In this document: in pieces, positions 1-32,000 of the stretch | Layout: every line of letters starts with the position of its first letter | Position numbering within the stretch: the stretch's first letter is position 1 | DNA from: Megasphaera elsdenii DSM 20460 | Lineage (GTDB): Bacteria > Bacillota > Negativicutes > Veillonellales > Megasphaeraceae | NCBI RefSeq assembly: GCF_003010495.1 | Contig: NZ_CP027570.1 | Coordinates: 1,200,001-1,232,000, forward strand | Length of the DNA stretch: 32,000 bases | Reading direction: 5' to 3' | The notes under the pieces: generated by a model | Databases searched by the model: none | What the model saw: the letters and a program-made list of their open reading frames with translations, nothing else | What the model was told of the DNA's origin: nothing | Position numbers and translations under genes: made by a program

Positions 1-1050
1 CCTATTCGTTTTGTAACATCGTCTCATGTTAATGATGTCAATTTAAGTTCGATTTCAAAATTATCCTGGGCCGTTTTAATATTTTTAATGACTTTGGGAA
101 TAATTAAATGGGGAGCTCAAGTATATACTAATGGATTTAGCCTTACTGATTTTTTATCACTTGATAATTTAGCAGCGATGAATCATGAATTTGCAGTTAA
201 TCGTTATAGTGGAAATGATAATGAAGGAGGAATAGTCGGAATCATTATTTCTGTATTGAATGCAATGGTTTATTCAGCACCGCTTTGTGGTGGATTTGCT
301 TATCCATATGCTGTTACTAGAACACACAAAAAAATAGCCATATTTTCTTTGATTCCGGTTTTCTTAGTGACGATGACTAATAATACGAAAGCTGGGATGA
401 TTGGAGGATTATTATTATTTATAGACAGCTACCTTATAGGGTATTATTGCAGATATAAGAAATGGCCGTCGATACATATTAAATCCATTTTACTATTGTT
501 TTTTTCATTTAGTATTTTTTTGAGTATTATGATTTTTTCGATGATGCTTCGTATGGGAGACAGCAGCTTTTCTACAATTTCTATTGTATTACAAAAAATT
601 ATTGTATATGCATTCGGAAATATCCAGTCCTTTGATATTTGGCTTTCGCAAGATTATTATTGGATGCAAGATTACTCTTTTGGCGCGATGACATTTCTAG
701 GAATTTCTAATGTACTTGGGCTTGTACAACGTGTACAAGGTGTTTATACGTCCTTACTAGGGACATCAAGTAATGTATATACTGTATTTAGAGGAATTGT
801 TGAGGATTTTGGCATTATTGGAGGCATAATATTTATATCTCTACAAGGATTTTTTCTAAGGATTGCCATTAATTCAATTCACTCTTCATATAATCCTTTT
901 ATTTCAGTGCCTATTGCGATGAGCATTCTTTTCTTTTTTTTGTATGGAATGATTATTTCGCCATGGACATATCTTTCTTTTATAGTAGCATTTTTTATAG
1001 TATTAGTTTATGTTTTTATTGCGTATCATCATATAGATAAAAATACTTGA
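1..1050 (+). CDS. Polytopic membrane protein, Wzy-like O-antigen/oligosaccharide repeat-unit polymerase (5' partial)
   Basis: Frame 1 is open from nt 1 to the stop at 1048-1050, and the ATG at 88 is only the first in-window Met, so the gene starts left of the window. The product is very hydrophobic and multi-pass (F/I/L-rich). It lies directly upstream of a MurJ-type flippase and ugd. The Wzy class is assigned from topology and context only. Confidence 0.45.
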   Translation, partial: PIRFVTSSHVNDVNLSSISKLSWAVLIFLMTLGIIKWGAQVYTNGFSLTDFLSLDNLAAMNHEFAVNRYSGNDNEGGIVGIIISVLNAMVYSAPLCGGFAYPYAVTRTHKKIAIFSLIPVFLVTMTNNTKAGMIGGLLLFIDSYLIGYYCRYKKWPSIHIKSILLLFFSFSIFLSIMIFSMMLRMGDSSFSTISIVLQKIIVYAFGNIQSFDIWLSQDYYWMQDYSFGAMTFLGISNVLGLVQRVQGVYTSLLGTSSNVYTVFRGIVEDFGIIGGIIFISLQGFFLRIAINSIHSSYNPFISVPIAMSILFFFLYGMIISPWTYLSFIVAFFIVLVYVFIAYHHIDKNT

Positions 1051-1069
1051 ATATATTACGAGGTTTTTT

Positions 1070-2587
1070 ATGATTACCAAGACGATGAGTAAGGCCATTA
1101 GCGGTGTTATTTTATTTACCCTTATAGCCAAGATATTAGGTTTTCTCCGAGAAGTGACATTGTCTTACTATTTTGGTGCGACTGGCATTTCAGATGCATA
1201 TTTAATTTCCCAAACGATTCCTGGAACTCTTTTTCAGTTTGTCGGAACTGGATTAACTACATGTTTCATCCCTATATATTACAAATTACTTAACCAAGAT
1301 GGGGATAATAAAGCAAATTATTTTACTAACGCTATTATTACTTTGGTATTAAGCTTTTCGACAGCCATTATTATTTTAATTTGGATTTTTACTCCTACCA
1401 TTGTTAAATTATTTGCTATGGGATTTAATGGGGATACCTTATATTATGCCTGTCAGTTTACCAGAATTGGTGTGCTGAGCCTCTATTTTTCCACTTTTAT
1501 TTATGTATATAATAGCTACTTACAAGCAAATAATATATTTACGCCCACTGCTTTTGCCGCTATTCCTAATAGTATTTTTATTATATTATCTATTATTTTA
1601 GGATCTTTTTTTAATATATGGATTTTATCAATTGGAAGTACGTTAGCTGTAGGGGTTCAGCTATTATTTTTATTTTATCCGATACATAAACTGAGATTTC
1701 ATTTCCATTTCAATTTTAATTGGAAAGATGATTCAGTTCGTGAATTTTTTTGCTTATTAGGGCCGGTAATTATTGGGGTTTCTGTAAATGAATTAAACAC
1801 ACTAGTAGATCGAACCTTAGCTTCTCAAATATCTGTCGGCGGGATATCATCGTTAACGTATGCGAATAGTTTGATAATGCTAATTCAAGGAGGAATTGTT
1901 CAACCTATTGCAACGGTTTGTTATCCTAAAATCACTCATTATATTTCGATTAGAGATTCTAAAAGCGCTAAAAATATTGTAGAACAAACATTAAATTTTA
2001 CACTTACATTATTGATACCATTAACTTTGGGACTTATAGTTTATAAATATATAATTGTCGATTCTTTATTCGGAAGAGGAGCCTTTGATCAAACGGCTAT
2101 TCATATGACATCTAGCGCTTTGTTTTTTTACTCTTTTGGAATAATATTTGTAGGAATTCGCGAGATATTGTCTAGATTTTATTATTCGCATTCTAATACT
2201 ATCATTCCCGTTAGAAATGCTATATTTGGTGTTATTATTAATATTATATTTAATATTGTATTTTCTAGATTTTGGGGAATTTCCGGTTTGGCTTTGGCTA
2301 CGAGTTTGTCGGCATGGATTACGGCTATATTATTATGGTGGGGATGTGATAAATATTTAAAAAGTGGAGGATTGTCGATTGATATTAAAGATTTATTGAA
2401 AGTCTTTTTTGCAAGTCTTATCTCTATCGTGATTCCAGCTTGGTTTATATTAGATATATATGTTAGCAACGTCATCAAACTACTGATGGTGATACCTTTG
2501 AGTATTATTATATATTTTGTATTAGGAATATTTTTCCGAATTCAATTGTTTAAAATAGCTTATGGAATGATTATACGAAGAAAGTAG
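1070..2587 (+). CDS. murJ: MurJ/MviN-family (MOP superfamily) lipid-linked oligosaccharide flippase
   Basis: 505-aa polytopic protein with the MurJ N-terminal signature AKILGFLREVTLSYYFGATGISDAYLISQTIP. A GAGG SD lies just upstream of ATG 1070. Confidence 0.75.
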   Translation: MITKTMSKAISGVILFTLIAKILGFLREVTLSYYFGATGISDAYLISQTIPGTLFQFVGTGLTTCFIPIYYKLLNQDGDNKANYFTNAIITLVLSFSTAIIILIWIFTPTIVKLFAMGFNGDTLYYACQFTRIGVLSLYFSTFIYVYNSYLQANNIFTPTAFAAIPNSIFIILSIILGSFFNIWILSIGSTLAVGVQLLFLFYPIHKLRFHFHFNFNWKDDSVREFFCLLGPVIIGVSVNELNTLVDRTLASQISVGGISSLTYANSLIMLIQGGIVQPIATVCYPKITHYISIRDSKSAKNIVEQTLNFTLTLLIPLTLGLIVYKYIIVDSLFGRGAFDQTAIHMTSSALFFYSFGIIFVGIREILSRFYYSHSNTIIPVRNAIFGVIINIIFNIVFSRFWGISGLALATSLSAWITAILLWWGCDKYLKSGGLSIDIKDLLKVFFASLISIVIPAWFILDIYVSNVIKLLMVIPLSIIIYFVLGIFFRIQLFKIAYGMIIRRK

Positions 2588-2651
2588 ACTTTATTAGAAA
2601 TAATTTGTTTTTTGTTTATTATAGCGTTTGAATGTTAGGAGGAAGTATTAT

Positions 2652-3884
2652 ATGAATATTGTAGTATCAGGAACTGGATATGTTGGGTTATCATTAGCAA
2701 CATTACTTTCACAACATAATCATGTTGTAGCTGTCGATATTATTCCAGAAAAGGTTGATTTAATTAATCAACGAAAATCTCCCATTCAGGATGATTATAT
2801 TGAAAAATATTTAGCTGAAAAAAATCTTGATTTAAAGGCTACGCTAGATGGCGAAAGCGCATATAAATCGGCAGATATTGTCATTATTGCGACTCCTACG
2901 AATTATGATAGCAATAAGAATTTTTTTGATACAAGTTCAGTGGAAGCCGTTATTGATCTTGTCATGAAATGCAATCCTGAAGCTATCATGATTATCAAAT
3001 CGACAATTCCAGTTGGCTATACGAAGTACATTCGAGAAAAAACGGGAAGTAAGAATATTATCTTTAGTCCTGAATTTTTACGTGAGAGCAAGGCTTTATA
3101 TGATAATCTGTATCCTAGCCGTATTATTGTAGGTACTGACTTGCAGGACGAACGTTTAGTTAAAGCTGCTCAAACTTTTGCCGCTTTGTTGCAGGAAGGT
3201 GCTATTAAAAAAGATATCCCTACCATATTTATGGGAATGACCGAGGCAGAAGCAGTAAAACTGTTTGCAAATACCTATTTGGCTATGCGTGTTTCTTATT
3301 TTAATGAGTTAGATACTTATGCAGAAGCTAAAGGTTTGAATACACAAGAGATTATAAAGGGAGTCTGTCTGGATCCTCGCATTGGCGACTATTACAATAA
3401 TCCTTCTTTTGGCTATGGCGGTTATTGCCTCCCGAAAGATACGAAGCAGTTGTTAGCGAATTATGCGGACGTCCCGGAAAATTTAATTGAAGCTATCGTA
3501 GAATCAAACCGTACCCGTAAAGATTTCATTGCAGATGAAGTTTTAAAAATTGCAGGATATTATCATGGTAATAGTAAATATGACCAGCATATGGAACACG
3601 CTATGACCATTGGGGTATATCGCCTGACCATGAAATCAAACTCAGACAATTTCCGCCAGAGCAGTATTCAAGGGGTCATGAAACGAATCAAGGGAAAAGG
3701 TGCGACGGTCATCATTTATGAACCGACGCTCGAAGACGGGACTACCTTTTTTGGCAGTGTCGTTGTCAATAATTTAGAAAAGTTCAAAAAACGAAGCCAT
3801 GCTATTATTGCTAATCGCTATGACCATTGCTTGGATGATGTAAAAGAAAAGGTTTATACGAGGGATTTGTTTGAAAGAGATTAA
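2652..3884 (+). CDS. ugd: UDP-glucose 6-dehydrogenase
   Basis: Rossmann N-terminus [18 protein letters not shown] and catalytic-Cys motif [16 protein letters not shown] at 2637-2642 favours ATG 2652 over the TTG at 2628 used by the ORF track. Confidence 0.9.
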
Positions 3885-3947
3885 ATAATGGAGAGGCGAA
3901 TAATAGATAATGGACTTAGTTGCGATTATTGGTAAATTTGCTCCAGC

Positions 3948-4376
3948 ATGCATAAAAAAATTATTTCTGATTTTAGAAACCGTCCTTATATAAGAGTAAC
4001 TGCTGAATTAGGAATTAAAACAGGGGTGCATGCTGTTTTTGTTCATCGTAATCAAGTGGGGCAGAGTTCTGTTTTAAATACTGATAAGCCAGCAATTAAA
4101 ATTCGTTGCGTAAATGAAACATCACACAAATGCTTTTTAGATAGAATAGAAATTGATTTTGAGAACGAAGAGTCTTATACGAAAAAAGATACTGATAGAG
4201 AATTAATTGAAGGTAAGCCTGAAGTAGTATATATTACTTTAGACGAGTTAAATCTGGATACGGATTCTATGCCAAGAAAATGTATTAAAAGGATTACGGT
4301 TTTTGATACTGTGCGAGGAATATGGAATGTTGAATGTGAGAATATTGATTTGTTAAATCGGCAGATTTTTCATTAA
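3948..4376 (+). CDS. Hypothetical 142-aa protein, no recognisable domain
   Basis: Clean ORF in an AT-rich region, but no obvious SD before ATG 3948 and no motif I recognise. It sits between ugd and the repeat/promoter of the RT cassette. Confidence 0.35.
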   Translation: MHKKIISDFRNRPYIRVTAELGIKTGVHAVFVHRNQVGQSSVLNTDKPAIKIRCVNETSHKCFLDRIEIDFENEESYTKKDTDRELIEGKPEVVYITLDELNLDTDSMPRKCIKRITVFDTVRGIWNVECENIDLLNRQIFH

Positions 4377-4488
4377 TTTGGATAATCAGACTAATAGCAG
4401 CAAGACTATGAATAGAAATTATGTAGCCGTATTGCCATAGAAGCATATCGAGAAAAGAAACGAAACTGGTTATCCATTCTTGATTTTT

Positions 4489-4538
4489 CAAACTGTGGTT
4501 ACGCAATATTTATTTGTTCAAAAAGTTGTAAACTGCTG
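4489..4538 (+). repeat. 50-bp direct repeat, copy A (46/50 identical to copy B at 15096-15145)
   Basis: caaactgtggttacgcaatatttatttgttcaaaaagttgtaaactgctg versus caaagtgtggttacgcgatacttagttgttcaaaaagttgtaaactgctg, with 4 mismatches. Copy A supplies the -35 of the RT-cassette promoter. Confidence 0.9.
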
Positions 4539-4553
4539 TTGGTATGATATAAT
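4526..4553 (+). promoter_or_regulatory. Sigma-70-type promoter with extended -10 driving the RT leader
   Basis: TTGTAA (4526-4531), 16-nt spacer, then TGaTATAAT (TG 4545-4546, TATAAT 4548-4553). Confidence 0.6.
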
Positions 4554-4870
4554 AATAGTGTCTTAGACAGTTAGGTCTAAGAGCAAGAGATGTTTGTCAA
4601 GTGTTTCTTGACGAATTTATTAATAATATGAAGCTTCATATTGTTAATAAATAATGCTTCTAGTATTATAACCAATACGAAGAAGAACATGAATGTATCG
4701 AATGTGATTGAACATGATACAGTAATGTTAATCGGGAACATTTGAATCACCTCTAGGATTATCATAGCATAATTCGGGATATTTCTTTGGCAATTGCAGT
4801 TGATGCACCAGAGGACAGTATACCCATCGGTTATAAGGATATTGCCACCTTGACCGATGGGTTTTATTAT
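4554..4870 (+). ncRNA. Candidate structured non-coding RNA / 5' leader of the reverse transcriptase
   Basis: ~310 nt lie between the promoter and the RT SD. Structures seen: an 8-bp hairpin at 4561-4568/4575-4582; a 7-bp stem at 4584-4590/4604-4610; a 19-bp-arm palindrome at 4615-4652 centred on AAGCTT; a hairpin at ~4656-4684; and a 9-bp GC stem at 4822-4830/4854-4862 followed by TTTTATT. The exact ends are unknown. Confidence 0.4.
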
Positions 4871-4891
4871 ATATATAGGAGATTATGGTGT

Positions 4892-6298
4892 ATGGATATG
4901 GAATTCGACGCATTTCGAAAAGAAAGTACGGGTAAAGCATATGCTCATTTCGGAACACGATGCACATTGAAAGATGACTGGGTGTGGAAATATGTGACTG
5001 TTCCACAAAATATTGAGACGCATAAATTTTTTCCGTTCATTTCATTTGAAAAAGATTATACGAAATATAATAGTCGTGACAAGAAGCTTAAAGTTAAAAA
5101 TCGATTATTGTGTTATGCGACACATTTGGATCGCTGCATCTATCAGTATTATTCGTTTTTATTAAATAATTATTACAATAAACGAGTTGAAAATAATGGC
5201 ATAGATAAGGTTGCTGTGGCATATCGGACTGATTTACACAAGAGTAATATTCATTTTGCTAAAGAAGTATTTGATTTTATAAAAAATCAAGGTTCGTGCT
5301 ATGTAATTGTTGGTGATTTTAAATCTTTTTTTGACTCTTTGGATCATAGATATTTAAAACAGCGATTGTGTGATTTACTTGGGGTAGATAGGCTTTCAGA
5401 GGATTGGTATGCTGTCTATAAGAGTATTACAAAGTATGCAGAATGTCGAATTGAAGATATTGCTTATTTCTTGGGGAAAAAGTATTCTCCTCAAGAATAT
5501 AAGGATATAAATAAGTGCTTTAAATTAATGGGCACAAAGCAATTTCATAAATTTAAAAAGCAGATATTTCGTAATTTACGTGAAAGTGATGACGATAAGA
5601 CTGCTTTTCATTCAGCTATTGAGAAGAATAAAAAGTCATATGGAATACCACAAGGTTCTTCGATTAGTGCGGTTTTAGCTAATGTTTATATGCTTGACTT
5701 TGACAAAAACATTTATAATTATATTCAATCATATGATGGATTTTATATGAGATATTGTGATGATTTTATTATTGTATTCCCCTCATCCAATAAGGAAGAA
5801 TTTTTGTCAAAATATAAGAAGATTCGAGAATTCATTGATAATATTCCAAGGCTGAAATTGGAAAAGCAGAAAACCCAAATTTATGAGTATCGAAATCAAT
5901 CTATCATTAACCGATTTTCGTATATCTCGGATAGTCCAGAGGAACGACCGAAGCAGCGGATTGATTATTTGGGATTTTCTTTTGATGGTCAAAAAGTTAC
6001 TGTCCGTGATAAGACTTTATCGAAATACTATTATCGAATGTATCGGAAAGTAAAGTCTGCGAAGTATTGGTCACTTCGGAAAAAACGTGTGCAGACTAAA
6101 GGGTTGTATCAACTATACTCTGCTCATGCGAACTGGAGCGATTCACAAAGTCAAAATCCCAAGAAAAAGAACGGAAATTTTTTAACCTATGTACAGCGTG
6201 CAGAAAAAGAGTTTGGAAAAGATGAATTGATAGACCGAGGGACTTCTCGTCACATGGTAAAAATTAAACGTGCCATTGCTAAATGGGGCAAGACCTAA
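4892..6298 (+). CDS. Stand-alone reverse transcriptase (UG/Abi/DRT-like, subtype unassigned)
   Basis: RT motifs are present in order: NRLLCYATHLDRCIYQYY, VAVAYR, VIVGDFKSFFDSLDH, YGIPQGSSISAVLANVYMLDFD, YMRYCDDFIIVF (YCDD codons 5753-5764), and IDYLGFSFDG. AGGAG at 4877-4881 sits 10 nt before ATG 4892. The ORF-track start at 4787 would read through the leader hairpin. There is no maturase/En domain. Confidence 0.88.
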   Translation: MDMEFDAFRKESTGKAYAHFGTRCTLKDDWVWKYVTVPQNIETHKFFPFISFEKDYTKYNSRDKKLKVKNRLLCYATHLDRCIYQYYSFLLNNYYNKRVENNGIDKVAVAYRTDLHKSNIHFAKEVFDFIKNQGSCYVIVGDFKSFFDSLDHRYLKQRLCDLLGVDRLSEDWYAVYKSITKYAECRIEDIAYFLGKKYSPQEYKDINKCFKLMGTKQFHKFKKQIFRNLRESDDDKTAFHSAIEKNKKSYGIPQGSSISAVLANVYMLDFDKNIYNYIQSYDGFYMRYCDDFIIVFPSSNKEEFLSKYKKIREFIDNIPRLKLEKQKTQIYEYRNQSIINRFSYISDSPEERPKQRIDYLGFSFDGQKVTVRDKTLSKYYYRMYRKVKSAKYWSLRKKRVQTKGLYQLYSAHANWSDSQSQNPKKKNGNFLTYVQRAEKEFGKDELIDRGTSRHMVKIKRAIAKWGKT

Positions 6299-6357
6299 GA
6301 TTGATATTATGAGAGGAACATTTTATTTATAGATATTTTATAAGGAAGGTGTAATAA

Positions 6358-6920
6358 ATGATAGCGTCAATAGATGAAAATAAAGTAAACGAATATTTAG
6401 AGGATAATAAAAAGAGAATTGGGGATAGTTTCAGTTCTACACAGCCTGGAACGGTTGAAATCAAAGAAATTATTGGGGGAAAAAACAAAGACTTTCCAGA
6501 TCAAGATGGAGTTATTGATAGTTCTATGACAACGTATGGCAGATATTGCAGTGAAGATAAGATCATAAAAATTAATACCGAAGCTATAGCCCAAAAGCTA
6601 GAAGATATGAGAAATTCATTGTACCATCAATATGAAAAAACTTCCCAAAGTGACAAAAAAATTTATATAAAAGTAATAAAAAATCTTTATATAAATTTAT
6701 TGATTTAATTCTTTTACATGAATATGCACATGCTTATCAAAATCAAATTGAAGGCAAAAAGATGGAAAAAAATAACTATGAGTTAGAAGTAGAAGCAGAT
6801 GAAATAAGCAAAAGAATTTTTATGAAAGATTATAAAGGTACTCCAGATGAAATAACAGAGATGTTGTTGGATACATTCGAAGAACATCATGAGTATTTAC
6901 AGAATGTGATAAAGAAGTAG
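6358..6920 (+). pseudogene. ImmA/IrrE-like Zn-metallopeptidase (HExxH), split by a frameshift at an A7 run
   Basis: Frame 1 (6358-6708) ends shortly after the A7 run at 6655-6661. Frame 3 is open from 6654 to the TAG at 6918-6920 and encodes LLHEYAHAYQNQIEG...ELEVEADEISKRIFM (HExxH plus a downstream E..EAD). An A7-to-A8 change would fuse the two into ~187 aa. AAGGAAGG SD lies before ATG 6358. Confidence 0.55.
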
Positions 6921-7105
6921 AAATTATCATAGCAGATTGATTTACCTATAATTCAAATTGCTATCGTCCATTCACGAAGATATAATATCAGAACTTTTAC
7001 GCACCTCAATGGGTTCCAAAGATGGTTTATATGATGTCTGAACTAAATTTATTTTAAGCAGAGTTGTTACTTAGGGCAAGAGATTTTGGTGAAGAAAACA
7101 AGTGT

Positions 7106-7150
7106 AAAAATAATTCGGTTGCGGTGAATCACTGAGCCGGATTGTTTGTT
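7106..7150 (+). terminator. Hairpin repeat R1 (terminator-like), preceded by a diverged remnant of the wzx-like 3' end
   Basis: aaaaataattcggttgcggtgaatcactgagccggattgtttgtt: stem AATTCGG/CCGGATT followed by a T-rich tail. It is homologous to R2 (16583-16627) and R3 (24049-24094). Confidence 0.6.
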
Positions 7151-7401
7151 AAGAAAATAGCCGAAAATACATAAAATATGGCATAAATATGGATTTAGTG
7201 TTAGAATAAAAACAATAAAGAAGCGTTTGATTGTAATTTCTAGTGATGAGGTCTCTTGTATGTGACAAATTAAATTGTCGTAGGAGATTTACAGAAGTCA
7301 TCCATAGAATCGAAAATTTGAGATAAGATTAGCATCAGTGTACTGCAAATTTAAAGAAAGGAAATGATGATTTTGCTTCTGTAATTGTCATAAAAATTCA
7401 A

Positions 7402-8298
7402 ATGAATCGAAAACCGATACCTGAAAATGTTAAGCGTAGATTATGGGCTGAATCAATGGGACGTTGTATGAATCCAGCTTGTAGAGAAAATTTATTTATA
7501 GATGATAATGATATCATGGAAAAAGCGCATATTAATGCGTATTTTGAAACTGAAGATAATTCATATGAAAATTTAATAATATTATGCCCTAATTGTCATA
7601 AGAAATTTGATAAAACCAATCAGATCAGTATACAAACTGTTAAAGAGTGGAAAAAAATTAGACGAGAGGAGTTAGAAAGGTTTTTTTCTATTAAATTTAA
7701 ATCTTTTGATAGACTAAAAGAAAAAGTAGAACCGATATTGAGGGAAAATTATGATATATACAAGAATTACTATTTAAATGAGAATAAAACTTTGTGGAAG
7801 AAATTCGAACCTAAAATATTGGTGAATAATGAAATTCTAAAATCATTGTTCAAAAACAATTGTAATTTATTTCCAGATTATCCAAATAAAGATTACTCAA
7901 ACTTAGAAGTGATTCAAACCTTCATAACCCATGTCAATGAGTTTAAAAATACTAGAGGCGACGAAGAAAAACAAAGACAGGTGCTTTTTCCTCAAGAAAT
8001 AAATTCTATTTTTGGTATTACGCCAGTAAGTGGCTCTATTATACTTGGCGCGGAATCATTGGAAGAATTAATAAAGGTATTAAGGAGAAAAGGGCGGTTT
8101 GAATCTATCATGTTAGGAATAGATAAGCCATATATATTATTGAAAAGTGGGGGAAAAATATTTGTAGATGATACACCAAGATTACGGCAATTGTATTTTA
8201 ATAATTACTGCTTTAGAAAAACAGGGGTTAGATTACAGAACCTGAATTTTGCTTTGAGCTGTTTAAAATCTAGAAACGTGCCTTTTTTCATATACTAA
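7402..8298 (+). CDS. HNH endonuclease domain protein with an uncharacterised ~220-aa C-terminal domain
   Basis: N-terminal HNH/Zn-finger signature CMNPAC...EKAHINAY...YENLIILCPNCHKKFDK. No clear SD precedes ATG 7402. Confidence 0.7.
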   Translation: MNRKPIPENVKRRLWAESMGRCMNPACRENLFIDDNDIMEKAHINAYFETEDNSYENLIILCPNCHKKFDKTNQISIQTVKEWKKIRREELERFFSIKFKSFDRLKEKVEPILRENYDIYKNYYLNENKTLWKKFEPKILVNNEILKSLFKNNCNLFPDYPNKDYSNLEVIQTFITHVNEFKNTRGDEEKQRQVLFPQEINSIFGITPVSGSIILGAESLEELIKVLRRKGRFESIMLGIDKPYILLKSGGKIFVDDTPRLRQLYFNNYCFRKTGVRLQNLNFALSCLKSRNVPFFIY

Positions 8299-8308
8299 TC
8301 CTAACTCA

Positions 8309-8545
8309 TTGAGAGAAATTGAAGTGAATGGTACTAAGATAATTTTTGTTTATAAATATTGTTTGAGCAAAGCTTTTTTATTTAGAATGAATCCGGAACC
8401 TGGCTGTATAGTTGTAAATTTGCATAACTGGAATGGAAAAGCCTGTATATCTCAAGAAGCATTAAATTTCGCAGCGTCTCTTGACACTAGATTGTTTACA
8501 ATCGAAGACTTTTTTAAATATATCAATGAAATTAGAAAAAAATAA
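8309..8545 (+). CDS. Hypothetical 78-aa protein (TTG start), possibly a detached C-terminus of the HNH gene
   Basis: The ORF starts 10 nt after the HNH stop in another frame and overlaps the next gene by 20 nt. I recognise no motif. Confidence 0.3.
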   Translation: MREIEVNGTKIIFVYKYCLSKAFLFRMNPEPGCIVVNLHNWNGKACISQEALNFAASLDTRLFTIEDFFKYINEIRKK

Positions 8546-8837
8546 TATAATTAATCTGATTAAGCAAAATATGAACCTATTTGGGGCATTTGATGAAGTT
8601 TATGTTTTTGGCTCTATTTTAGACTCAGAGAAGTATTCAAATGATATTGATATTTTGTTATTATATTCCAATTTTTCATATGGGATTCTAGCAAGCATAA
8701 GTAGCATTATTAAATGTATAGAACACTTAACATCTTACCCAGTGGATATAACTGCTTTAAGTTTTGAAGAAGAAAAAGAGGTTGATTTTATAGGTAGATT
8801 AGATAAAAAATATATATGTATAAAGCGATGCCGATAG
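8526..8837 (+). CDS. Minimal nucleotidyltransferase (MNT/Pol-beta fold, MntA-like)
   Basis: GS...DxD signature VYVFGSILDSEKYSNDIDILLLY. ATG 8526 (MKLEKNN) is a more plausible start than the ORF-track start at 8481. There is no HEPN partner downstream; the IS remnant begins at 8921. Confidence 0.65.
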   Translation: MKLEKNNIINLIKQNMNLFGAFDEVYVFGSILDSEKYSNDIDILLLYSNFSYGILASISSIIKCIEHLTSYPVDITALSFEEEKEVDFIGRLDKKYICIKRCR

Positions 8838-8920
8838 TTTATGTGTAAATGTCAATGAGAAAGTGAGCCAGGTGATTACGAATTTTTGAGTCACAATGAT
8901 TATGGAGAATTAACTTTGAT

Positions 8921-9728
8921 GGTAGTGTCAAGATTCTTTCGCAAATTCATTTCATCCGCCAGTAAATATCGTAATCAGATATATGGATTTTCCTCGTCAT
9001 TTGGCTGCTCAATTTTCATCTTGAATAGATGCTCCATGTCCATATAGCGTTTTGAGCCCCATTCCGAGGCGGCAACATGACGAAGTCTGGCACAGACGAG
9101 CATCAAAGCACTGTTGCCGTCAGGAAAGGCACCAATGGCCCGTGTACGGCGGCGTATCTCGCGATTCACCCGTTCTGTTAGGTTATTTGTGCCTTTCATG
9201 CCTTCTGCGGCTTCGAGAATCTCACGGAACCCGTCTTTATTGGAGACCTTTGTGCCCCAAAGCAATTCGGTGATATCTTCGACACGGCGCACGGATACGC
9301 CGGCCAGGTACATCTCAATAAGGGCTTCCTCGACAGAGCATTCACGGCGTTTATAGCGCTCGATGATGGCCGTCTCAAACTGGATGCCCTTGAGCTTCGG
9401 CACGCGTAATCTGACTTCGCCGGAAGTCGTGCCAAAAATCCGCTCGTAATGACCGGAACGGTAGCCCTTACGGTCTCCCGTTCGCTCATACTTGCCAGCG
9501 CGGACGAGTTCATCCGCCTCGTGGTCGAGCAGGGCGTTCAGTGTTTCCTCTACACTGTTGCGTACAAGATCCTTTAAATTATTCTTTATAAGATCCTCAT
9601 TAAGTTGTATAATATTACCAGATATGGTCTATTGCCTCCTTACGAATTTTGTGTGGTAACTTAATTGTACTAGCGGCAATAGACTATGTCTATTTTTATG
9701 AAATTGAATTTGCGAAATATATTTTACC
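8921..9728 (-). mobile_element. Internally deleted IS256-family element (~0.8 kb) with imperfect terminal inverted repeats
   Basis: Left end ggtagtgtcaagattctttcgcaaattcatttcat (8921-8955) pairs with the reverse complement of the right end, ggtaaaatatatttcgcaaattcaatttcat (9698-9728). GC is visibly higher than in the flanks. No target-site duplication was seen. Confidence 0.75.
8975..9628 (-). pseudogene. IS256-family (Mutator-type) transposase remnant lacking the DDE core and a start codon
   Basis: A single open frame runs from 9628 down to 8975. It encodes the N-terminal part (...RSGHYERIFGTTSGEVRLRVPKLKGIQFETAIIERYKRRE...GVSVRRVEDITELLWGTKVS) joined directly to the C-terminal part (NNLTERVNREIRRRTRAIGAFPDGNSALMLVCARLRHV). 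AGGAGG at 9635-9640 is followed by ATA rather than ATG at 9625. Confidence 0.75.
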
Positions 9729-9734
9729 TTATCG

Positions 9735-10124
9735 GATGTTATCCGTGGTTCTGATCTGGTTGTTTCTGCAGTTACGAGGGCAACTGAAAATTTTGCATCA
9801 GATGACTGCTATAAACCTGGAGTGACGGTTATCCCTGTTTGCACATTAGGATTTCAGAACTGTGATTTGTTCTTTGATTAGGTATTTACAGATGAAATTG
9901 AACAGATCAGAGGATTCAAATATTTTGATAAGTTTAAGTCTGTTCATAATGTGACAGATGTTTTATTGGGAAGAGTACCAGGACGTTTAAATGATAAGCA
10001 GCGTATCCTGGTTTATAATTATGGCGTAGGCATTCATGATCTGTATTTTGCGGAACAGTTTTATCATGCAATACAAGGTACAGACATTGAATATAATTTT
10101 TGTAAAGAAAAGTATTTTATCTGA
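9735..10124 (+). pseudogene. Ornithine cyclodeaminase/mu-crystallin family gene, 3' fragment with an in-frame stop
   Basis: The translation begins DVIRGSDLVVSAVTRATENFASDDCYKPGVTVIPV... immediately after the IS right end. There is an in-frame TAG at 9879-9881, and the frame ends at TGA 10122-10124. Confidence 0.5.
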
Positions 10125-10161
10125 TCATGGATACTGCTGAAGTACACAGGGAGGAATGCAT

Positions 10162-11255
10162 ATGCGTATCTGCATAGTCGGCGGTGGTAATATCGGTACT
10201 TTATTAGTGGGTGAAGCAGCCGCGGATGGTCATGACGTAACTATGTATACATCCAGACCGGACAGCTGGCATAATCATATTGTAGTAAAAGATATTCAGG
10301 GACTCATCATCGCAGAGGGGGATATCTACACAATTACAGATGATATGTCTTTGGCTTTAAAAAATCAGGACTATATCTGTGTGACACTTCCATCTATTGC
10401 TCAGAAGTCTTTTGCAGATAAGGCTGCGGCTTATGTAAAGCCCGGCACTCGATTTGTGATGATTCCTGGTTATGGCGGCACAGAATTCCTTATGCAATCG
10501 GTGCTGAAGCAAGGAGCAGTCCTTATTGGCTTTGAACGGGTACAGGCTATTGCCCGGTTGATTCGTTATGGACAGAGTGTTTGTATGAGGGGCCGTAAAA
10601 ACGAAATTCAACTAGCATCCTATCCCCAGTGCCCTGAAGATGAAATAAAAACTATTGCAAATGATATGGAAGTTCTTTTTCATCTGCCAGTAAAAATCAT
10701 GCCTAATTACCTGAATATAACATTTACGCCGTCCAATCCGGTATTGCATACCTCCCGTTTGTATTCAATGTTTAAAGACTATCAGGAGGGCGTGTATTAT
10801 CCGAGTCATCTTCCTTTCTATGATGGCTGGACTGATTTTTCTTCTAAAGTTCTCTTTCGATTGGATGATGAAGTTCAGCTTCTCTGCTCTACGCTTAATC
10901 ATTTAGACCTTGATGGTGTCAATCTTTAAGGTTGCATTATGAAAGTCCGACAATATCAGCGATGACCTATAAATTAACCCATATAGATTCATTCCATGGA
11001 ATTATGTCTCCCATGAAAGAAACCGATAAAGGATGGATTCCGGATTTTAATAATCGTTATTTCAGCTGTGATTTTAATTATGGCTTAGAAATTCTTTATC
11101 AGTTTGCCCAAATCTGTCATCTAAAAGTACCTGCGATGGACACTGTAATGCAGTGGTATCGTAAGGTAACTCATAGTAATAAGACGATAGTAGATATTGA
11201 AGAATATGGAATTCATTCTATAGATGATATTTATATTAAGTATCTGAGTAAATAG
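10162..11255 (+). pseudogene. NAD(P) opine (octopine/nopaline-type) dehydrogenase family gene, frameshifted
   Basis: N-terminus MRICIVGGGNIGTLLVGE (Rossmann fold). GGGAGG at 10149-10154 favours ATG 10162. The frame changes at ~10914-10932 (TAA 10927-10929) and continues as ...HYESPT...GWIPDFNNRYFSCDFNYGLEIL in frame 3 to 11255. Confidence 0.55.
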
Positions 11256-11423
11256 CTTGTAAGCGATAAATAATCGATGGACTTTTTAACATCTGGAAAT
11301 ATGTGAAAATAACTCTAGTCAATTTAAATGATTTATACTGGTGTTAATGAATATGAATATTATCTTGTCACCCAATAACCTATTCATCACATGAGGCTAT
11401 ACAGATGTACTCCAATAGTTGGT

Positions 11424-11475
11424 AACGTTTCACTTATTCTAGAAACGTTGACAAGAGTGTAGAAAATGATATATT
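11424..11475 (+). promoter_or_regulatory. Promoter with an overlapping 8-bp inverted repeat (operator-like) upstream of the Panacea pair
   Basis: AACGTTTC (11424-11431) and GAAACGTT (11442-11449) form an inverted repeat. TTGACA (11448-11453), 16-nt spacer, then TGaTATATT (TATATT 11470-11475). Confidence 0.45.
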
Positions 11476-11527
11476 AATTGTAAAATGTAGACAAAATAGC
11501 TATTTTTTGAAAGGGGAGAAACAGCGT

Positions 11528-12001
11528 ATGTATACGTGGAAAGGTGTGGCGGACTGGATTTTACAAAATATTGATAATGTAACTGATAAAAAATTACAGA
11601 AGTTGATGTATTTTGCATATGCGTGGTATTTAGTATTTTTCAATGAATCCGCAAATGAAATAGAAAATCGTTTGTTTGATGAACACTTTGAAGCATGGGT
11701 TCATGGGCCTGTTTTACCTGCCTTATACCAAGATGTAAAAGAATTTCATAGTGATGATATTCCCAAAAATTATTTTGAAAAGTATAGAGAACGTTTTTCG
11801 ACAGATACATTGAATTTATTTGAACAAATAAAAAAAGTGTATGGTGCATATAATGGAAATCAGTTAGAAAGCATTGTCCATCAAGAAGATCCGTGGATTC
11901 ATGCACGTAAAGGTTGTAGCAGTTATGAAATATGTAAAAATATCATTACGGATGGGGAAATTTTTAGCTATTATATAAAAAGAATTGTTGATGAATCATG
12001 A
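11528..12001 (+). CDS. Panacea-domain (DUF4065, SocA/PanA-like) antitoxin
   Basis: KLQKLMYFAYAWYLVFFNE ... FEAWVHGPVLPALYQ matches the DUF4065 pattern. The AAGGGGAG SD favours ATG 11528. The stop overlaps the next start (ATGA at 11998-12001). Confidence 0.75.
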   Translation: MYTWKGVADWILQNIDNVTDKKLQKLMYFAYAWYLVFFNESANEIENRLFDEHFEAWVHGPVLPALYQDVKEFHSDDIPKNYFEKYRERFSTDTLNLFEQIKKVYGAYNGNQLESIVHQEDPWIHARKGCSSYEICKNIITDGEIFSYYIKRIVDES

Positions 12002-12570
12002 CAAAAAGAAAAAATGTATTGAATCAGACTACGCCTATTAACGAAGTAAAAAATCCAATCAAGCCTTATGAAGATAAAGAGAAAAGAATTGTTTTTGATA
12101 TTTCTTTTAAAGGTCTTTTCTATTTTGTTGATTGTAAGGGCTTTACTAATAGACTTAGAAATGAAAAAGAATTTAGCGAGAAATTCTCTCAATTCATCAC
12201 ACTTATTCACAAACTGGAAAAGAAAGAGTTTGGGCAAGAATTAATTCAGGAGCCAGGAATGAGGCACTGTCATCTCATAAAGCAAGAAGAAAAGAGAGAA
12301 TTAGTTCACAAATGTTTTGTGGAATCACTGAAAGAATGCGTGAGTCAACCAGATCAGCGAGAAGATTACTGGGCGCAGATTACCGAAGGGGAAAAATTAT
12401 ATCAGATTGGATTTGAAAAAGAATGGAGATTCATTGGGATATACAAGGAAAATAGGAATTTATTTTACATTTTATTGTTCGATTGGCATCATTCTCTCTT
12501 TCCTGATGAACGGAGAAATACTATTAATCTTAAACTGATGAAATATAGTTTATTTGGTAGAAATAAATGA
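11998..12570 (+). CDS. Candidate PanT-type toxin, 190 aa, family unassigned
   Basis: Translationally coupled (ATGA overlap) to the Panacea gene. The C-terminal stretch LYQIGFEKEWRFIGIYKENRNLFYILLFDWHHSLFP is loosely reminiscent of RelE/ParE-type folds, which is weak evidence. Confidence 0.45.
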   Translation: MTKRKNVLNQTTPINEVKNPIKPYEDKEKRIVFDISFKGLFYFVDCKGFTNRLRNEKEFSEKFSQFITLIHKLEKKEFGQELIQEPGMRHCHLIKQEEKRELVHKCFVESLKECVSQPDQREDYWAQITEGEKLYQIGFEKEWRFIGIYKENRNLFYILLFDWHHSLFPDERRNTINLKLMKYSLFGRNK

Positions 12571-12672
12571 TACTTAGAATTAAACAAATATTGTAGTAAA
12601 GTAATATGGATTTATATTAATCCGAAAGCTGACGGTAGCAAAGAATTCATATTATAAATTAGGAGTGGTGAT

Positions 12673-13893
12673 ATGTTATTAGAGTATACATGTTCTAACT
12701 ATAAATCCATAAAAGATAGGGTACTTTTTTCGTTGCTGGCAGATAAAGATATTTCTTCTCATACCCCAAATACTGTGCTTTATGACAATAAAAAAATTTT
12801 AAAATCTGCCGTAATTTATGGCGCTAATGGCTCTGGAAAAACTAATTTTTTAAATTCAATGAAATTCATGAAATTATTAGTGGCTACTAGCATTCGCAAA
12901 CAGCCTGGCGAAGGCATTCCTCAACTTTCGCATAAACTTTCTGCATCTAATGTTCCGACGGTGTTTACTGTACAGTTCATTCGTCATGGAATTCGATATT
13001 CGTATGGTTTTTCTGTTTTGCATAATATGATTGATGGGGAGTATTTGTACTACTTTCCCAAAAAGCGACTTGTAAAAATTTTTGAACGTGATGGAATGAA
13101 TATTATTCCTGGAAATAGATATAAAAATTCGTTTGATGTGAGCCAGAGCATATTAAAAGAAAATAGGTTGTTTTTATCTTGTGCTGCTAATTACACAAAT
13201 ATTAAAGAAATAGAAGAGGCGTTTTTGTTTTTTGTGGAAGATGTAGTTATTTATGATAATAATGAAAATGATTGGACTGGCTCTTCTATTCATTTGATGA
13301 GAGAAAATAAAGTAATTAAACATAAGTTTATATCATTATTACAGGAATTTGGTACAGGCATACAAAATATTAGCAGTAAGACTGAAAAAGTAAAAATTGC
13401 TACGGAACCTTTACCAGATGAAATAAAAAAGTTTTTGCCTAAAGTAGCAAATCGTATTACGATTAAAGTTGATTATGGTAAATTTCAAACTGACTTGATG
13501 TCGGAAGAATCAGATGGTGTTCAAAAATTATTTGAGTTATTGTGTCCTATTTTAGATATTTTAGCTAAAGACAAAGTCTTAATTTGTGATGAATTAGAGA
13601 ATAGTTTACATGAAATTTTAGTGGCCCATATTATAAAACTATTTCATGATAATGAATCTAAAGCGCAACTTATATTTTCAACGCATGATACAAGTCTGTT
13701 AAGTAATAATATTTTTCGCAGAGATCAGATTTGGTTTACTCAACTTACTCAAGACAGAGCAACAGATTTGTATTCTCTGATAGAAATTAAAAATATAGAT
13801 AATTTAGAGAACCTTGAAAAAGGGTATATTAGTGGTAAATACGGAGCGATTCCGTTCTTGAATATCTCATCTATTAGTAAATTGGAAAAGTAA
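12673..13893 (+). CDS. AAA_21/AAA_15-type (ABC-like) ATPase
   Basis: Walker A VIYGANGSGKTNF, Walker B/D-loop VLICDELENSLHEIL and H-loop QLIFSTHDTSLL. AGGAGTGG SD lies before ATG 12673. Confidence 0.8.
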   Translation: MLLEYTCSNYKSIKDRVLFSLLADKDISSHTPNTVLYDNKKILKSAVIYGANGSGKTNFLNSMKFMKLLVATSIRKQPGEGIPQLSHKLSASNVPTVFTVQFIRHGIRYSYGFSVLHNMIDGEYLYYFPKKRLVKIFERDGMNIIPGNRYKNSFDVSQSILKENRLFLSCAANYTNIKEIEEAFLFFVEDVVIYDNNENDWTGSSIHLMRENKVIKHKFISLLQEFGTGIQNISSKTEKVKIATEPLPDEIKKFLPKVANRITIKVDYGKFQTDLMSEESDGVQKLFELLCPILDILAKDKVLICDELENSLHEILVAHIIKLFHDNESKAQLIFSTHDTSLLSNNIFRRDQIWFTQLTQDRATDLYSLIEIKNIDNLENLEKGYISGKYGAIPFLNISSISKLEK

Positions 13894-13910
13894 AGGGGAG
13901 GGAGCGATAA

Positions 13911-14651
13911 ATGTTGTTAGAACCAAATTATAAGCTTACTCCTAGGAATAAAAATGTTAGAGAAAAATGTCCATCTAAAACTGTGATGAAATTTTCTCTA
14001 AAAGAAATAAAACAACATTTTGATGAGAGTTTAGCAATGCTTCGCAATCAAACATCTATTGCGCATGGTTTTTATGAAAATCGAAATGTAGAGGAAGCAA
14101 AATATATATGGCGCACACAAATTGTATTATTAGAAAGTGCTTATGATTTTTATCTACATGAAATTACTAAGTATGGGTTATGCCGGATATACGAAAAACA
14201 ATGGGATGAAACTCCAAAATATAAAAACATAAATATTAACATGGAAACATTGTCGGAAGCTTTAATTAGTAATGGAAGTTTGGACTGGTTTTTAAAATTC
14301 ACAAATGACCATTATAGTATCAAAACATTAACATCTTATCAGTCTTTTCGTGATCAATGTAATTTGTTGGGGATTGATTATAGAGAAATTGCAGATGAAG
14401 TGTTCTATGATAGGAATTCTCGCAAATCAACAGAAGAAAAATTAGAAAATGTCATAACTGAGCTTTTTAAACGAAGAAATCGAATTGCGCATCAATATGA
14501 TCGTGAATATGCTGATGCTGAACCTCAAAATATTGATGAAAAAACAGTAGAAGATTTTTTGCAAAGAATCTCTGAAATTGTGGATTCTATTTATCGAGCA
14601 GTACTTAGAAAAGATGGAATTTTTAATGATTTTACTTGCAATGATAAATAA
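13911..14651 (+). CDS. HEPN-domain protein (RNxIAH motif), putative RNase partner of the ATPase
   Basis: C-terminal LFKRRNRIAHQYD fits the HEPN Rx4-6H motif. The AGGGGAGGGA SD begins directly after the ATPase stop (13891-13893). Confidence 0.55.
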   Translation: MLLEPNYKLTPRNKNVREKCPSKTVMKFSLKEIKQHFDESLAMLRNQTSIAHGFYENRNVEEAKYIWRTQIVLLESAYDFYLHEITKYGLCRIYEKQWDETPKYKNININMETLSEALISNGSLDWFLKFTNDHYSIKTLTSYQSFRDQCNLLGIDYREIADEVFYDRNSRKSTEEKLENVITELFKRRNRIAHQYDREYADAEPQNIDEKTVEDFLQRISEIVDSIYRAVLRKDGIFNDFTCNDK

Positions 14652-14740
14652 AAAAGAAACTGGTGTCTATATCTTTGGGAGCGAGTGTCAAACGTCCGCT
14701 AACACATAAAGCATATTTTTTAGAAAATGAATATATACAA

Positions 14741-14757
14741 CAGCACTTTACAACTTT
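14741..14757 (-). repeat. 17-nt core repeat, copy C (inverted relative to A/B)
   Basis: cagcactttacaacttt is identical to copy D and is the reverse complement of the A/B core aaagttgtaaactgctg, with 1 mismatch. Confidence 0.6.
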
Positions 14758-15095
14758 TACGCCATTTTGGAAGTTGACGAGTCCAGTTTACATAAAGCAT
14801 GAACTAAGTCCGTTGAATTTTTTACGGGTTAGGCCTTAGCGACCAAAGTGCAAAAAATATTTCATGCTGTATTTGCCAATTTATATGACTTCGCAGTTCT
14901 TGCATATTGGCGTTTTTTGTATTTCACAAAAGACTCATTTAGATACGGAAGCATTTTCAGGTTATTGTAATTCCGGTGAAGAAAACGAAGAGAGGGGAAT
15001 GCTTGCAAAAACAGCTGGGCCATGATTGGCCAGGTCAACAGGAATTGCGTTGGCCGTGTCGCTGTAGAAAAATAGTGAGCAGTTTCATTATACTT

Positions 15096-15145
15096 CAAAG
15101 TGTGGTTACGCGATACTTAGTTGTTCAAAAAGTTGTAAACTGCTG
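15096..15145 (+). repeat. 50-bp direct repeat, copy B, immediately 5' of the Wzx-like gene
   Basis: See copy A. It ends 13 nt before ATG 15159. Confidence 0.9.
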
Positions 15146-15158
15146 ATTAGGTGAGTAT

Positions 15159-16583
15159 ATGCAGATTAATACACAAAAGAAAGATATTATATGGAACTAC
15201 TTGGGAATCTTCTTCTCTTTGGGTTCTCAAGTTATATGGCTGCCTGTCCTGATTCATTACTTACCACCTGATATTTTAGGTTTATGGTACGTATTCGTCA
15301 GTATTGGTGGTATGGTTGAACTTCTTGATAGTGGCTTTACGCCAACTTTGAGCCATTGCATGACTTATGCGTGGAGTGGAGCCATGGATTTGAAGAAACA
15401 GGGTGTCGTCTTTTCCGGTGAACGGAGTGGGCCGAATTATGCTTTGGTTTATGGGATTTTGAGTACTTGCCGAGTCTTATATTTTGGCATTGCCTGTGTA
15501 GCTACCTTAGTTATGGTCGGTGCTGGTACGTTGTACGTGCAGCGCATCGCCTCGGCCTATTTATCTTGGCAAGTTTATGCTACTTGGATGCTTTATATAG
15601 CATCAACCTTTATTAATCTTTATATAGGCTATTATGCCGTCGTCCTCGTCGGTATCGGCGATATTTTTCATAAAAACCGGGCACAGATTTTATCGAAAGG
15701 TGCTTTTTTGATATTAGGAACACTCGGCCTTGTTTGTGGCTTTGGGATTCTCAGCCTTGGCGTAGCTTATTTTGCCAGCGGTTTTGTTTTACGCTTTTTG
15801 TGCAAGCATTATCTCATCAAGGAGCATAAGTTTGATGAATTATTTCGAAAATATCGCCATCAGACAGATTATTCCAAGCGCCATGTCTTGGCTATGATGT
15901 GGCCCAATGCCTGGCGGGATGGATTAGTTACGGTTACGGCTTATCTGACAGGGCAGGCTACGGTACTGATGAGCAGCGGCTTTCTGACTCTGTATGAAAC
16001 GGGGATTTACTCTTTTTCCATGCAAGTCGTCAATGCCTTGATTAGCATTGCTTCAGGTATGTTCAGTGCCTATGTTCCGGCAATCCAATCGGCCTATGTA
16101 TCCCGCAACCGGAAAGTCATGAAAGATTTATACGCGAAGTCCATGGCCTGTGCCTTTCACCTCAGTTTCTGGGGCATCATCGTTTTTGCAGCGATTGGCA
16201 TTCCCATCGTACAACTCCTGCGCCATGACTTCGTCATTGAACGACCGGCCTTCCTGCTGTTGGCACTGTCAATTTATCTCTTGAATCGCCATCGAAGTTC
16301 TGCCTGCTTCATCAGTACCATGAATAAGCTGCCATATACCTTCAGCTTCATCTTCTTCGGCGTCATCAGTATCAGTGCCACCTATATCGGACTAGCCTAC
16401 TTCCATTTAGGATTATGGGGCCTCATCCTTATTCCCTTAGCGGTCCAGTCCATCTACAATAACTGGAAATGGAACCAAGTCGTCAATCGCTATCTGCATA
16501 CCACAGAAATCAGATTGATGAGACAGGGGACGGCTGATCTTATGCGGATCGTAGGGAATAAAATATTTAAAACGAAATCATAA
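15159..16583 (+). CDS. Wzx-like polysaccharide/O-antigen flippase (MOP superfamily membrane protein)
   Basis: 474-aa protein with ~12-14 TM segments and an N-terminus typical of RfbX/Wzx-type exporters (IIWNYLGIFFSLGSQVIWLPVLIHYLPPDILGLWYVF). It is visibly GC-richer than the flanking cassettes. AGGTGAG SD is present. Confidence 0.6.
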   Translation: MQINTQKKDIIWNYLGIFFSLGSQVIWLPVLIHYLPPDILGLWYVFVSIGGMVELLDSGFTPTLSHCMTYAWSGAMDLKKQGVVFSGERSGPNYALVYGILSTCRVLYFGIACVATLVMVGAGTLYVQRIASAYLSWQVYATWMLYIASTFINLYIGYYAVVLVGIGDIFHKNRAQILSKGAFLILGTLGLVCGFGILSLGVAYFASGFVLRFLCKHYLIKEHKFDELFRKYRHQTDYSKRHVLAMMWPNAWRDGLVTVTAYLTGQATVLMSSGFLTLYETGIYSFSMQVVNALISIASGMFSAYVPAIQSAYVSRNRKVMKDLYAKSMACAFHLSFWGIIVFAAIGIPIVQLLRHDFVIERPAFLLLALSIYLLNRHRSSACFISTMNKLPYTFSFIFFGVISISATYIGLAYFHLGLWGLILIPLAVQSIYNNWKWNQVVNRYLHTTEIRLMRQGTADLMRIVGNKIFKTKS

Positions 16584-16627
16584 AAATAATCCGGCTGCGG
16601 TGAAATCACTGGGCCGGATTGTTTTTT
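16583..16627 (+). terminator. Hairpin repeat R2, rho-independent terminator of the Wzx-like gene
   Basis: aaaaataatccggctgcggtgaaatcactgggccggattgtttttt: stem AATCCGG/CCGGATT plus a T6 tail directly after the stop at 16581-16583. Confidence 0.7.
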
Positions 16628-16646
16628 GCAGCAGTATAGAGATGCC

Positions 16647-16675
16647 TTGACACGATATTTATTTTGCCATAAACT
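16647..16675 (+). promoter_or_regulatory. Sigma-70-type promoter for the DUF4917 cassette
   Basis: TTGACA (16647-16652), 17-nt spacer, TAAACT (16670-16675). Confidence 0.45.
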
Positions 16676-16741
16676 AAAGATACATTAACGAACGTATTTT
16701 CTTATTTTGTTGCTATTATATAGGGAAAGGCATGAGTTTTA

Positions 16742-17788
16742 TTGGGATATGAATGTTTATTGGCATTAGATGAAAAATATGGAACTGAATTGAAGGCTGC
16801 TACTTTGATTTTAGGTAATGGCTCCAGCATTTCTTACAGTTCAAAGTTTGCCTATTCCAGTTTATATGATGAAGCTGCTTTTACTGATGAAGAAAAACAA
16901 CTTTTTGATAAATTTGATACGAATAATTTCGAATATATTTTGCGAAAGTTATTTCAAGCTAGTGAAGTAAATAAAGTTCTAGAACTTGATCAAGGAAAAA
17001 AGGTTAATTCTGTGTATGAAAATATTCGATTGAAATTGATTGAGACAATAAGATGTATTCATCCAGTTATGAGCGATATTGATCCAGCTACTGTTCATGA
17101 TAAGGTATTTCGAATCATGATGGATTATAGATATATCATTGATTTGAATTATGACTTCTTATTGTATTGGATTTTAAGTAACAATGGTTTTTTATCTTCT
17201 TTTCCAATTGAAGAGAATGGGGCGAGAAGAAACGTATTCCAAGGGAGTCCTTTTCAATATTTTTATGATGGTTTTCGGAAAAATTGTGGAACTCATCTTT
17301 CTTTTGACTATGATTTTGTGGAAGAAGAGATAAGGAAAGAAGAGAAAACAGGAATATTTTATCCGCATGGAAATTTGTTATTCGTTCGAGATAAATTCGC
17401 TGGAGAAACATTAAAAATAAAAAGTGATGGCGATTTATTTGACGTTGTTGATAAAGATTGGGAAAAGGGATATACTCCACTCTTTATTAGTGAAGGAACA
17501 GCTAATAAAAAAATGAATAGCATACGGAGTATTTCTTACTTGAATTATGTTTATAATGAAATACTTAGCAACCTTACTGATTTTATAGTTATTTACGGCT
17601 GGTCAATGGGAGACTGCGATACTCATTTAATAAAGAAAATATTTTCCAATAAAAAAATTAAGACAGTTGCAGTTTCCATTTATAATGAAAATAGGGAGTT
17701 ACAAGCAATACAAGAAGAAAAAATAGCAATAGAAAACAAGATAAAACACTATAATAAAGAAATAGCGGTTGAATTCTGGGAATGCTGA
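16742..17788 (+). CDS. DUF4917 family (SIR2-like fold) protein
   Basis: The motif series LILGNGSSIS, NYDFLLYW, FYPHGNL, PLFISEGTANKKMNSIRSISYL and VIYGWSMGDCDTHL matches my recollection of DUF4917. The start is uncertain: TTG 16742, while the ATG at 16732 is out of frame. Confidence 0.55.
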   Translation: MGYECLLALDEKYGTELKAATLILGNGSSISYSSKFAYSSLYDEAAFTDEEKQLFDKFDTNNFEYILRKLFQASEVNKVLELDQGKKVNSVYENIRLKLIETIRCIHPVMSDIDPATVHDKVFRIMMDYRYIIDLNYDFLLYWILSNNGFLSSFPIEENGARRNVFQGSPFQYFYDGFRKNCGTHLSFDYDFVEEEIRKEEKTGIFYPHGNLLFVRDKFAGETLKIKSDGDLFDVVDKDWEKGYTPLFISEGTANKKMNSIRSISYLNYVYNEILSNLTDFIVIYGWSMGDCDTHLIKKIFSNKKIKTVAVSIYNENRELQAIQEEKIAIENKIKHYNKEIAVEFWEC

Positions 17789-17845
17789 CATTAGATAGAG
17801 AATTGAATTATATGTAAGTGATTTTTAAAAACTATCGGATAATAT

Positions 17846-17862
17846 CAGCACTTTACAACTTT
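17846..17862 (-). repeat. 17-nt core repeat, copy D
   Basis: cagcactttacaacttt. It overlaps a + strand promoter-like element. Confidence 0.6.
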
Positions 17863-17879
17863 ATAAGGTATGATATTTT
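17852..17879 (+). promoter_or_regulatory. Possible promoter ~365 nt upstream of the large NTPase gene
   Basis: TTTACA (17852-17857), 16-nt spacer, TGaTATTTT (17871-17879). It shares the ggtatgatat block with the RT promoter. Confidence 0.35.
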
Positions 17880-18243
17880 TGCAAAATAAAGATGTAAACC
17901 TAGCTAAACAGAGTGAGATATTGAACAATCTGTGGGACTAGGAAGCTGCTGAGCTGACCAATGCTTCTAAAAGATGAGTGTACGGAACAGCGAAAGGGGT
18001 ACCGTTCCAACCATTACCGCAGAAATCTGCATAGCATCTACCATAATGTAGAAAGTGGGTTGATACTTGCTTGTACTAGGCGGTGTCATGTCGTAATTAC
18101 TCAGTGAGTCATAAATAAATATATGACCATGAAGCATCTGTACGGATACGATACCGCGGCCATCCTCTACTAATTTTACAAGACTTTAAATATTAGTAAT
18201 TTAGAGATTACTATGATAATATTTCACAGCTAGGAGAGATAAT

Positions 18244-21200
18244 ATGTGCTTGAAGCAGATATTGCAAAAAATAAAGAACATGACAAAATCTAATAAAAAT
18301 GAAATGAAGGAAGACCATAAAAATAAATATAATGATCTTGCTCCTATAAATACTTTATCACAGGATGATACCTATATTCAGGCTTTAAATTGGGCGTTTA
18401 TGAATCCGTCTATTAAAAATATTGCATTAACTGGAGCATATGGATCCGGTAAAAGTAGTATTTTACTTTCATTTTTGGAACAATATGAAAACATAAGAAA
18501 AAAGACTTTATCCATATCTTTGGCCAGCTTTATTGATAAATTACAGGAGAATCAAGATAATAATTCTACTGAAGATAAGATTATCAAGCTTGATATTAAT
18601 GAAATTGAAAAAAGTATTTTAAAGCAACTTTTTTATAAAGTAGCTCCTTCAAAAATACCACAAAGCCGTTTTCAAAGGATTCGCATTATAAAAGGAAAAA
18701 AGATATTTCTTGAGATTATAGCTGTAACGATTTTTATTTTTTTCTGTACTTATTTTTTTCGTCCTCAATACTTGGATTATTTAATCAGCTCAATTAGTTA
18801 TGGGTATCAACGACATTTTTCTGCTTTAGAAGAAGATTTACTTACCATAGTTTCCTATATTACTTTTATTGGTCTTATATTAGGGGGAATTTTTTTTATA
18901 GAAAAGATAGTGAAATGGATTTTAATATCCTTTCATTTGAAAAAAGTAACCATTCAAGGTTCAATTCAAGCAGAAACAGGAAATGATGAAGAGTCCATAT
19001 TTGATAAAAATATGGATGAAATTATTTATTTTTTTGAGAGTACTCGCTATACTACTATATTTTTTGAAGACCTTGACCGTCTGCAGAATAACAGATTGTT
19101 TGTGCACTTAAGGGCTCTTAATAATATGTTGAACCAATGTGATGTCTTAGAACGGCCGATTCGGTTTGTATATGCTGTTAAAGATGATATTTTTGAAAAA
19201 GAAGACCGTACTAAATTTTTTGAATTTATTTTGCCAGTGATTCCTATTATTAATGCTACGAATTCAGGGGAAGAGATTCGCCGATGGGTAACAGATCACA
19301 ACTATGGAAAAATTTTTGATGAGGATTTTATCGATGATATTGCTCCATATATTGATGATATGCGTGTGCTTCAAAATATTTTTAATGAATATGAGATTTA
19401 TAGAGAGCAAATTATCAATAGGACTGGATTAAATTTAGATCCAAAGAAATTGTTTGCAGTTATTGCATTTAAAAATATCTATCCATCGGATTTTTCTGAT
19501 TTACAAAATGAAAAGGGGATAGTAAAGCAAGCCTTTTACGAAAAAGAGAAAATCCTTAAGCAAAAAATTAAAGATTTAAATGACCTGATTGAAAAAGAAG
19601 AATCAACGTTTAAAAATTTGAAAGATGATGAGTTGCAAAGTGTAAATGCGATTAAAAGCGCAATGCTTGCTGATTTTGTTGATTGGAAAGGATTTGCAGA
19701 GAGTTTTAATGTCTATTCATGGAAAGATAATGAAAAATCATCTAGTTCAATTTTATTTGACTTCAAAACAATAATGAATCCAAATTTCGATTTAAATGAA
19801 TTAAAAAATATTAATGAATGCTATATACACTCTCCTGGGATAGGCAATGTTACAAAAATGTCTCTTTATGAAAAAGTCGAAAAATATTATCCAGTATGGA
19901 AACGTCATTATGAATATGATGGGAAAATTGAAGAACTTAAACTTGAAATCAATACTACACGTGACAAAATAAAAAAGTACCGCAATATGACGATGAAAGA
20001 AATTTTAGATTGCGATGAAAATGATGTTCTCTCCGAGCAAATCAAGCAAAATAAACTATTGGTATTTCTGTTGCGTAATGGTTATCTAGATGAAACCTAT
20101 GCTTCTTATATCAACTATTTCCAGGCAAACAGTACAACTTATAGCGATAGAAATTTCATCTTGTCGGTGAAAAACAGGGAACCTTTGCCTTTTGACTATA
20201 GATTGGTAAAAATTTCTCAAGTCATTAAAAAATTAAAGCTTGGGGATTTTGACTATCCGGCAGTGTATAATTTTGATTTACTTAATGAAATGTTGATGCA
20301 TGCGGAATCCTACGAAGAGAAATTAGAAGAATTCATGAAACAATTGGGGAAAGAGGATAAAAACAGTTGGAATTTTATAGATGAATTTGTTGGATATGCC
20401 CAATCACCGGCACTTTTTGTAAAATATTTGGCACACTATTGGTCAAATATGTGGAATTTTATTCTTGACTCTTCCTTATTAGAACAGCGTAAGGTATTTT
20501 ATTTGAAGTTGTTAATTGATGATGCAAAACTTGATGACCTTTGTCTCATGAATAAATCTAATTCATTAAGTACGTATTTTAGAGAAACTCATGATATTTT
20601 ACAGAAGCTTCATGATGTTGATGAAGAAAAAATGATTGCTCTTATGGGACGGTTGCAAATTAAATTTAGCCAAGCTGAATTAACTGGAGTCAGTGAAAAG
20701 TTGGTACAATATATCATACAACAACGAATGTATATTTTGAATCCGTATATGCTAAATCAGATTATTTCCTGGAATTTTCCGCAAAAGGAAAATGCAGCAT
20801 TGAGGGAAAATTATACGGTGATTTTGGAAGCAGATATAAAGCCCGTACTGGAATACATAGATGACAATATTGAAGAATACGTAAAAAATGTTACTTTATC
20901 AAAAGAAAATACTCAGGAAAGTAATAGAGCGGTAGTGGGATTATTAACCAAAATTATCGACGATAAAGAACTTTGCTGTGATGTAATTAGGCACCAGGGG
21001 AAAATAGAGTTCAACGACTTGGCAGATTGTAATGGTGAACAGACGGAAAAATCAAAAGACTCTGTAAAGGCAATTTGGGATGTTATCTTGGAAGAAAACA
21101 AAGTTGTGGCTTCCTGGAGTAATGTTCGGGTCTACTGGAAGCACTTTGGAGTCACTAAAAATCTAGTTTCTTTTGTCGATGTAAACTATGCAAAGTTAGA

Positions 21201-21954
21201 CAAATTGGATAATGAAGATGATAACTCAAACTTCGTTGTTCAATTCATTAAATCAGATTTGGTTGATGTTTCTTTGCTGAAAAAAATAAAATTTGCCTTA
21301 GTCATTACTGATATGGGAGATATTATTAATAAGATTCCAGAAGATAAAGTTGAAGTTTTGGTAGAAAAAAATGTTATCTCGTTTACGTTAGATAATTTAC
21401 AATTACTGCATGATTATTTGGATGATGAAAGAATTATGGCTAAATTTATTGTTTCAAATCAAGATTTGTTCTTTGCGAAAATTTCTGAAGACAGTGAAGC
21501 AGTGGATTATATTGTAAAAGATCAGAATTTAATTTTACACTTGATTTATCAAGATGAGATCAGTACTGAAAATAAAAATAAATTAATTGCATCAATAGAT
21601 GCAGACACTATTGATATAGAAATTGCAAAAAAGATAATTGAGATGAAGTTAAAAATTAATAGAGAGCAATTTTATGCAATTTGGAATCAAGTTGATCAAA
21701 ATTTGAAAGTGAAGTTATTCTATCAGTATATGGAATTGTTAACAGTTGATGATTTTCAAGATATTTTTCAACAGCTGAAAAATCAGAGTTCTGCTTTTGA
21801 AAAGTTAGCTCAAAGGGAGGCAAGAAAGCAAGTAAAACTTTCCAATACACCTGATAATATCAAACTGGCAAAGTGTTTAAGAAACAAGGGATATATTACT
21901 AGTTTTAACGAAATTGATACGAAAATTGAAATGCGAATCAAGAAATCACAGTAA
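18244..21954 (+). CDS. YobI/KAP-family P-loop NTPase, 1236 aa, with two TM helices inserted in the NTPase domain
   Basis: Walker A GAYGSGKS (18433-18456). Two hydrophobic helices follow (IFLEIIAVTIFIFFCTYFF and IVSYITFIGLILGGIFFI), then Walker B TTIFFEDLDR. The remaining ~900 aa are helical or coiled-coil. AGGAG at 18232-18236 precedes ATG 18244. Confidence 0.7.
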   Translation: MCLKQILQKIKNMTKSNKNEMKEDHKNKYNDLAPINTLSQDDTYIQALNWAFMNPSIKNIALTGAYGSGKSSILLSFLEQYENIRKKTLSISLASFIDKLQENQDNNSTEDKIIKLDINEIEKSILKQLFYKVAPSKIPQSRFQRIRIIKGKKIFLEIIAVTIFIFFCTYFFRPQYLDYLISSISYGYQRHFSALEEDLLTIVSYITFIGLILGGIFFIEKIVKWILISFHLKKVTIQGSIQAETGNDEESIFDKNMDEIIYFFESTRYTTIFFEDLDRLQNNRLFVHLRALNNMLNQCDVLERPIRFVYAVKDDIFEKEDRTKFFEFILPVIPIINATNSGEEIRRWVTDHNYGKIFDEDFIDDIAPYIDDMRVLQNIFNEYEIYREQIINRTGLNLDPKKLFAVIAFKNIYPSDFSDLQNEKGIVKQAFYEKEKILKQKIKDLNDLIEKEESTFKNLKDDELQSVNAIKSAMLADFVDWKGFAESFNVYSWKDNEKSSSSILFDFKTIMNPNFDLNELKNINECYIHSPGIGNVTKMSLYEKVEKYYPVWKRHYEYDGKIEELKLEINTTRDKIKKYRNMTMKEILDCDENDVLSEQIKQNKLLVFLLRNGYLDETYASYINYFQANSTTYSDRNFILSVKNREPLPFDYRLVKISQVIKKLKLGDFDYPAVYNFDLLNEMLMHAESYEEKLEEFMKQLGKEDKNSWNFIDEFVGYAQSPALFVKYLAHYWSNMWNFILDSSLLEQRKVFYLKLLIDDAKLDDLCLMNKSNSLSTYFRETHDILQKLHDVDEEKMIALMGRLQIKFSQAELTGVSEKLVQYIIQQRMYILNPYMLNQIISWNFPQKENAALRENYTVILEADIKPVLEYIDDNIEEYVKNVTLSKENTQESNRAVVGLLTKIIDDKELCCDVIRHQGKIEFNDLADCNGEQTEKSKDSVKAIWDVILEENKVVASWSNVRVYWKHFGVTKNLVSFVDVNYAKLDKLDNEDDNSNFVVQFIKSDLVDVSLLKKIKFALVITDMGDIINKIPEDKVEVLVEKNVISFTLDNLQLLHDYLDDERIMAKFIVSNQDLFFAKISEDSEAVDYIVKDQNLILHLIYQDEISTENKNKLIASIDADTIDIEIAKKIIEMKLKINREQFYAIWNQVDQNLKVKLFYQYMELLTVDDFQDIFQQLKNQSSAFEKLAQREARKQVKLSNTPDNIKLAKCLRNKGYITSFNEIDTKIEMRIKKSQ

Positions 21955-22214
21955 TTTTACTTACAATGGAACCTGATGCCCAAAGAAATCAATTCATCTG
22001 AATAAATACTAGCAAAAAACCGAACCATAATATCCGGCTTTTTCTATACACAGGTTTATTTTGCATTTACTCTATAGGCGATGATAAAGTAAACAAATTC
22101 AACAATGGCTGGCATCACTCTTTTTGTAAATTGTCTTGATGAACAAATGAGAATAACGTTAAAATGGTAAAAATTAGTTCGTGATACTGGATAAATAAAT
22201 GTGGAGGGATGTAA

Positions 22215-23729
22215 ATGGACATCAAGGATTTTCAAGGGATTGAAGCAAGTTTTTTAGATTACAAAATTTTTTTAGAGGCAGAAAAACCTAAAAGTTGGTT
22301 AAAATCAGTTTCGGCATTTGCAAATACGAAGGGCGGACATATTTTATTTGGAGTTACAGATAAAACGCACGAAGCCATCGGTTTAGATGATGTGCAGAAG
22401 GCAGCTAGCAAAATCGCAGAAATAATTTCAGTTCGAATTAGTCCGAAGGTAAATTATACGATAGATACTTTTCCAGGTACTCGTGAAGGGAAGTTCTGTC
22501 TTGACTTATCTATTTTTCCAGGGCCTCATTATCCTTATTATTACGTGCATGAACAGACTCGGGAATGTTATGTTCGAAGAGGCGATCGCTCTGAACCAGC
22601 GACTACCTTAGAAATTAATACGCTTATTTTGAAAGGTATGAATCAAACGTATGATGCATTGCCGACTTCTTATAAACTAGATGACATTAGCTTTACTTTG
22701 TTAGGTGCAACTTTCAAACAGGAAACTGGAGAAAGTTTTAATTTGCCACAGGATGCAGTTTCCTTGGGGCTGACAACTCCCAGCGGAGAAGTTACCAATG
22801 CGGGATTGTTGCTTTGTGATCAAGGTGTTTTACGACATTCCCGTGTCGTCTGTACGCATTGGAAAGGTAAAGAAAAGGGAGCGATTGATGGAGATGCATT
22901 AGATGATCAGGAGTTTTTTGGAACTAGCCTTATTATGCTTTTGAGTAATACAGAAGCGTTTATACGAAATAATTCAAAAAATCCGTGGACAATTCGGGGA
23001 ATGCGACGAGAAGAGAATAGTGATTATCCTTTTAAGGCAGTTCGCGAAGTTTTGGTAAATGCCTTGATTCATAGAGATTATCAAAATATTGGTGCTGAAG
23101 TACATGTTGACATGTACGATGATCGTATGGAAATATCTTCTCCGGGAGGTATGATGAATGGTAGCCGTATTCAAGATTTGGATTTGAGTATGGTGCCATC
23201 TATGAGAAGAAATGAAATTATTTCAGATATTTTTGGAAGATTGCATTATATGGATCGTCGAGGCAGTGGGATACGGCGGATTATAAATTCATATGCTCAT
23301 TTCAAAATTAAACCGAATTTTTATTCTAATGAGTATTTTTTTCTTGTTTCTCTGCCCAATAGAGGAGTACCATCAAAAATTAAACATACTACGGAAGAAA
23401 CGCAACTTACGAGTGGAGAAACGCAACTTACAAGTGGAGAAACGCAACTTACGAGTGGAGAAATGCAACTTACAGGAGAAAAAATGACGCTTGAAATGTG
23501 GAAGACTAATATACGGCAAAAAACTGGAAATAAGTTTCAACCAAGAACTGTGGATAAACTTGCTAAATTAATGGCGATTTATGAAGATAAGTATCCCTTC
23601 AATCGACAAATTGTAGCGAATCGATTTGAAATAAGCGAAAATGCTGCATCTCGGATACTAAAAAGAGCAATTGAGTGTGGTATTGTTAGGAAAGAGAAAA
23701 AAGGCGTTTACTATTTTCAATTTCCTTAA
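22215..23729 (+). CDS. AlbA_2 (Schlafen-like) + HATPase_c_4 (RecG-C-like) + C-terminal wHTH protein
   Basis: N-terminal KSWLKSVSAFANTKGGHILFGV (AlbA_2), central AVREVLVNALIHRDY...MEISSPGG (HATPase_c_4), and C-terminal ISENAASRILKRAIECGIVRKEKKGVYYF (wHTH). GGAGGG SD is present. Confidence 0.75.
   Translation: MDIKDFQGIEASFLDYKIFLEAEKPKSWLKSVSAFANTKGGHILFGVTDKTHEAIGLDDVQKAASKIAEIISVRISPKVNYTIDTFPGTREGKFCLDLSIFPGPHYPYYYVHEQTRECYVRRGDRSEPATTLEINTLILKGMNQTYDALPTSYKLDDISFTLLGATFKQETGESFNLPQDAVSLGLTTPSGEVTNAGLLLCDQGVLRHSRVVCTHWKGKEKGAIDGDALDDQEFFGTSLIMLLSNTEAFIRNNSKNPWTIRGMRREENSDYPFKAVREVLVNALIHRDYQNIGAEVHVDMYDDRMEISSPGGMMNGSRIQDLDLSMVPSMRRNEIISDIFGRLHYMDRRGSGIRRIINSYAHFKIKPNFYSNEYFFLVSLPNRGVPSKIKHTTEETQLTSGETQLTSGETQLTSGEMQLTGEKMTLEMWKTNIRQKTGNKFQPRTVDKLAKLMAIYEDKYPFNRQIVANRFEISENAASRILKRAIECGIVRKEKKGVYYFQFP
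23397..23478 (+). repeat. In-frame 21-bp tandem repeat (~3.8 units) in the linker of the AlbA_2 gene
   Basis: The gaaacgcaacttacgagtgga units at 23397, 23418 and 23439 plus a partial fourth encode ETQLTSG repeats. Confidence 0.9.
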
Positions 23730-23801
23730 AAAGTTAAATCCGCATATCGGTGATAATATATTAATGAAATTAACAAAAAGTTTGAGGCGGAGGTCAGTTT
23801 T

Positions 23802-24107
23802 GTGGGGCGTATTGTGAAAAATAATCTTGTCATATTGCTGGCGGCTATGGGGGCGTTGGTCTCGATGGTCATTGTACCGTCGTCGATGGGGTATGTGGAG
23901 TATCTCAATGGGCCTGTGCTGGGAATTTTGTTTTGCCTTATGGTTGTCATTGGCGGGTTTCGTGAAAGCGGCGTCTTTTCGGTGTTATTGTCCCAGCTCC
24001 TATTGCGGCTGGGAACGTTTCGTCAGTTGGCGATGGTGCTGGTCTTCATAAACAATCCGGTTGCGGTGATTTCACCGCAGCCGGATTGTTTTGTTAATAA
24101 AAAATAA
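23802..24107 (+). pseudogene. Duplicated 5' fragment of the ArsB/NhaD-type permease gene, truncated at hairpin R3
   Basis: 23764-24046 aligns base for base, with a few mismatches, with 27616-27898. Homology stops at ggtctt (24041-24046), where the R3 hairpin begins. Confidence 0.75.
24049..24094 (+). terminator. Hairpin repeat R3 (near-perfect ~20-bp stem) at the left junction of the IetAS-like cassette
   Basis: In ataaacaatccggttgcggtgatttcaccgcagccggattgttttg, aaacaatccggttgcggtga pairs with tcaccgcagccggattgttt (two G-T pairs), followed by a T-rich tail. Confidence 0.65.
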
Positions 24108-24122
24108 TATATTGTCCCAATA

Positions 24123-24151
24123 TTGAAAAAAATGTCCCAATAAGTTATAAT
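24123..24151 (+). promoter_or_regulatory. Near-consensus promoter of the IetAS-like operon, flanked by two 10-bp direct repeats
   Basis: TTGAAA (24123-24128), 17-nt spacer, TATAAT (24146-24151). TGTCCCAATA occurs at 24113-24122 and again at 24133-24142. Confidence 0.55.
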
Positions 24152-24198
24152 GACAGGAGAAATAAGAGATGCTGTAAAGTGTAAGGAGCTGGAGTGTG

Positions 24199-25254
24199 AT
24201 GAAAAAAAAAGATATTGTAAATTTAATTAAATGTTATGCAGAAGGTAATGATGCTGGATTTAGGACTACAGCTTATCAAATTGCCAAAGAATTCGATCAA
24301 AGTGGAGATACCCAATTAGGACTTTATCTTATGTCACTATTATCAGATGCCAATACGTTTGTACCACAAGTGCAGGAAAGTAAAGAAACATATACCGGAT
24401 TGCAATATCTTGATAAGGCTTCTGCTTGTGAAGAAATGCTGCTTTTACCAGACGTAATTATGAATGATATATTAGGGATTGTAAACGCTATTAATCATCA
24501 TATGGGGATTCATCGTTTCTTATTTGAAGGGGCTCCTGGTACAGGAAAAACAGAAGCAGTAAAACAACTTGGCAGAATTTTAAATCGAGATGTTTATATG
24601 GTGAACTTCTCTGAACTTATTGACAGTAGATTAGGGCAGACTGCAAAAAATATAGTAGCTTTATTTAAAGAAATGAATGGGATTTATCAAAAATATAATA
24701 TGATTTTCTTATTTGATGAAATTGATGCATTGGCTTTAGATAGAACAAATAATAATGATTTACGGGAAATGGGAAGAGCTACTTCTACTTTATTGAAATG
24801 TCTTGATTTACTGGATAAGGATATTATTTTAGTTGCGACAACCAATCTATATTCCTATTTTGACAGAGCTTTAATCAGGAGATTTGATTCGGTTATTAGT
24901 TTTAATCGATATACACAGGACGATTTGTTGGATATTGCTGAGAAAATTTTAAACCGATATTTAGATCAATTGCATTTAAAAAATCGGGATGTTCGGCTGT
25001 TTCGTAAAATTATGAAATTAATGGATCAATTACCTTATCCTGGGGATTTGAAGAATATAGTCCGTACGGCTGTAGCTTTTAGCAACCCTAATGACGAATG
25101 TGATTATTTTAGACGATTATATAGCGCAATTTGTGGTAAAAATCCGGATAATTTAAGTGAATTAAAAAAACAAAAATTTACAGTAAGAGAGATGGCTATA
25201 CTCACAAATAAATCTAAAAGTACTATTGATAGAGAGCTTAAGGAGGCGTTATAA
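24199..25254 (+). CDS. AAA+ ATPase, IetA-like
   Basis: Walker A GAPGTGKTE, Walker B MIFLFDEIDAL, and sensor-1/Arg finger LVATTN...RRFD. AAGGAG at 24183-24188. The stop TAA 25252-25254 abuts the next ATG. Confidence 0.75.
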   Translation: MKKKDIVNLIKCYAEGNDAGFRTTAYQIAKEFDQSGDTQLGLYLMSLLSDANTFVPQVQESKETYTGLQYLDKASACEEMLLLPDVIMNDILGIVNAINHHMGIHRFLFEGAPGTGKTEAVKQLGRILNRDVYMVNFSELIDSRLGQTAKNIVALFKEMNGIYQKYNMIFLFDEIDALALDRTNNNDLREMGRATSTLLKCLDLLDKDIILVATTNLYSYFDRALIRRFDSVISFNRYTQDDLLDIAEKILNRYLDQLHLKNRDVRLFRKIMKLMDQLPYPGDLKNIVRTAVAFSNPNDECDYFRRLYSAICGKNPDNLSELKKQKFTVREMAILTNKSKSTIDRELKEAL

Positions 25255-27510
25255 ATGAATAACTTATTGGAGTTAAAGGGGGAATTCCAACATAAGTCAA
25301 ATCAAGCTAGAGGGGGGAGCATCTCACTAAAAAAAGGACAAGTAGTTAAGGCCGACCATTTACTGGAGCTAGCTAATGATTTACAAAAAATAGCTGATTA
25401 TTGGTCTGTACATCCAGAGATTGAAGGTGCTTTAGTTAGCGCGCATTATGTTCGCATCGTTCCTAAATCAAGTCGATTGCAATTTTTGCTTTCATGTACT
25501 AATAATTCCCCCAATGATTTTATAGTAGGGGCAAAATTTGAGACTACTGTTGATATAATCGATCCGGAATCCCATGCTCACCATGTTTTTACGTATTTTA
25601 TCCCGTTAACAGCACTTGTTCAGACCATAGCTGTTTTAAAAAAAGTGTATGACGTTTTGAAAGAAAACTATCAGGGTAAGCTTTCATATGAAGATGTGGA
25701 AGAATTAAAAAAAGGAACATTCGTGTGTGATGGTTTATCTAAAACCAGGTTTCTTCAAACTATTGTAGATAGTTCGAATATTCAATGTTTTCGTATTGAT
25801 ACATTGGAAAAGGATATTCATGAAGCATGTATTATAACAATTTACAAAACTAAAGTAAAAACACGGGAGTTGTTAGGGAAATTTGGTATTTCGATTCCAG
25901 AAAGCAGAATTCTCAATCAGCTCACGATTCAAATGAATCCAGAAGAAATACATATGTTGTTGGAAAAAGCTCCATATCTGGTAGCTATGGGGGTAAATGA
26001 TTTGACTCAGTATATTCCTGAGCCATTGACAGAAGTATCGGAAGTACCTGAACTTATTCCATCTCCTAAGAATGAACCTGTTATTGGCGTTATTGATACT
26101 CCCTTTAATGAAGACGTCTATTTTCATGAATGGGTAGATTATACTAATTGTTTGTCTGAAGATATTCCCGTTGGGCCAATGGATTTTGCACATGGAACAG
26201 CTGTCAGTTCGATCATTGTTGATGGTCCTAAGGGGAATCCTGATTTAGATGATGGATGCGGTCGTTTTAGAGTTCGGCATTTCGGAGTAGCTGTTGCTGG
26301 TAAATTTAGTTCTTTTTCGGTTATAAAGCAGATTGGGGATATTGTACGGTTAAATCGTGATATTAAGGTGTGGAATCTTTCTTTAGGTTCTATATTAGAG
26401 ATTAATGATAATTTTATTTCGCCAGAAGCTGCTGAACTGGATCGGTTGCAGAATGAATATGATATAGTGTTTGTAGTAGCAGGAACGAATTTACCTGCTG
26501 CACATGAACATGAAAACAATTATAAAATCGGTGCCCCGGCAGATTCTTTAAATTCTATTGTTGTGAATTCTGTAAATTTTCAGAATCAAAGTGCATCTTA
26601 TTCTCGAAGTGGCCCTGTATTGTCTTTCTTTGTAAAACCAGATGTTAGCTATTATGGTGGAGATAGGCAAAAACATGAATTTATAACGGTATGTGACAAT
26701 GTATTGGGGGCAAAGCAGACAGCTGGAACTTCTTTTGCAGCGCCTTGGATTACCCGAAAAATGGCATATTTGGTTTACATTATGGGATTTACTCGAGAAG
26801 TGGCTAAAGCCTTGCTGATTGATGCTGCAACGGGATGGTATTGTCGGCCAGATGAAAAAAAGGGGTATGGCATAGTGCCCATTTCTATTCAAGATATTTT
26901 GCAATCTCCCGATGATGAAATTAAATTTATTATTTTTGGAAAGACTAAGAATTATTGTACGTATACATATCAATTGCCTGTCCCGGTTGTAGAGAATAAG
27001 CATCCTTATCTTGCCAAAGCTACTTTGGTTTATTTTCCGTTGTGTGATCGTAATCAAGGTGTGGATTATACCGATACGGAGTTAGATTTGCATTTTGGGC
27101 GATTAATGATTGATAAAGCACAACGTTTACAGATAAAATCTATTAATGGAAATTTACAGGCTGAACCGGGCCAGCACTCTATTTATGAAGAAGATGCCAG
27201 AAATGATTATCGGAAATGGGATAACGTAAAAATAGTTGCTGATCAGATTTATAGTAACATGAAACCTCGTAAAGCGTATGAAAAAGGACTTTGGGGTATC
27301 AAATTATATTGCAAAGAACGATTAAACAATCATGCCAGACGGGAAATTCCATTTGGTCTGGTTATTACCTTGAAAGAGATGAAGGGCGTTAATCGAATTG
27401 AATTATTCAAGCAATTATGCCAGGCCAGAGGATGGATTGTAAATGATGTCAACGTAGAAAATCGAGTTCAAGTATATTTGAAGGGAGAAGAAACGATTCA
27501 GTTAGAATAA
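25255..27510 (+). CDS. S8 (subtilisin-like) serine peptidase with a ~270-aa unknown N-terminal domain, IetS-like
   Basis: Catalytic triad context VIGVIDTP (Asp), DFAHGTAVSS (His) and AGTSFAAPW (Ser), with oxyanion VWNLSLGS. AGGAGG at 25241-25246 lies inside the upstream gene, indicating translational coupling. Confidence 0.8.
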   Translation: MNNLLELKGEFQHKSNQARGGSISLKKGQVVKADHLLELANDLQKIADYWSVHPEIEGALVSAHYVRIVPKSSRLQFLLSCTNNSPNDFIVGAKFETTVDIIDPESHAHHVFTYFIPLTALVQTIAVLKKVYDVLKENYQGKLSYEDVEELKKGTFVCDGLSKTRFLQTIVDSSNIQCFRIDTLEKDIHEACIITIYKTKVKTRELLGKFGISIPESRILNQLTIQMNPEEIHMLLEKAPYLVAMGVNDLTQYIPEPLTEVSEVPELIPSPKNEPVIGVIDTPFNEDVYFHEWVDYTNCLSEDIPVGPMDFAHGTAVSSIIVDGPKGNPDLDDGCGRFRVRHFGVAVAGKFSSFSVIKQIGDIVRLNRDIKVWNLSLGSILEINDNFISPEAAELDRLQNEYDIVFVVAGTNLPAAHEHENNYKIGAPADSLNSIVVNSVNFQNQSASYSRSGPVLSFFVKPDVSYYGGDRQKHEFITVCDNVLGAKQTAGTSFAAPWITRKMAYLVYIMGFTREVAKALLIDAATGWYCRPDEKKGYGIVPISIQDILQSPDDEIKFIIFGKTKNYCTYTYQLPVPVVENKHPYLAKATLVYFPLCDRNQGVDYTDTELDLHFGRLMIDKAQRLQIKSINGNLQAEPGQHSIYEEDARNDYRKWDNVKIVADQIYSNMKPRKAYEKGLWGIKLYCKERLNNHARREIPFGLVITLKEMKGVNRIELFKQLCQARGWIVNDVNVENRVQVYLKGEETIQLE

Positions 27511-27544
27511 AAAATTCAAAACAGGCTGGCACTTTCCCTTCAAG

Positions 27545-27615
27545 CGACAAAGTGTAGCAACTCGATTTGAAATAAGCGAAAATGCTGCATCCCGGATACT
27601 GAAAAGAGCAATTGA
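27545..27615 (+). pseudogene. 71-bp fragment of the AlbA_2-gene 3' end at the right junction of the IetAS-like cassette
   Basis: cgacaaagtgtagcaactcgatttgaaataagcgaaaatgctgcatcccggatactgaaaagagcaattga aligns with 23605-23674. The next 89 bp of the left copy (23675-23763) are missing here. Confidence 0.8.
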
Positions 27616-27653
27616 ATGAACTTAACGAAGAATTTGAGGCGGAGGTCAGTTTT

Positions 27654-28775
27654 GTGGGGCGTATTGTGAAAAATAATCTTGTCATATTGCTGGCGGCTGT
27701 GGGGGTGTTGGTCTCAATGGTCATTGTGCCGCCGTCGATGAGGTATGTGGAGTATCTCAATGGGCCCGTGCTGGGGATTTTGTTTTGCCTTATGGTTGTC
27801 ATTGGCGGTTTTCGTGAAAGCGGCGTCTTTTCGGTGTTATTGTCCCGGCTCCTATTGCGTCTGGGAACGTTTCGTCAGTTGGCGATGGTTCTGGTCTTTT
27901 CTTGCTTTTTTGTGAGCATGTGGGTGACGAATGACGTATCGCTGCTGACTTTTGTCCCATTTGCACTCTTGTCGCTGCGTCGTGTCGCCAGTGAAAAGGA
28001 AATGGCTGTCGTTATTTCTTTGCAGACGATAGCGGCTAACCTGGGCAGTATGTGTACGCCAGTAGGCAATCCGCAGAACTTATACTTGTATTTTCATTAT
28101 GCCTTGAATCTTGGCGAATTTATGGCCTTGCTGTTGCCTTATACGATAGCAGCGATGATCATGCTGGCTGCCTCTGTTTTTTTGCTGCCGAACCGGCGGA
28201 TTTCTATTTCCGCACGGCTAGCGGCCAGGCGGGCGGAGAAAGTTCCGCTCATGGCTTCGCCACGGCAGCTCTGGATGCTGGGAGCCTTGTTTTTTCTTTC
28301 GTTACTGACGGTGGCCCATCTTCTGGATTACCGTATCACGCTGGCGGTCGTCGTCCTGGTCACGGCGCTGATGGTCCCGCGTTATTTTCGTTATGTTGAT
28401 TACCGGCTGTTAGGTACGTTTGTGGCTTTTTTTATCCTTATTGGCAATATCAGTCAATGGGAAGCTTTCCGGCAAATCTTGGCTGCATTCCTGACTGGGC
28501 ACGAGTTTTTAGTGGCGATATTCGCATCCCAGGTCATCAGCAATGTGCCGGCGGCAGTTCTCTTGTCCGGTTTTACCGATAATGCTGCGGCGTTGCTGTT
28601 GGGAACGGATATTGGCGGATTAGGGACGCTCATTGCCTCTATGGCCAGCCTCATTTCTTATGGCATCTTCGTCCGCGCTTATCCACGGCGGCAGGGTTAT
28701 TTCCTGAAAATATTTACGGCGCTTAATGTGGCTTATCTGTTGTTTTTTATCGTGTTTGCAGCCGTAGCTTTCTGA
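27654..28775 (+). CDS. ArsB/NhaD-superfamily (citrate-transporter-like) anion permease
   Basis: Polytopic protein with the GNPQNLYLY motif. GAGGCGGAGG followed 8 nt later by GTG 27654 is more convincing than the TTG at 27612, and the left duplicate starts at the equivalent GTG 23802. Confidence 0.7.
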   Translation: MGRIVKNNLVILLAAVGVLVSMVIVPPSMRYVEYLNGPVLGILFCLMVVIGGFRESGVFSVLLSRLLLRLGTFRQLAMVLVFSCFFVSMWVTNDVSLLTFVPFALLSLRRVASEKEMAVVISLQTIAANLGSMCTPVGNPQNLYLYFHYALNLGEFMALLLPYTIAAMIMLAASVFLLPNRRISISARLAARRAEKVPLMASPRQLWMLGALFFLSLLTVAHLLDYRITLAVVVLVTALMVPRYFRYVDYRLLGTFVAFFILIGNISQWEAFRQILAAFLTGHEFLVAIFASQVISNVPAAVLLSGFTDNAAALLLGTDIGGLGTLIASMASLISYGIFVRAYPRRQGYFLKIFTALNVAYLLFFIVFAAVAF

Positions 28776-28865
28776 TATAATGTTGGAAGAACCCCTCAGT
28801 CAGCTTTGCTGACAGCTCCCCTTCGCAGTGGAGCCTTTTTAAGTCCGACGTAAACTGCATCATTG

Positions 28866-28971
28866 GGCGGGCCGCCAGCCACAGCTGTCCGTTTTGGCAG
28901 CCGTCCTGCGCCTTCCGGTGGTCGGCACTTGACGGGCCAAAAAGGCTTTCAGGACGGCCCCTACAGGGCCC
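28866..28971 (+). repeat. GC-rich REP-like intergenic repeat, copy 1 (copy 2 at 30486-30592)
   Basis: ggcgggccgcc...ctgtccgtt..g...ccgtcctgc.cct.c.g.tggtcgg.ac.tg.cggg....aaaggct.t..g.cg.cccctac aligns over ~105 bp at roughly three-quarters identity. Confidence 0.7.
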
Positions 28972-29033
28972 CGATAGGGACGATTTTTTGCGGTACAATG
29001 AGGGCGATTGTTTTTTGGGATGGGGTGGCATGT

Positions 29034-29486
29034 ATGGGACGTAGATGGATTCAGGTTGTAGTCGGGTTGCTGGTTATGGGCGTCATCGGTGTAATTTGGT
29101 GGCATTCTATGCAGAATGGAGTGGCTTCTCATGCCGAGAGCCGGCGGGTCCTGGCGTGGGTCCTGGCCCGGATACAAGGATCGGCGGTGGCGCCTTATTT
29201 GAGTGACGGTGTCATTCGGCGCTTGGCGCATTTGACGGAATATACAACGCTGGGAATGGTATTGAGCGGCTTTTCTGTTTTAGTTTCGCGACGTCCTCAT
29301 AAAGTCTGGGTGCTCTTGATTGGAATTGGCGTGGCAGCAATTGATGAGTATATCCAGTCGTTTTCCGGTGGCCGGACATCGACCTGGCATGATGTGGTAC
29401 TCGACGGTGTTGGGTGTATGATTGGAATTTTTTTAGTCATGGTTATCCGGGGAGTGAAGCGGGGCATTGGTGCTATACGAAAATAG
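29034..29486 (+). CDS. VanZ-like family membrane protein
   Basis: LAHLTEYTTLGMVL and DEYIQSFSGGRTSTWHDVVLDGVGCMIG are VanZ hallmarks. ATG 29034 follows GGGGTGG. ATG 28998 is an alternative start. The ORF-track start at 28863 lies inside the REP repeat. Confidence 0.7.
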   Translation: MGRRWIQVVVGLLVMGVIGVIWWHSMQNGVASHAESRRVLAWVLARIQGSAVAPYLSDGVIRRLAHLTEYTTLGMVLSGFSVLVSRRPHKVWVLLIGIGVAAIDEYIQSFSGGRTSTWHDVVLDGVGCMIGIFLVMVIRGVKRGIGAIRK

Positions 29487-29564
29487 GGGCCAGTAGCCCC
29501 GCAGGTCGCTGTTTGCAGTTCGCAAAAAAAAGTACGGCTAATAGCCGTATGCGTAGGGGCTTTT

Positions 29565-30389
29565 ATGAGTTTTGAAAAAGGAGAAATTGATGGAGATGCA
29601 TTAGATGATCAAGAGTTTTTTGGGACTAGTTTGATTATGCTTCTGAATAATGCAGAAGCGTTTATACGAAATAATTCAAAAAATCCATGGACGGTTCAGG
29701 GCATGCGTCGAGAGGAGAAAAGCGATTATCCTTTTAAAGCAGTTCGCGAAGTTTTAGTGAATGCCTTGATTCATAGAGATTATCAAAATATGGGTGCTGA
29801 AGTACATGTTGACATGTATGATGACCGTATGGAAATATCTTCGCCTGGCGGTATGATGAATGGAAGTCGTATTCAAGATTTGGATTTAAGAATGGTACCG
29901 TCCATGAGAAGGAACGAGATTATTTCCGATATTTTTGGAAGACTGCATTATATGGATCGTCGAGGCAGCGGGATACGTCGGATTATAAATTCATATACTT
30001 ATTATAAGAATAAGCCAATTTTTTATTCCAATGAGTATTTTTTTCTTGTTTCTTTACCGAATAGAGGGATTGCATCAAAAATCAAGGATGCTACGGAAGA
30101 AACGCAACTTACTGGGGAAGAAACGCAACTTACTGGAGAAAACGTTCATCTCGAAGTGTTAATGACTAGTATACGGCAAAAATGTAGAAATAAATTTCGA
30201 GCAGGTACAGTAGATAAATTTATAAAATTGTTGATAATTTATGAAGATAAATATCCATTTAATAGACAAATTGTAGCAACTCAATTTGAAATAAGCGAAA
30301 ATGCTGCATCCCGACTGCTTAAAAAAGCAATTGATTGTGGTATTGTCAGGAAAGAAAAAAGAGGAGTTTATTATTTTCGGGTTTTGTAA
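29565..30389 (+). pseudogene. 5'-truncated paralogue of the AlbA_2/HATPase_c_4 gene (HATPase_c_4 + wHTH only)
   Basis: 29572-30389 aligns with 22871-23729 at high identity. It lacks the AlbA_2 domain and has only 2 units of the 21-bp repeat (30096-30137). It may still be expressed from ATG 29565. Confidence 0.65.
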
Positions 30390-30390
30390 A

Positions 30391-30775
30391 AATCAGATTC
30401 AGATGCGGCATCGCTGCGATAAACTCAAGATTATGTTATGACCCGGCATCGTCTGTCATAAATTTCGGCTGTACACAGGATTCGCGGCGGGCCGCCCGTC
30501 GCTGCTGTCCGTTCTGTTAACCGTCCTGCACCTCCCGATGGTCGGTACCTGTCGGGGTAGAAAGGCTCTGGGCGTCCCCTACGCACAAGGCCGTTGGCCG
30601 TGTATTTTTTATGGCCTGCGGACCACGCTTTTTTTCATCGCCTGACTGCGATTCCGTAGGGGCCGTCCCAACGGGCGGCCCGCGTGAATCCTGTGCATAT
30701 CCGGAATTTATGACGGACGGCGCATGGTCGTAATACAATCATGAGTCTGTTGCGGCGGGCCGCCGCATCTGATTC
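30391..30775. repeat. ~385-bp imperfect palindrome (MITE-like) with ~105-bp inverted arms around a REP-like core
   Basis: The left arm 30391-30498 is the reverse complement of the right arm 30672-30775 at roughly 80% by eye. For example, gtcataaatttcggctgtacacaggattcgcggcgggccgcccg pairs with cgggcggcccgcgtgaatcctgtgcatatccggaatttatgac. Confidence 0.7.
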
Positions 30776-30962
30776 GGCGTCGATGAACGATGAACGGCCT
30801 ACGACGAACGACATCGCCGATGGCGATGAGTTCCGGCCTGCGGTCTGCGAACTACGGCCTGCGTTATTATTGCGTTATTATCAAGTCCGCTAGTATATGC
30901 TATAATTAGCGTTATAGATGATTTATATTAAGGATATATAGGAAAGGTGGTTGGGCAGTCTG

Positions 30963-31766
30963 ATGGATCGGGATTTTGTGGTATCACAATTTACGCGGTA
31001 TGTCCATGGGTTTGACCAGGGGGAAGAAGGGGTCCGGCTGAAGTATGCTCATTCTTTACGGGTGAGTTCTCTCTGTGAGCAGATTGCGGGAAGCCTGGGT
31101 TTGTCCCAGGATGAGGTAGATTTGGCCTGGCTTATCGGCGTGCTTCACGATATCGGCCGCTTTGAACAGCTGCGGGAGTACCATACGTTTGTCGATTACC
31201 GGTCCATGGACCATGCCAAGTATGGCGCTCATTATTTGTTTGATGACGGTCATATCCGCGATTTTCTCGACGATGGGAGGTTGGATGATGTTATCCGCAT
31301 GGCTATCGACCAGCACAATGTCTATCAGCTGCGGGAGAATTTGACGCCGCGGCAGCGGCTTTTCTGCCAGCTCATCCGCGATGCTGACAAAATCGATATT
31401 TTCCGGGTCTATGTCCTGTATATGAGCCAGAAGAAAAATATTTGGAACGTCGATTGGGCTGATTTTGAGAACCAGCCTATTTCTGACAGCGTCATGGCCC
31501 AGGCCCGCCAGGGGAAGCTGGTGCGGACGCAGGATAAGAAGACTTTCATGGATTTTTATGTCGGTGCTTTGTGTCTGTACTTCGATTTGGTCTATCCCCG
31601 GAGCCGTCAGCTGGCACGGGAGCAAGGCTATTTTGATAAGCTCCTCGATTTCCACTCCCGGAATGTCGATAGTGAGAAAAAATTGGATGAAATCCGCTGC
31701 TTAGTACAGAAAGCGGAAACGTTGCCTCAGCCAACATTTGTTGATACAATGTATAATGACATATAG
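30963..31766 (+). CDS. HD-domain phosphohydrolase
   Basis: HSLRVSSLCEQIAG...LIGVLHDIGRFEQ (the HD dyad) and IRDADKIDIF. GAAAGGTGG lies upstream, and ATG 30963 is preferred to TTG 30951. Confidence 0.8.
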   Translation: MDRDFVVSQFTRYVHGFDQGEEGVRLKYAHSLRVSSLCEQIAGSLGLSQDEVDLAWLIGVLHDIGRFEQLREYHTFVDYRSMDHAKYGAHYLFDDGHIRDFLDDGRLDDVIRMAIDQHNVYQLRENLTPRQRLFCQLIRDADKIDIFRVYVLYMSQKKNIWNVDWADFENQPISDSVMAQARQGKLVRTQDKKTFMDFYVGALCLYFDLVYPRSRQLAREQGYFDKLLDFHSRNVDSEKKLDEIRCLVQKAETLPQPTFVDTMYNDI

Positions 31767-31807
31767 CATAATTGGTATTATAGGATATATAGGGGGAATC
31801 ATAGCTC

Positions 31808-32000
31808 ATGGAAATATTGATTACGGGTGGTGCCGGCTTCATTGGGTCGCATGTTTTAGCACAGTTGAAAGAAATGCCGGATATGGATGTTGTCGTCTTT
31901 GATAATTTGTCTAGTGGGTCCCGGAACCACGTGCCCGATGGAATGGAACTCATTGAAGGCGATATCTGCGATGAAGAAGCTATTGACGCTGTCTTTTCCG
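31808..32000 (+). CDS. NAD-dependent epimerase/dehydratase (GalE-like), 3' partial
   Basis: This feature is not in the ORF track because it runs off the window. ATG 31808 follows AGGGGGA (31791-31797), and the translation is MEILITGGAGFIGSHVLAQLKE...LIEGDICDEEAIDAVFS (GxxGxxG Rossmann fold). Confidence 0.75.
   Translation, partial: MEILITGGAGFIGSHVLAQLKEMPDMDVVVFDNLSSGSRNHVPDGMELIEGDICDEEAIDAVFS

Follow-up and report, generated by a model that had tools for sequence, protein, structure and literature searches.

A reverse transcriptase (RT) gene with a densely structured leader lies in the 32,000-nt stretch of Megasphaera elsdenii DSM 20460 DNA analysed here (the window). Both stand on the same strand, behind one promoter:

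4526..4553, plus strand: predicted promoter of the ncRNA-RT transcript (-35 TTGTAA 4526-4531, 16-nt spacer, extended -10 TGATATAAT 4545-4553)
4559..4868, plus strand: very probable DRT2 non-coding RNA (ncRNA) of ~310 nt, its ends predicted, marked by conservation, an Rfam RT-6 match and the fold z-score
4892..6298, plus strand: very probable DRT2 RT gene, 468 aa (Shine-Dalgarno AGGAG 4877-4881, ATG 4892, YCDD 5753-5764)

The original prediction, that one promoter drives an RT and a template ncRNA lying upstream of it in a system of the class-2 UG/DRT kind, is borne out and can now be given a subtype. We are highly confident that the locus is a DRT2 (UG2) anti-phage system, and hold with the same confidence that these two parts, served by the promoter at 4526-4553, make it up. 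In DRT2 the RT goes repeatedly round one part of the ncRNA, and the tandem-repeat DNA that results codes for a toxic, "never-ending" protein (PMC11100668; PMC12039810). The direct basis for the assignment is threefold: the family of the RT, the conserved RNA with its helices and the geometry of the template, in the window and across relatives. A defence island surrounds the locus.

The reverse transcriptase and its promoter

The extended -10 promoter was located where it had been predicted; it scores 10/12 with the TG element in a promoter scan, and in the alignment a -10 of the form TATAAT or TATACT occupies the equivalent place in relatives. The ribosome-binding site, start codon and YCDD motif of the RT had likewise been read correctly, its length being 468 aa rather than ~469.

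A profile search with PADLOC, which had been proposed as a check, assigns the protein to Drt2 (PDLC03757, E=7.6e-142; PDLC02173, E=1.6e-84), with the next family at 5e-23 and none of the others better than 1e-23. Drt2 chains in the PDB align with almost all of it (E=6e-55; residues 15-440 against 12-402), and NCBI names some of its homologues 'antiviral reverse transcriptase Drt2'. RVT_1 is its only Pfam domain. The reading frame is intact and keeps all family-invariant residues, including an intact active site (YCDD, residues 288-291). The N-terminal region and the insertion between motifs A and B, described at the outset as unlike those of retron or group II RTs, both lie within an alignment that spans solved Drt2 RTs; the insertion is ~40 residues longer in the window clade than in these.

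No effector gene is conserved with the RT among the relatives compared, where the downstream genes vary. The open reading frames at 6358-6708 and 6762-6920 were considered as a partner and rejected: they are a single frameshifted HExxH gene, found in the closest relatives only. A search of viral contigs with the RT returned no match, so that nothing points to a phage-borne origin of the locus.

Fold and conservation of the ncRNA

The leader had been described as densely structured and a candidate template ncRNA, and both its fold and its conservation agree. Its minimum free energy (MFE) is -99 kcal/mol, against -63 +/- 5 in shuffled sequences (z=-7.04). We collected 125 loci with homologous RTs and searched upstream of them for conserved ncRNA blocks: both blocks precede the RT in 76 loci and the 3' block in 101. 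In relatives the gap between the ncRNA and the RT start is 12-37 nt, and 0 nt in locus L075. Other gut metagenomes contain copies of the window locus at 96% identity, and these have the same ncRNA.

The 5' end of the leader matches the Rfam motif RT-6 (RF03027) at 4559-4634, the model being aligned end to end with 44.1 bits (E=1.5e-7), a score below its gathering threshold of 46.7 bits; among 18 loci of relatives, 10 exceed that threshold at the start of the ncRNA (51-68 bits). RT-6 has in common with the window ncRNA the 5' hairpin and a UUGUCAA segment, and it spans just the first ~75 nt.

The following helices were delineated in the RNA:

4561..4582, plus strand: 5' handle hairpin SL1, 4561-4568 pairing with 4575-4582 (repeat search, covariation)
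4615..4652, plus strand: template-internal hairpin with 19-nt arms 4615-4633/4634-4652 (repeat search)
4756..4775, plus strand: predicted hairpin over the complement of the neo -10 (sequence reading; present in the MFE fold)
4788..4847, plus strand: pseudoknot helix Pa, UGGCAAU 4788-4794 pairing with AUUGCCA 4841-4847
4822..4862, plus strand: pseudoknot helix Pb, 4822-4831 pairing with 4853-4862, followed by UUUUAUU

Conservation and covariation of the leader beside homologous RTs, the second check proposed, are both found. Covariation backs SL1 (95.8% of cells paired, both-sided changes in 8 of 8 pairs), Pa (98.5%, 6 of 7 pairs), Pb (99.7%, 10 of 10 pairs) and an inner 3-bp helix. Overall the share of paired cells is 91.4%, compared with 78.5% after shuffling; none of 500 shuffles did as well, and slid controls gave at most 48%. 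Pb is interleaved with Pa, forming a pseudoknot in the 3' scaffold.

Several elements had already been drawn by eye. The 8-bp hairpin at 4561-4582 and the palindrome with 19-bp arms at 4615-4652 were recovered with the arms listed above; those of the palindrome change together between clades, with ATGAAGCTTCAT kept. The GC stem ahead of the RT is present, although with 10 bp and not 9, and it is not simply a terminator or attenuator, as had been proposed, but the covarying helix Pb; this stem and its U-run may lie near the RNA 3' end as well. A 7-bp stem at 4584-4590/4604-4610 can be drawn with one G-U pair; it went unreported by the repeat search and competes with 4593-4601/4607-4615. The direct repeats placed at ~4686 and ~4710 exist as GAACATGA at 4685 and 4710, but taken alone they are weak evidence, since the whole window holds four copies against 1.4 expected. 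The hairpin over the -10 complement adopts two registers in the family, each ~60-66% paired over the whole set.

A basal stem closing the template, UUGUCAA (4594-4600) with UUGGCAA (4787-4793), was rejected, as covariation pairs its 3' strand with AUUGCCA 4841-4847 in Pa. A possible alternative helix between the left strand of Pa and the invariant GUUGUC of the -35 segment is 97% paired across the whole Firmicute family, every change in it being wobble-compatible.

Template, split promoter and antisense frame

The region between SL1 and the pseudoknot contains the following predicted elements, those of neo on the minus strand:

4589..4777, plus strand: predicted template, 189 nt or 63 codons, ~nt 30-218 of the ncRNA (GAU repeat spacing, promoter spacer)
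4589..4591, plus strand: GAU repeat copy 1, at the predicted template 5' end (direct repeat at offset 189)
4778..4780, plus strand: putative jump motif copy 2 (GAU), analogue of ACA-2, directly 3' of the template (sequence reading)
4595..4600, minus strand: predicted neo -35 TTGACA, 6 nt from the cDNA 3' end (UGUCAA invariant in 76 of 76 loci)
4761..4769, minus strand: predicted neo extended -10 TGCTATGAT, 11 nt from the cDNA 5' end (almost all relatives have a TGnTATAAT-like sequence here)
4739..4754, minus strand: predicted neo Shine-Dalgarno and start (AGAGGTG 4754..4748, ATG 4741..4739)

The motif GAUnUUU occurs at 4589-4595 and 4778-4784, a spacing of exactly 189 nt, and the family consensus has AUUG at both positions. 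In the window (GAU) as in the family (AUUG), a short direct repeat stands at exactly the offset that the promoter implies. With these sequence-based boundaries, the junction nucleotide of the template is ambiguous within the repeated bases.

The two halves of the neo promoter lie at opposite ends of the unit and would come within 17 bp of each other only in a concatemer. The predicted minus-sense junction reads ...TTGACAAACATC|CCGAATTATGC..., so that the spacer AACATC+CCGAATTATGC would put 17 bp between TTGACA and the -10, which in the window is TATGAT rather than TATAAT, with TG at -14/-15. The repeat length that gives a 17-bp spacer is divisible by 3 in all 76 loci (18 different lengths, 120-222 nt), and the 189 nt of the window is the second-longest in this set. 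Two other -10 candidates were rejected: antisense TATAAT 4670..4665 would make a 93-nt unit, likewise a multiple of 3, but relatives lack a counterpart; GATAAT 4763..4758 would give a 186-nt unit, whereas the alignment puts TGnTATAAT at 4769..4761 and the GAU spacing is 189 nt.

The stop-free antisense frame noticed originally at 4577-4765 is present and longer than stated, with 101 codons from 4882 to 4580. As read from the sequence, it is the neo reading frame and the central functional feature of the locus. When the window unit is closed into a circle, its three antisense frames hold 0, 16 and 8 stops; any frame is open round the circle in 2.1% of shuffles of the 189-nt unit. Across the family the circular antisense frame is open, and constant, in 51 of 52 distinct units, against 10 of 52 for any sense frame; in the exception, L023, a stop falls at the junction codon under the boundaries used. 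Downstream of the neo -10 in the window come GAGG, 8 nt and an ATG lying within the open circular frame, and a canonical in-frame start follows the Shine-Dalgarno in 36 of 61 distinct family units. The predicted Neo unit of the window is hydrophobic (GRAVY +1.08).

Proposed mechanism, alternatives and relation to known systems

By homology with the DRT2 of Klebsiella pneumoniae (KpnDRT2; PMC11100668, PMC12039810; PDB 9c0i and others), the RT would bind the ncRNA at its 5' hairpin and at the 3' scaffold with its pseudoknot, and cDNA synthesis would be primed by the RNA's own 3' end. The RT would copy the 189 nt of the template, starting at 4777 and ending at 4589. The cDNA end complementary to GAU 4589-4591 could then re-pair with GAU 4778-4780, giving rolling-circle reverse transcription. 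Upon phage infection the concatemer would be made double-stranded, and its repeat junctions would join TTGACA to TGCTATGAT across 17 bp, creating a promoter absent from the genome. The transcript would carry the Shine-Dalgarno, the ATG and the 63-codon stop-free frame, and its translation into a repetitive hydrophobic Neo protein would arrest the infected cell. For the window system, homology is what leads us to propose that cDNA is made, that it is primed from the RNA 3' end, that phage infection is the trigger, that Neo is toxic and that the system defends the cell.

Could another kind of RT account for the locus? DRT9, DRT10 and DRT3 also pair an RT with an ncRNA, and like the window locus they have no effector gene and are tied to defence via DNA synthesis. 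Their products are protein-primed, non-coding homopolymers or short tandem repeats, and a system of this type would leave the circular open frame, the divisible-by-3 lengths and the split promoter without a role. The Drt9, Drt3a and UG17 profiles do match the RT (~1e-21 to 5e-23), but through core RT motifs only and ~120 orders weaker than Drt2, which makes this reading very improbable. Least probable of all, to the point of being negligible, is that the RT belongs to a retron or a group II intron and works with an atypical RNA. Standard RT motifs do adjoin a structured RNA, retron-type RT profiles match weakly (E=1e-11 to 1e-13), and retrons likewise copy part of an adjacent ncRNA in an abortive-infection defence; yet they make single-copy branched msDNA and require an effector, whereas this locus has neither an msr/msd architecture nor a conserved accessory effector gene. 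Drt2 provides the best profile and structure matches, Pfam finds no maturase or endonuclease domain, and no group II intron or retron RNA of Rfam is detected at E<=1 in 4000-7400.

The antisense frame might instead be an ordinary small gene, reaching from ATG 4741 to the stop at 4577 and encoding a hydrophobic peptide of 54 aa, such as a type I toxin, with the sense RNA as antitoxin or RT leader. Gene callers annotate a 52-aa minus-strand frame upstream of the RT in relatives, the predicted peptide is hydrophobic, and the window has a weak antisense promoter-like site at 4793..4766 (9/12). The genomic antisense -35 of that site (TTGCCA) is however not conserved, the family having GCTATCC there. 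An ordinary gene would need neither openness of the same frame upstream of its own start, Shine-Dalgarno and -10, nor the multiple-of-3 distance between the -10 and the downstream TTGACA seen in 76 of 76 loci, and we give this explanation only a slight chance. Equally doubtful is a decayed DRT2 whose inherited features no longer work in the window genome. The neighbouring HExxH gene is frameshifted and several small fragmentary reading frames lie at 8300-12000; against decay, the RT frame is intact with its YCDD and family-invariant residues, as are the circular frame, both promoter halves, the Shine-Dalgarno and the ATG, and the 96%-identical metagenomic copies have the same ncRNA.

The locus has many features in common with KpnDRT2. 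Both have a single-domain YCDD RT, aligned over its full length, downstream of a same-strand ncRNA under a shared promoter. In KpnDRT2 a 5' hairpin of ~28-30 nt precedes a template that starts at nt 29, against ~nt 30 in the window; the template is flanked by a trinucleotide direct repeat and followed by a pseudoknotted 3' scaffold, the likeness of the latter resting on sequence covariation. The Shine-Dalgarno and start codon after the -10, as predicted here, the stop-free frame, the repeat length divisible by 3 and the hydrophobic Neo unit are all matched. The promoter geometry, with 11 nt ahead of the -10 and 6 nt behind the -35, recurs in a KpnDRT2-like row of the table of Tang et al. (PMC11100668), and this 6+11 arrangement fits the numbers of Wilkinson et al. 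(PMC12039810).

The differences lie in size, motif and host. The window RT has 468 aa against 425 aa in KpnDRT2 and carries ~40 additional residues between motifs A and B; the repeat unit, at 189 nt (63 codons), exceeds both the 120 nt of KpnDRT2 and the 111-129 nt reported for close Klebsiella relatives. GAU (AUUG in the family) is the predicted jump motif, in place of the ACA whose importance has been demonstrated in Klebsiella; the 3' scaffold of the window clade measures ~90 nt against ~130 nt, and the host is a Gram-positive gut bacterium.

Further relatives are found among the Firmicute DRT2 entries of Table S1 of Tang et al. (PMC11100668), which gives their ncRNA, cDNA and predicted translation. 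Entries such as those of Flavonifractor sp. An100 (locus L010) and Clostridiales bacterium KLE1615 belong to the ncRNA family of the window locus, with which they have in common the 5' hairpin, AUUGUUGUCAA, the -10 block and the GGAUAGC/GCUAUCC pseudoknot, while the window RT is only ~43% identical to the RTs of these entries. In that table, the cDNA boundaries of L010 begin at the -10 and leave no 17-bp spacer, whereas those used here give one. The clade of the window (relatives at 96-67%: L081, L082, L119-L125) has GAU and not AUU, and a compact scaffold that lacks the variable hairpin.

It is conceivable, if rather unlikely, that this clade constitutes a structurally distinct DRT2 variant, with a 63-codon Neo unit, GAU and a ~90-nt scaffold devoid of the long variable hairpin, and that the helix between GUUGUC and the left strand of Pa hints at two exclusive conformations, one closing the template and the other forming the pseudoknot. 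If true, these could gate access to the template or the jump.

DRT2 is among the strangest defences known: its gene arises only after circular reverse transcription of an RNA. Since Tang et al. (2024) already record relatives with a predicted Neo, the window locus adds an example to a known kind, and no new principle. What it offers is a distant Gram-positive member in which the full neo signature, namely the direct repeat, the 6+11-nt split promoter and the circular open frame, is readable from the sequence; the signature holds in all the related Firmicute loci examined, at lengths of 120-222 nt. Standard annotation would label the RT but overlook the ncRNA, and it might report the antisense frame as a gene for a small protein. 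The Rfam motif RT-6 becomes interpretable as the 5' portion of the DRT2 ncRNA in this Firmicute family. Among the members of the family, repeat length, jump motif and scaffold size vary naturally, which offers material for comparing mechanisms or for engineering.

The reverse transcriptase

The gene for the reverse transcriptase (RT) begins and ends as originally predicted, with the ribosome-binding motif AGGAG at 4877-4881, ATG at 4892, the YCDD motif at 5753-5764 and the end of the frame at 6298. The single long ORF from this ATG stands and encodes 468 aa. Among PADLOC profiles, two Drt2 models match it best (E=7.6e-142 and 1.6e-84); all other RT families (UG17, Drt3a, Drt9, retron-type, CRISPR-associated) score E=5e-23 or weaker, on core motifs only. 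RVT_1 is the sole Pfam domain seen. Residues 15-440 align with solved Drt2 RTs (9c0i, 9c0j, 9jl3 and others; E=6e-55), relative to which ~40 extra residues lie between motifs A and B.

Several of the 1,971 RT homologues bear the NCBI name "antiviral reverse transcriptase Drt2". The nearest ones, at 96% identity, come from human-gut metagenome contigs; the best match among reference genomes is 51% identical, and most hits there belong to Clostridia, fewer to Negativicutes and Paenibacillus. A search of viral contigs with the RT found no relative. Judged by its sequence, the RT is a DRT2/UG2 enzyme.

Conservation and structure of the ncRNA

In characterised DRT2 systems, a ~280-nt ncRNA is located upstream of the RT; its 5' part forms a handle hairpin, its 3' scaffold is pseudoknotted, and its own 3' end serves as primer (Tang et al. 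2024, PMC11100668; Wilkinson et al. 2024, PMC12039810). Mestre et al. 2022 (PMC9226505) had reported that UG2 RTs are preceded by ncRNAs specific to each group. In the window, the promoter proposed to be shared by leader and RT was recovered by a promoter scan as sigma-70-type (TTGTAA 4526-4531, 16-nt gap, TGATATAAT 4545-4553; 10/12 with extended -10 TG). The leader is indeed densely structured: 310 nt fold at -99 kcal/mol, where dinucleotide shuffles reach -63 +/- 5 (z=-7.0), and inverted repeats are present at 4561-4568/4575-4582, 4615-4633/4634-4652 and 4822-4831/4853-4862. The direct repeats GAACATGA do occur at 4685 and 4710, but are unremarkable alone (4 in the window vs 1.4 expected).

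We aligned the 420 nt preceding the RT in 15 loci of 96-51% RT identity. The promoter -10 is conserved, the 5' hairpin is kept with compensating changes, UUGUCAA is invariant and the 3' half highly conserved, while the interior varies. Of 125 fetched loci, iterated nhmmer profiles detected the conserved 3' block in 101 and the 5' block in 76. Between the ncRNA end and the start codon of the RT lie 12-37 nt in the loci listed, except in one relative (L075), where the gap is 0. Rfam RT-6 aligns over its full length with 4559-4634, scoring 44.1 bits, slightly below its 46.7-bit threshold, and passes it at the equivalent site in 10 of 18 relatives' loci; RT-6 therefore represents the 5' portion of the DRT2 ncRNA in this family.

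Helices were scored on alignment A3, which comprises the conserved parts of 39 non-redundant sequences.

Helices of the ncRNA (location; alignment cells paired; pairs changed on both sides)
4561-4568/4575-4582: 5' hairpin (SL1); 95.8%; 8/8
4788-4794/4841-4847: helix Pa; 98.5%; 6/7
4822-4831/4853-4862: helix Pb; 99.7%; 10/10
Alignment A3: inner 3-bp helix; 98.3%; 3/3

The leader is thus kept beside homologous RTs and its helices covary. Across the complete structure, pairing reaches 91.4% of cells; shuffles give 78.5% (0/500 equal it) and slid partners at most 48%. Since Pa and Pb interleave, they form a pseudoknot, likewise present in Klebsiella DRT2; the GC stem first taken for a terminator or attenuator is its helix Pb. 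The Pa left strand (columns 97-102, window 4788-4793) can also pair, in 97% of cells, with the invariant GUUGUC (columns 37-42, 4593-4598), all changes being one-sided and every variation wobble-compatible. This GUUGUC of the -35 segment and the Pa left strand may form an alternative conformation, compatible with the data but unproven.

Two further promoter-like matches were seen: a sense one (TTGCCA-17-TATTAT, 4842-4870, +), directly before the RT ribosome-binding motif and overlapping the Pa right strand, and an antisense one (TTGCCA-16-TATGCT, 4793-4766, -), which precedes the neo -10. The UGGCAA/UUGCCA helix sequence contributes to both; it is clade-specific and without conservation in the wider family.

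The neo signature in the window and its relatives

The Klebsiella DRT2 template comprises ncRNA nt 29-148, between ACA-1 and ACA-2; the RT recopies it through programmed template jumping, yielding concatemeric cDNA, and a double-stranded product arises upon phage infection. Each junction unites an antisense -35 and -10 with a 17-bp spacer, and the neo transcript carries a ribosome-binding site, a start codon and a stop-free frame, the repeat length being divisible by 3; Neo causes growth arrest (PMC11100668; PMC12039810). The window contains the corresponding elements.

Predicted neo elements, read from the sequence
4600..4595 (-): -35, TTGACA
4769..4761 (-): extended -10, TGCTATGAT
4754..4748 (-): ribosome-binding motif, AGAGGTG
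4741..4739 (-): start ATG, in the open frame
4589-4591 and 4778-4780 (+): GAU direct repeat, each copy GAUnUUU, at a spacing of exactly 189 nt

With the template taken as 4589-4777, the junction reads ...TTGACA AACATC|CCGAATTATGC TATGAT..., with a 17-bp spacer. Of this spacer, 6 nt follow the -35 and 11 precede the -10, a split that fits 120 = 6+91+6+17 of Wilkinson et al. (PMC12039810) and matches a Kpn-like row in the table of Tang et al. (PMC11100668), TAGATATGAAT-TATACT...TTGACA-ACCTGT. The predicted template starts at ~nt 30, compared with RNA nt 29 in Klebsiella. The noted antisense frame exists and is longer than the 62 codons claimed, with 101 stop-free codons from 4882 down to 4580; the genomic stop TAG (4579..4577) lies just beyond the unit. 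Within the 189-nt unit, the neo frame has 0 stops and the remaining frames have 16 and 8, and only 2.1% of shuffles retain any open circular frame. The predicted repeat, MFPINITVSCSITFDTFMFFFVLVIILEALFINNMKLHIINKFVKKHLTNIPNYAMIILEVIQ, has a GRAVY of +1.08; Neo is likewise reported to be biased towards hydrophobicity (Wilkinson et al. 2024, PMC12039810).

For the 76 loci with both blocks, we combined the invariant TTGACA with the best-scoring TGnTATAAT near the 3' block start, blind to reading frame, and computed unit length for a 17-bp spacer. The implied length is a multiple of 3 at every locus (76/76) and takes 18 distinct values between 120 and 222 nt. The shared antisense frame is open round the circle in 51 of 52 distinct units, any sense frame in 10. 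A family direct repeat lies at the exact unit offset (consensus AUUG; 5' copy gAUUGUUGUCAA, 3' copy AUUGcaa). Between-clade indels inside the template are in frame, the L120 group for instance being 6 nt shorter. With a median GRAVY of 0.84, relatives' predicted units are hydrophobic too; the promoter hexamers encode their conserved termini, ..LTTI and.NYVII. The neo ribosome-binding motif is nearly universal, with a canonical in-frame start 4-11 nt away in 36 of 61 distinct units. One relative, L023 (about 2692-2960; predicted unit 120 nt), is the only member whose shared frame is broken, its junction codon being a stop; it has either a different junction or a defective copy.

Were the antisense ORF a conventional small gene, neither its in-frame openness upstream of its own start nor the multiple-of-3 distance from -10 to TTGACA would be explained. 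Another ncRNA-guided DRT (DRT3, DRT9, DRT10), a retron or a group II intron fails on profile strength, RNA families found and architecture. The original prediction of a DRT-like RT with an upstream template ncRNA is supported, and sharpened to DRT2, by RT profiles, the conserved ncRNA and the neo signature. Altogether, the locus is, at the level of sequence, a DRT2 system with a predicted neo-template ncRNA, its predicted mechanism being assigned from strong homology to the experimentally characterised system.

Genomic surroundings and place in the DRT2 family

The locus is flanked on one side by the cell-envelope genes MurJ (1070-2587) and UDP-glucose dehydrogenase (2628-3884). On the other side it heads an island of defence genes (7402-27510), surroundings which fit an anti-phage role.

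Defence genes beside DRT2
7402-8298: HNH endonuclease
8481-8837: nucleotidyltransferase
12673-14651: AbiL (AbiLi) and RiboL-PSP HEPN protein
16742-17788: PDC-S21/DUF4917
18244-21954: Tmn/YobI-like NTPase
22215-23729: Schlafen AlbA_2/HATPase_c_4 protein
24196-27510: IetAS (IetA-IetS)

Directly after the RT, two ORFs (116 and 52 aa; 6358-6920) are one gene, frameshifted near an A/T-rich stretch (about 6655-6700), for a ~180-aa product with an HExxH motif (HEYAH). The gene is intact in relatives L119, L081 and L095, split also in L082 and absent beside the 67-69% relatives. Region 8300-12000 contains numerous short ORFs that overlap, and an NAD-dependent dehydrogenase there (Octopine_DH/ApbA-like, 10156-10929) seems truncated; the region resembles remains of genes lying between the defence modules.

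In the 67-69% relatives (L120-L125), an AAA_15/AAA_21 ATPase and a ~250-aa partner (weak DUF4276 match in L124/L125, no Pfam match in L120-L122) directly follow the RT, and a HigB/HTH pair precedes it in L120-L122. DRT2 therefore occupies different defence neighbourhoods in different genomes. tRNA genes located within a few hundred bases of DRT2 (L003 2223-2372, L010 2332-2405, L065 2300-2382, L120 6590-6673) suggest that islands of several relatives lie at tRNA-linked integration hot spots.

Table S1 of Tang et al. (PMC11100668) already holds Firmicute members, among its entries Flavonifractor sp. An100 (our L010) and Clostridiales bacterium KLE1615, each with ncRNA, cDNA and predicted translation; the window RT is ~43% identical to these two. 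The L010 cDNA boundary as printed there starts at the -10 and, read literally, would leave no 17-bp spacer, whereas the boundaries used here yield one, in agreement with the direct repeat. Because of these entries and of Mestre et al. 2022 (PMC9226505), the family-level conclusion is not new. The window adds a divergent member to DRT2: its repeat is long, its scaffold compact, and GAU replaces ACA/AUU.

Follow-up and report, generated by a model that had tools for sequence, protein, structure and literature searches.

The window (the whole stretch of 32,000 nucleotides from Megasphaera elsdenii DSM 20460 that was analysed) carries a DRT2 (UG2) defence reverse transcriptase (RT) with a long non-coding leader and a small HExxH protein gene, followed by HNH endonuclease and nucleotidyltransferase genes, an IS256-family remnant, and a stretch of genes leading up to a Wzx-like flippase gene (wzx). 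The coordinates are listed in Table 1. The RT scores just below the cut-off with the NCBIfam Drt2 model (365.8 bits versus 390). Its leader, presumably the DRT2 ncRNA, contains a 38-nt palindrome (4615-4652), and an Rfam search of 4554-4891 gave no match. The HExxH gene is intact at another locus (L018, 187 aa). The boundaries of the IS256-family remnant were set from L017, L016, L150 and L200, with the left edge uncertain by ~10 nt; a full 407-aa transposase of this family is present in L013 (NF033543, 345 bits).

Table 1. Coordinates of the features of the window and their supporting evidence
Feature	Position	Strand	Evidence or remark
Solo right-end IS701-family remnant, holds repeat A (4489-4538)	4426..4538	-	Terminus at 4538; aligns to 1285-1348 and 1401-1463 of L039
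Predicted hybrid sigma-70 promoter	4526..4553	+	-35 TTGTAA in IS end, 16-nt spacer, extended -10 TGaTATAAT in cassette
Non-coding leader, presumed DRT2 ncRNA	4554..4891	+	No sense ORF; 303-nt stop-free antisense frame 4580-4882
DRT2 (UG2) defence reverse transcriptase, 468 aa	4892..6298	+	PADLOC Drt2 471.8 bits, E 7.6e-142; Pfam RVT_1
Small HExxH protein gene	6358..6920	+	Weak SprT-like match; frameshifted in window (A7 vs A8 at 6655)
R1, wzx-terminator-family hairpin between DRT2 and HNH cassettes	7105..7150	+	Predicted fold -19.4 kcal/mol, z -5.3
HNH endonuclease gene and small nucleotidyltransferase gene	7402..8837	+	HNH frameshifted in window by extra T at 8283; 380 aa when intact
IS256-family remnant, internal deletions	8921..9733	-	Pfam Transposase_mut; divides strain-variable left part from backbone
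Conserved backbone: OCD remnant, frameshifted octopine-DH gene, SocA/Panacea pair, AbiL (AAA_21 + HEPN)	9734..14651	+	In all haplotypes L001-L010
405-bp internally deleted IS701-family copy, both terminal inverted repeats, holds B (15096-15145)	14741..15145	-	IS positions 1-221, 1201-1306, 1394-1463
WZX-like O-unit flippase-like gene (wzx)	15159..16583	+	NCBIfam NF041503 WZX_like, 364 bits vs cut-off 300
R2, wzx terminator hairpin, founding R-family type	16581..16627	+	Starts at wzx stop codon; predicted fold -26.3 kcal/mol
Isolated IS701 left terminal 17-mer	17846..17862	-	Sequence match; abuts degraded IS256-like remnant (about 17863-18140)
R3, perfect-palindrome R-family member	24047..24092	+	Predicted fold -34 kcal/mol; between truncated CitMHS fragment and AAA-ATPase/S8-peptidase cassette

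Two pairs of direct repeats lie among these genes in the interleaved order A, R1, B, R2, as the preliminary description had reported. A and B are identical at 46 of 50 positions, and their similarity extends to 62 nt (4477-4538 versus 15084-15145; 87 %, E~1e-15, 0 matches in 100 shuffles). R1 and R2 align over 47 nt (89 %, one gap, E 4e-10). The Wzx-like gene, which had been called correctly, is bracketed by B, ending 13 nt 5' of its ATG, and by R2. From this arrangement it had been proposed that wzx and the RT cassette are alternative fillings of one duplicated slot, having the same left (A/B) and right (wzx tail plus hairpin) flanks, which recombination joined in tandem with 7151-15095 trapped between them. 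The interleaved order is real and agrees with this proposal, but the DNA beyond the repeats, in the flanks of both A/B and R1/R2, is unrelated.

The A/B homology stops at CTGCTG, as had been noticed, because this is the end of an IS701-family element. Forty-two other right ends of the element all finish at the same CTGCTG, and the AT-rich DNA beyond them is unrelated. Both A and B are right termini of this one insertion sequence, which recurs in dozens of unrelated settings. At full length it measures 1463 bp, with terminal inverted repeats CAGCASTTTACAACTTT; the sequence identity between two full copies (L039 and L028) is 99.5 %, and its transposase belongs to the IS701 family (NF049999, 391 bits; cut-off 170). 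The terminal 18-mer has matches in at least 120 genome stretches, often at contig ends or as inverted pairs ~1463 bp apart, and homology to the element occurs in 60; no match was found in the plasmid collection. A differs from the IS consensus by six substitutions, B by two at other positions, and A from B by eight; no derived substitution is common to A and B. Inverted copies of the A/B terminal 17-mer, both overlooked earlier, lie at 14741-14757 and 17846-17862. Moreover, 11 other full-length wzx alleles have neither B nor any IS upstream, their homology to the window starting only at the ribosome-binding site. The left flank of the duplicated slot is already refuted by the identity of A/B as an IS terminus and by these 11 alleles.

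The copy that holds B contains a 78-aa minus-strand ORF, in which transposase residues 33-68 are fused to residues 392-409. Its deletion junction, 224|1201, is common to the window copy, L016 and L182, and in L016 a complete 487-bp deletion derivative occupies the same DRT2 junction as A. B is part of a 405-bp non-autonomous derivative of the IS701-family element, and A probably the leftover of a copy of the same derivative upstream of the DRT2 ncRNA and RT. The single junction indicates that A and B are closer kin than two independent full-length insertions, a point in favour of the duplicated slot. Target-site duplications are absent both at the copy upstream of wzx and at the L016 copy upstream of DRT2. 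Therefore, the present flanks did not arise by simple transposition, and the missing duplications are consistent with past recombination at IS copies.

The end of the A/B homology at ctgctg had also suggested a hybrid promoter, with the -35 from the repeat and the -10 from the cassette, and at the sequence level this holds. The motif scores 10/12 in a promoter scan, with the TG motif present, and the junction between IS end and cassette is identical in the three haplotypes of the window, L016 and L198. For the DRT2 ncRNA-RT transcript no promoter is predicted other than this combination of IS-end -35 and extended -10; the latter might be enough by itself.

Such a promoter raises the alternative that A and B represent an actively mobilized MITE, which selection would have favoured as an outward-facing promoter that can be carried to defence and surface genes. 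The 224|1201 derivative sits upstream of wzx, DRT2 and a KAP NTPase at three loci, its -35-like TTGTAA lies 8 nt from the right-end tip, and the right end often faces downstream genes in the island. This alternative is unlikely, considering the lack of target-site duplications at the deleted copies and the absence of an orientation bias: of 37 right-end junctions, 19 have the nearest ORF in the same orientation and 14 in the opposite one. Furthermore, the -35 at B would place the transcription start at or past the wzx ATG.

In contrast to the IS termini, the second repeat pair belongs to a family of hairpins, of which the window contains three copies (R3 had been overlooked). On alignment, R1 and R2 are true paralogues, and all three are probably paralogous copies of the wzx bidirectional terminator hairpin, consisting of an A-tract, a 13-19-bp stem and a T-tract. 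The R hairpins were absent from the output of a simple terminator scan. Orthologues of R1 are found in L016, L186 and L198; R2 is preceded by the same wzx tail in 24 or more metagenomic copies; and L178 and L201 retain R3 and its cassette with a different upstream module. The 48 copies of the family group into 6 classes by upstream sequence and 12 by downstream sequence, and the wzx tail combines with eight of the latter. In L156 the wzx tail and R are joined to R1-type downstream sequence, and L189 and L070 display arrays of wzx tail and R with Pycsar-like, Abi and other cassettes in between. The hairpin appears at exactly the borders where Megasphaera cassettes reassort, often beside a truncated wzx 3' tail, and it is predicted to act there as a terminator or insulator between cassettes.

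For the DRT2 cassette itself, the wzx 3'-end likeness that had been claimed 15-45 nt 5' of R1 is not significant (local alignment score 7 versus a shuffle mean of 6.8-8.1, P = 0.51-0.93). An nhmmer search with a profile of 29 unique wzx tails detects only the real tail (16467-16586, E 2.5e-41) and nothing near R1 at E <= 10. A wholly eroded wzx tail may once have preceded R1. In other Megasphaera strains, AbiH, SIR2 and Pycsar-like cassettes have truncated wzx tails with the hairpin, which follow AbiH, SIR2 and other defence genes and bracket such cassettes. The notion of diverged wzx flanks around defence cassettes is therefore right for the island in general, but is not demonstrated for the DRT2 cassette.

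It might be supposed that R is a dedicated recombination site with a ~50-nt core (TCATAAAAAT-stem-loop-GTTT) recognized by a recombinase or hairpin-targeting transposase, which would make the island an integron-like array delimited by R. In several of the upstream and downstream classes the edges of conservation lie close to the hairpin, partners reassort on both sides, L156 is a chimaera joined within R, and a single contig can contain as many as four R copies separated by differing defence cassettes. However, no integrase, recombinase or Y1/IS110-type transposase is found among the ORFs of the window or adjacent to R at other loci, and attC-type core motifs were not seen on inspection. The duplicated unit, moreover, mostly takes in 115-290 nt of wzx tail, starting at a point that differs from cassette to cassette, so that homologous or illegitimate recombination is a better fit than a fixed crossover site. 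A dedicated site is accordingly improbable.

Every haplotype, with or without the RT cassette, carries the octopine-DH, SocA and AbiL genes, the deleted IS701 copy and wzx; strains with no RT cassette conserve the 10.1-15.1 kb portion of the window as backbone. Haplotype comparison places the strain-variable DNA left of the IS256 remnant. As judged from these haplotypes, the octopine-DH-to-wzx stretch is conserved backbone, not trapped DNA as had been suggested. A haplotype deleted between the repeats, for which related genomes were to be searched, is found in none of the 24 + 24 contigs compared.

Since one repeat pair is a common IS end and the other a terminator hairpin reused at cassette borders, the A/R1/B/R2 layout represents the usual scars that mobile elements leave in a phage-defence island, and a duplicated wzx slot is extremely improbable. 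The window is very probably a mosaic island of this sort beside a polysaccharide gene cluster, in which the four repeats are of two unrelated kinds, IS701-family right termini and wzx-terminator hairpins. The hairpins and IS copies probably supply short portable homology for the gain and loss of cassettes, and recombination would be the process that multiplied R.

The element resembles the IS701 family in its DDE transposase, which matches the family HMM, its length (family range 1400-1550 bp), its left terminal inverted repeat, which fits the YACT motif carried at positions 4-7 (PMC2266710), and its multicopy state, breaking assemblies and leaving truncated or deleted copies strewn over the island. 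It differs in that target duplications, typically 4 bp in the family (PMC2266710), are 8 bp where visible (two of four full copies), and the window copies have none.

The cassette resembles DRT2 systems, in which the ncRNA templates neo gene synthesis (PMC11100668, PMC12039810) and, in KpnDRT2, ncRNA and RT have one common upstream promoter (PMC11100668): Drt2 HMMs recognize the Megasphaera RT, upstream of which lie a long non-coding leader and a single predicted promoter, and a stop-free antisense frame spans the presumed ncRNA. It differs in the NCBIfam score just below the cut-off, in the conserved small HExxH gene 3' of the RT, which is not known from the DRT2 systems described so far, and in its host, a member of the Negativicutes.

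The predicted promoter is built like IS-generated hybrid promoters: a -35-like hexamer near the IS tip, then 16 nt of spacer, then a perfect extended -10 in flanking DNA, an arrangement kept in three haplotypes. Hybrid promoters with the IS end as -35 and the target as -10 are described for IS1, IS2, IS256 and IS26/IS257-type elements. The Megasphaera promoter, unlike these, would serve a DRT2 ncRNA-RT rather than a resistance gene.

As in integron attC/cassette arrays, imperfect palindromes lie at the borders of reassorting cassettes. Unlike integrons, the island has no IntI-type integrase, R lacks R''/R' core motifs, and R is the terminator of a resident gene, usually duplicated along with coding sequence.

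The region also resembles defence islands and hotspots with cassette turnover between conserved anchor genes. Here wzx and the VanZ/HD genes serve as anchors, at least eight downstream and at least five upstream contexts were counted, and the cassettes comprise AbiL, PDC-S21, Tmn, DRT2, Pycsar-like, SIR2 and AbiH. In contrast to such hotspots, the Megasphaera island has no integrase, and its cassettes often bring with them the truncated 3' tail of an anchor gene together with its terminator.

The similarity of the repeats A and B and that of the hairpins R1 and R2, both pointed out in the preliminary description, are real. A and B are identical at 46 of 50 positions and can be aligned over a longer stretch of 62 nt with 87 % identity (E~1e-15); the R1/R2 alignment covers 47 nt with 89 % identity (E 4e-10). 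Chance similarity is ruled out by these values in both cases. The origin of A/B and of R was settled by DNA-level comparison, by which A and B are right ends of an IS701-family insertion sequence (IS). The repeat pattern is real sequence, and its explanation is mostly ordinary. The features concerned are listed in the table.

Positions of the repeats and of other features in the window
Feature	Position	Remark
Solo IS701 right end	4426-4538	from alignment to the full IS copy
Repeat A	4489-4538	
Predicted DRT2 promoter	4526-4553	TTGTAA-16 nt-TGaTATAAT
DRT2 leader	4554-4891	338 nt
Stop-free antisense frame	4580-4882	minus strand, 303 nt
DRT2 reverse transcriptase (RT)	4892-6298	
R1	7105-7150	
IS256-family remnant, truncated OCD gene, and frameshifted octopine-DH gene	8921-11255	
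Deleted IS701 copy	14741-15145	IS positions 1-221, 1201-1306, 1394-1463; both inverted repeats kept
Inverted copies of the terminal 17-mer of A/B	14741-14757, 17846-17862	
Repeat B	15096-15145	
WZX-like gene (wzx)	15159-16583	
R2	16581-16627	
Promoter-like site 3' of R2	16647-16675	TTGACA-17-TAAACT
R3	24047-24092	
Duplicated pieces around the AAA-S8 cassette	23594-24046, 27535-27898	92-94 % identity
GC-rich repeats	28866-28947, 30486-30567	~80-110 nt
Inverted arms	30412-30486 / 30683-30757	

The terminal 18-mer of A/B was scanned against one genome per species and was found in at least 120 genome stretches, mostly of Negativicutes, Lachnospiraceae, and Ligilactobacillus, where the matches typically lie at contig ends or form inverted pairs approximately 1463 bp apart. 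Homology to one common element is seen in 60 of these loci, with full-length copies in five; the 17-nt inverted repeats CAGCASTTTACAACTTT are spaced 1463 bp in the comparison loci L028, L039, L079, L097, and L102. The full copy in L039 (Megasphaera sp. AM44-1BH) encodes an IS701-family transposase (NF049999, 391 bits against a cut-off of 170; Pfam DDE_5), and its right end, ...GTGTGGTTACGCGATATTTATTTGTTCAAAAAGTTGTAAACTGCTG, is the A/B sequence. All 42 independent right ends terminate in CTGCTG, with unrelated AT-rich DNA beyond. The abrupt end of the A/B homology at ctgctg, correctly described before, therefore arises because the IS ends there. No match to the element was found in the plasmid collection. 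IS256 was rejected as the source of the 17-mer, because the adjacent 183-aa ORF in the locus L006 belongs to the IS701-type element and the IS256 ends differ.

Members of the IS701 family range from 1400 to 1550 bp (PMC2266710), and the 1463-bp element with its terminal inverted repeats falls within this range. A 4-bp target-site duplication is typical, but not universal, for the family (PMC2266710); the duplications seen here are 8 bp instead (TAAAAGAA and TTATACAT) and occur in two of four full copies, the other two and the window copies having none. The full elements of L039 and of L028:2366-3828 (Acidaminococcus hominis) are 99.5 % identical, which implies recent horizontal transfer.

Compared with the consensus of 17 IS ends, A has six private changes and B has two different ones, which together make up all eight A/B differences. 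Both inverted copies of the terminal 17-mer had been overlooked. The deleted copy in the window contains a 78-aa minus-strand ORF that fuses transposase residues 33-68 to 392-409 and is the only transposase sequence of the IS701 type left in the window. MITE-like features (both inverted repeats, no transposase, and the 224|1201 deletion junction) are present in the window copy, in L016, and in L182, and L016 has a complete 487-bp deletion derivative upstream of its DRT2 cassette. Target-site duplications, which would point to mobilisation by transposition, are present neither around the window copy, upstream of wzx, nor around the L016 copy, upstream of DRT2. The present flanks of the deleted copies may have come from recombination between repeats (IS derivatives, or wzx tail with R), and not from simple insertion. 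The longest identical run is 25 nt in A/B and 12 nt in R1/R2, and recombination between A and B would be inefficient today because of the shortness of the former.

The preliminary description proposed that the slot of wzx had been duplicated in tandem, with A/B as the native upstream flank of the gene and the RT cassette in the second copy. Eleven full-length wzx alleles from metagenomes (77-96 % identity) argue against this. None is preceded by an IS end; they become similar to the window only from the ribosome-binding site onward, ~13 nt ahead of the ATG, and at least five different contexts precede these other alleles, among them GT2 or GT-D glycosyltransferases and a KAP NTPase. B is therefore no flank of wzx but an insertion specific to the lineage of M. 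elsdenii. Moreover, the sequences outside the repeats are unrelated, and the shared outer flanks of a duplicated slot are thus lacking. In the window and in L153-L200, the gene forms a sharply bounded conserved module from ribosome-binding site to terminator, in at least five upstream and at least eight downstream contexts; its neighbours are mostly defence genes, with a glycosyltransferase sometimes directly upstream.

By exact-protein matches, the window lies on the record HE576794.1 (assembly GCA_000283495.2), at about 934,708-966,707, from Megasphaera elsdenii DSM 20460. Its left end contains polysaccharide genes (a repeat-unit polymerase, a MurJ-like flippase, and UDP-glucose dehydrogenase), and defence genes crowd the DNA that follows. 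These are the DRT2 reverse transcriptase, an HNH endonuclease with a nucleotidyltransferase (NTase), a SocA/Panacea pair, AbiL (AAA_21 + HEPN), PDC-S21 (DUF4917), Tmn (YobI ATPase), an AlbA_2/HATPase_c_4 protein, and an AAA ATPase with an S8 peptidase; wzx (NF041503, 364 bits) lies amid them. Among the M. elsdenii haplotypes, octopine-DH, SocA, AbiL, the deleted IS701 copy, wzx, R2, and the genes from PDC-S21 to Tmn are constant. The part to the left of this segment is variable and exists in three versions: DRT2 with HNH-NTase and the IS256 remnant; an intact lic-like operon with OCD and an intact octopine-DH gene; and an AAA_13/acyltransferase set with IS copies. With octopine-DH to Tmn constant and the DNA on its left variable, the suggested trapping of 7151-15095 as one unit between the repeats did not take place. 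Nor do the haplotypes include strains with one filling only at a shared site, because those without the RT differ to the left of the IS256 remnant and not at A/R1. The haplotype expected from deletion, with the 142-aa ORF joined directly to wzx, is absent from 24 + 24 contigs, in which this ORF leads to the RT cassette wherever the contig is long enough and HEPN precedes wzx every time.

Several other features of the island were observed. The IS256-family remnant cuts short the OCD (ornithine cyclodeaminase-like) gene, and next to it the octopine-DH gene is split by a frameshift (255 + 107 aa); the latter is intact (364 aa) in L003, L004, L007, and L010, behind the lic-like (NTP-transferase/choline kinase/permease) operon. 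Relative to metagenomic copies, an extra T in a homopolymer at 8283 splits the HNH gene, 380 aa when intact, into 298 + 78 aa, and A7 instead of A8 at 6655 splits the HExxH/SprT-like gene into 116 + 52 aa instead of 187 aa. The duplicated pieces on either side of the R3-AAA ATPase-S8 peptidase cassette come from two genes, that of AlbA_2/HATPase_c_4 (its 3' end) and that of the CitMHS transporter (its first 284 nt). This arrangement resembles a single-crossover (Campbell-type) insertion, and L178 has one copy only. The GC-rich repeats, candidates for a small MITE or structured RNA, lie amid AT-rich DNA, and related sequence interrupts a wzx tail in L195.

The DRT2 cassette is found in three haplotypes, namely the window, L016 (behind rml genes), and L198, and the junction of IS end and cassette is identical in all three. 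In L016 the cassette stops 33 nt past R1, against IS256. The RT in the window is assigned to DRT2/UG2 (PADLOC PDLC03757, 471.8 bits, E 7.6e-142), with an NCBIfam NF041746 score (365.8 bits) just below the cut-off of 390. The leader ahead of it has no sense ORF and one predicted promoter, the sole strong promoter-like site there. Its -35 lies within the IS end and its -10 in the cassette, in agreement with the hybrid promoter proposed earlier; since no other strong site is predicted, this proposal is reasonable. The contribution of IS ends to hybrid promoters is a well-known effect. At B, the same -35 would put the start at or beyond the wzx ATG, so that it probably does not serve wzx. A promoter role common to all four 17-mer copies was rejected, because at 14741, 17846, and B the -10-like boxes do not lie at a consistent distance. 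Selection of IS701 right ends as outward promoters was likewise rejected, as they have no orientation bias (19 co-oriented versus 14 opposed). The promoter-like site just 3' of R2 has the 12-mer CGATATTTATTT in common with the IS701 right end, and in L176 the R2-downstream sequence passes straight into an IS701 terminus at the matching point.

A third hairpin of the R family, R3, was missed in the preliminary description. The predicted folds of R1, R2, and R3 have energies of -19.4, -26.3, and -34.0 kcal/mol (z -5.3 to -9.0), each stem is flanked by an A-run and a T-run, and R2 starts at the wzx stop codon. By prediction, the family thus has the stable GC-rich stem-loop, the T-tract, and, in R2, the position after a stop codon of rho-independent terminators, and R may act as terminator and insulator; a simple terminator scan did not list these hairpins.

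Approximately 45 genuine R copies were found in the metagenome scan, most with a wzx 3' end ahead and all in island contexts. A genome-wide REP-like element was considered and rejected, because in ~780 kb of unrelated Negativicutes loci R occurs only in the syntenic island of L070, another Megasphaera species. By flanking sequence, 48 copies can be sorted into 6 upstream classes and 12 downstream ones; 8 of the latter are found with the wzx tail, and at least two of the former with the AAA-S8 cassette. Many copies are preceded only by a truncated wzx tail of 115-290 nt, with start points specific to the cassette type, and such units come after AbiH, SIR2, or other genes. There are up to four of them per contig, with Pycsar-like and other cassettes between. 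In the chimaera L156, a 287-nt wzx tail and R lead into sequence with 86 % identity to that which follows R1. From these copies with differing downstream sequences, R is the predicted terminator of wzx, multiplied at the cassette borders of the island. A composite repeat of IS701 left end (1-83), a ~210-nt GC-rich segment, a 115-nt wzx tail, and R also occurs within and between Megasphaera species (L070:1771-2218, L070:7399-7783, and L189:5011-5441).

The resemblance to the wzx tail that had been claimed upstream of R1 itself did not hold. When the 45-100 nt ahead of R1 and R2 are aligned locally, the scores are at shuffle level (P 0.51-0.93), and a profile HMM of the wzx tail (nhmmer) recovers only the genuine tail in the window, with nothing near R1 at E <= 10. 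A fully eroded tail may nevertheless precede R1, because a weak chain of resemblance runs through intermediate types: the R1-upstream sequence matches an L070 copy over 13 nt, and another R-upstream type matches the end of wzx (P about 0.02 in both cases).

Every module border in the island is marked by IS701/IS256 copies or remnants together with R hairpins, and the modules reassort among strains. The interleaved direct repeats around the defence genes are thus IS scars and a reused terminator, tempting to misread as a slot duplication, and the island-wide reuse of wzx tail and terminator is the sole part that merits further attention. In Megasphaera, a genus of importance in rumen and gut, the WZX-like gene and its terminator anchor a defence hotspot of high variability, and the repeated carriage of the anchor's 3' tail by cassettes could aid the automatic finding of cassette borders in related genomes. 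The DRT2 system, with its only predicted promoter half IS-derived, offers a testable example of an IS remnant built into the expression of immune genes.

In known DRT2 systems, an ncRNA serves as template for concatemeric cDNA that encodes the stop-less neo ORF of opposite sense (PMC11100668, PMC12039810), and a single upstream promoter is common to ncRNA and RT (PMC11100668). The leader here, in which no Rfam family was matched (nor anywhere else in the window), and the frame antisense through its AT-rich sequence, a candidate neo proto-gene template, would fit this mechanism. The R hairpins differ from integron attC sites in that a cognate integrase or recombinase is absent among the ORFs of the window and those beside R in the other loci examined. 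It is considered quite improbable that the hairpin of the wzx terminator, alone or together with a short wzx tail, serves Megasphaera as the functional junction in a cassette array that lacks an integrase, with DRT2, HNH-NTase, AbiH, SIR2, Pycsar-like, and AAA-S8 cassettes gained, lost, and reshuffled by recombination targeted to the ~50-nt hairpin. If true, such an array would resemble an integron without IntI.

Follow-up and report, generated by a model that had tools for sequence, protein, structure and literature searches.

An AbiLi-family ABC ATPase gene paired with a RiboL-PSP-type HEPN gene in Megasphaera elsdenii: a candidate bicistronic defense module

Megasphaera elsdenii DSM 20460 carries two adjacent genes for an ABC-type ATPase and a small HEPN-like protein, which raises the question of what such a pair does and to which known system it is related. 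We analyzed the pair within a 32,000-nt stretch of contig NZ_CP027570.1 (hereafter, the window, to which all coordinates refer). The window is a dense defense island containing DRT2, Panacea TA, PDC-S21, Tmn, and ietAS, and the pair sits in a low-GC island. The pair is very probably an anti-phage or toxin-antitoxin (TA)-like module; more specifically, it is probably a bicistronic mobile defense module of AbiL/PARIS design, composed of an AbiLi-clade ABC ATPase and a small RiboL-PSP-type HEPN protein.

Organization of the gene pair and features of the ATPase

The two genes, taken from the ORF list, and their Shine-Dalgarno sequences, read from the DNA, are located as follows.

12661..12665, + strand: Shine-Dalgarno sequence AGGAG of the ATPase gene, 7 nt 5' of the ATG
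12673..13893, + strand: ATPase gene, 406 aa; AbiLi-family ABC (Rad50/SMC-head-like) ATPase, proposed sensor/regulator
13895..13904, + strand: Shine-Dalgarno sequence GGGGAGGGAG of the HEPN gene, beginning 1 base past the ATPase stop codon
13911..14651, + strand: HEPN gene, 246 aa; RiboL-PSP-type HEPN protein, proposed RNase effector/toxin

An earlier note, made from this DNA alone, had given the span of the two genes and the protein lengths, a 17-nt spacing (13894-13910), and a Shine-Dalgarno sequence just past the ATPase stop codon (TAA, 13891-13893), all in agreement with the sequence. With the HEPN-gene Shine-Dalgarno sequence starting 1 base past that stop codon, the two genes are presumably co-transcribed and translationally coupled. 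The gap between the two genes had a median of 11 nt over 85 loci, and the bicistronic arrangement with the ATPase gene first is an AbiL-like trait. Neither gene is a chance ORF: their profile scores exceeded the cut-offs and their motif residues were invariant in the family alignments. When scanned with consensus patterns, the DNA showed neither a promoter nor a terminator dedicated to the pair; the number of promoter-like sites (17 observed versus 20.7 expected) made the scan uninformative, and no terminator was found past 14651. The sole strong promoter-like site nearby was located 5' of the Panacea gene.

The first protein matched Pfam AAA_21 with 86 bits (6e-24; cut-off, 27) and the PADLOC AbiLi model (PDLC02335) with 281 bits (3.1e-84). 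Its AlphaFold model matched Rad50, PtuA (8eea, 9n69, and 9e90), and SMC heads in the PDB at an E value of ~1e-10, while a PDB search by sequence returned nothing useful. We aligned 26 sequences of the ATPase family (alignment A2) and located the following motifs in the window protein.

12820..12843, + strand: Walker A/P-loop GANGSGKT, residues 50-57; G50, N52, G53, S54, G55, and K56 invariant in A2
13510..13524, + strand: ABC signature-like motif SDGVQ, residues 280-284; E278, E279, S280, and G282 invariant in A2
13576..13611, + strand: Walker B and D-loop VLICDELENSLH, residues 302-313; catalytic D306 and E307
13675..13689, + strand: H-loop FSTHD, residues 335-339; T337, H338, and D339 invariant in A2
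13822..13857, + strand: conserved C-terminal motif GYISGKYGAIPF, residues 384-395; predicted to be disordered

In the Walker B/D-loop segment, L303, C305, D306, E307, E309, L312, and H313 were invariant in A2. The profile match, the Rad50/PtuA/SMC-head fold, and the intact catalytic motifs confirm that the first gene encodes an AAA_21/ABC ATPase, as had been proposed, and the previously quoted Walker A, Walker B, and H-loop motifs are present with invariant residues in A2. SDGVQ is a putative ABC signature motif, assigned from its position before Walker B. Nine residues of the C-terminal motif (G384, Y385, G388, K389, Y390, G391, A392, I393, and P394) were invariant in A2, with a pLDDT below 50 in the AlphaFold model, and this GYxxGKYGAIP motif also occurs in AbiLi ATPases linked to RloB; it is possibly an element for oligomerization or partner docking.

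The HEPN protein and the distribution of its family

The second protein matched PF18735 (HEPN_RiboL-PSP) with 31.5 bits, above the curated cut-off of 28.4, and the same profile matched all 20 homologues in our HEPN family alignment (A1), at best with 1e-11. The Pfam families matched by the second protein were HEPN families. Three segments of the protein were distinguished.

13911..13997, + strand: N-terminal tail, residues 1-29; predicted to be disordered (low pLDDT), L9 and R12 invariant in A1
14145..14171, + strand: second conserved block DFYLHEITK, residues 79-87; D79, H83, E84, and K87 invariant in A1
14472..14492, + strand: HEPN catalytic motif RRNRIAH (R188-H194), an Rx4H motif with the usual polar N after R, from A1

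The longer segment KRRNRIAHQYD (residues 187-197, nt 14469-14501), which had been described as C-terminal, falls within the last quarter of the protein, although not at its very end; R189, N190, I192, H194, Q195, and D197 within it were invariant in A1. The DFYLHEITK block, which we used as a family-specific search pattern, could belong to the active site or to a dimer interface, and the N-terminal tail is possibly a peptide that docks onto the ATPase. The most abundant gut variant of the family (L024 type) carries E84G and D197G at two otherwise invariant positions.

The model of the HEPN protein is all-helical (pLDDT, 87). A Foldseek search of the PDB with this model gave no match at E <= 0.001 and was dominated by helical-bundle noise. 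The HEPN entries 4nqf and 8xeh were found at E values of only 0.27-1.5; 4nqf had the highest probability in the search (0.72), but its E value was 0.27 and its TM score was about 0.25-0.37. Against BFVD, the top match was a phage MAE_28990-like HEPN (E, 0.063; probability, 1.0; TM, 0.48/0.56). A PDB sequence search with the HEPN profile found nothing useful. Aligned by hhalign with one independent HEPN (L019, 217 aa), the family profile reached a non-significant probability of 1.9%, though the RN..H motifs were aligned. The assignment to a HEPN type, already made in the earlier note, is supported by PF18735 above its cut-off and by the invariant Rx4H motif, and holds as one based on a sequence profile and not on structure, with weak support from the fold. 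The same note had named the lack of a HEPN fold as an outcome that would speak against it: the sequence profile favors HEPN, but the fold comparison taken alone is not significant.

The two genes are closely linked. In 16 of 16 loci, and in 85 of 87 further informative loci from genomes, metagenomes, and prophages, the HEPN gene was immediately preceded by the ATPase gene in the same orientation; adjacency was kept in divergent members too, and the two proteins co-diverged, their pairwise identities being correlated (r = 0.90). Conservation of the pair as neighbors, on which the earlier note had made its proposal depend, was thus found in about 100 independent loci. The genes on either side changed with nearly every context that we sampled, around an unchanging pair. 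Clustered at 50% identity, the matches of an exhaustive profile search formed 168 clusters with a threshold of E <= 1e-30; with E <= 1e-10 the number was 537. A word-indexed homology search had suggested a tiny family of 23 clusters; this proved to be an artefact of sensitivity, since the neighbors of ATPase homologues and the profile search gave hundreds of clusters. The pattern RRNxI[AV]HQ recovered 359 confirmed relatives, and the members are almost entirely standalone proteins of 220-250 aa.

The family is spread over Lachnospiraceae, Oscillospiraceae, Bacillales, a Desulfovibrio MAG, and prophages in a patchy, horizontal manner, and one gut variant is present in hundreds of assemblies. 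A scan of IMG/VR found 16 viral contigs with family members, and tblastn with the HEPN protein gave no match in phages from GenBank or in plasmids from PLSDB. The prophage copies adjoin terminase and portal, baseplate, and integrase genes. In four independent cases (L021, L028/029, L106, and L139), the HEPN gene was disrupted and the ATPase gene was intact; this recurrence shows signs of a HEPN protein that is costly.

Relation to AbiL and to other ATPase-nuclease systems

The closest known design is found in AbiL (AbiLi and AbiLii) of Lactococcus lactis and in the RloA-RloB pairs, whose ATPases belong to the same family as that of the window. In these pairs also the ATPase gene comes first, with a short gap or overlap, and the ATPase carries the GYxxGKYGAIP motif. 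The partner differs: the all-helical HEPN protein stands where AbiL has the TOPRIM protein RloB/AbiLii. AbiLi ATPases at 30-39% identity were followed downstream by RloB/AbiLii genes, whereas the HEPN-linked ATPases formed one separate clade in a neighbor-joining tree, with GANGSGK as their Walker A form versus GANASGK in the RloB-linked relatives. The PADLOC AbiLi model matched both kinds, with 281 bits for the window ATPase, 309 for the HEPN-linked L016, and 325 for the RloB-linked L030. With the AbiLii model, the second protein gave no match at E <= 1, nor did the HEPN partners from L016, L024, and L042 match, while the positive controls L030, L031, L033, and L034 scored 1e-21 to 3e-32. Since the more distant AbiLi relatives are paired with RloB/AbiLii and a clade apart is made up of the ATPases linked to HEPN, the pair is, as judged from sequence, an AbiL-type sensor with a swapped effector, HEPN taking the place of the RloB/AbiLii TOPRIM. 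The earlier note had matched the pair to no named system; the ATPase does belong to a named family, AbiLi of the AbiL system. PADLOC v2.0.0 contains no model for the HEPN partner.

The AbiLi clade comprises more than 6,500 homologues. We tentatively propose, as an idea that could equally well fail, that the AbiLi ATPase is an effector-agnostic infection sensor and that one clade exchanged TOPRIM for a RiboL-PSP HEPN RNase, giving a distinct, unnamed anti-phage system, common among the Lachnospiraceae of the human gut and carried as a moron by their prophages. If so, the conserved but disordered GYxxGKYGAIP C-terminus of the ATPase could dock with the conserved N-terminal tail of the HEPN protein, and an interface of this kind, being portable, would let one effector be exchanged for another.

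Membership in four other systems was considered and rejected. PARIS (AriA and AriB) serves as a mechanistic template for the pair; however, AriB is a DUF4435/TOPRIM protein, the second protein of the window matched none of the DUF4435, TOPRIM, and AriB profiles, and the absence of an AriB-type effector rules out PARIS. The sole match of the ATPase to AriA (3.9e-25) came from a model whose length (304) and match coordinates are those of Pfam AAA_21, and AbiLi was far better (3.1e-84). The anticodon nucleases PrrC and RloC, which are abortive tRNases, likewise unite a HEPN RNase and an ABC ATPase module; however, their domains are fused and belong to other ATPase and HEPN subfamilies, and they are ruled out by the two separate ORFs of the window and by an ATPase that gave no Pfam match to AAA_13. 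PD-T4-2 is a validated two-gene anti-phage system in which PF18735 HEPN is listed as an effector class with an NTPase partner (PMC10952713, PMC9519451). It shares the Pfam HEPN family (PF18735) and the presence of an NTPase with our pair, but its partner is a DUF262/ParB-like (GmrSD_N) NTPase instead of an AAA_21 ABC ATPase, which rules it out; the window HEPN matched PADLOC PD-T4-2_B at an E value of only 0.016, across the motif region. Septu (PtuA and PtuB), like the PtuAB of type I-A retrons, is a two-gene ATPase-nuclease system with PtuA among the fold neighbors of our ATPase. Its PtuB is, however, an HNH nuclease; the second protein matched no HNH profile in Pfam and the sequence match to PtuA was weak (8e-8), which excludes Septu.

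The pairing itself has a precedent. Among the predicted toxin-antitoxin pairs of NetFlax (Ernits et al., PNAS 2023, PMC10440598) is an AAA-ATPase:HEPN node pair, D29:M61, mentioned computationally in one sentence and without a name. In its example locus, from Anoxybacillus flavithermus WK1 (L139), the ATPase was 88.5% identical to the L016 ATPase, and the HEPN fragments, split by an IS605/TnpB insertion, were 78-86% identical to the HEPN of L016, itself a family member. The family profiles recovered the WK1 ATPase with 4e-136 (A2) and the HEPN fragments with 3e-40 and 4e-15 (A1). By these sequence matches, D29:M61 almost certainly belongs to the same family as the window pair, the link running through the WK1 locus and not through the M61 accession WP_041638689.1. 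Unlike the NetFlax entry, the present work gives a family analysis of the pair.

The pair is a variant of a known design and not a new kind of system. There is no conceptual surprise in it: nucleases of many sorts are known as partners of ABC ATPases, HEPN effectors are frequent in defense, and NetFlax had listed the pairing earlier. If functional, it would give the ABC-ATPase defense systems around AbiL, PARIS, and Septu a further branch, armed with HEPN, and would be a natural effector-swap experiment, in which the same sensor family works with TOPRIM in one clade and HEPN in the other. Such swapping could help to show which part senses the phage and how effectors stay silent. Because the family is large and PADLOC v2.0.0 lacks a model for the effector, annotating the HEPN family would shift defense-system counts in gut Clostridia.

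Proposed mechanism and alternative explanations

The proposal that the operon is a defense candidate composed of an ATPase and a HEPN protein stands computationally with respect to both families, their adjacency, and the setting in defense islands and prophages. In PARIS, AriB is sequestered by AriA, and its release leads to tRNA cleavage and abortive infection (PMC11464382). Further precedents are the neutralization of TOPRIM and RNase-like toxins by D29 AAA ATPases in experiments (PMC10440598) and the PF18735 HEPN listed for PD-T4-2. The most likely mechanism for the pair would be of this PARIS/AbiL-like kind, with the ATPase keeping the HEPN RNase inactive until infection; the analogy to PARIS spans a distant relationship. 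The weak fold support for HEPN, the existence of inactive HEPN domains, the two substitutions in the L024 type, and the lack of a dedicated promoter or terminator in the consensus scan count against it. The following scheme, from complex formation and trigger to RNA target and abortive phenotype, is inferred, and with it the assignment of the ATPase as sensor and of HEPN as RNase effector. The ATPase would oligomerize and bind the HEPN protein as an inactive monomer, behaving like an antitoxin. A phage-derived trigger sensed by the ATPase would cause an ATP-dependent conformational change that releases or activates HEPN, whose subunits would dimerize to form a composite Rx4H active site and cut RNA. 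The target would most likely be tRNA anticodon loops, by analogy with PrrC, RloC, AriB, and DARNA (PrrC, RloC, and DARNA being known HEPN tRNases), with mRNA or rRNA as alternatives. Translation would then halt and the infection would abort.

The same components could instead form a pure addiction module, in which a HEPN toxin and an ATPase antitoxin stabilize mobile elements or islands without sensing phages. NetFlax classes the D29 AAA ATPases as antitoxins, experiments have shown that they neutralize TOPRIM and RNase-like toxins, so that neutralization is validated for related pairs, and one AAA pair gave no hits in a phage screen (PMC10440598). The location of the pair on mobile DNA and the repeated disruption of the HEPN gene also fit this explanation. 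However, an ATPase of 406 aa whose catalytic motifs are conserved throughout would be elaborate for an antitoxin, PARIS, AbiL, and Septu, which are of homologous design, act against phages, and the pair occurs inside defense islands and at prophage moron positions. We regard pure addiction as unlikely, although the TA and abortive readings are compatible, PARIS acting as both. A different division of labor, in which the HEPN-like protein is a helical adaptor or regulator and the ABC ATPase is the real effector, perhaps on DNA as for Rad50, SMC, and Lamassu, would agree with the Rad50/SMC-head fold of the ATPase and with the non-significant HEPN fold searches; some HEPN domains are catalytically inactive, among them that of AbiA, which serves for dimerization (PMC13064643). 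This explanation is quite improbable given the invariance of R189, N190, and H194 in A1, the hundreds of relatives recovered with RRNxI[AV]HQ, and the TOPRIM nuclease found as the equivalent partner in the sister clades; moreover, the Pfam scan and AlphaFold model of the ATPase revealed no coiled-coil and no recognizable nuclease or DNA-binding domain.

It is very improbable that the pair belongs as an accessory to some other system, whether as an 'Rlo' module of type I restriction-modification (R-M) or as part of the adjacent Panacea TA. RloA and RloB owe their names to being linked with hsd loci, an RloB-type relative (L037) sits between type I R-M genes, and a Panacea gene, preceded in the window by the strong promoter-like site, lies upstream of the pair in the window and in L001-L003. 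Most contexts, however, contain neither R-M nor Panacea genes, the flanks vary around a constant pair, and Panacea as part of the unit was ruled out by its absence from most contexts. Some HEPN proteins have housekeeping roles. RNA-processing HEPNs are discussed in PMC3710099, and a function of the pair in RNA processing or quality control would follow that precedent; we give it almost no credence, since the distribution is patchy and horizontal and the pair lies in a low-GC island, with frequent decay and IS disruption in the family.

Gene layout and protein families of the pair

The two genes of the pair are arranged in tandem with an intergenic gap of 17 nt:

12673..13893, + strand, ATPase ORF, 406 aa
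13911..14651, + strand, HEPN ORF, 246 aa

The gap contains a ribosome-binding site, GGGGAGGGAG, which begins 1 base past the TAA stop codon of the ATPase gene, and AGGAG is found upstream of the ATPase gene. The in-frame motifs of the ATPase are Walker A GANGSGKT, Walker B/D-loop VLICDELENSLH, and H-loop FSTHD, and the second protein carries the in-frame HEPN-type motif KRRNRIAHQYD. A reading of the sequence thus agreed with the earlier note on both ORFs, their spacing, the motifs, and the position of the second Shine-Dalgarno sequence right after the ATPase stop.

The ATPase matched Pfam AAA_21 (6e-24, 86 bits; cut-off, 27), and its match to the PADLOC AbiLi model PDLC02335 was much stronger (3.1e-84, 281 bits); matches to AriA, PDC-M12A, HEC-01A, MAD3, and PtuA were far weaker than that to AbiLi. 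The enzyme looks catalytically competent, because P-loop residues G50 and N52-K56, a signature-like ESxG (278-282), Walker B D306/E307, the D-loop, and H-loop T337-H338-D339 were invariant in an alignment of 26 homologous sequences (55-74% identity). The AlphaFold model (pLDDT 74, pTM 0.76) matched Rad50 heads, PtuA (Septu, type I-A retrons), and SMC heads (E ~1e-10 to 1e-8) and indicates an ABC-type, not an AAA+, enzyme. The initial assignment of the first gene to the AAA_21/ABC ATPases is borne out by the profile match, the invariant motifs, and these model matches.

The second protein matched HEPN_RiboL-PSP (PF18735) with 31.5 bits, above the Pfam gathering threshold of 28.4, and its matches to HEPN_MAE_28990 and Abi_C were both under their cut-offs. 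All aligned homologues (20/20) matched PF18735, the best at 1e-11. Invariant residues comprised those of the Rx4H motif (R189, N190, I192, H194, Q195, and D197), a second block (D79, H83-E84-I85, and K87), and R68, Q70, H36, F37, and E39. The AlphaFold model was confident and all-helical (pLDDT 87, pTM 0.82); the N-terminal tail was disordered, yet it holds invariant L9 and R12. No significant match to the model was found in the PDB, where the highest probability was that of HEPN entry 4nqf (0.72, E 0.27), and the best BFVD match was a phage MAE_28990-like HEPN protein (E 0.063, probability 1.0, TM 0.48/0.56). Since this fold comparison was weakly supportive, the structure was set aside and the protein is assigned to HEPN on its profile match and motif. 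The HEPN domain first recognized from the motif is therefore upheld, and the Pfam profile places it in the RiboL-PSP subfamily.

In an abundant gut variant (L024:5260-5958, P0147 cluster), two residues that never vary in the other 20 sequences are substituted (E84G and D197G), as is one that rarely does (R188K); R189, N190, and H194 are kept. A few members of the family (P0254, P0291, and P0309) are 350-390 aa long, with a C-terminal extension of ~130-160 aa past the HEPN domain.

Linkage, distribution, and mobility

Conservation of the two genes as neighbors, on which the earlier note had made its reading depend, was found in both samples. In the contexts of four HEPN homologues and nine reference-genome loci, an orthologous ATPase gene lay directly upstream on the same strand at every locus with upstream DNA (16/16). 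A scan of IMG/VR and metagenomes added 96 loci. The upstream sequence was usable at 87 of them, and at 85 of these the ATPase gene adjoined the HEPN gene (median gap, 11 nt); the exceptions were a 1-kb contig and locus L106, where IS21 (istA/istB) is inserted between the genes. The ATPase was retained beside the divergent HEPN family members P0326 and P0306. Conversely, each of the nearest ATPase homologues (P0025, P0029, and P0043) was followed by a member of this HEPN family (hmmsearch E ~1e-95) with no Pfam match on record. Pairwise identities of ATPase and HEPN proteins were correlated (r = 0.90, 91 pairs), which we read as co-inheritance and not as a formal test because the pairs are not phylogenetically independent. 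The HEPN protein evolves faster, its nearest relative showing 52% identity versus 73% for the ATPase. Together, these data are strong evidence that the two genes form one unit.

An initial word-indexed search returned 23 HEPN clusters. So small a family was rejected as a sensitivity artefact, since hundreds of clusters (at 50% identity) emerged when 1.84 billion cluster representatives were searched exhaustively with the profile: 168 with E <= 1e-30, 537 with E <= 1e-10, and ~1,000 with E <= 1e-3. Almost without exception, these are standalone proteins 220-250 aa in length. One variant, P0043 with its partner, is indexed in 331 assembly-collection blocks, the named cluster members being Lachnospiraceae MAGs. 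Genome records placed the pair in Lachnospiraceae, Ruminococcus, Acetatifactor, Oscillospiraceae, Terrisporobacter, Selenomonadaceae, the Bacillales Bhargavaea and Anoxybacillus, and a Desulfovibrio MAG, a patchy spread that points to horizontal transfer.

The complete pair was also present on 16 IMG/VR viral contigs. It lay 1 kb from the genes for the large terminase subunit and the portal (L044), between those for a baseplate hub and Baseplate_J (L053), next to an integrase gene (L057), or close to a tail endopeptidase gene (L047), which is typical of a prophage moron.

Relation to AbiL and proposed mode of action

A tblastn search of plasmids with the window ATPase returned 158 records at 30-39% identity, and one ATPase gene among the inspected records bears the name abiLI. 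In these inspected records, the downstream gene was annotated as 'RloB family protein' at five loci (L030, L033, L035, L036, and L037); at L031 and L034 it was unannotated or hypothetical, yet matched PADLOC AbiLii. As a control, RloB partners matched AbiLii at 1e-21 to 3e-32, and three HEPN partners searched against PADLOC matched no model; PADLOC v2.0.0 has no model for the HEPN effector. AbiLi scores were 325 bits for the RloB-linked L030 ATPase, 309 for the HEPN-linked L016 ATPase, and 281 for the window ATPase. In a neighbor-joining tree the HEPN-linked ATPases formed one clade with the RloB-linked ATPases outside it, and the two classes differed in Walker A (GANGSGK versus GANASGK) and around Walker B. 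Common to both was a conserved, predicted-disordered C-terminal GYxxGKYGAIP (window residues 384-395). Given the downstream partners, AbiLi scores, tree, and Walker A split, the window encodes an ATPase of AbiL type in which a HEPN protein has taken the place of the TOPRIM partner. The pair follows the plan of AbiL, with an AbiLi-type ATPase in both, but lacks the AbiLii/RloB second component and so falls outside that system.

The partners given for AAA15/21 defence ATPases in reviews and trees are TOPRIM, RloB, DUF4276, UvrD, DUF262, HNH, and RT, and a guilt-by-embedding study adds NERD and PIN; in these sources an ABC ATPase with HEPN occurs only as fused PrrC and RloC. Anantharaman et al. 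(2013; PMC3710099) described Ribo L-PSP-HEPN only as an endoRNase L-PSP fusion or in a ParB operon. One sentence of the NetFlax study (PNAS 2023; PMC10440598) links HEPN node M61 to the AAA ATPase hub D29, and its dataset lists the pair WP_012575561.1/WP_041638689.1 of Anoxybacillus flavithermus WK1. Because this locus closely matches L016, itself a member of the window pair's family (ATPase, 88.5% identity; HEPN fragments, 78-86%), the pairing had been glimpsed computationally in NetFlax, without analysis, name, or test there.

The closest mechanistically understood system of the same design is PARIS, in which the ABC ATPase AriA sequesters AriB until a phage trigger frees AriB to cleave tRNA as a dimer (PMC11464382). 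In NetFlax experiments, D29-node ATPases neutralized TOPRIM and RNase-like toxins (PMC10440598). The bipartite Rx4H site of HEPN RNases usually needs dimerization; defence HEPNs include the anticodon nucleases PrrC, RloC, and DARNA, and the validated PD-T4-2 system is listed with PF18735 (PMC10952713, PMC9519451). By analogy with these precedents, we propose that the ATPase would keep the HEPN protein inactive and that a phage cue, with ATP binding or hydrolysis, would release it; the freed protein may then dimerize and cut RNA, most likely tRNA, so that infection aborts.

The HEPN gene was damaged or separated beside an intact ATPase gene in four independent cases: it was cut to 92 aa (L021:4279-4557), lost with IS21 alongside (L028/L029, Sellimonas catena), separated by IS21 (L106:1534-3854), or split by an IS605/TnpB element (L139:4016-6495, A. 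flavithermus WK1). These disruptions suggest, indirectly, that the cost or toxicity lies with the HEPN partner. The reading of the locus as an ATPase-HEPN defence pair is supported, and the pair is a well-conserved, mobile, AbiL-related module that is probably anti-phage or toxin-antitoxin (TA)-like. Its design is familiar and has been mentioned once already; it is nevertheless a worthwhile experimental target because it is abundant in gut Clostridia and their prophages and shows TOPRIM cleanly replaced by HEPN on a single sensor chassis.

Genes surrounding the pair

The pair sits in a low-GC (~30%) stretch whose 3'-end flanks are higher in GC, and its neighbors are mostly defence genes:

Genes around the pair in the window
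4787-6298, DRT2 reverse transcriptase (PADLOC Drt2, 5.5e-142; Pfam RVT_1)
7402-8298, HNH protein
8481-8837, small nucleotidyltransferase without obvious HEPN partner
11507-12001, Panacea-domain (SocA-like) antitoxin (PF13274, 7.8e-16)
11998-12570, 190-aa ORF overlapping the Panacea gene by 4 nt; no family match
16742-17788, PDC-S21/DUF4917 (1e-78)
18244-21954, Tmn (YobI ATPase; 1.9e-85)
22215-23729, AlbA_2/Schlafen + HATPase_c_4 protein
24196-27510, ietA (4e-37) and ietS (1e-60)
28863-31766, right flank: VanZ, 274-aa HATPase_c_4 protein without AlbA_2 domain, HD protein

The island is bordered by envelope-polysaccharide genes (MurJ, UDP-glucose dehydrogenase) on one side and VanZ/HD genes on the other. 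The pair's closest relatives (L001, L018-L020) are likewise flanked by VanZ and HD genes, which marks the locus as a defence hotspot whose cargo varies. Since L018 and L020 have a full-length AlbA_2+HATPase_c_4 gene between VanZ and HD, the window has one full copy (22215-23729) and a second, apparently truncated copy in the right flank. The Panacea gene and the 190-aa ORF probably form a TA pair of the PanA type, whose toxin is unclassified; the top sigma-70-like site of the region (11448-11475, 11/12 matches) lies just upstream of the Panacea gene.

An unannotated 116-aa ORF (6358-6708) follows the DRT2 gene. The minus-strand ORF 8975-9403 has a translation that is transposase-like by eye, and an octopine-dehydrogenase-like gene (10156-11255) looks like a pseudogene, as it is broken into two neighboring ORFs (10156-10929 and 10932-11255). 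The minus-strand ORF, the broken gene, and the HNH and nucleotidyltransferase genes lie in or next to a 40-45% GC patch within the 30% GC island. At L019:6150-7929, what comes directly after an ATPase-HEPN pair resembles PD-T4-2: a GmrSD_N (DUF262) fragment, an ORF of 204 aa, and a HEPN_MAE_28990/RiboL-PSP protein of 217 aa. Two HEPN-based modules therefore stand side by side.
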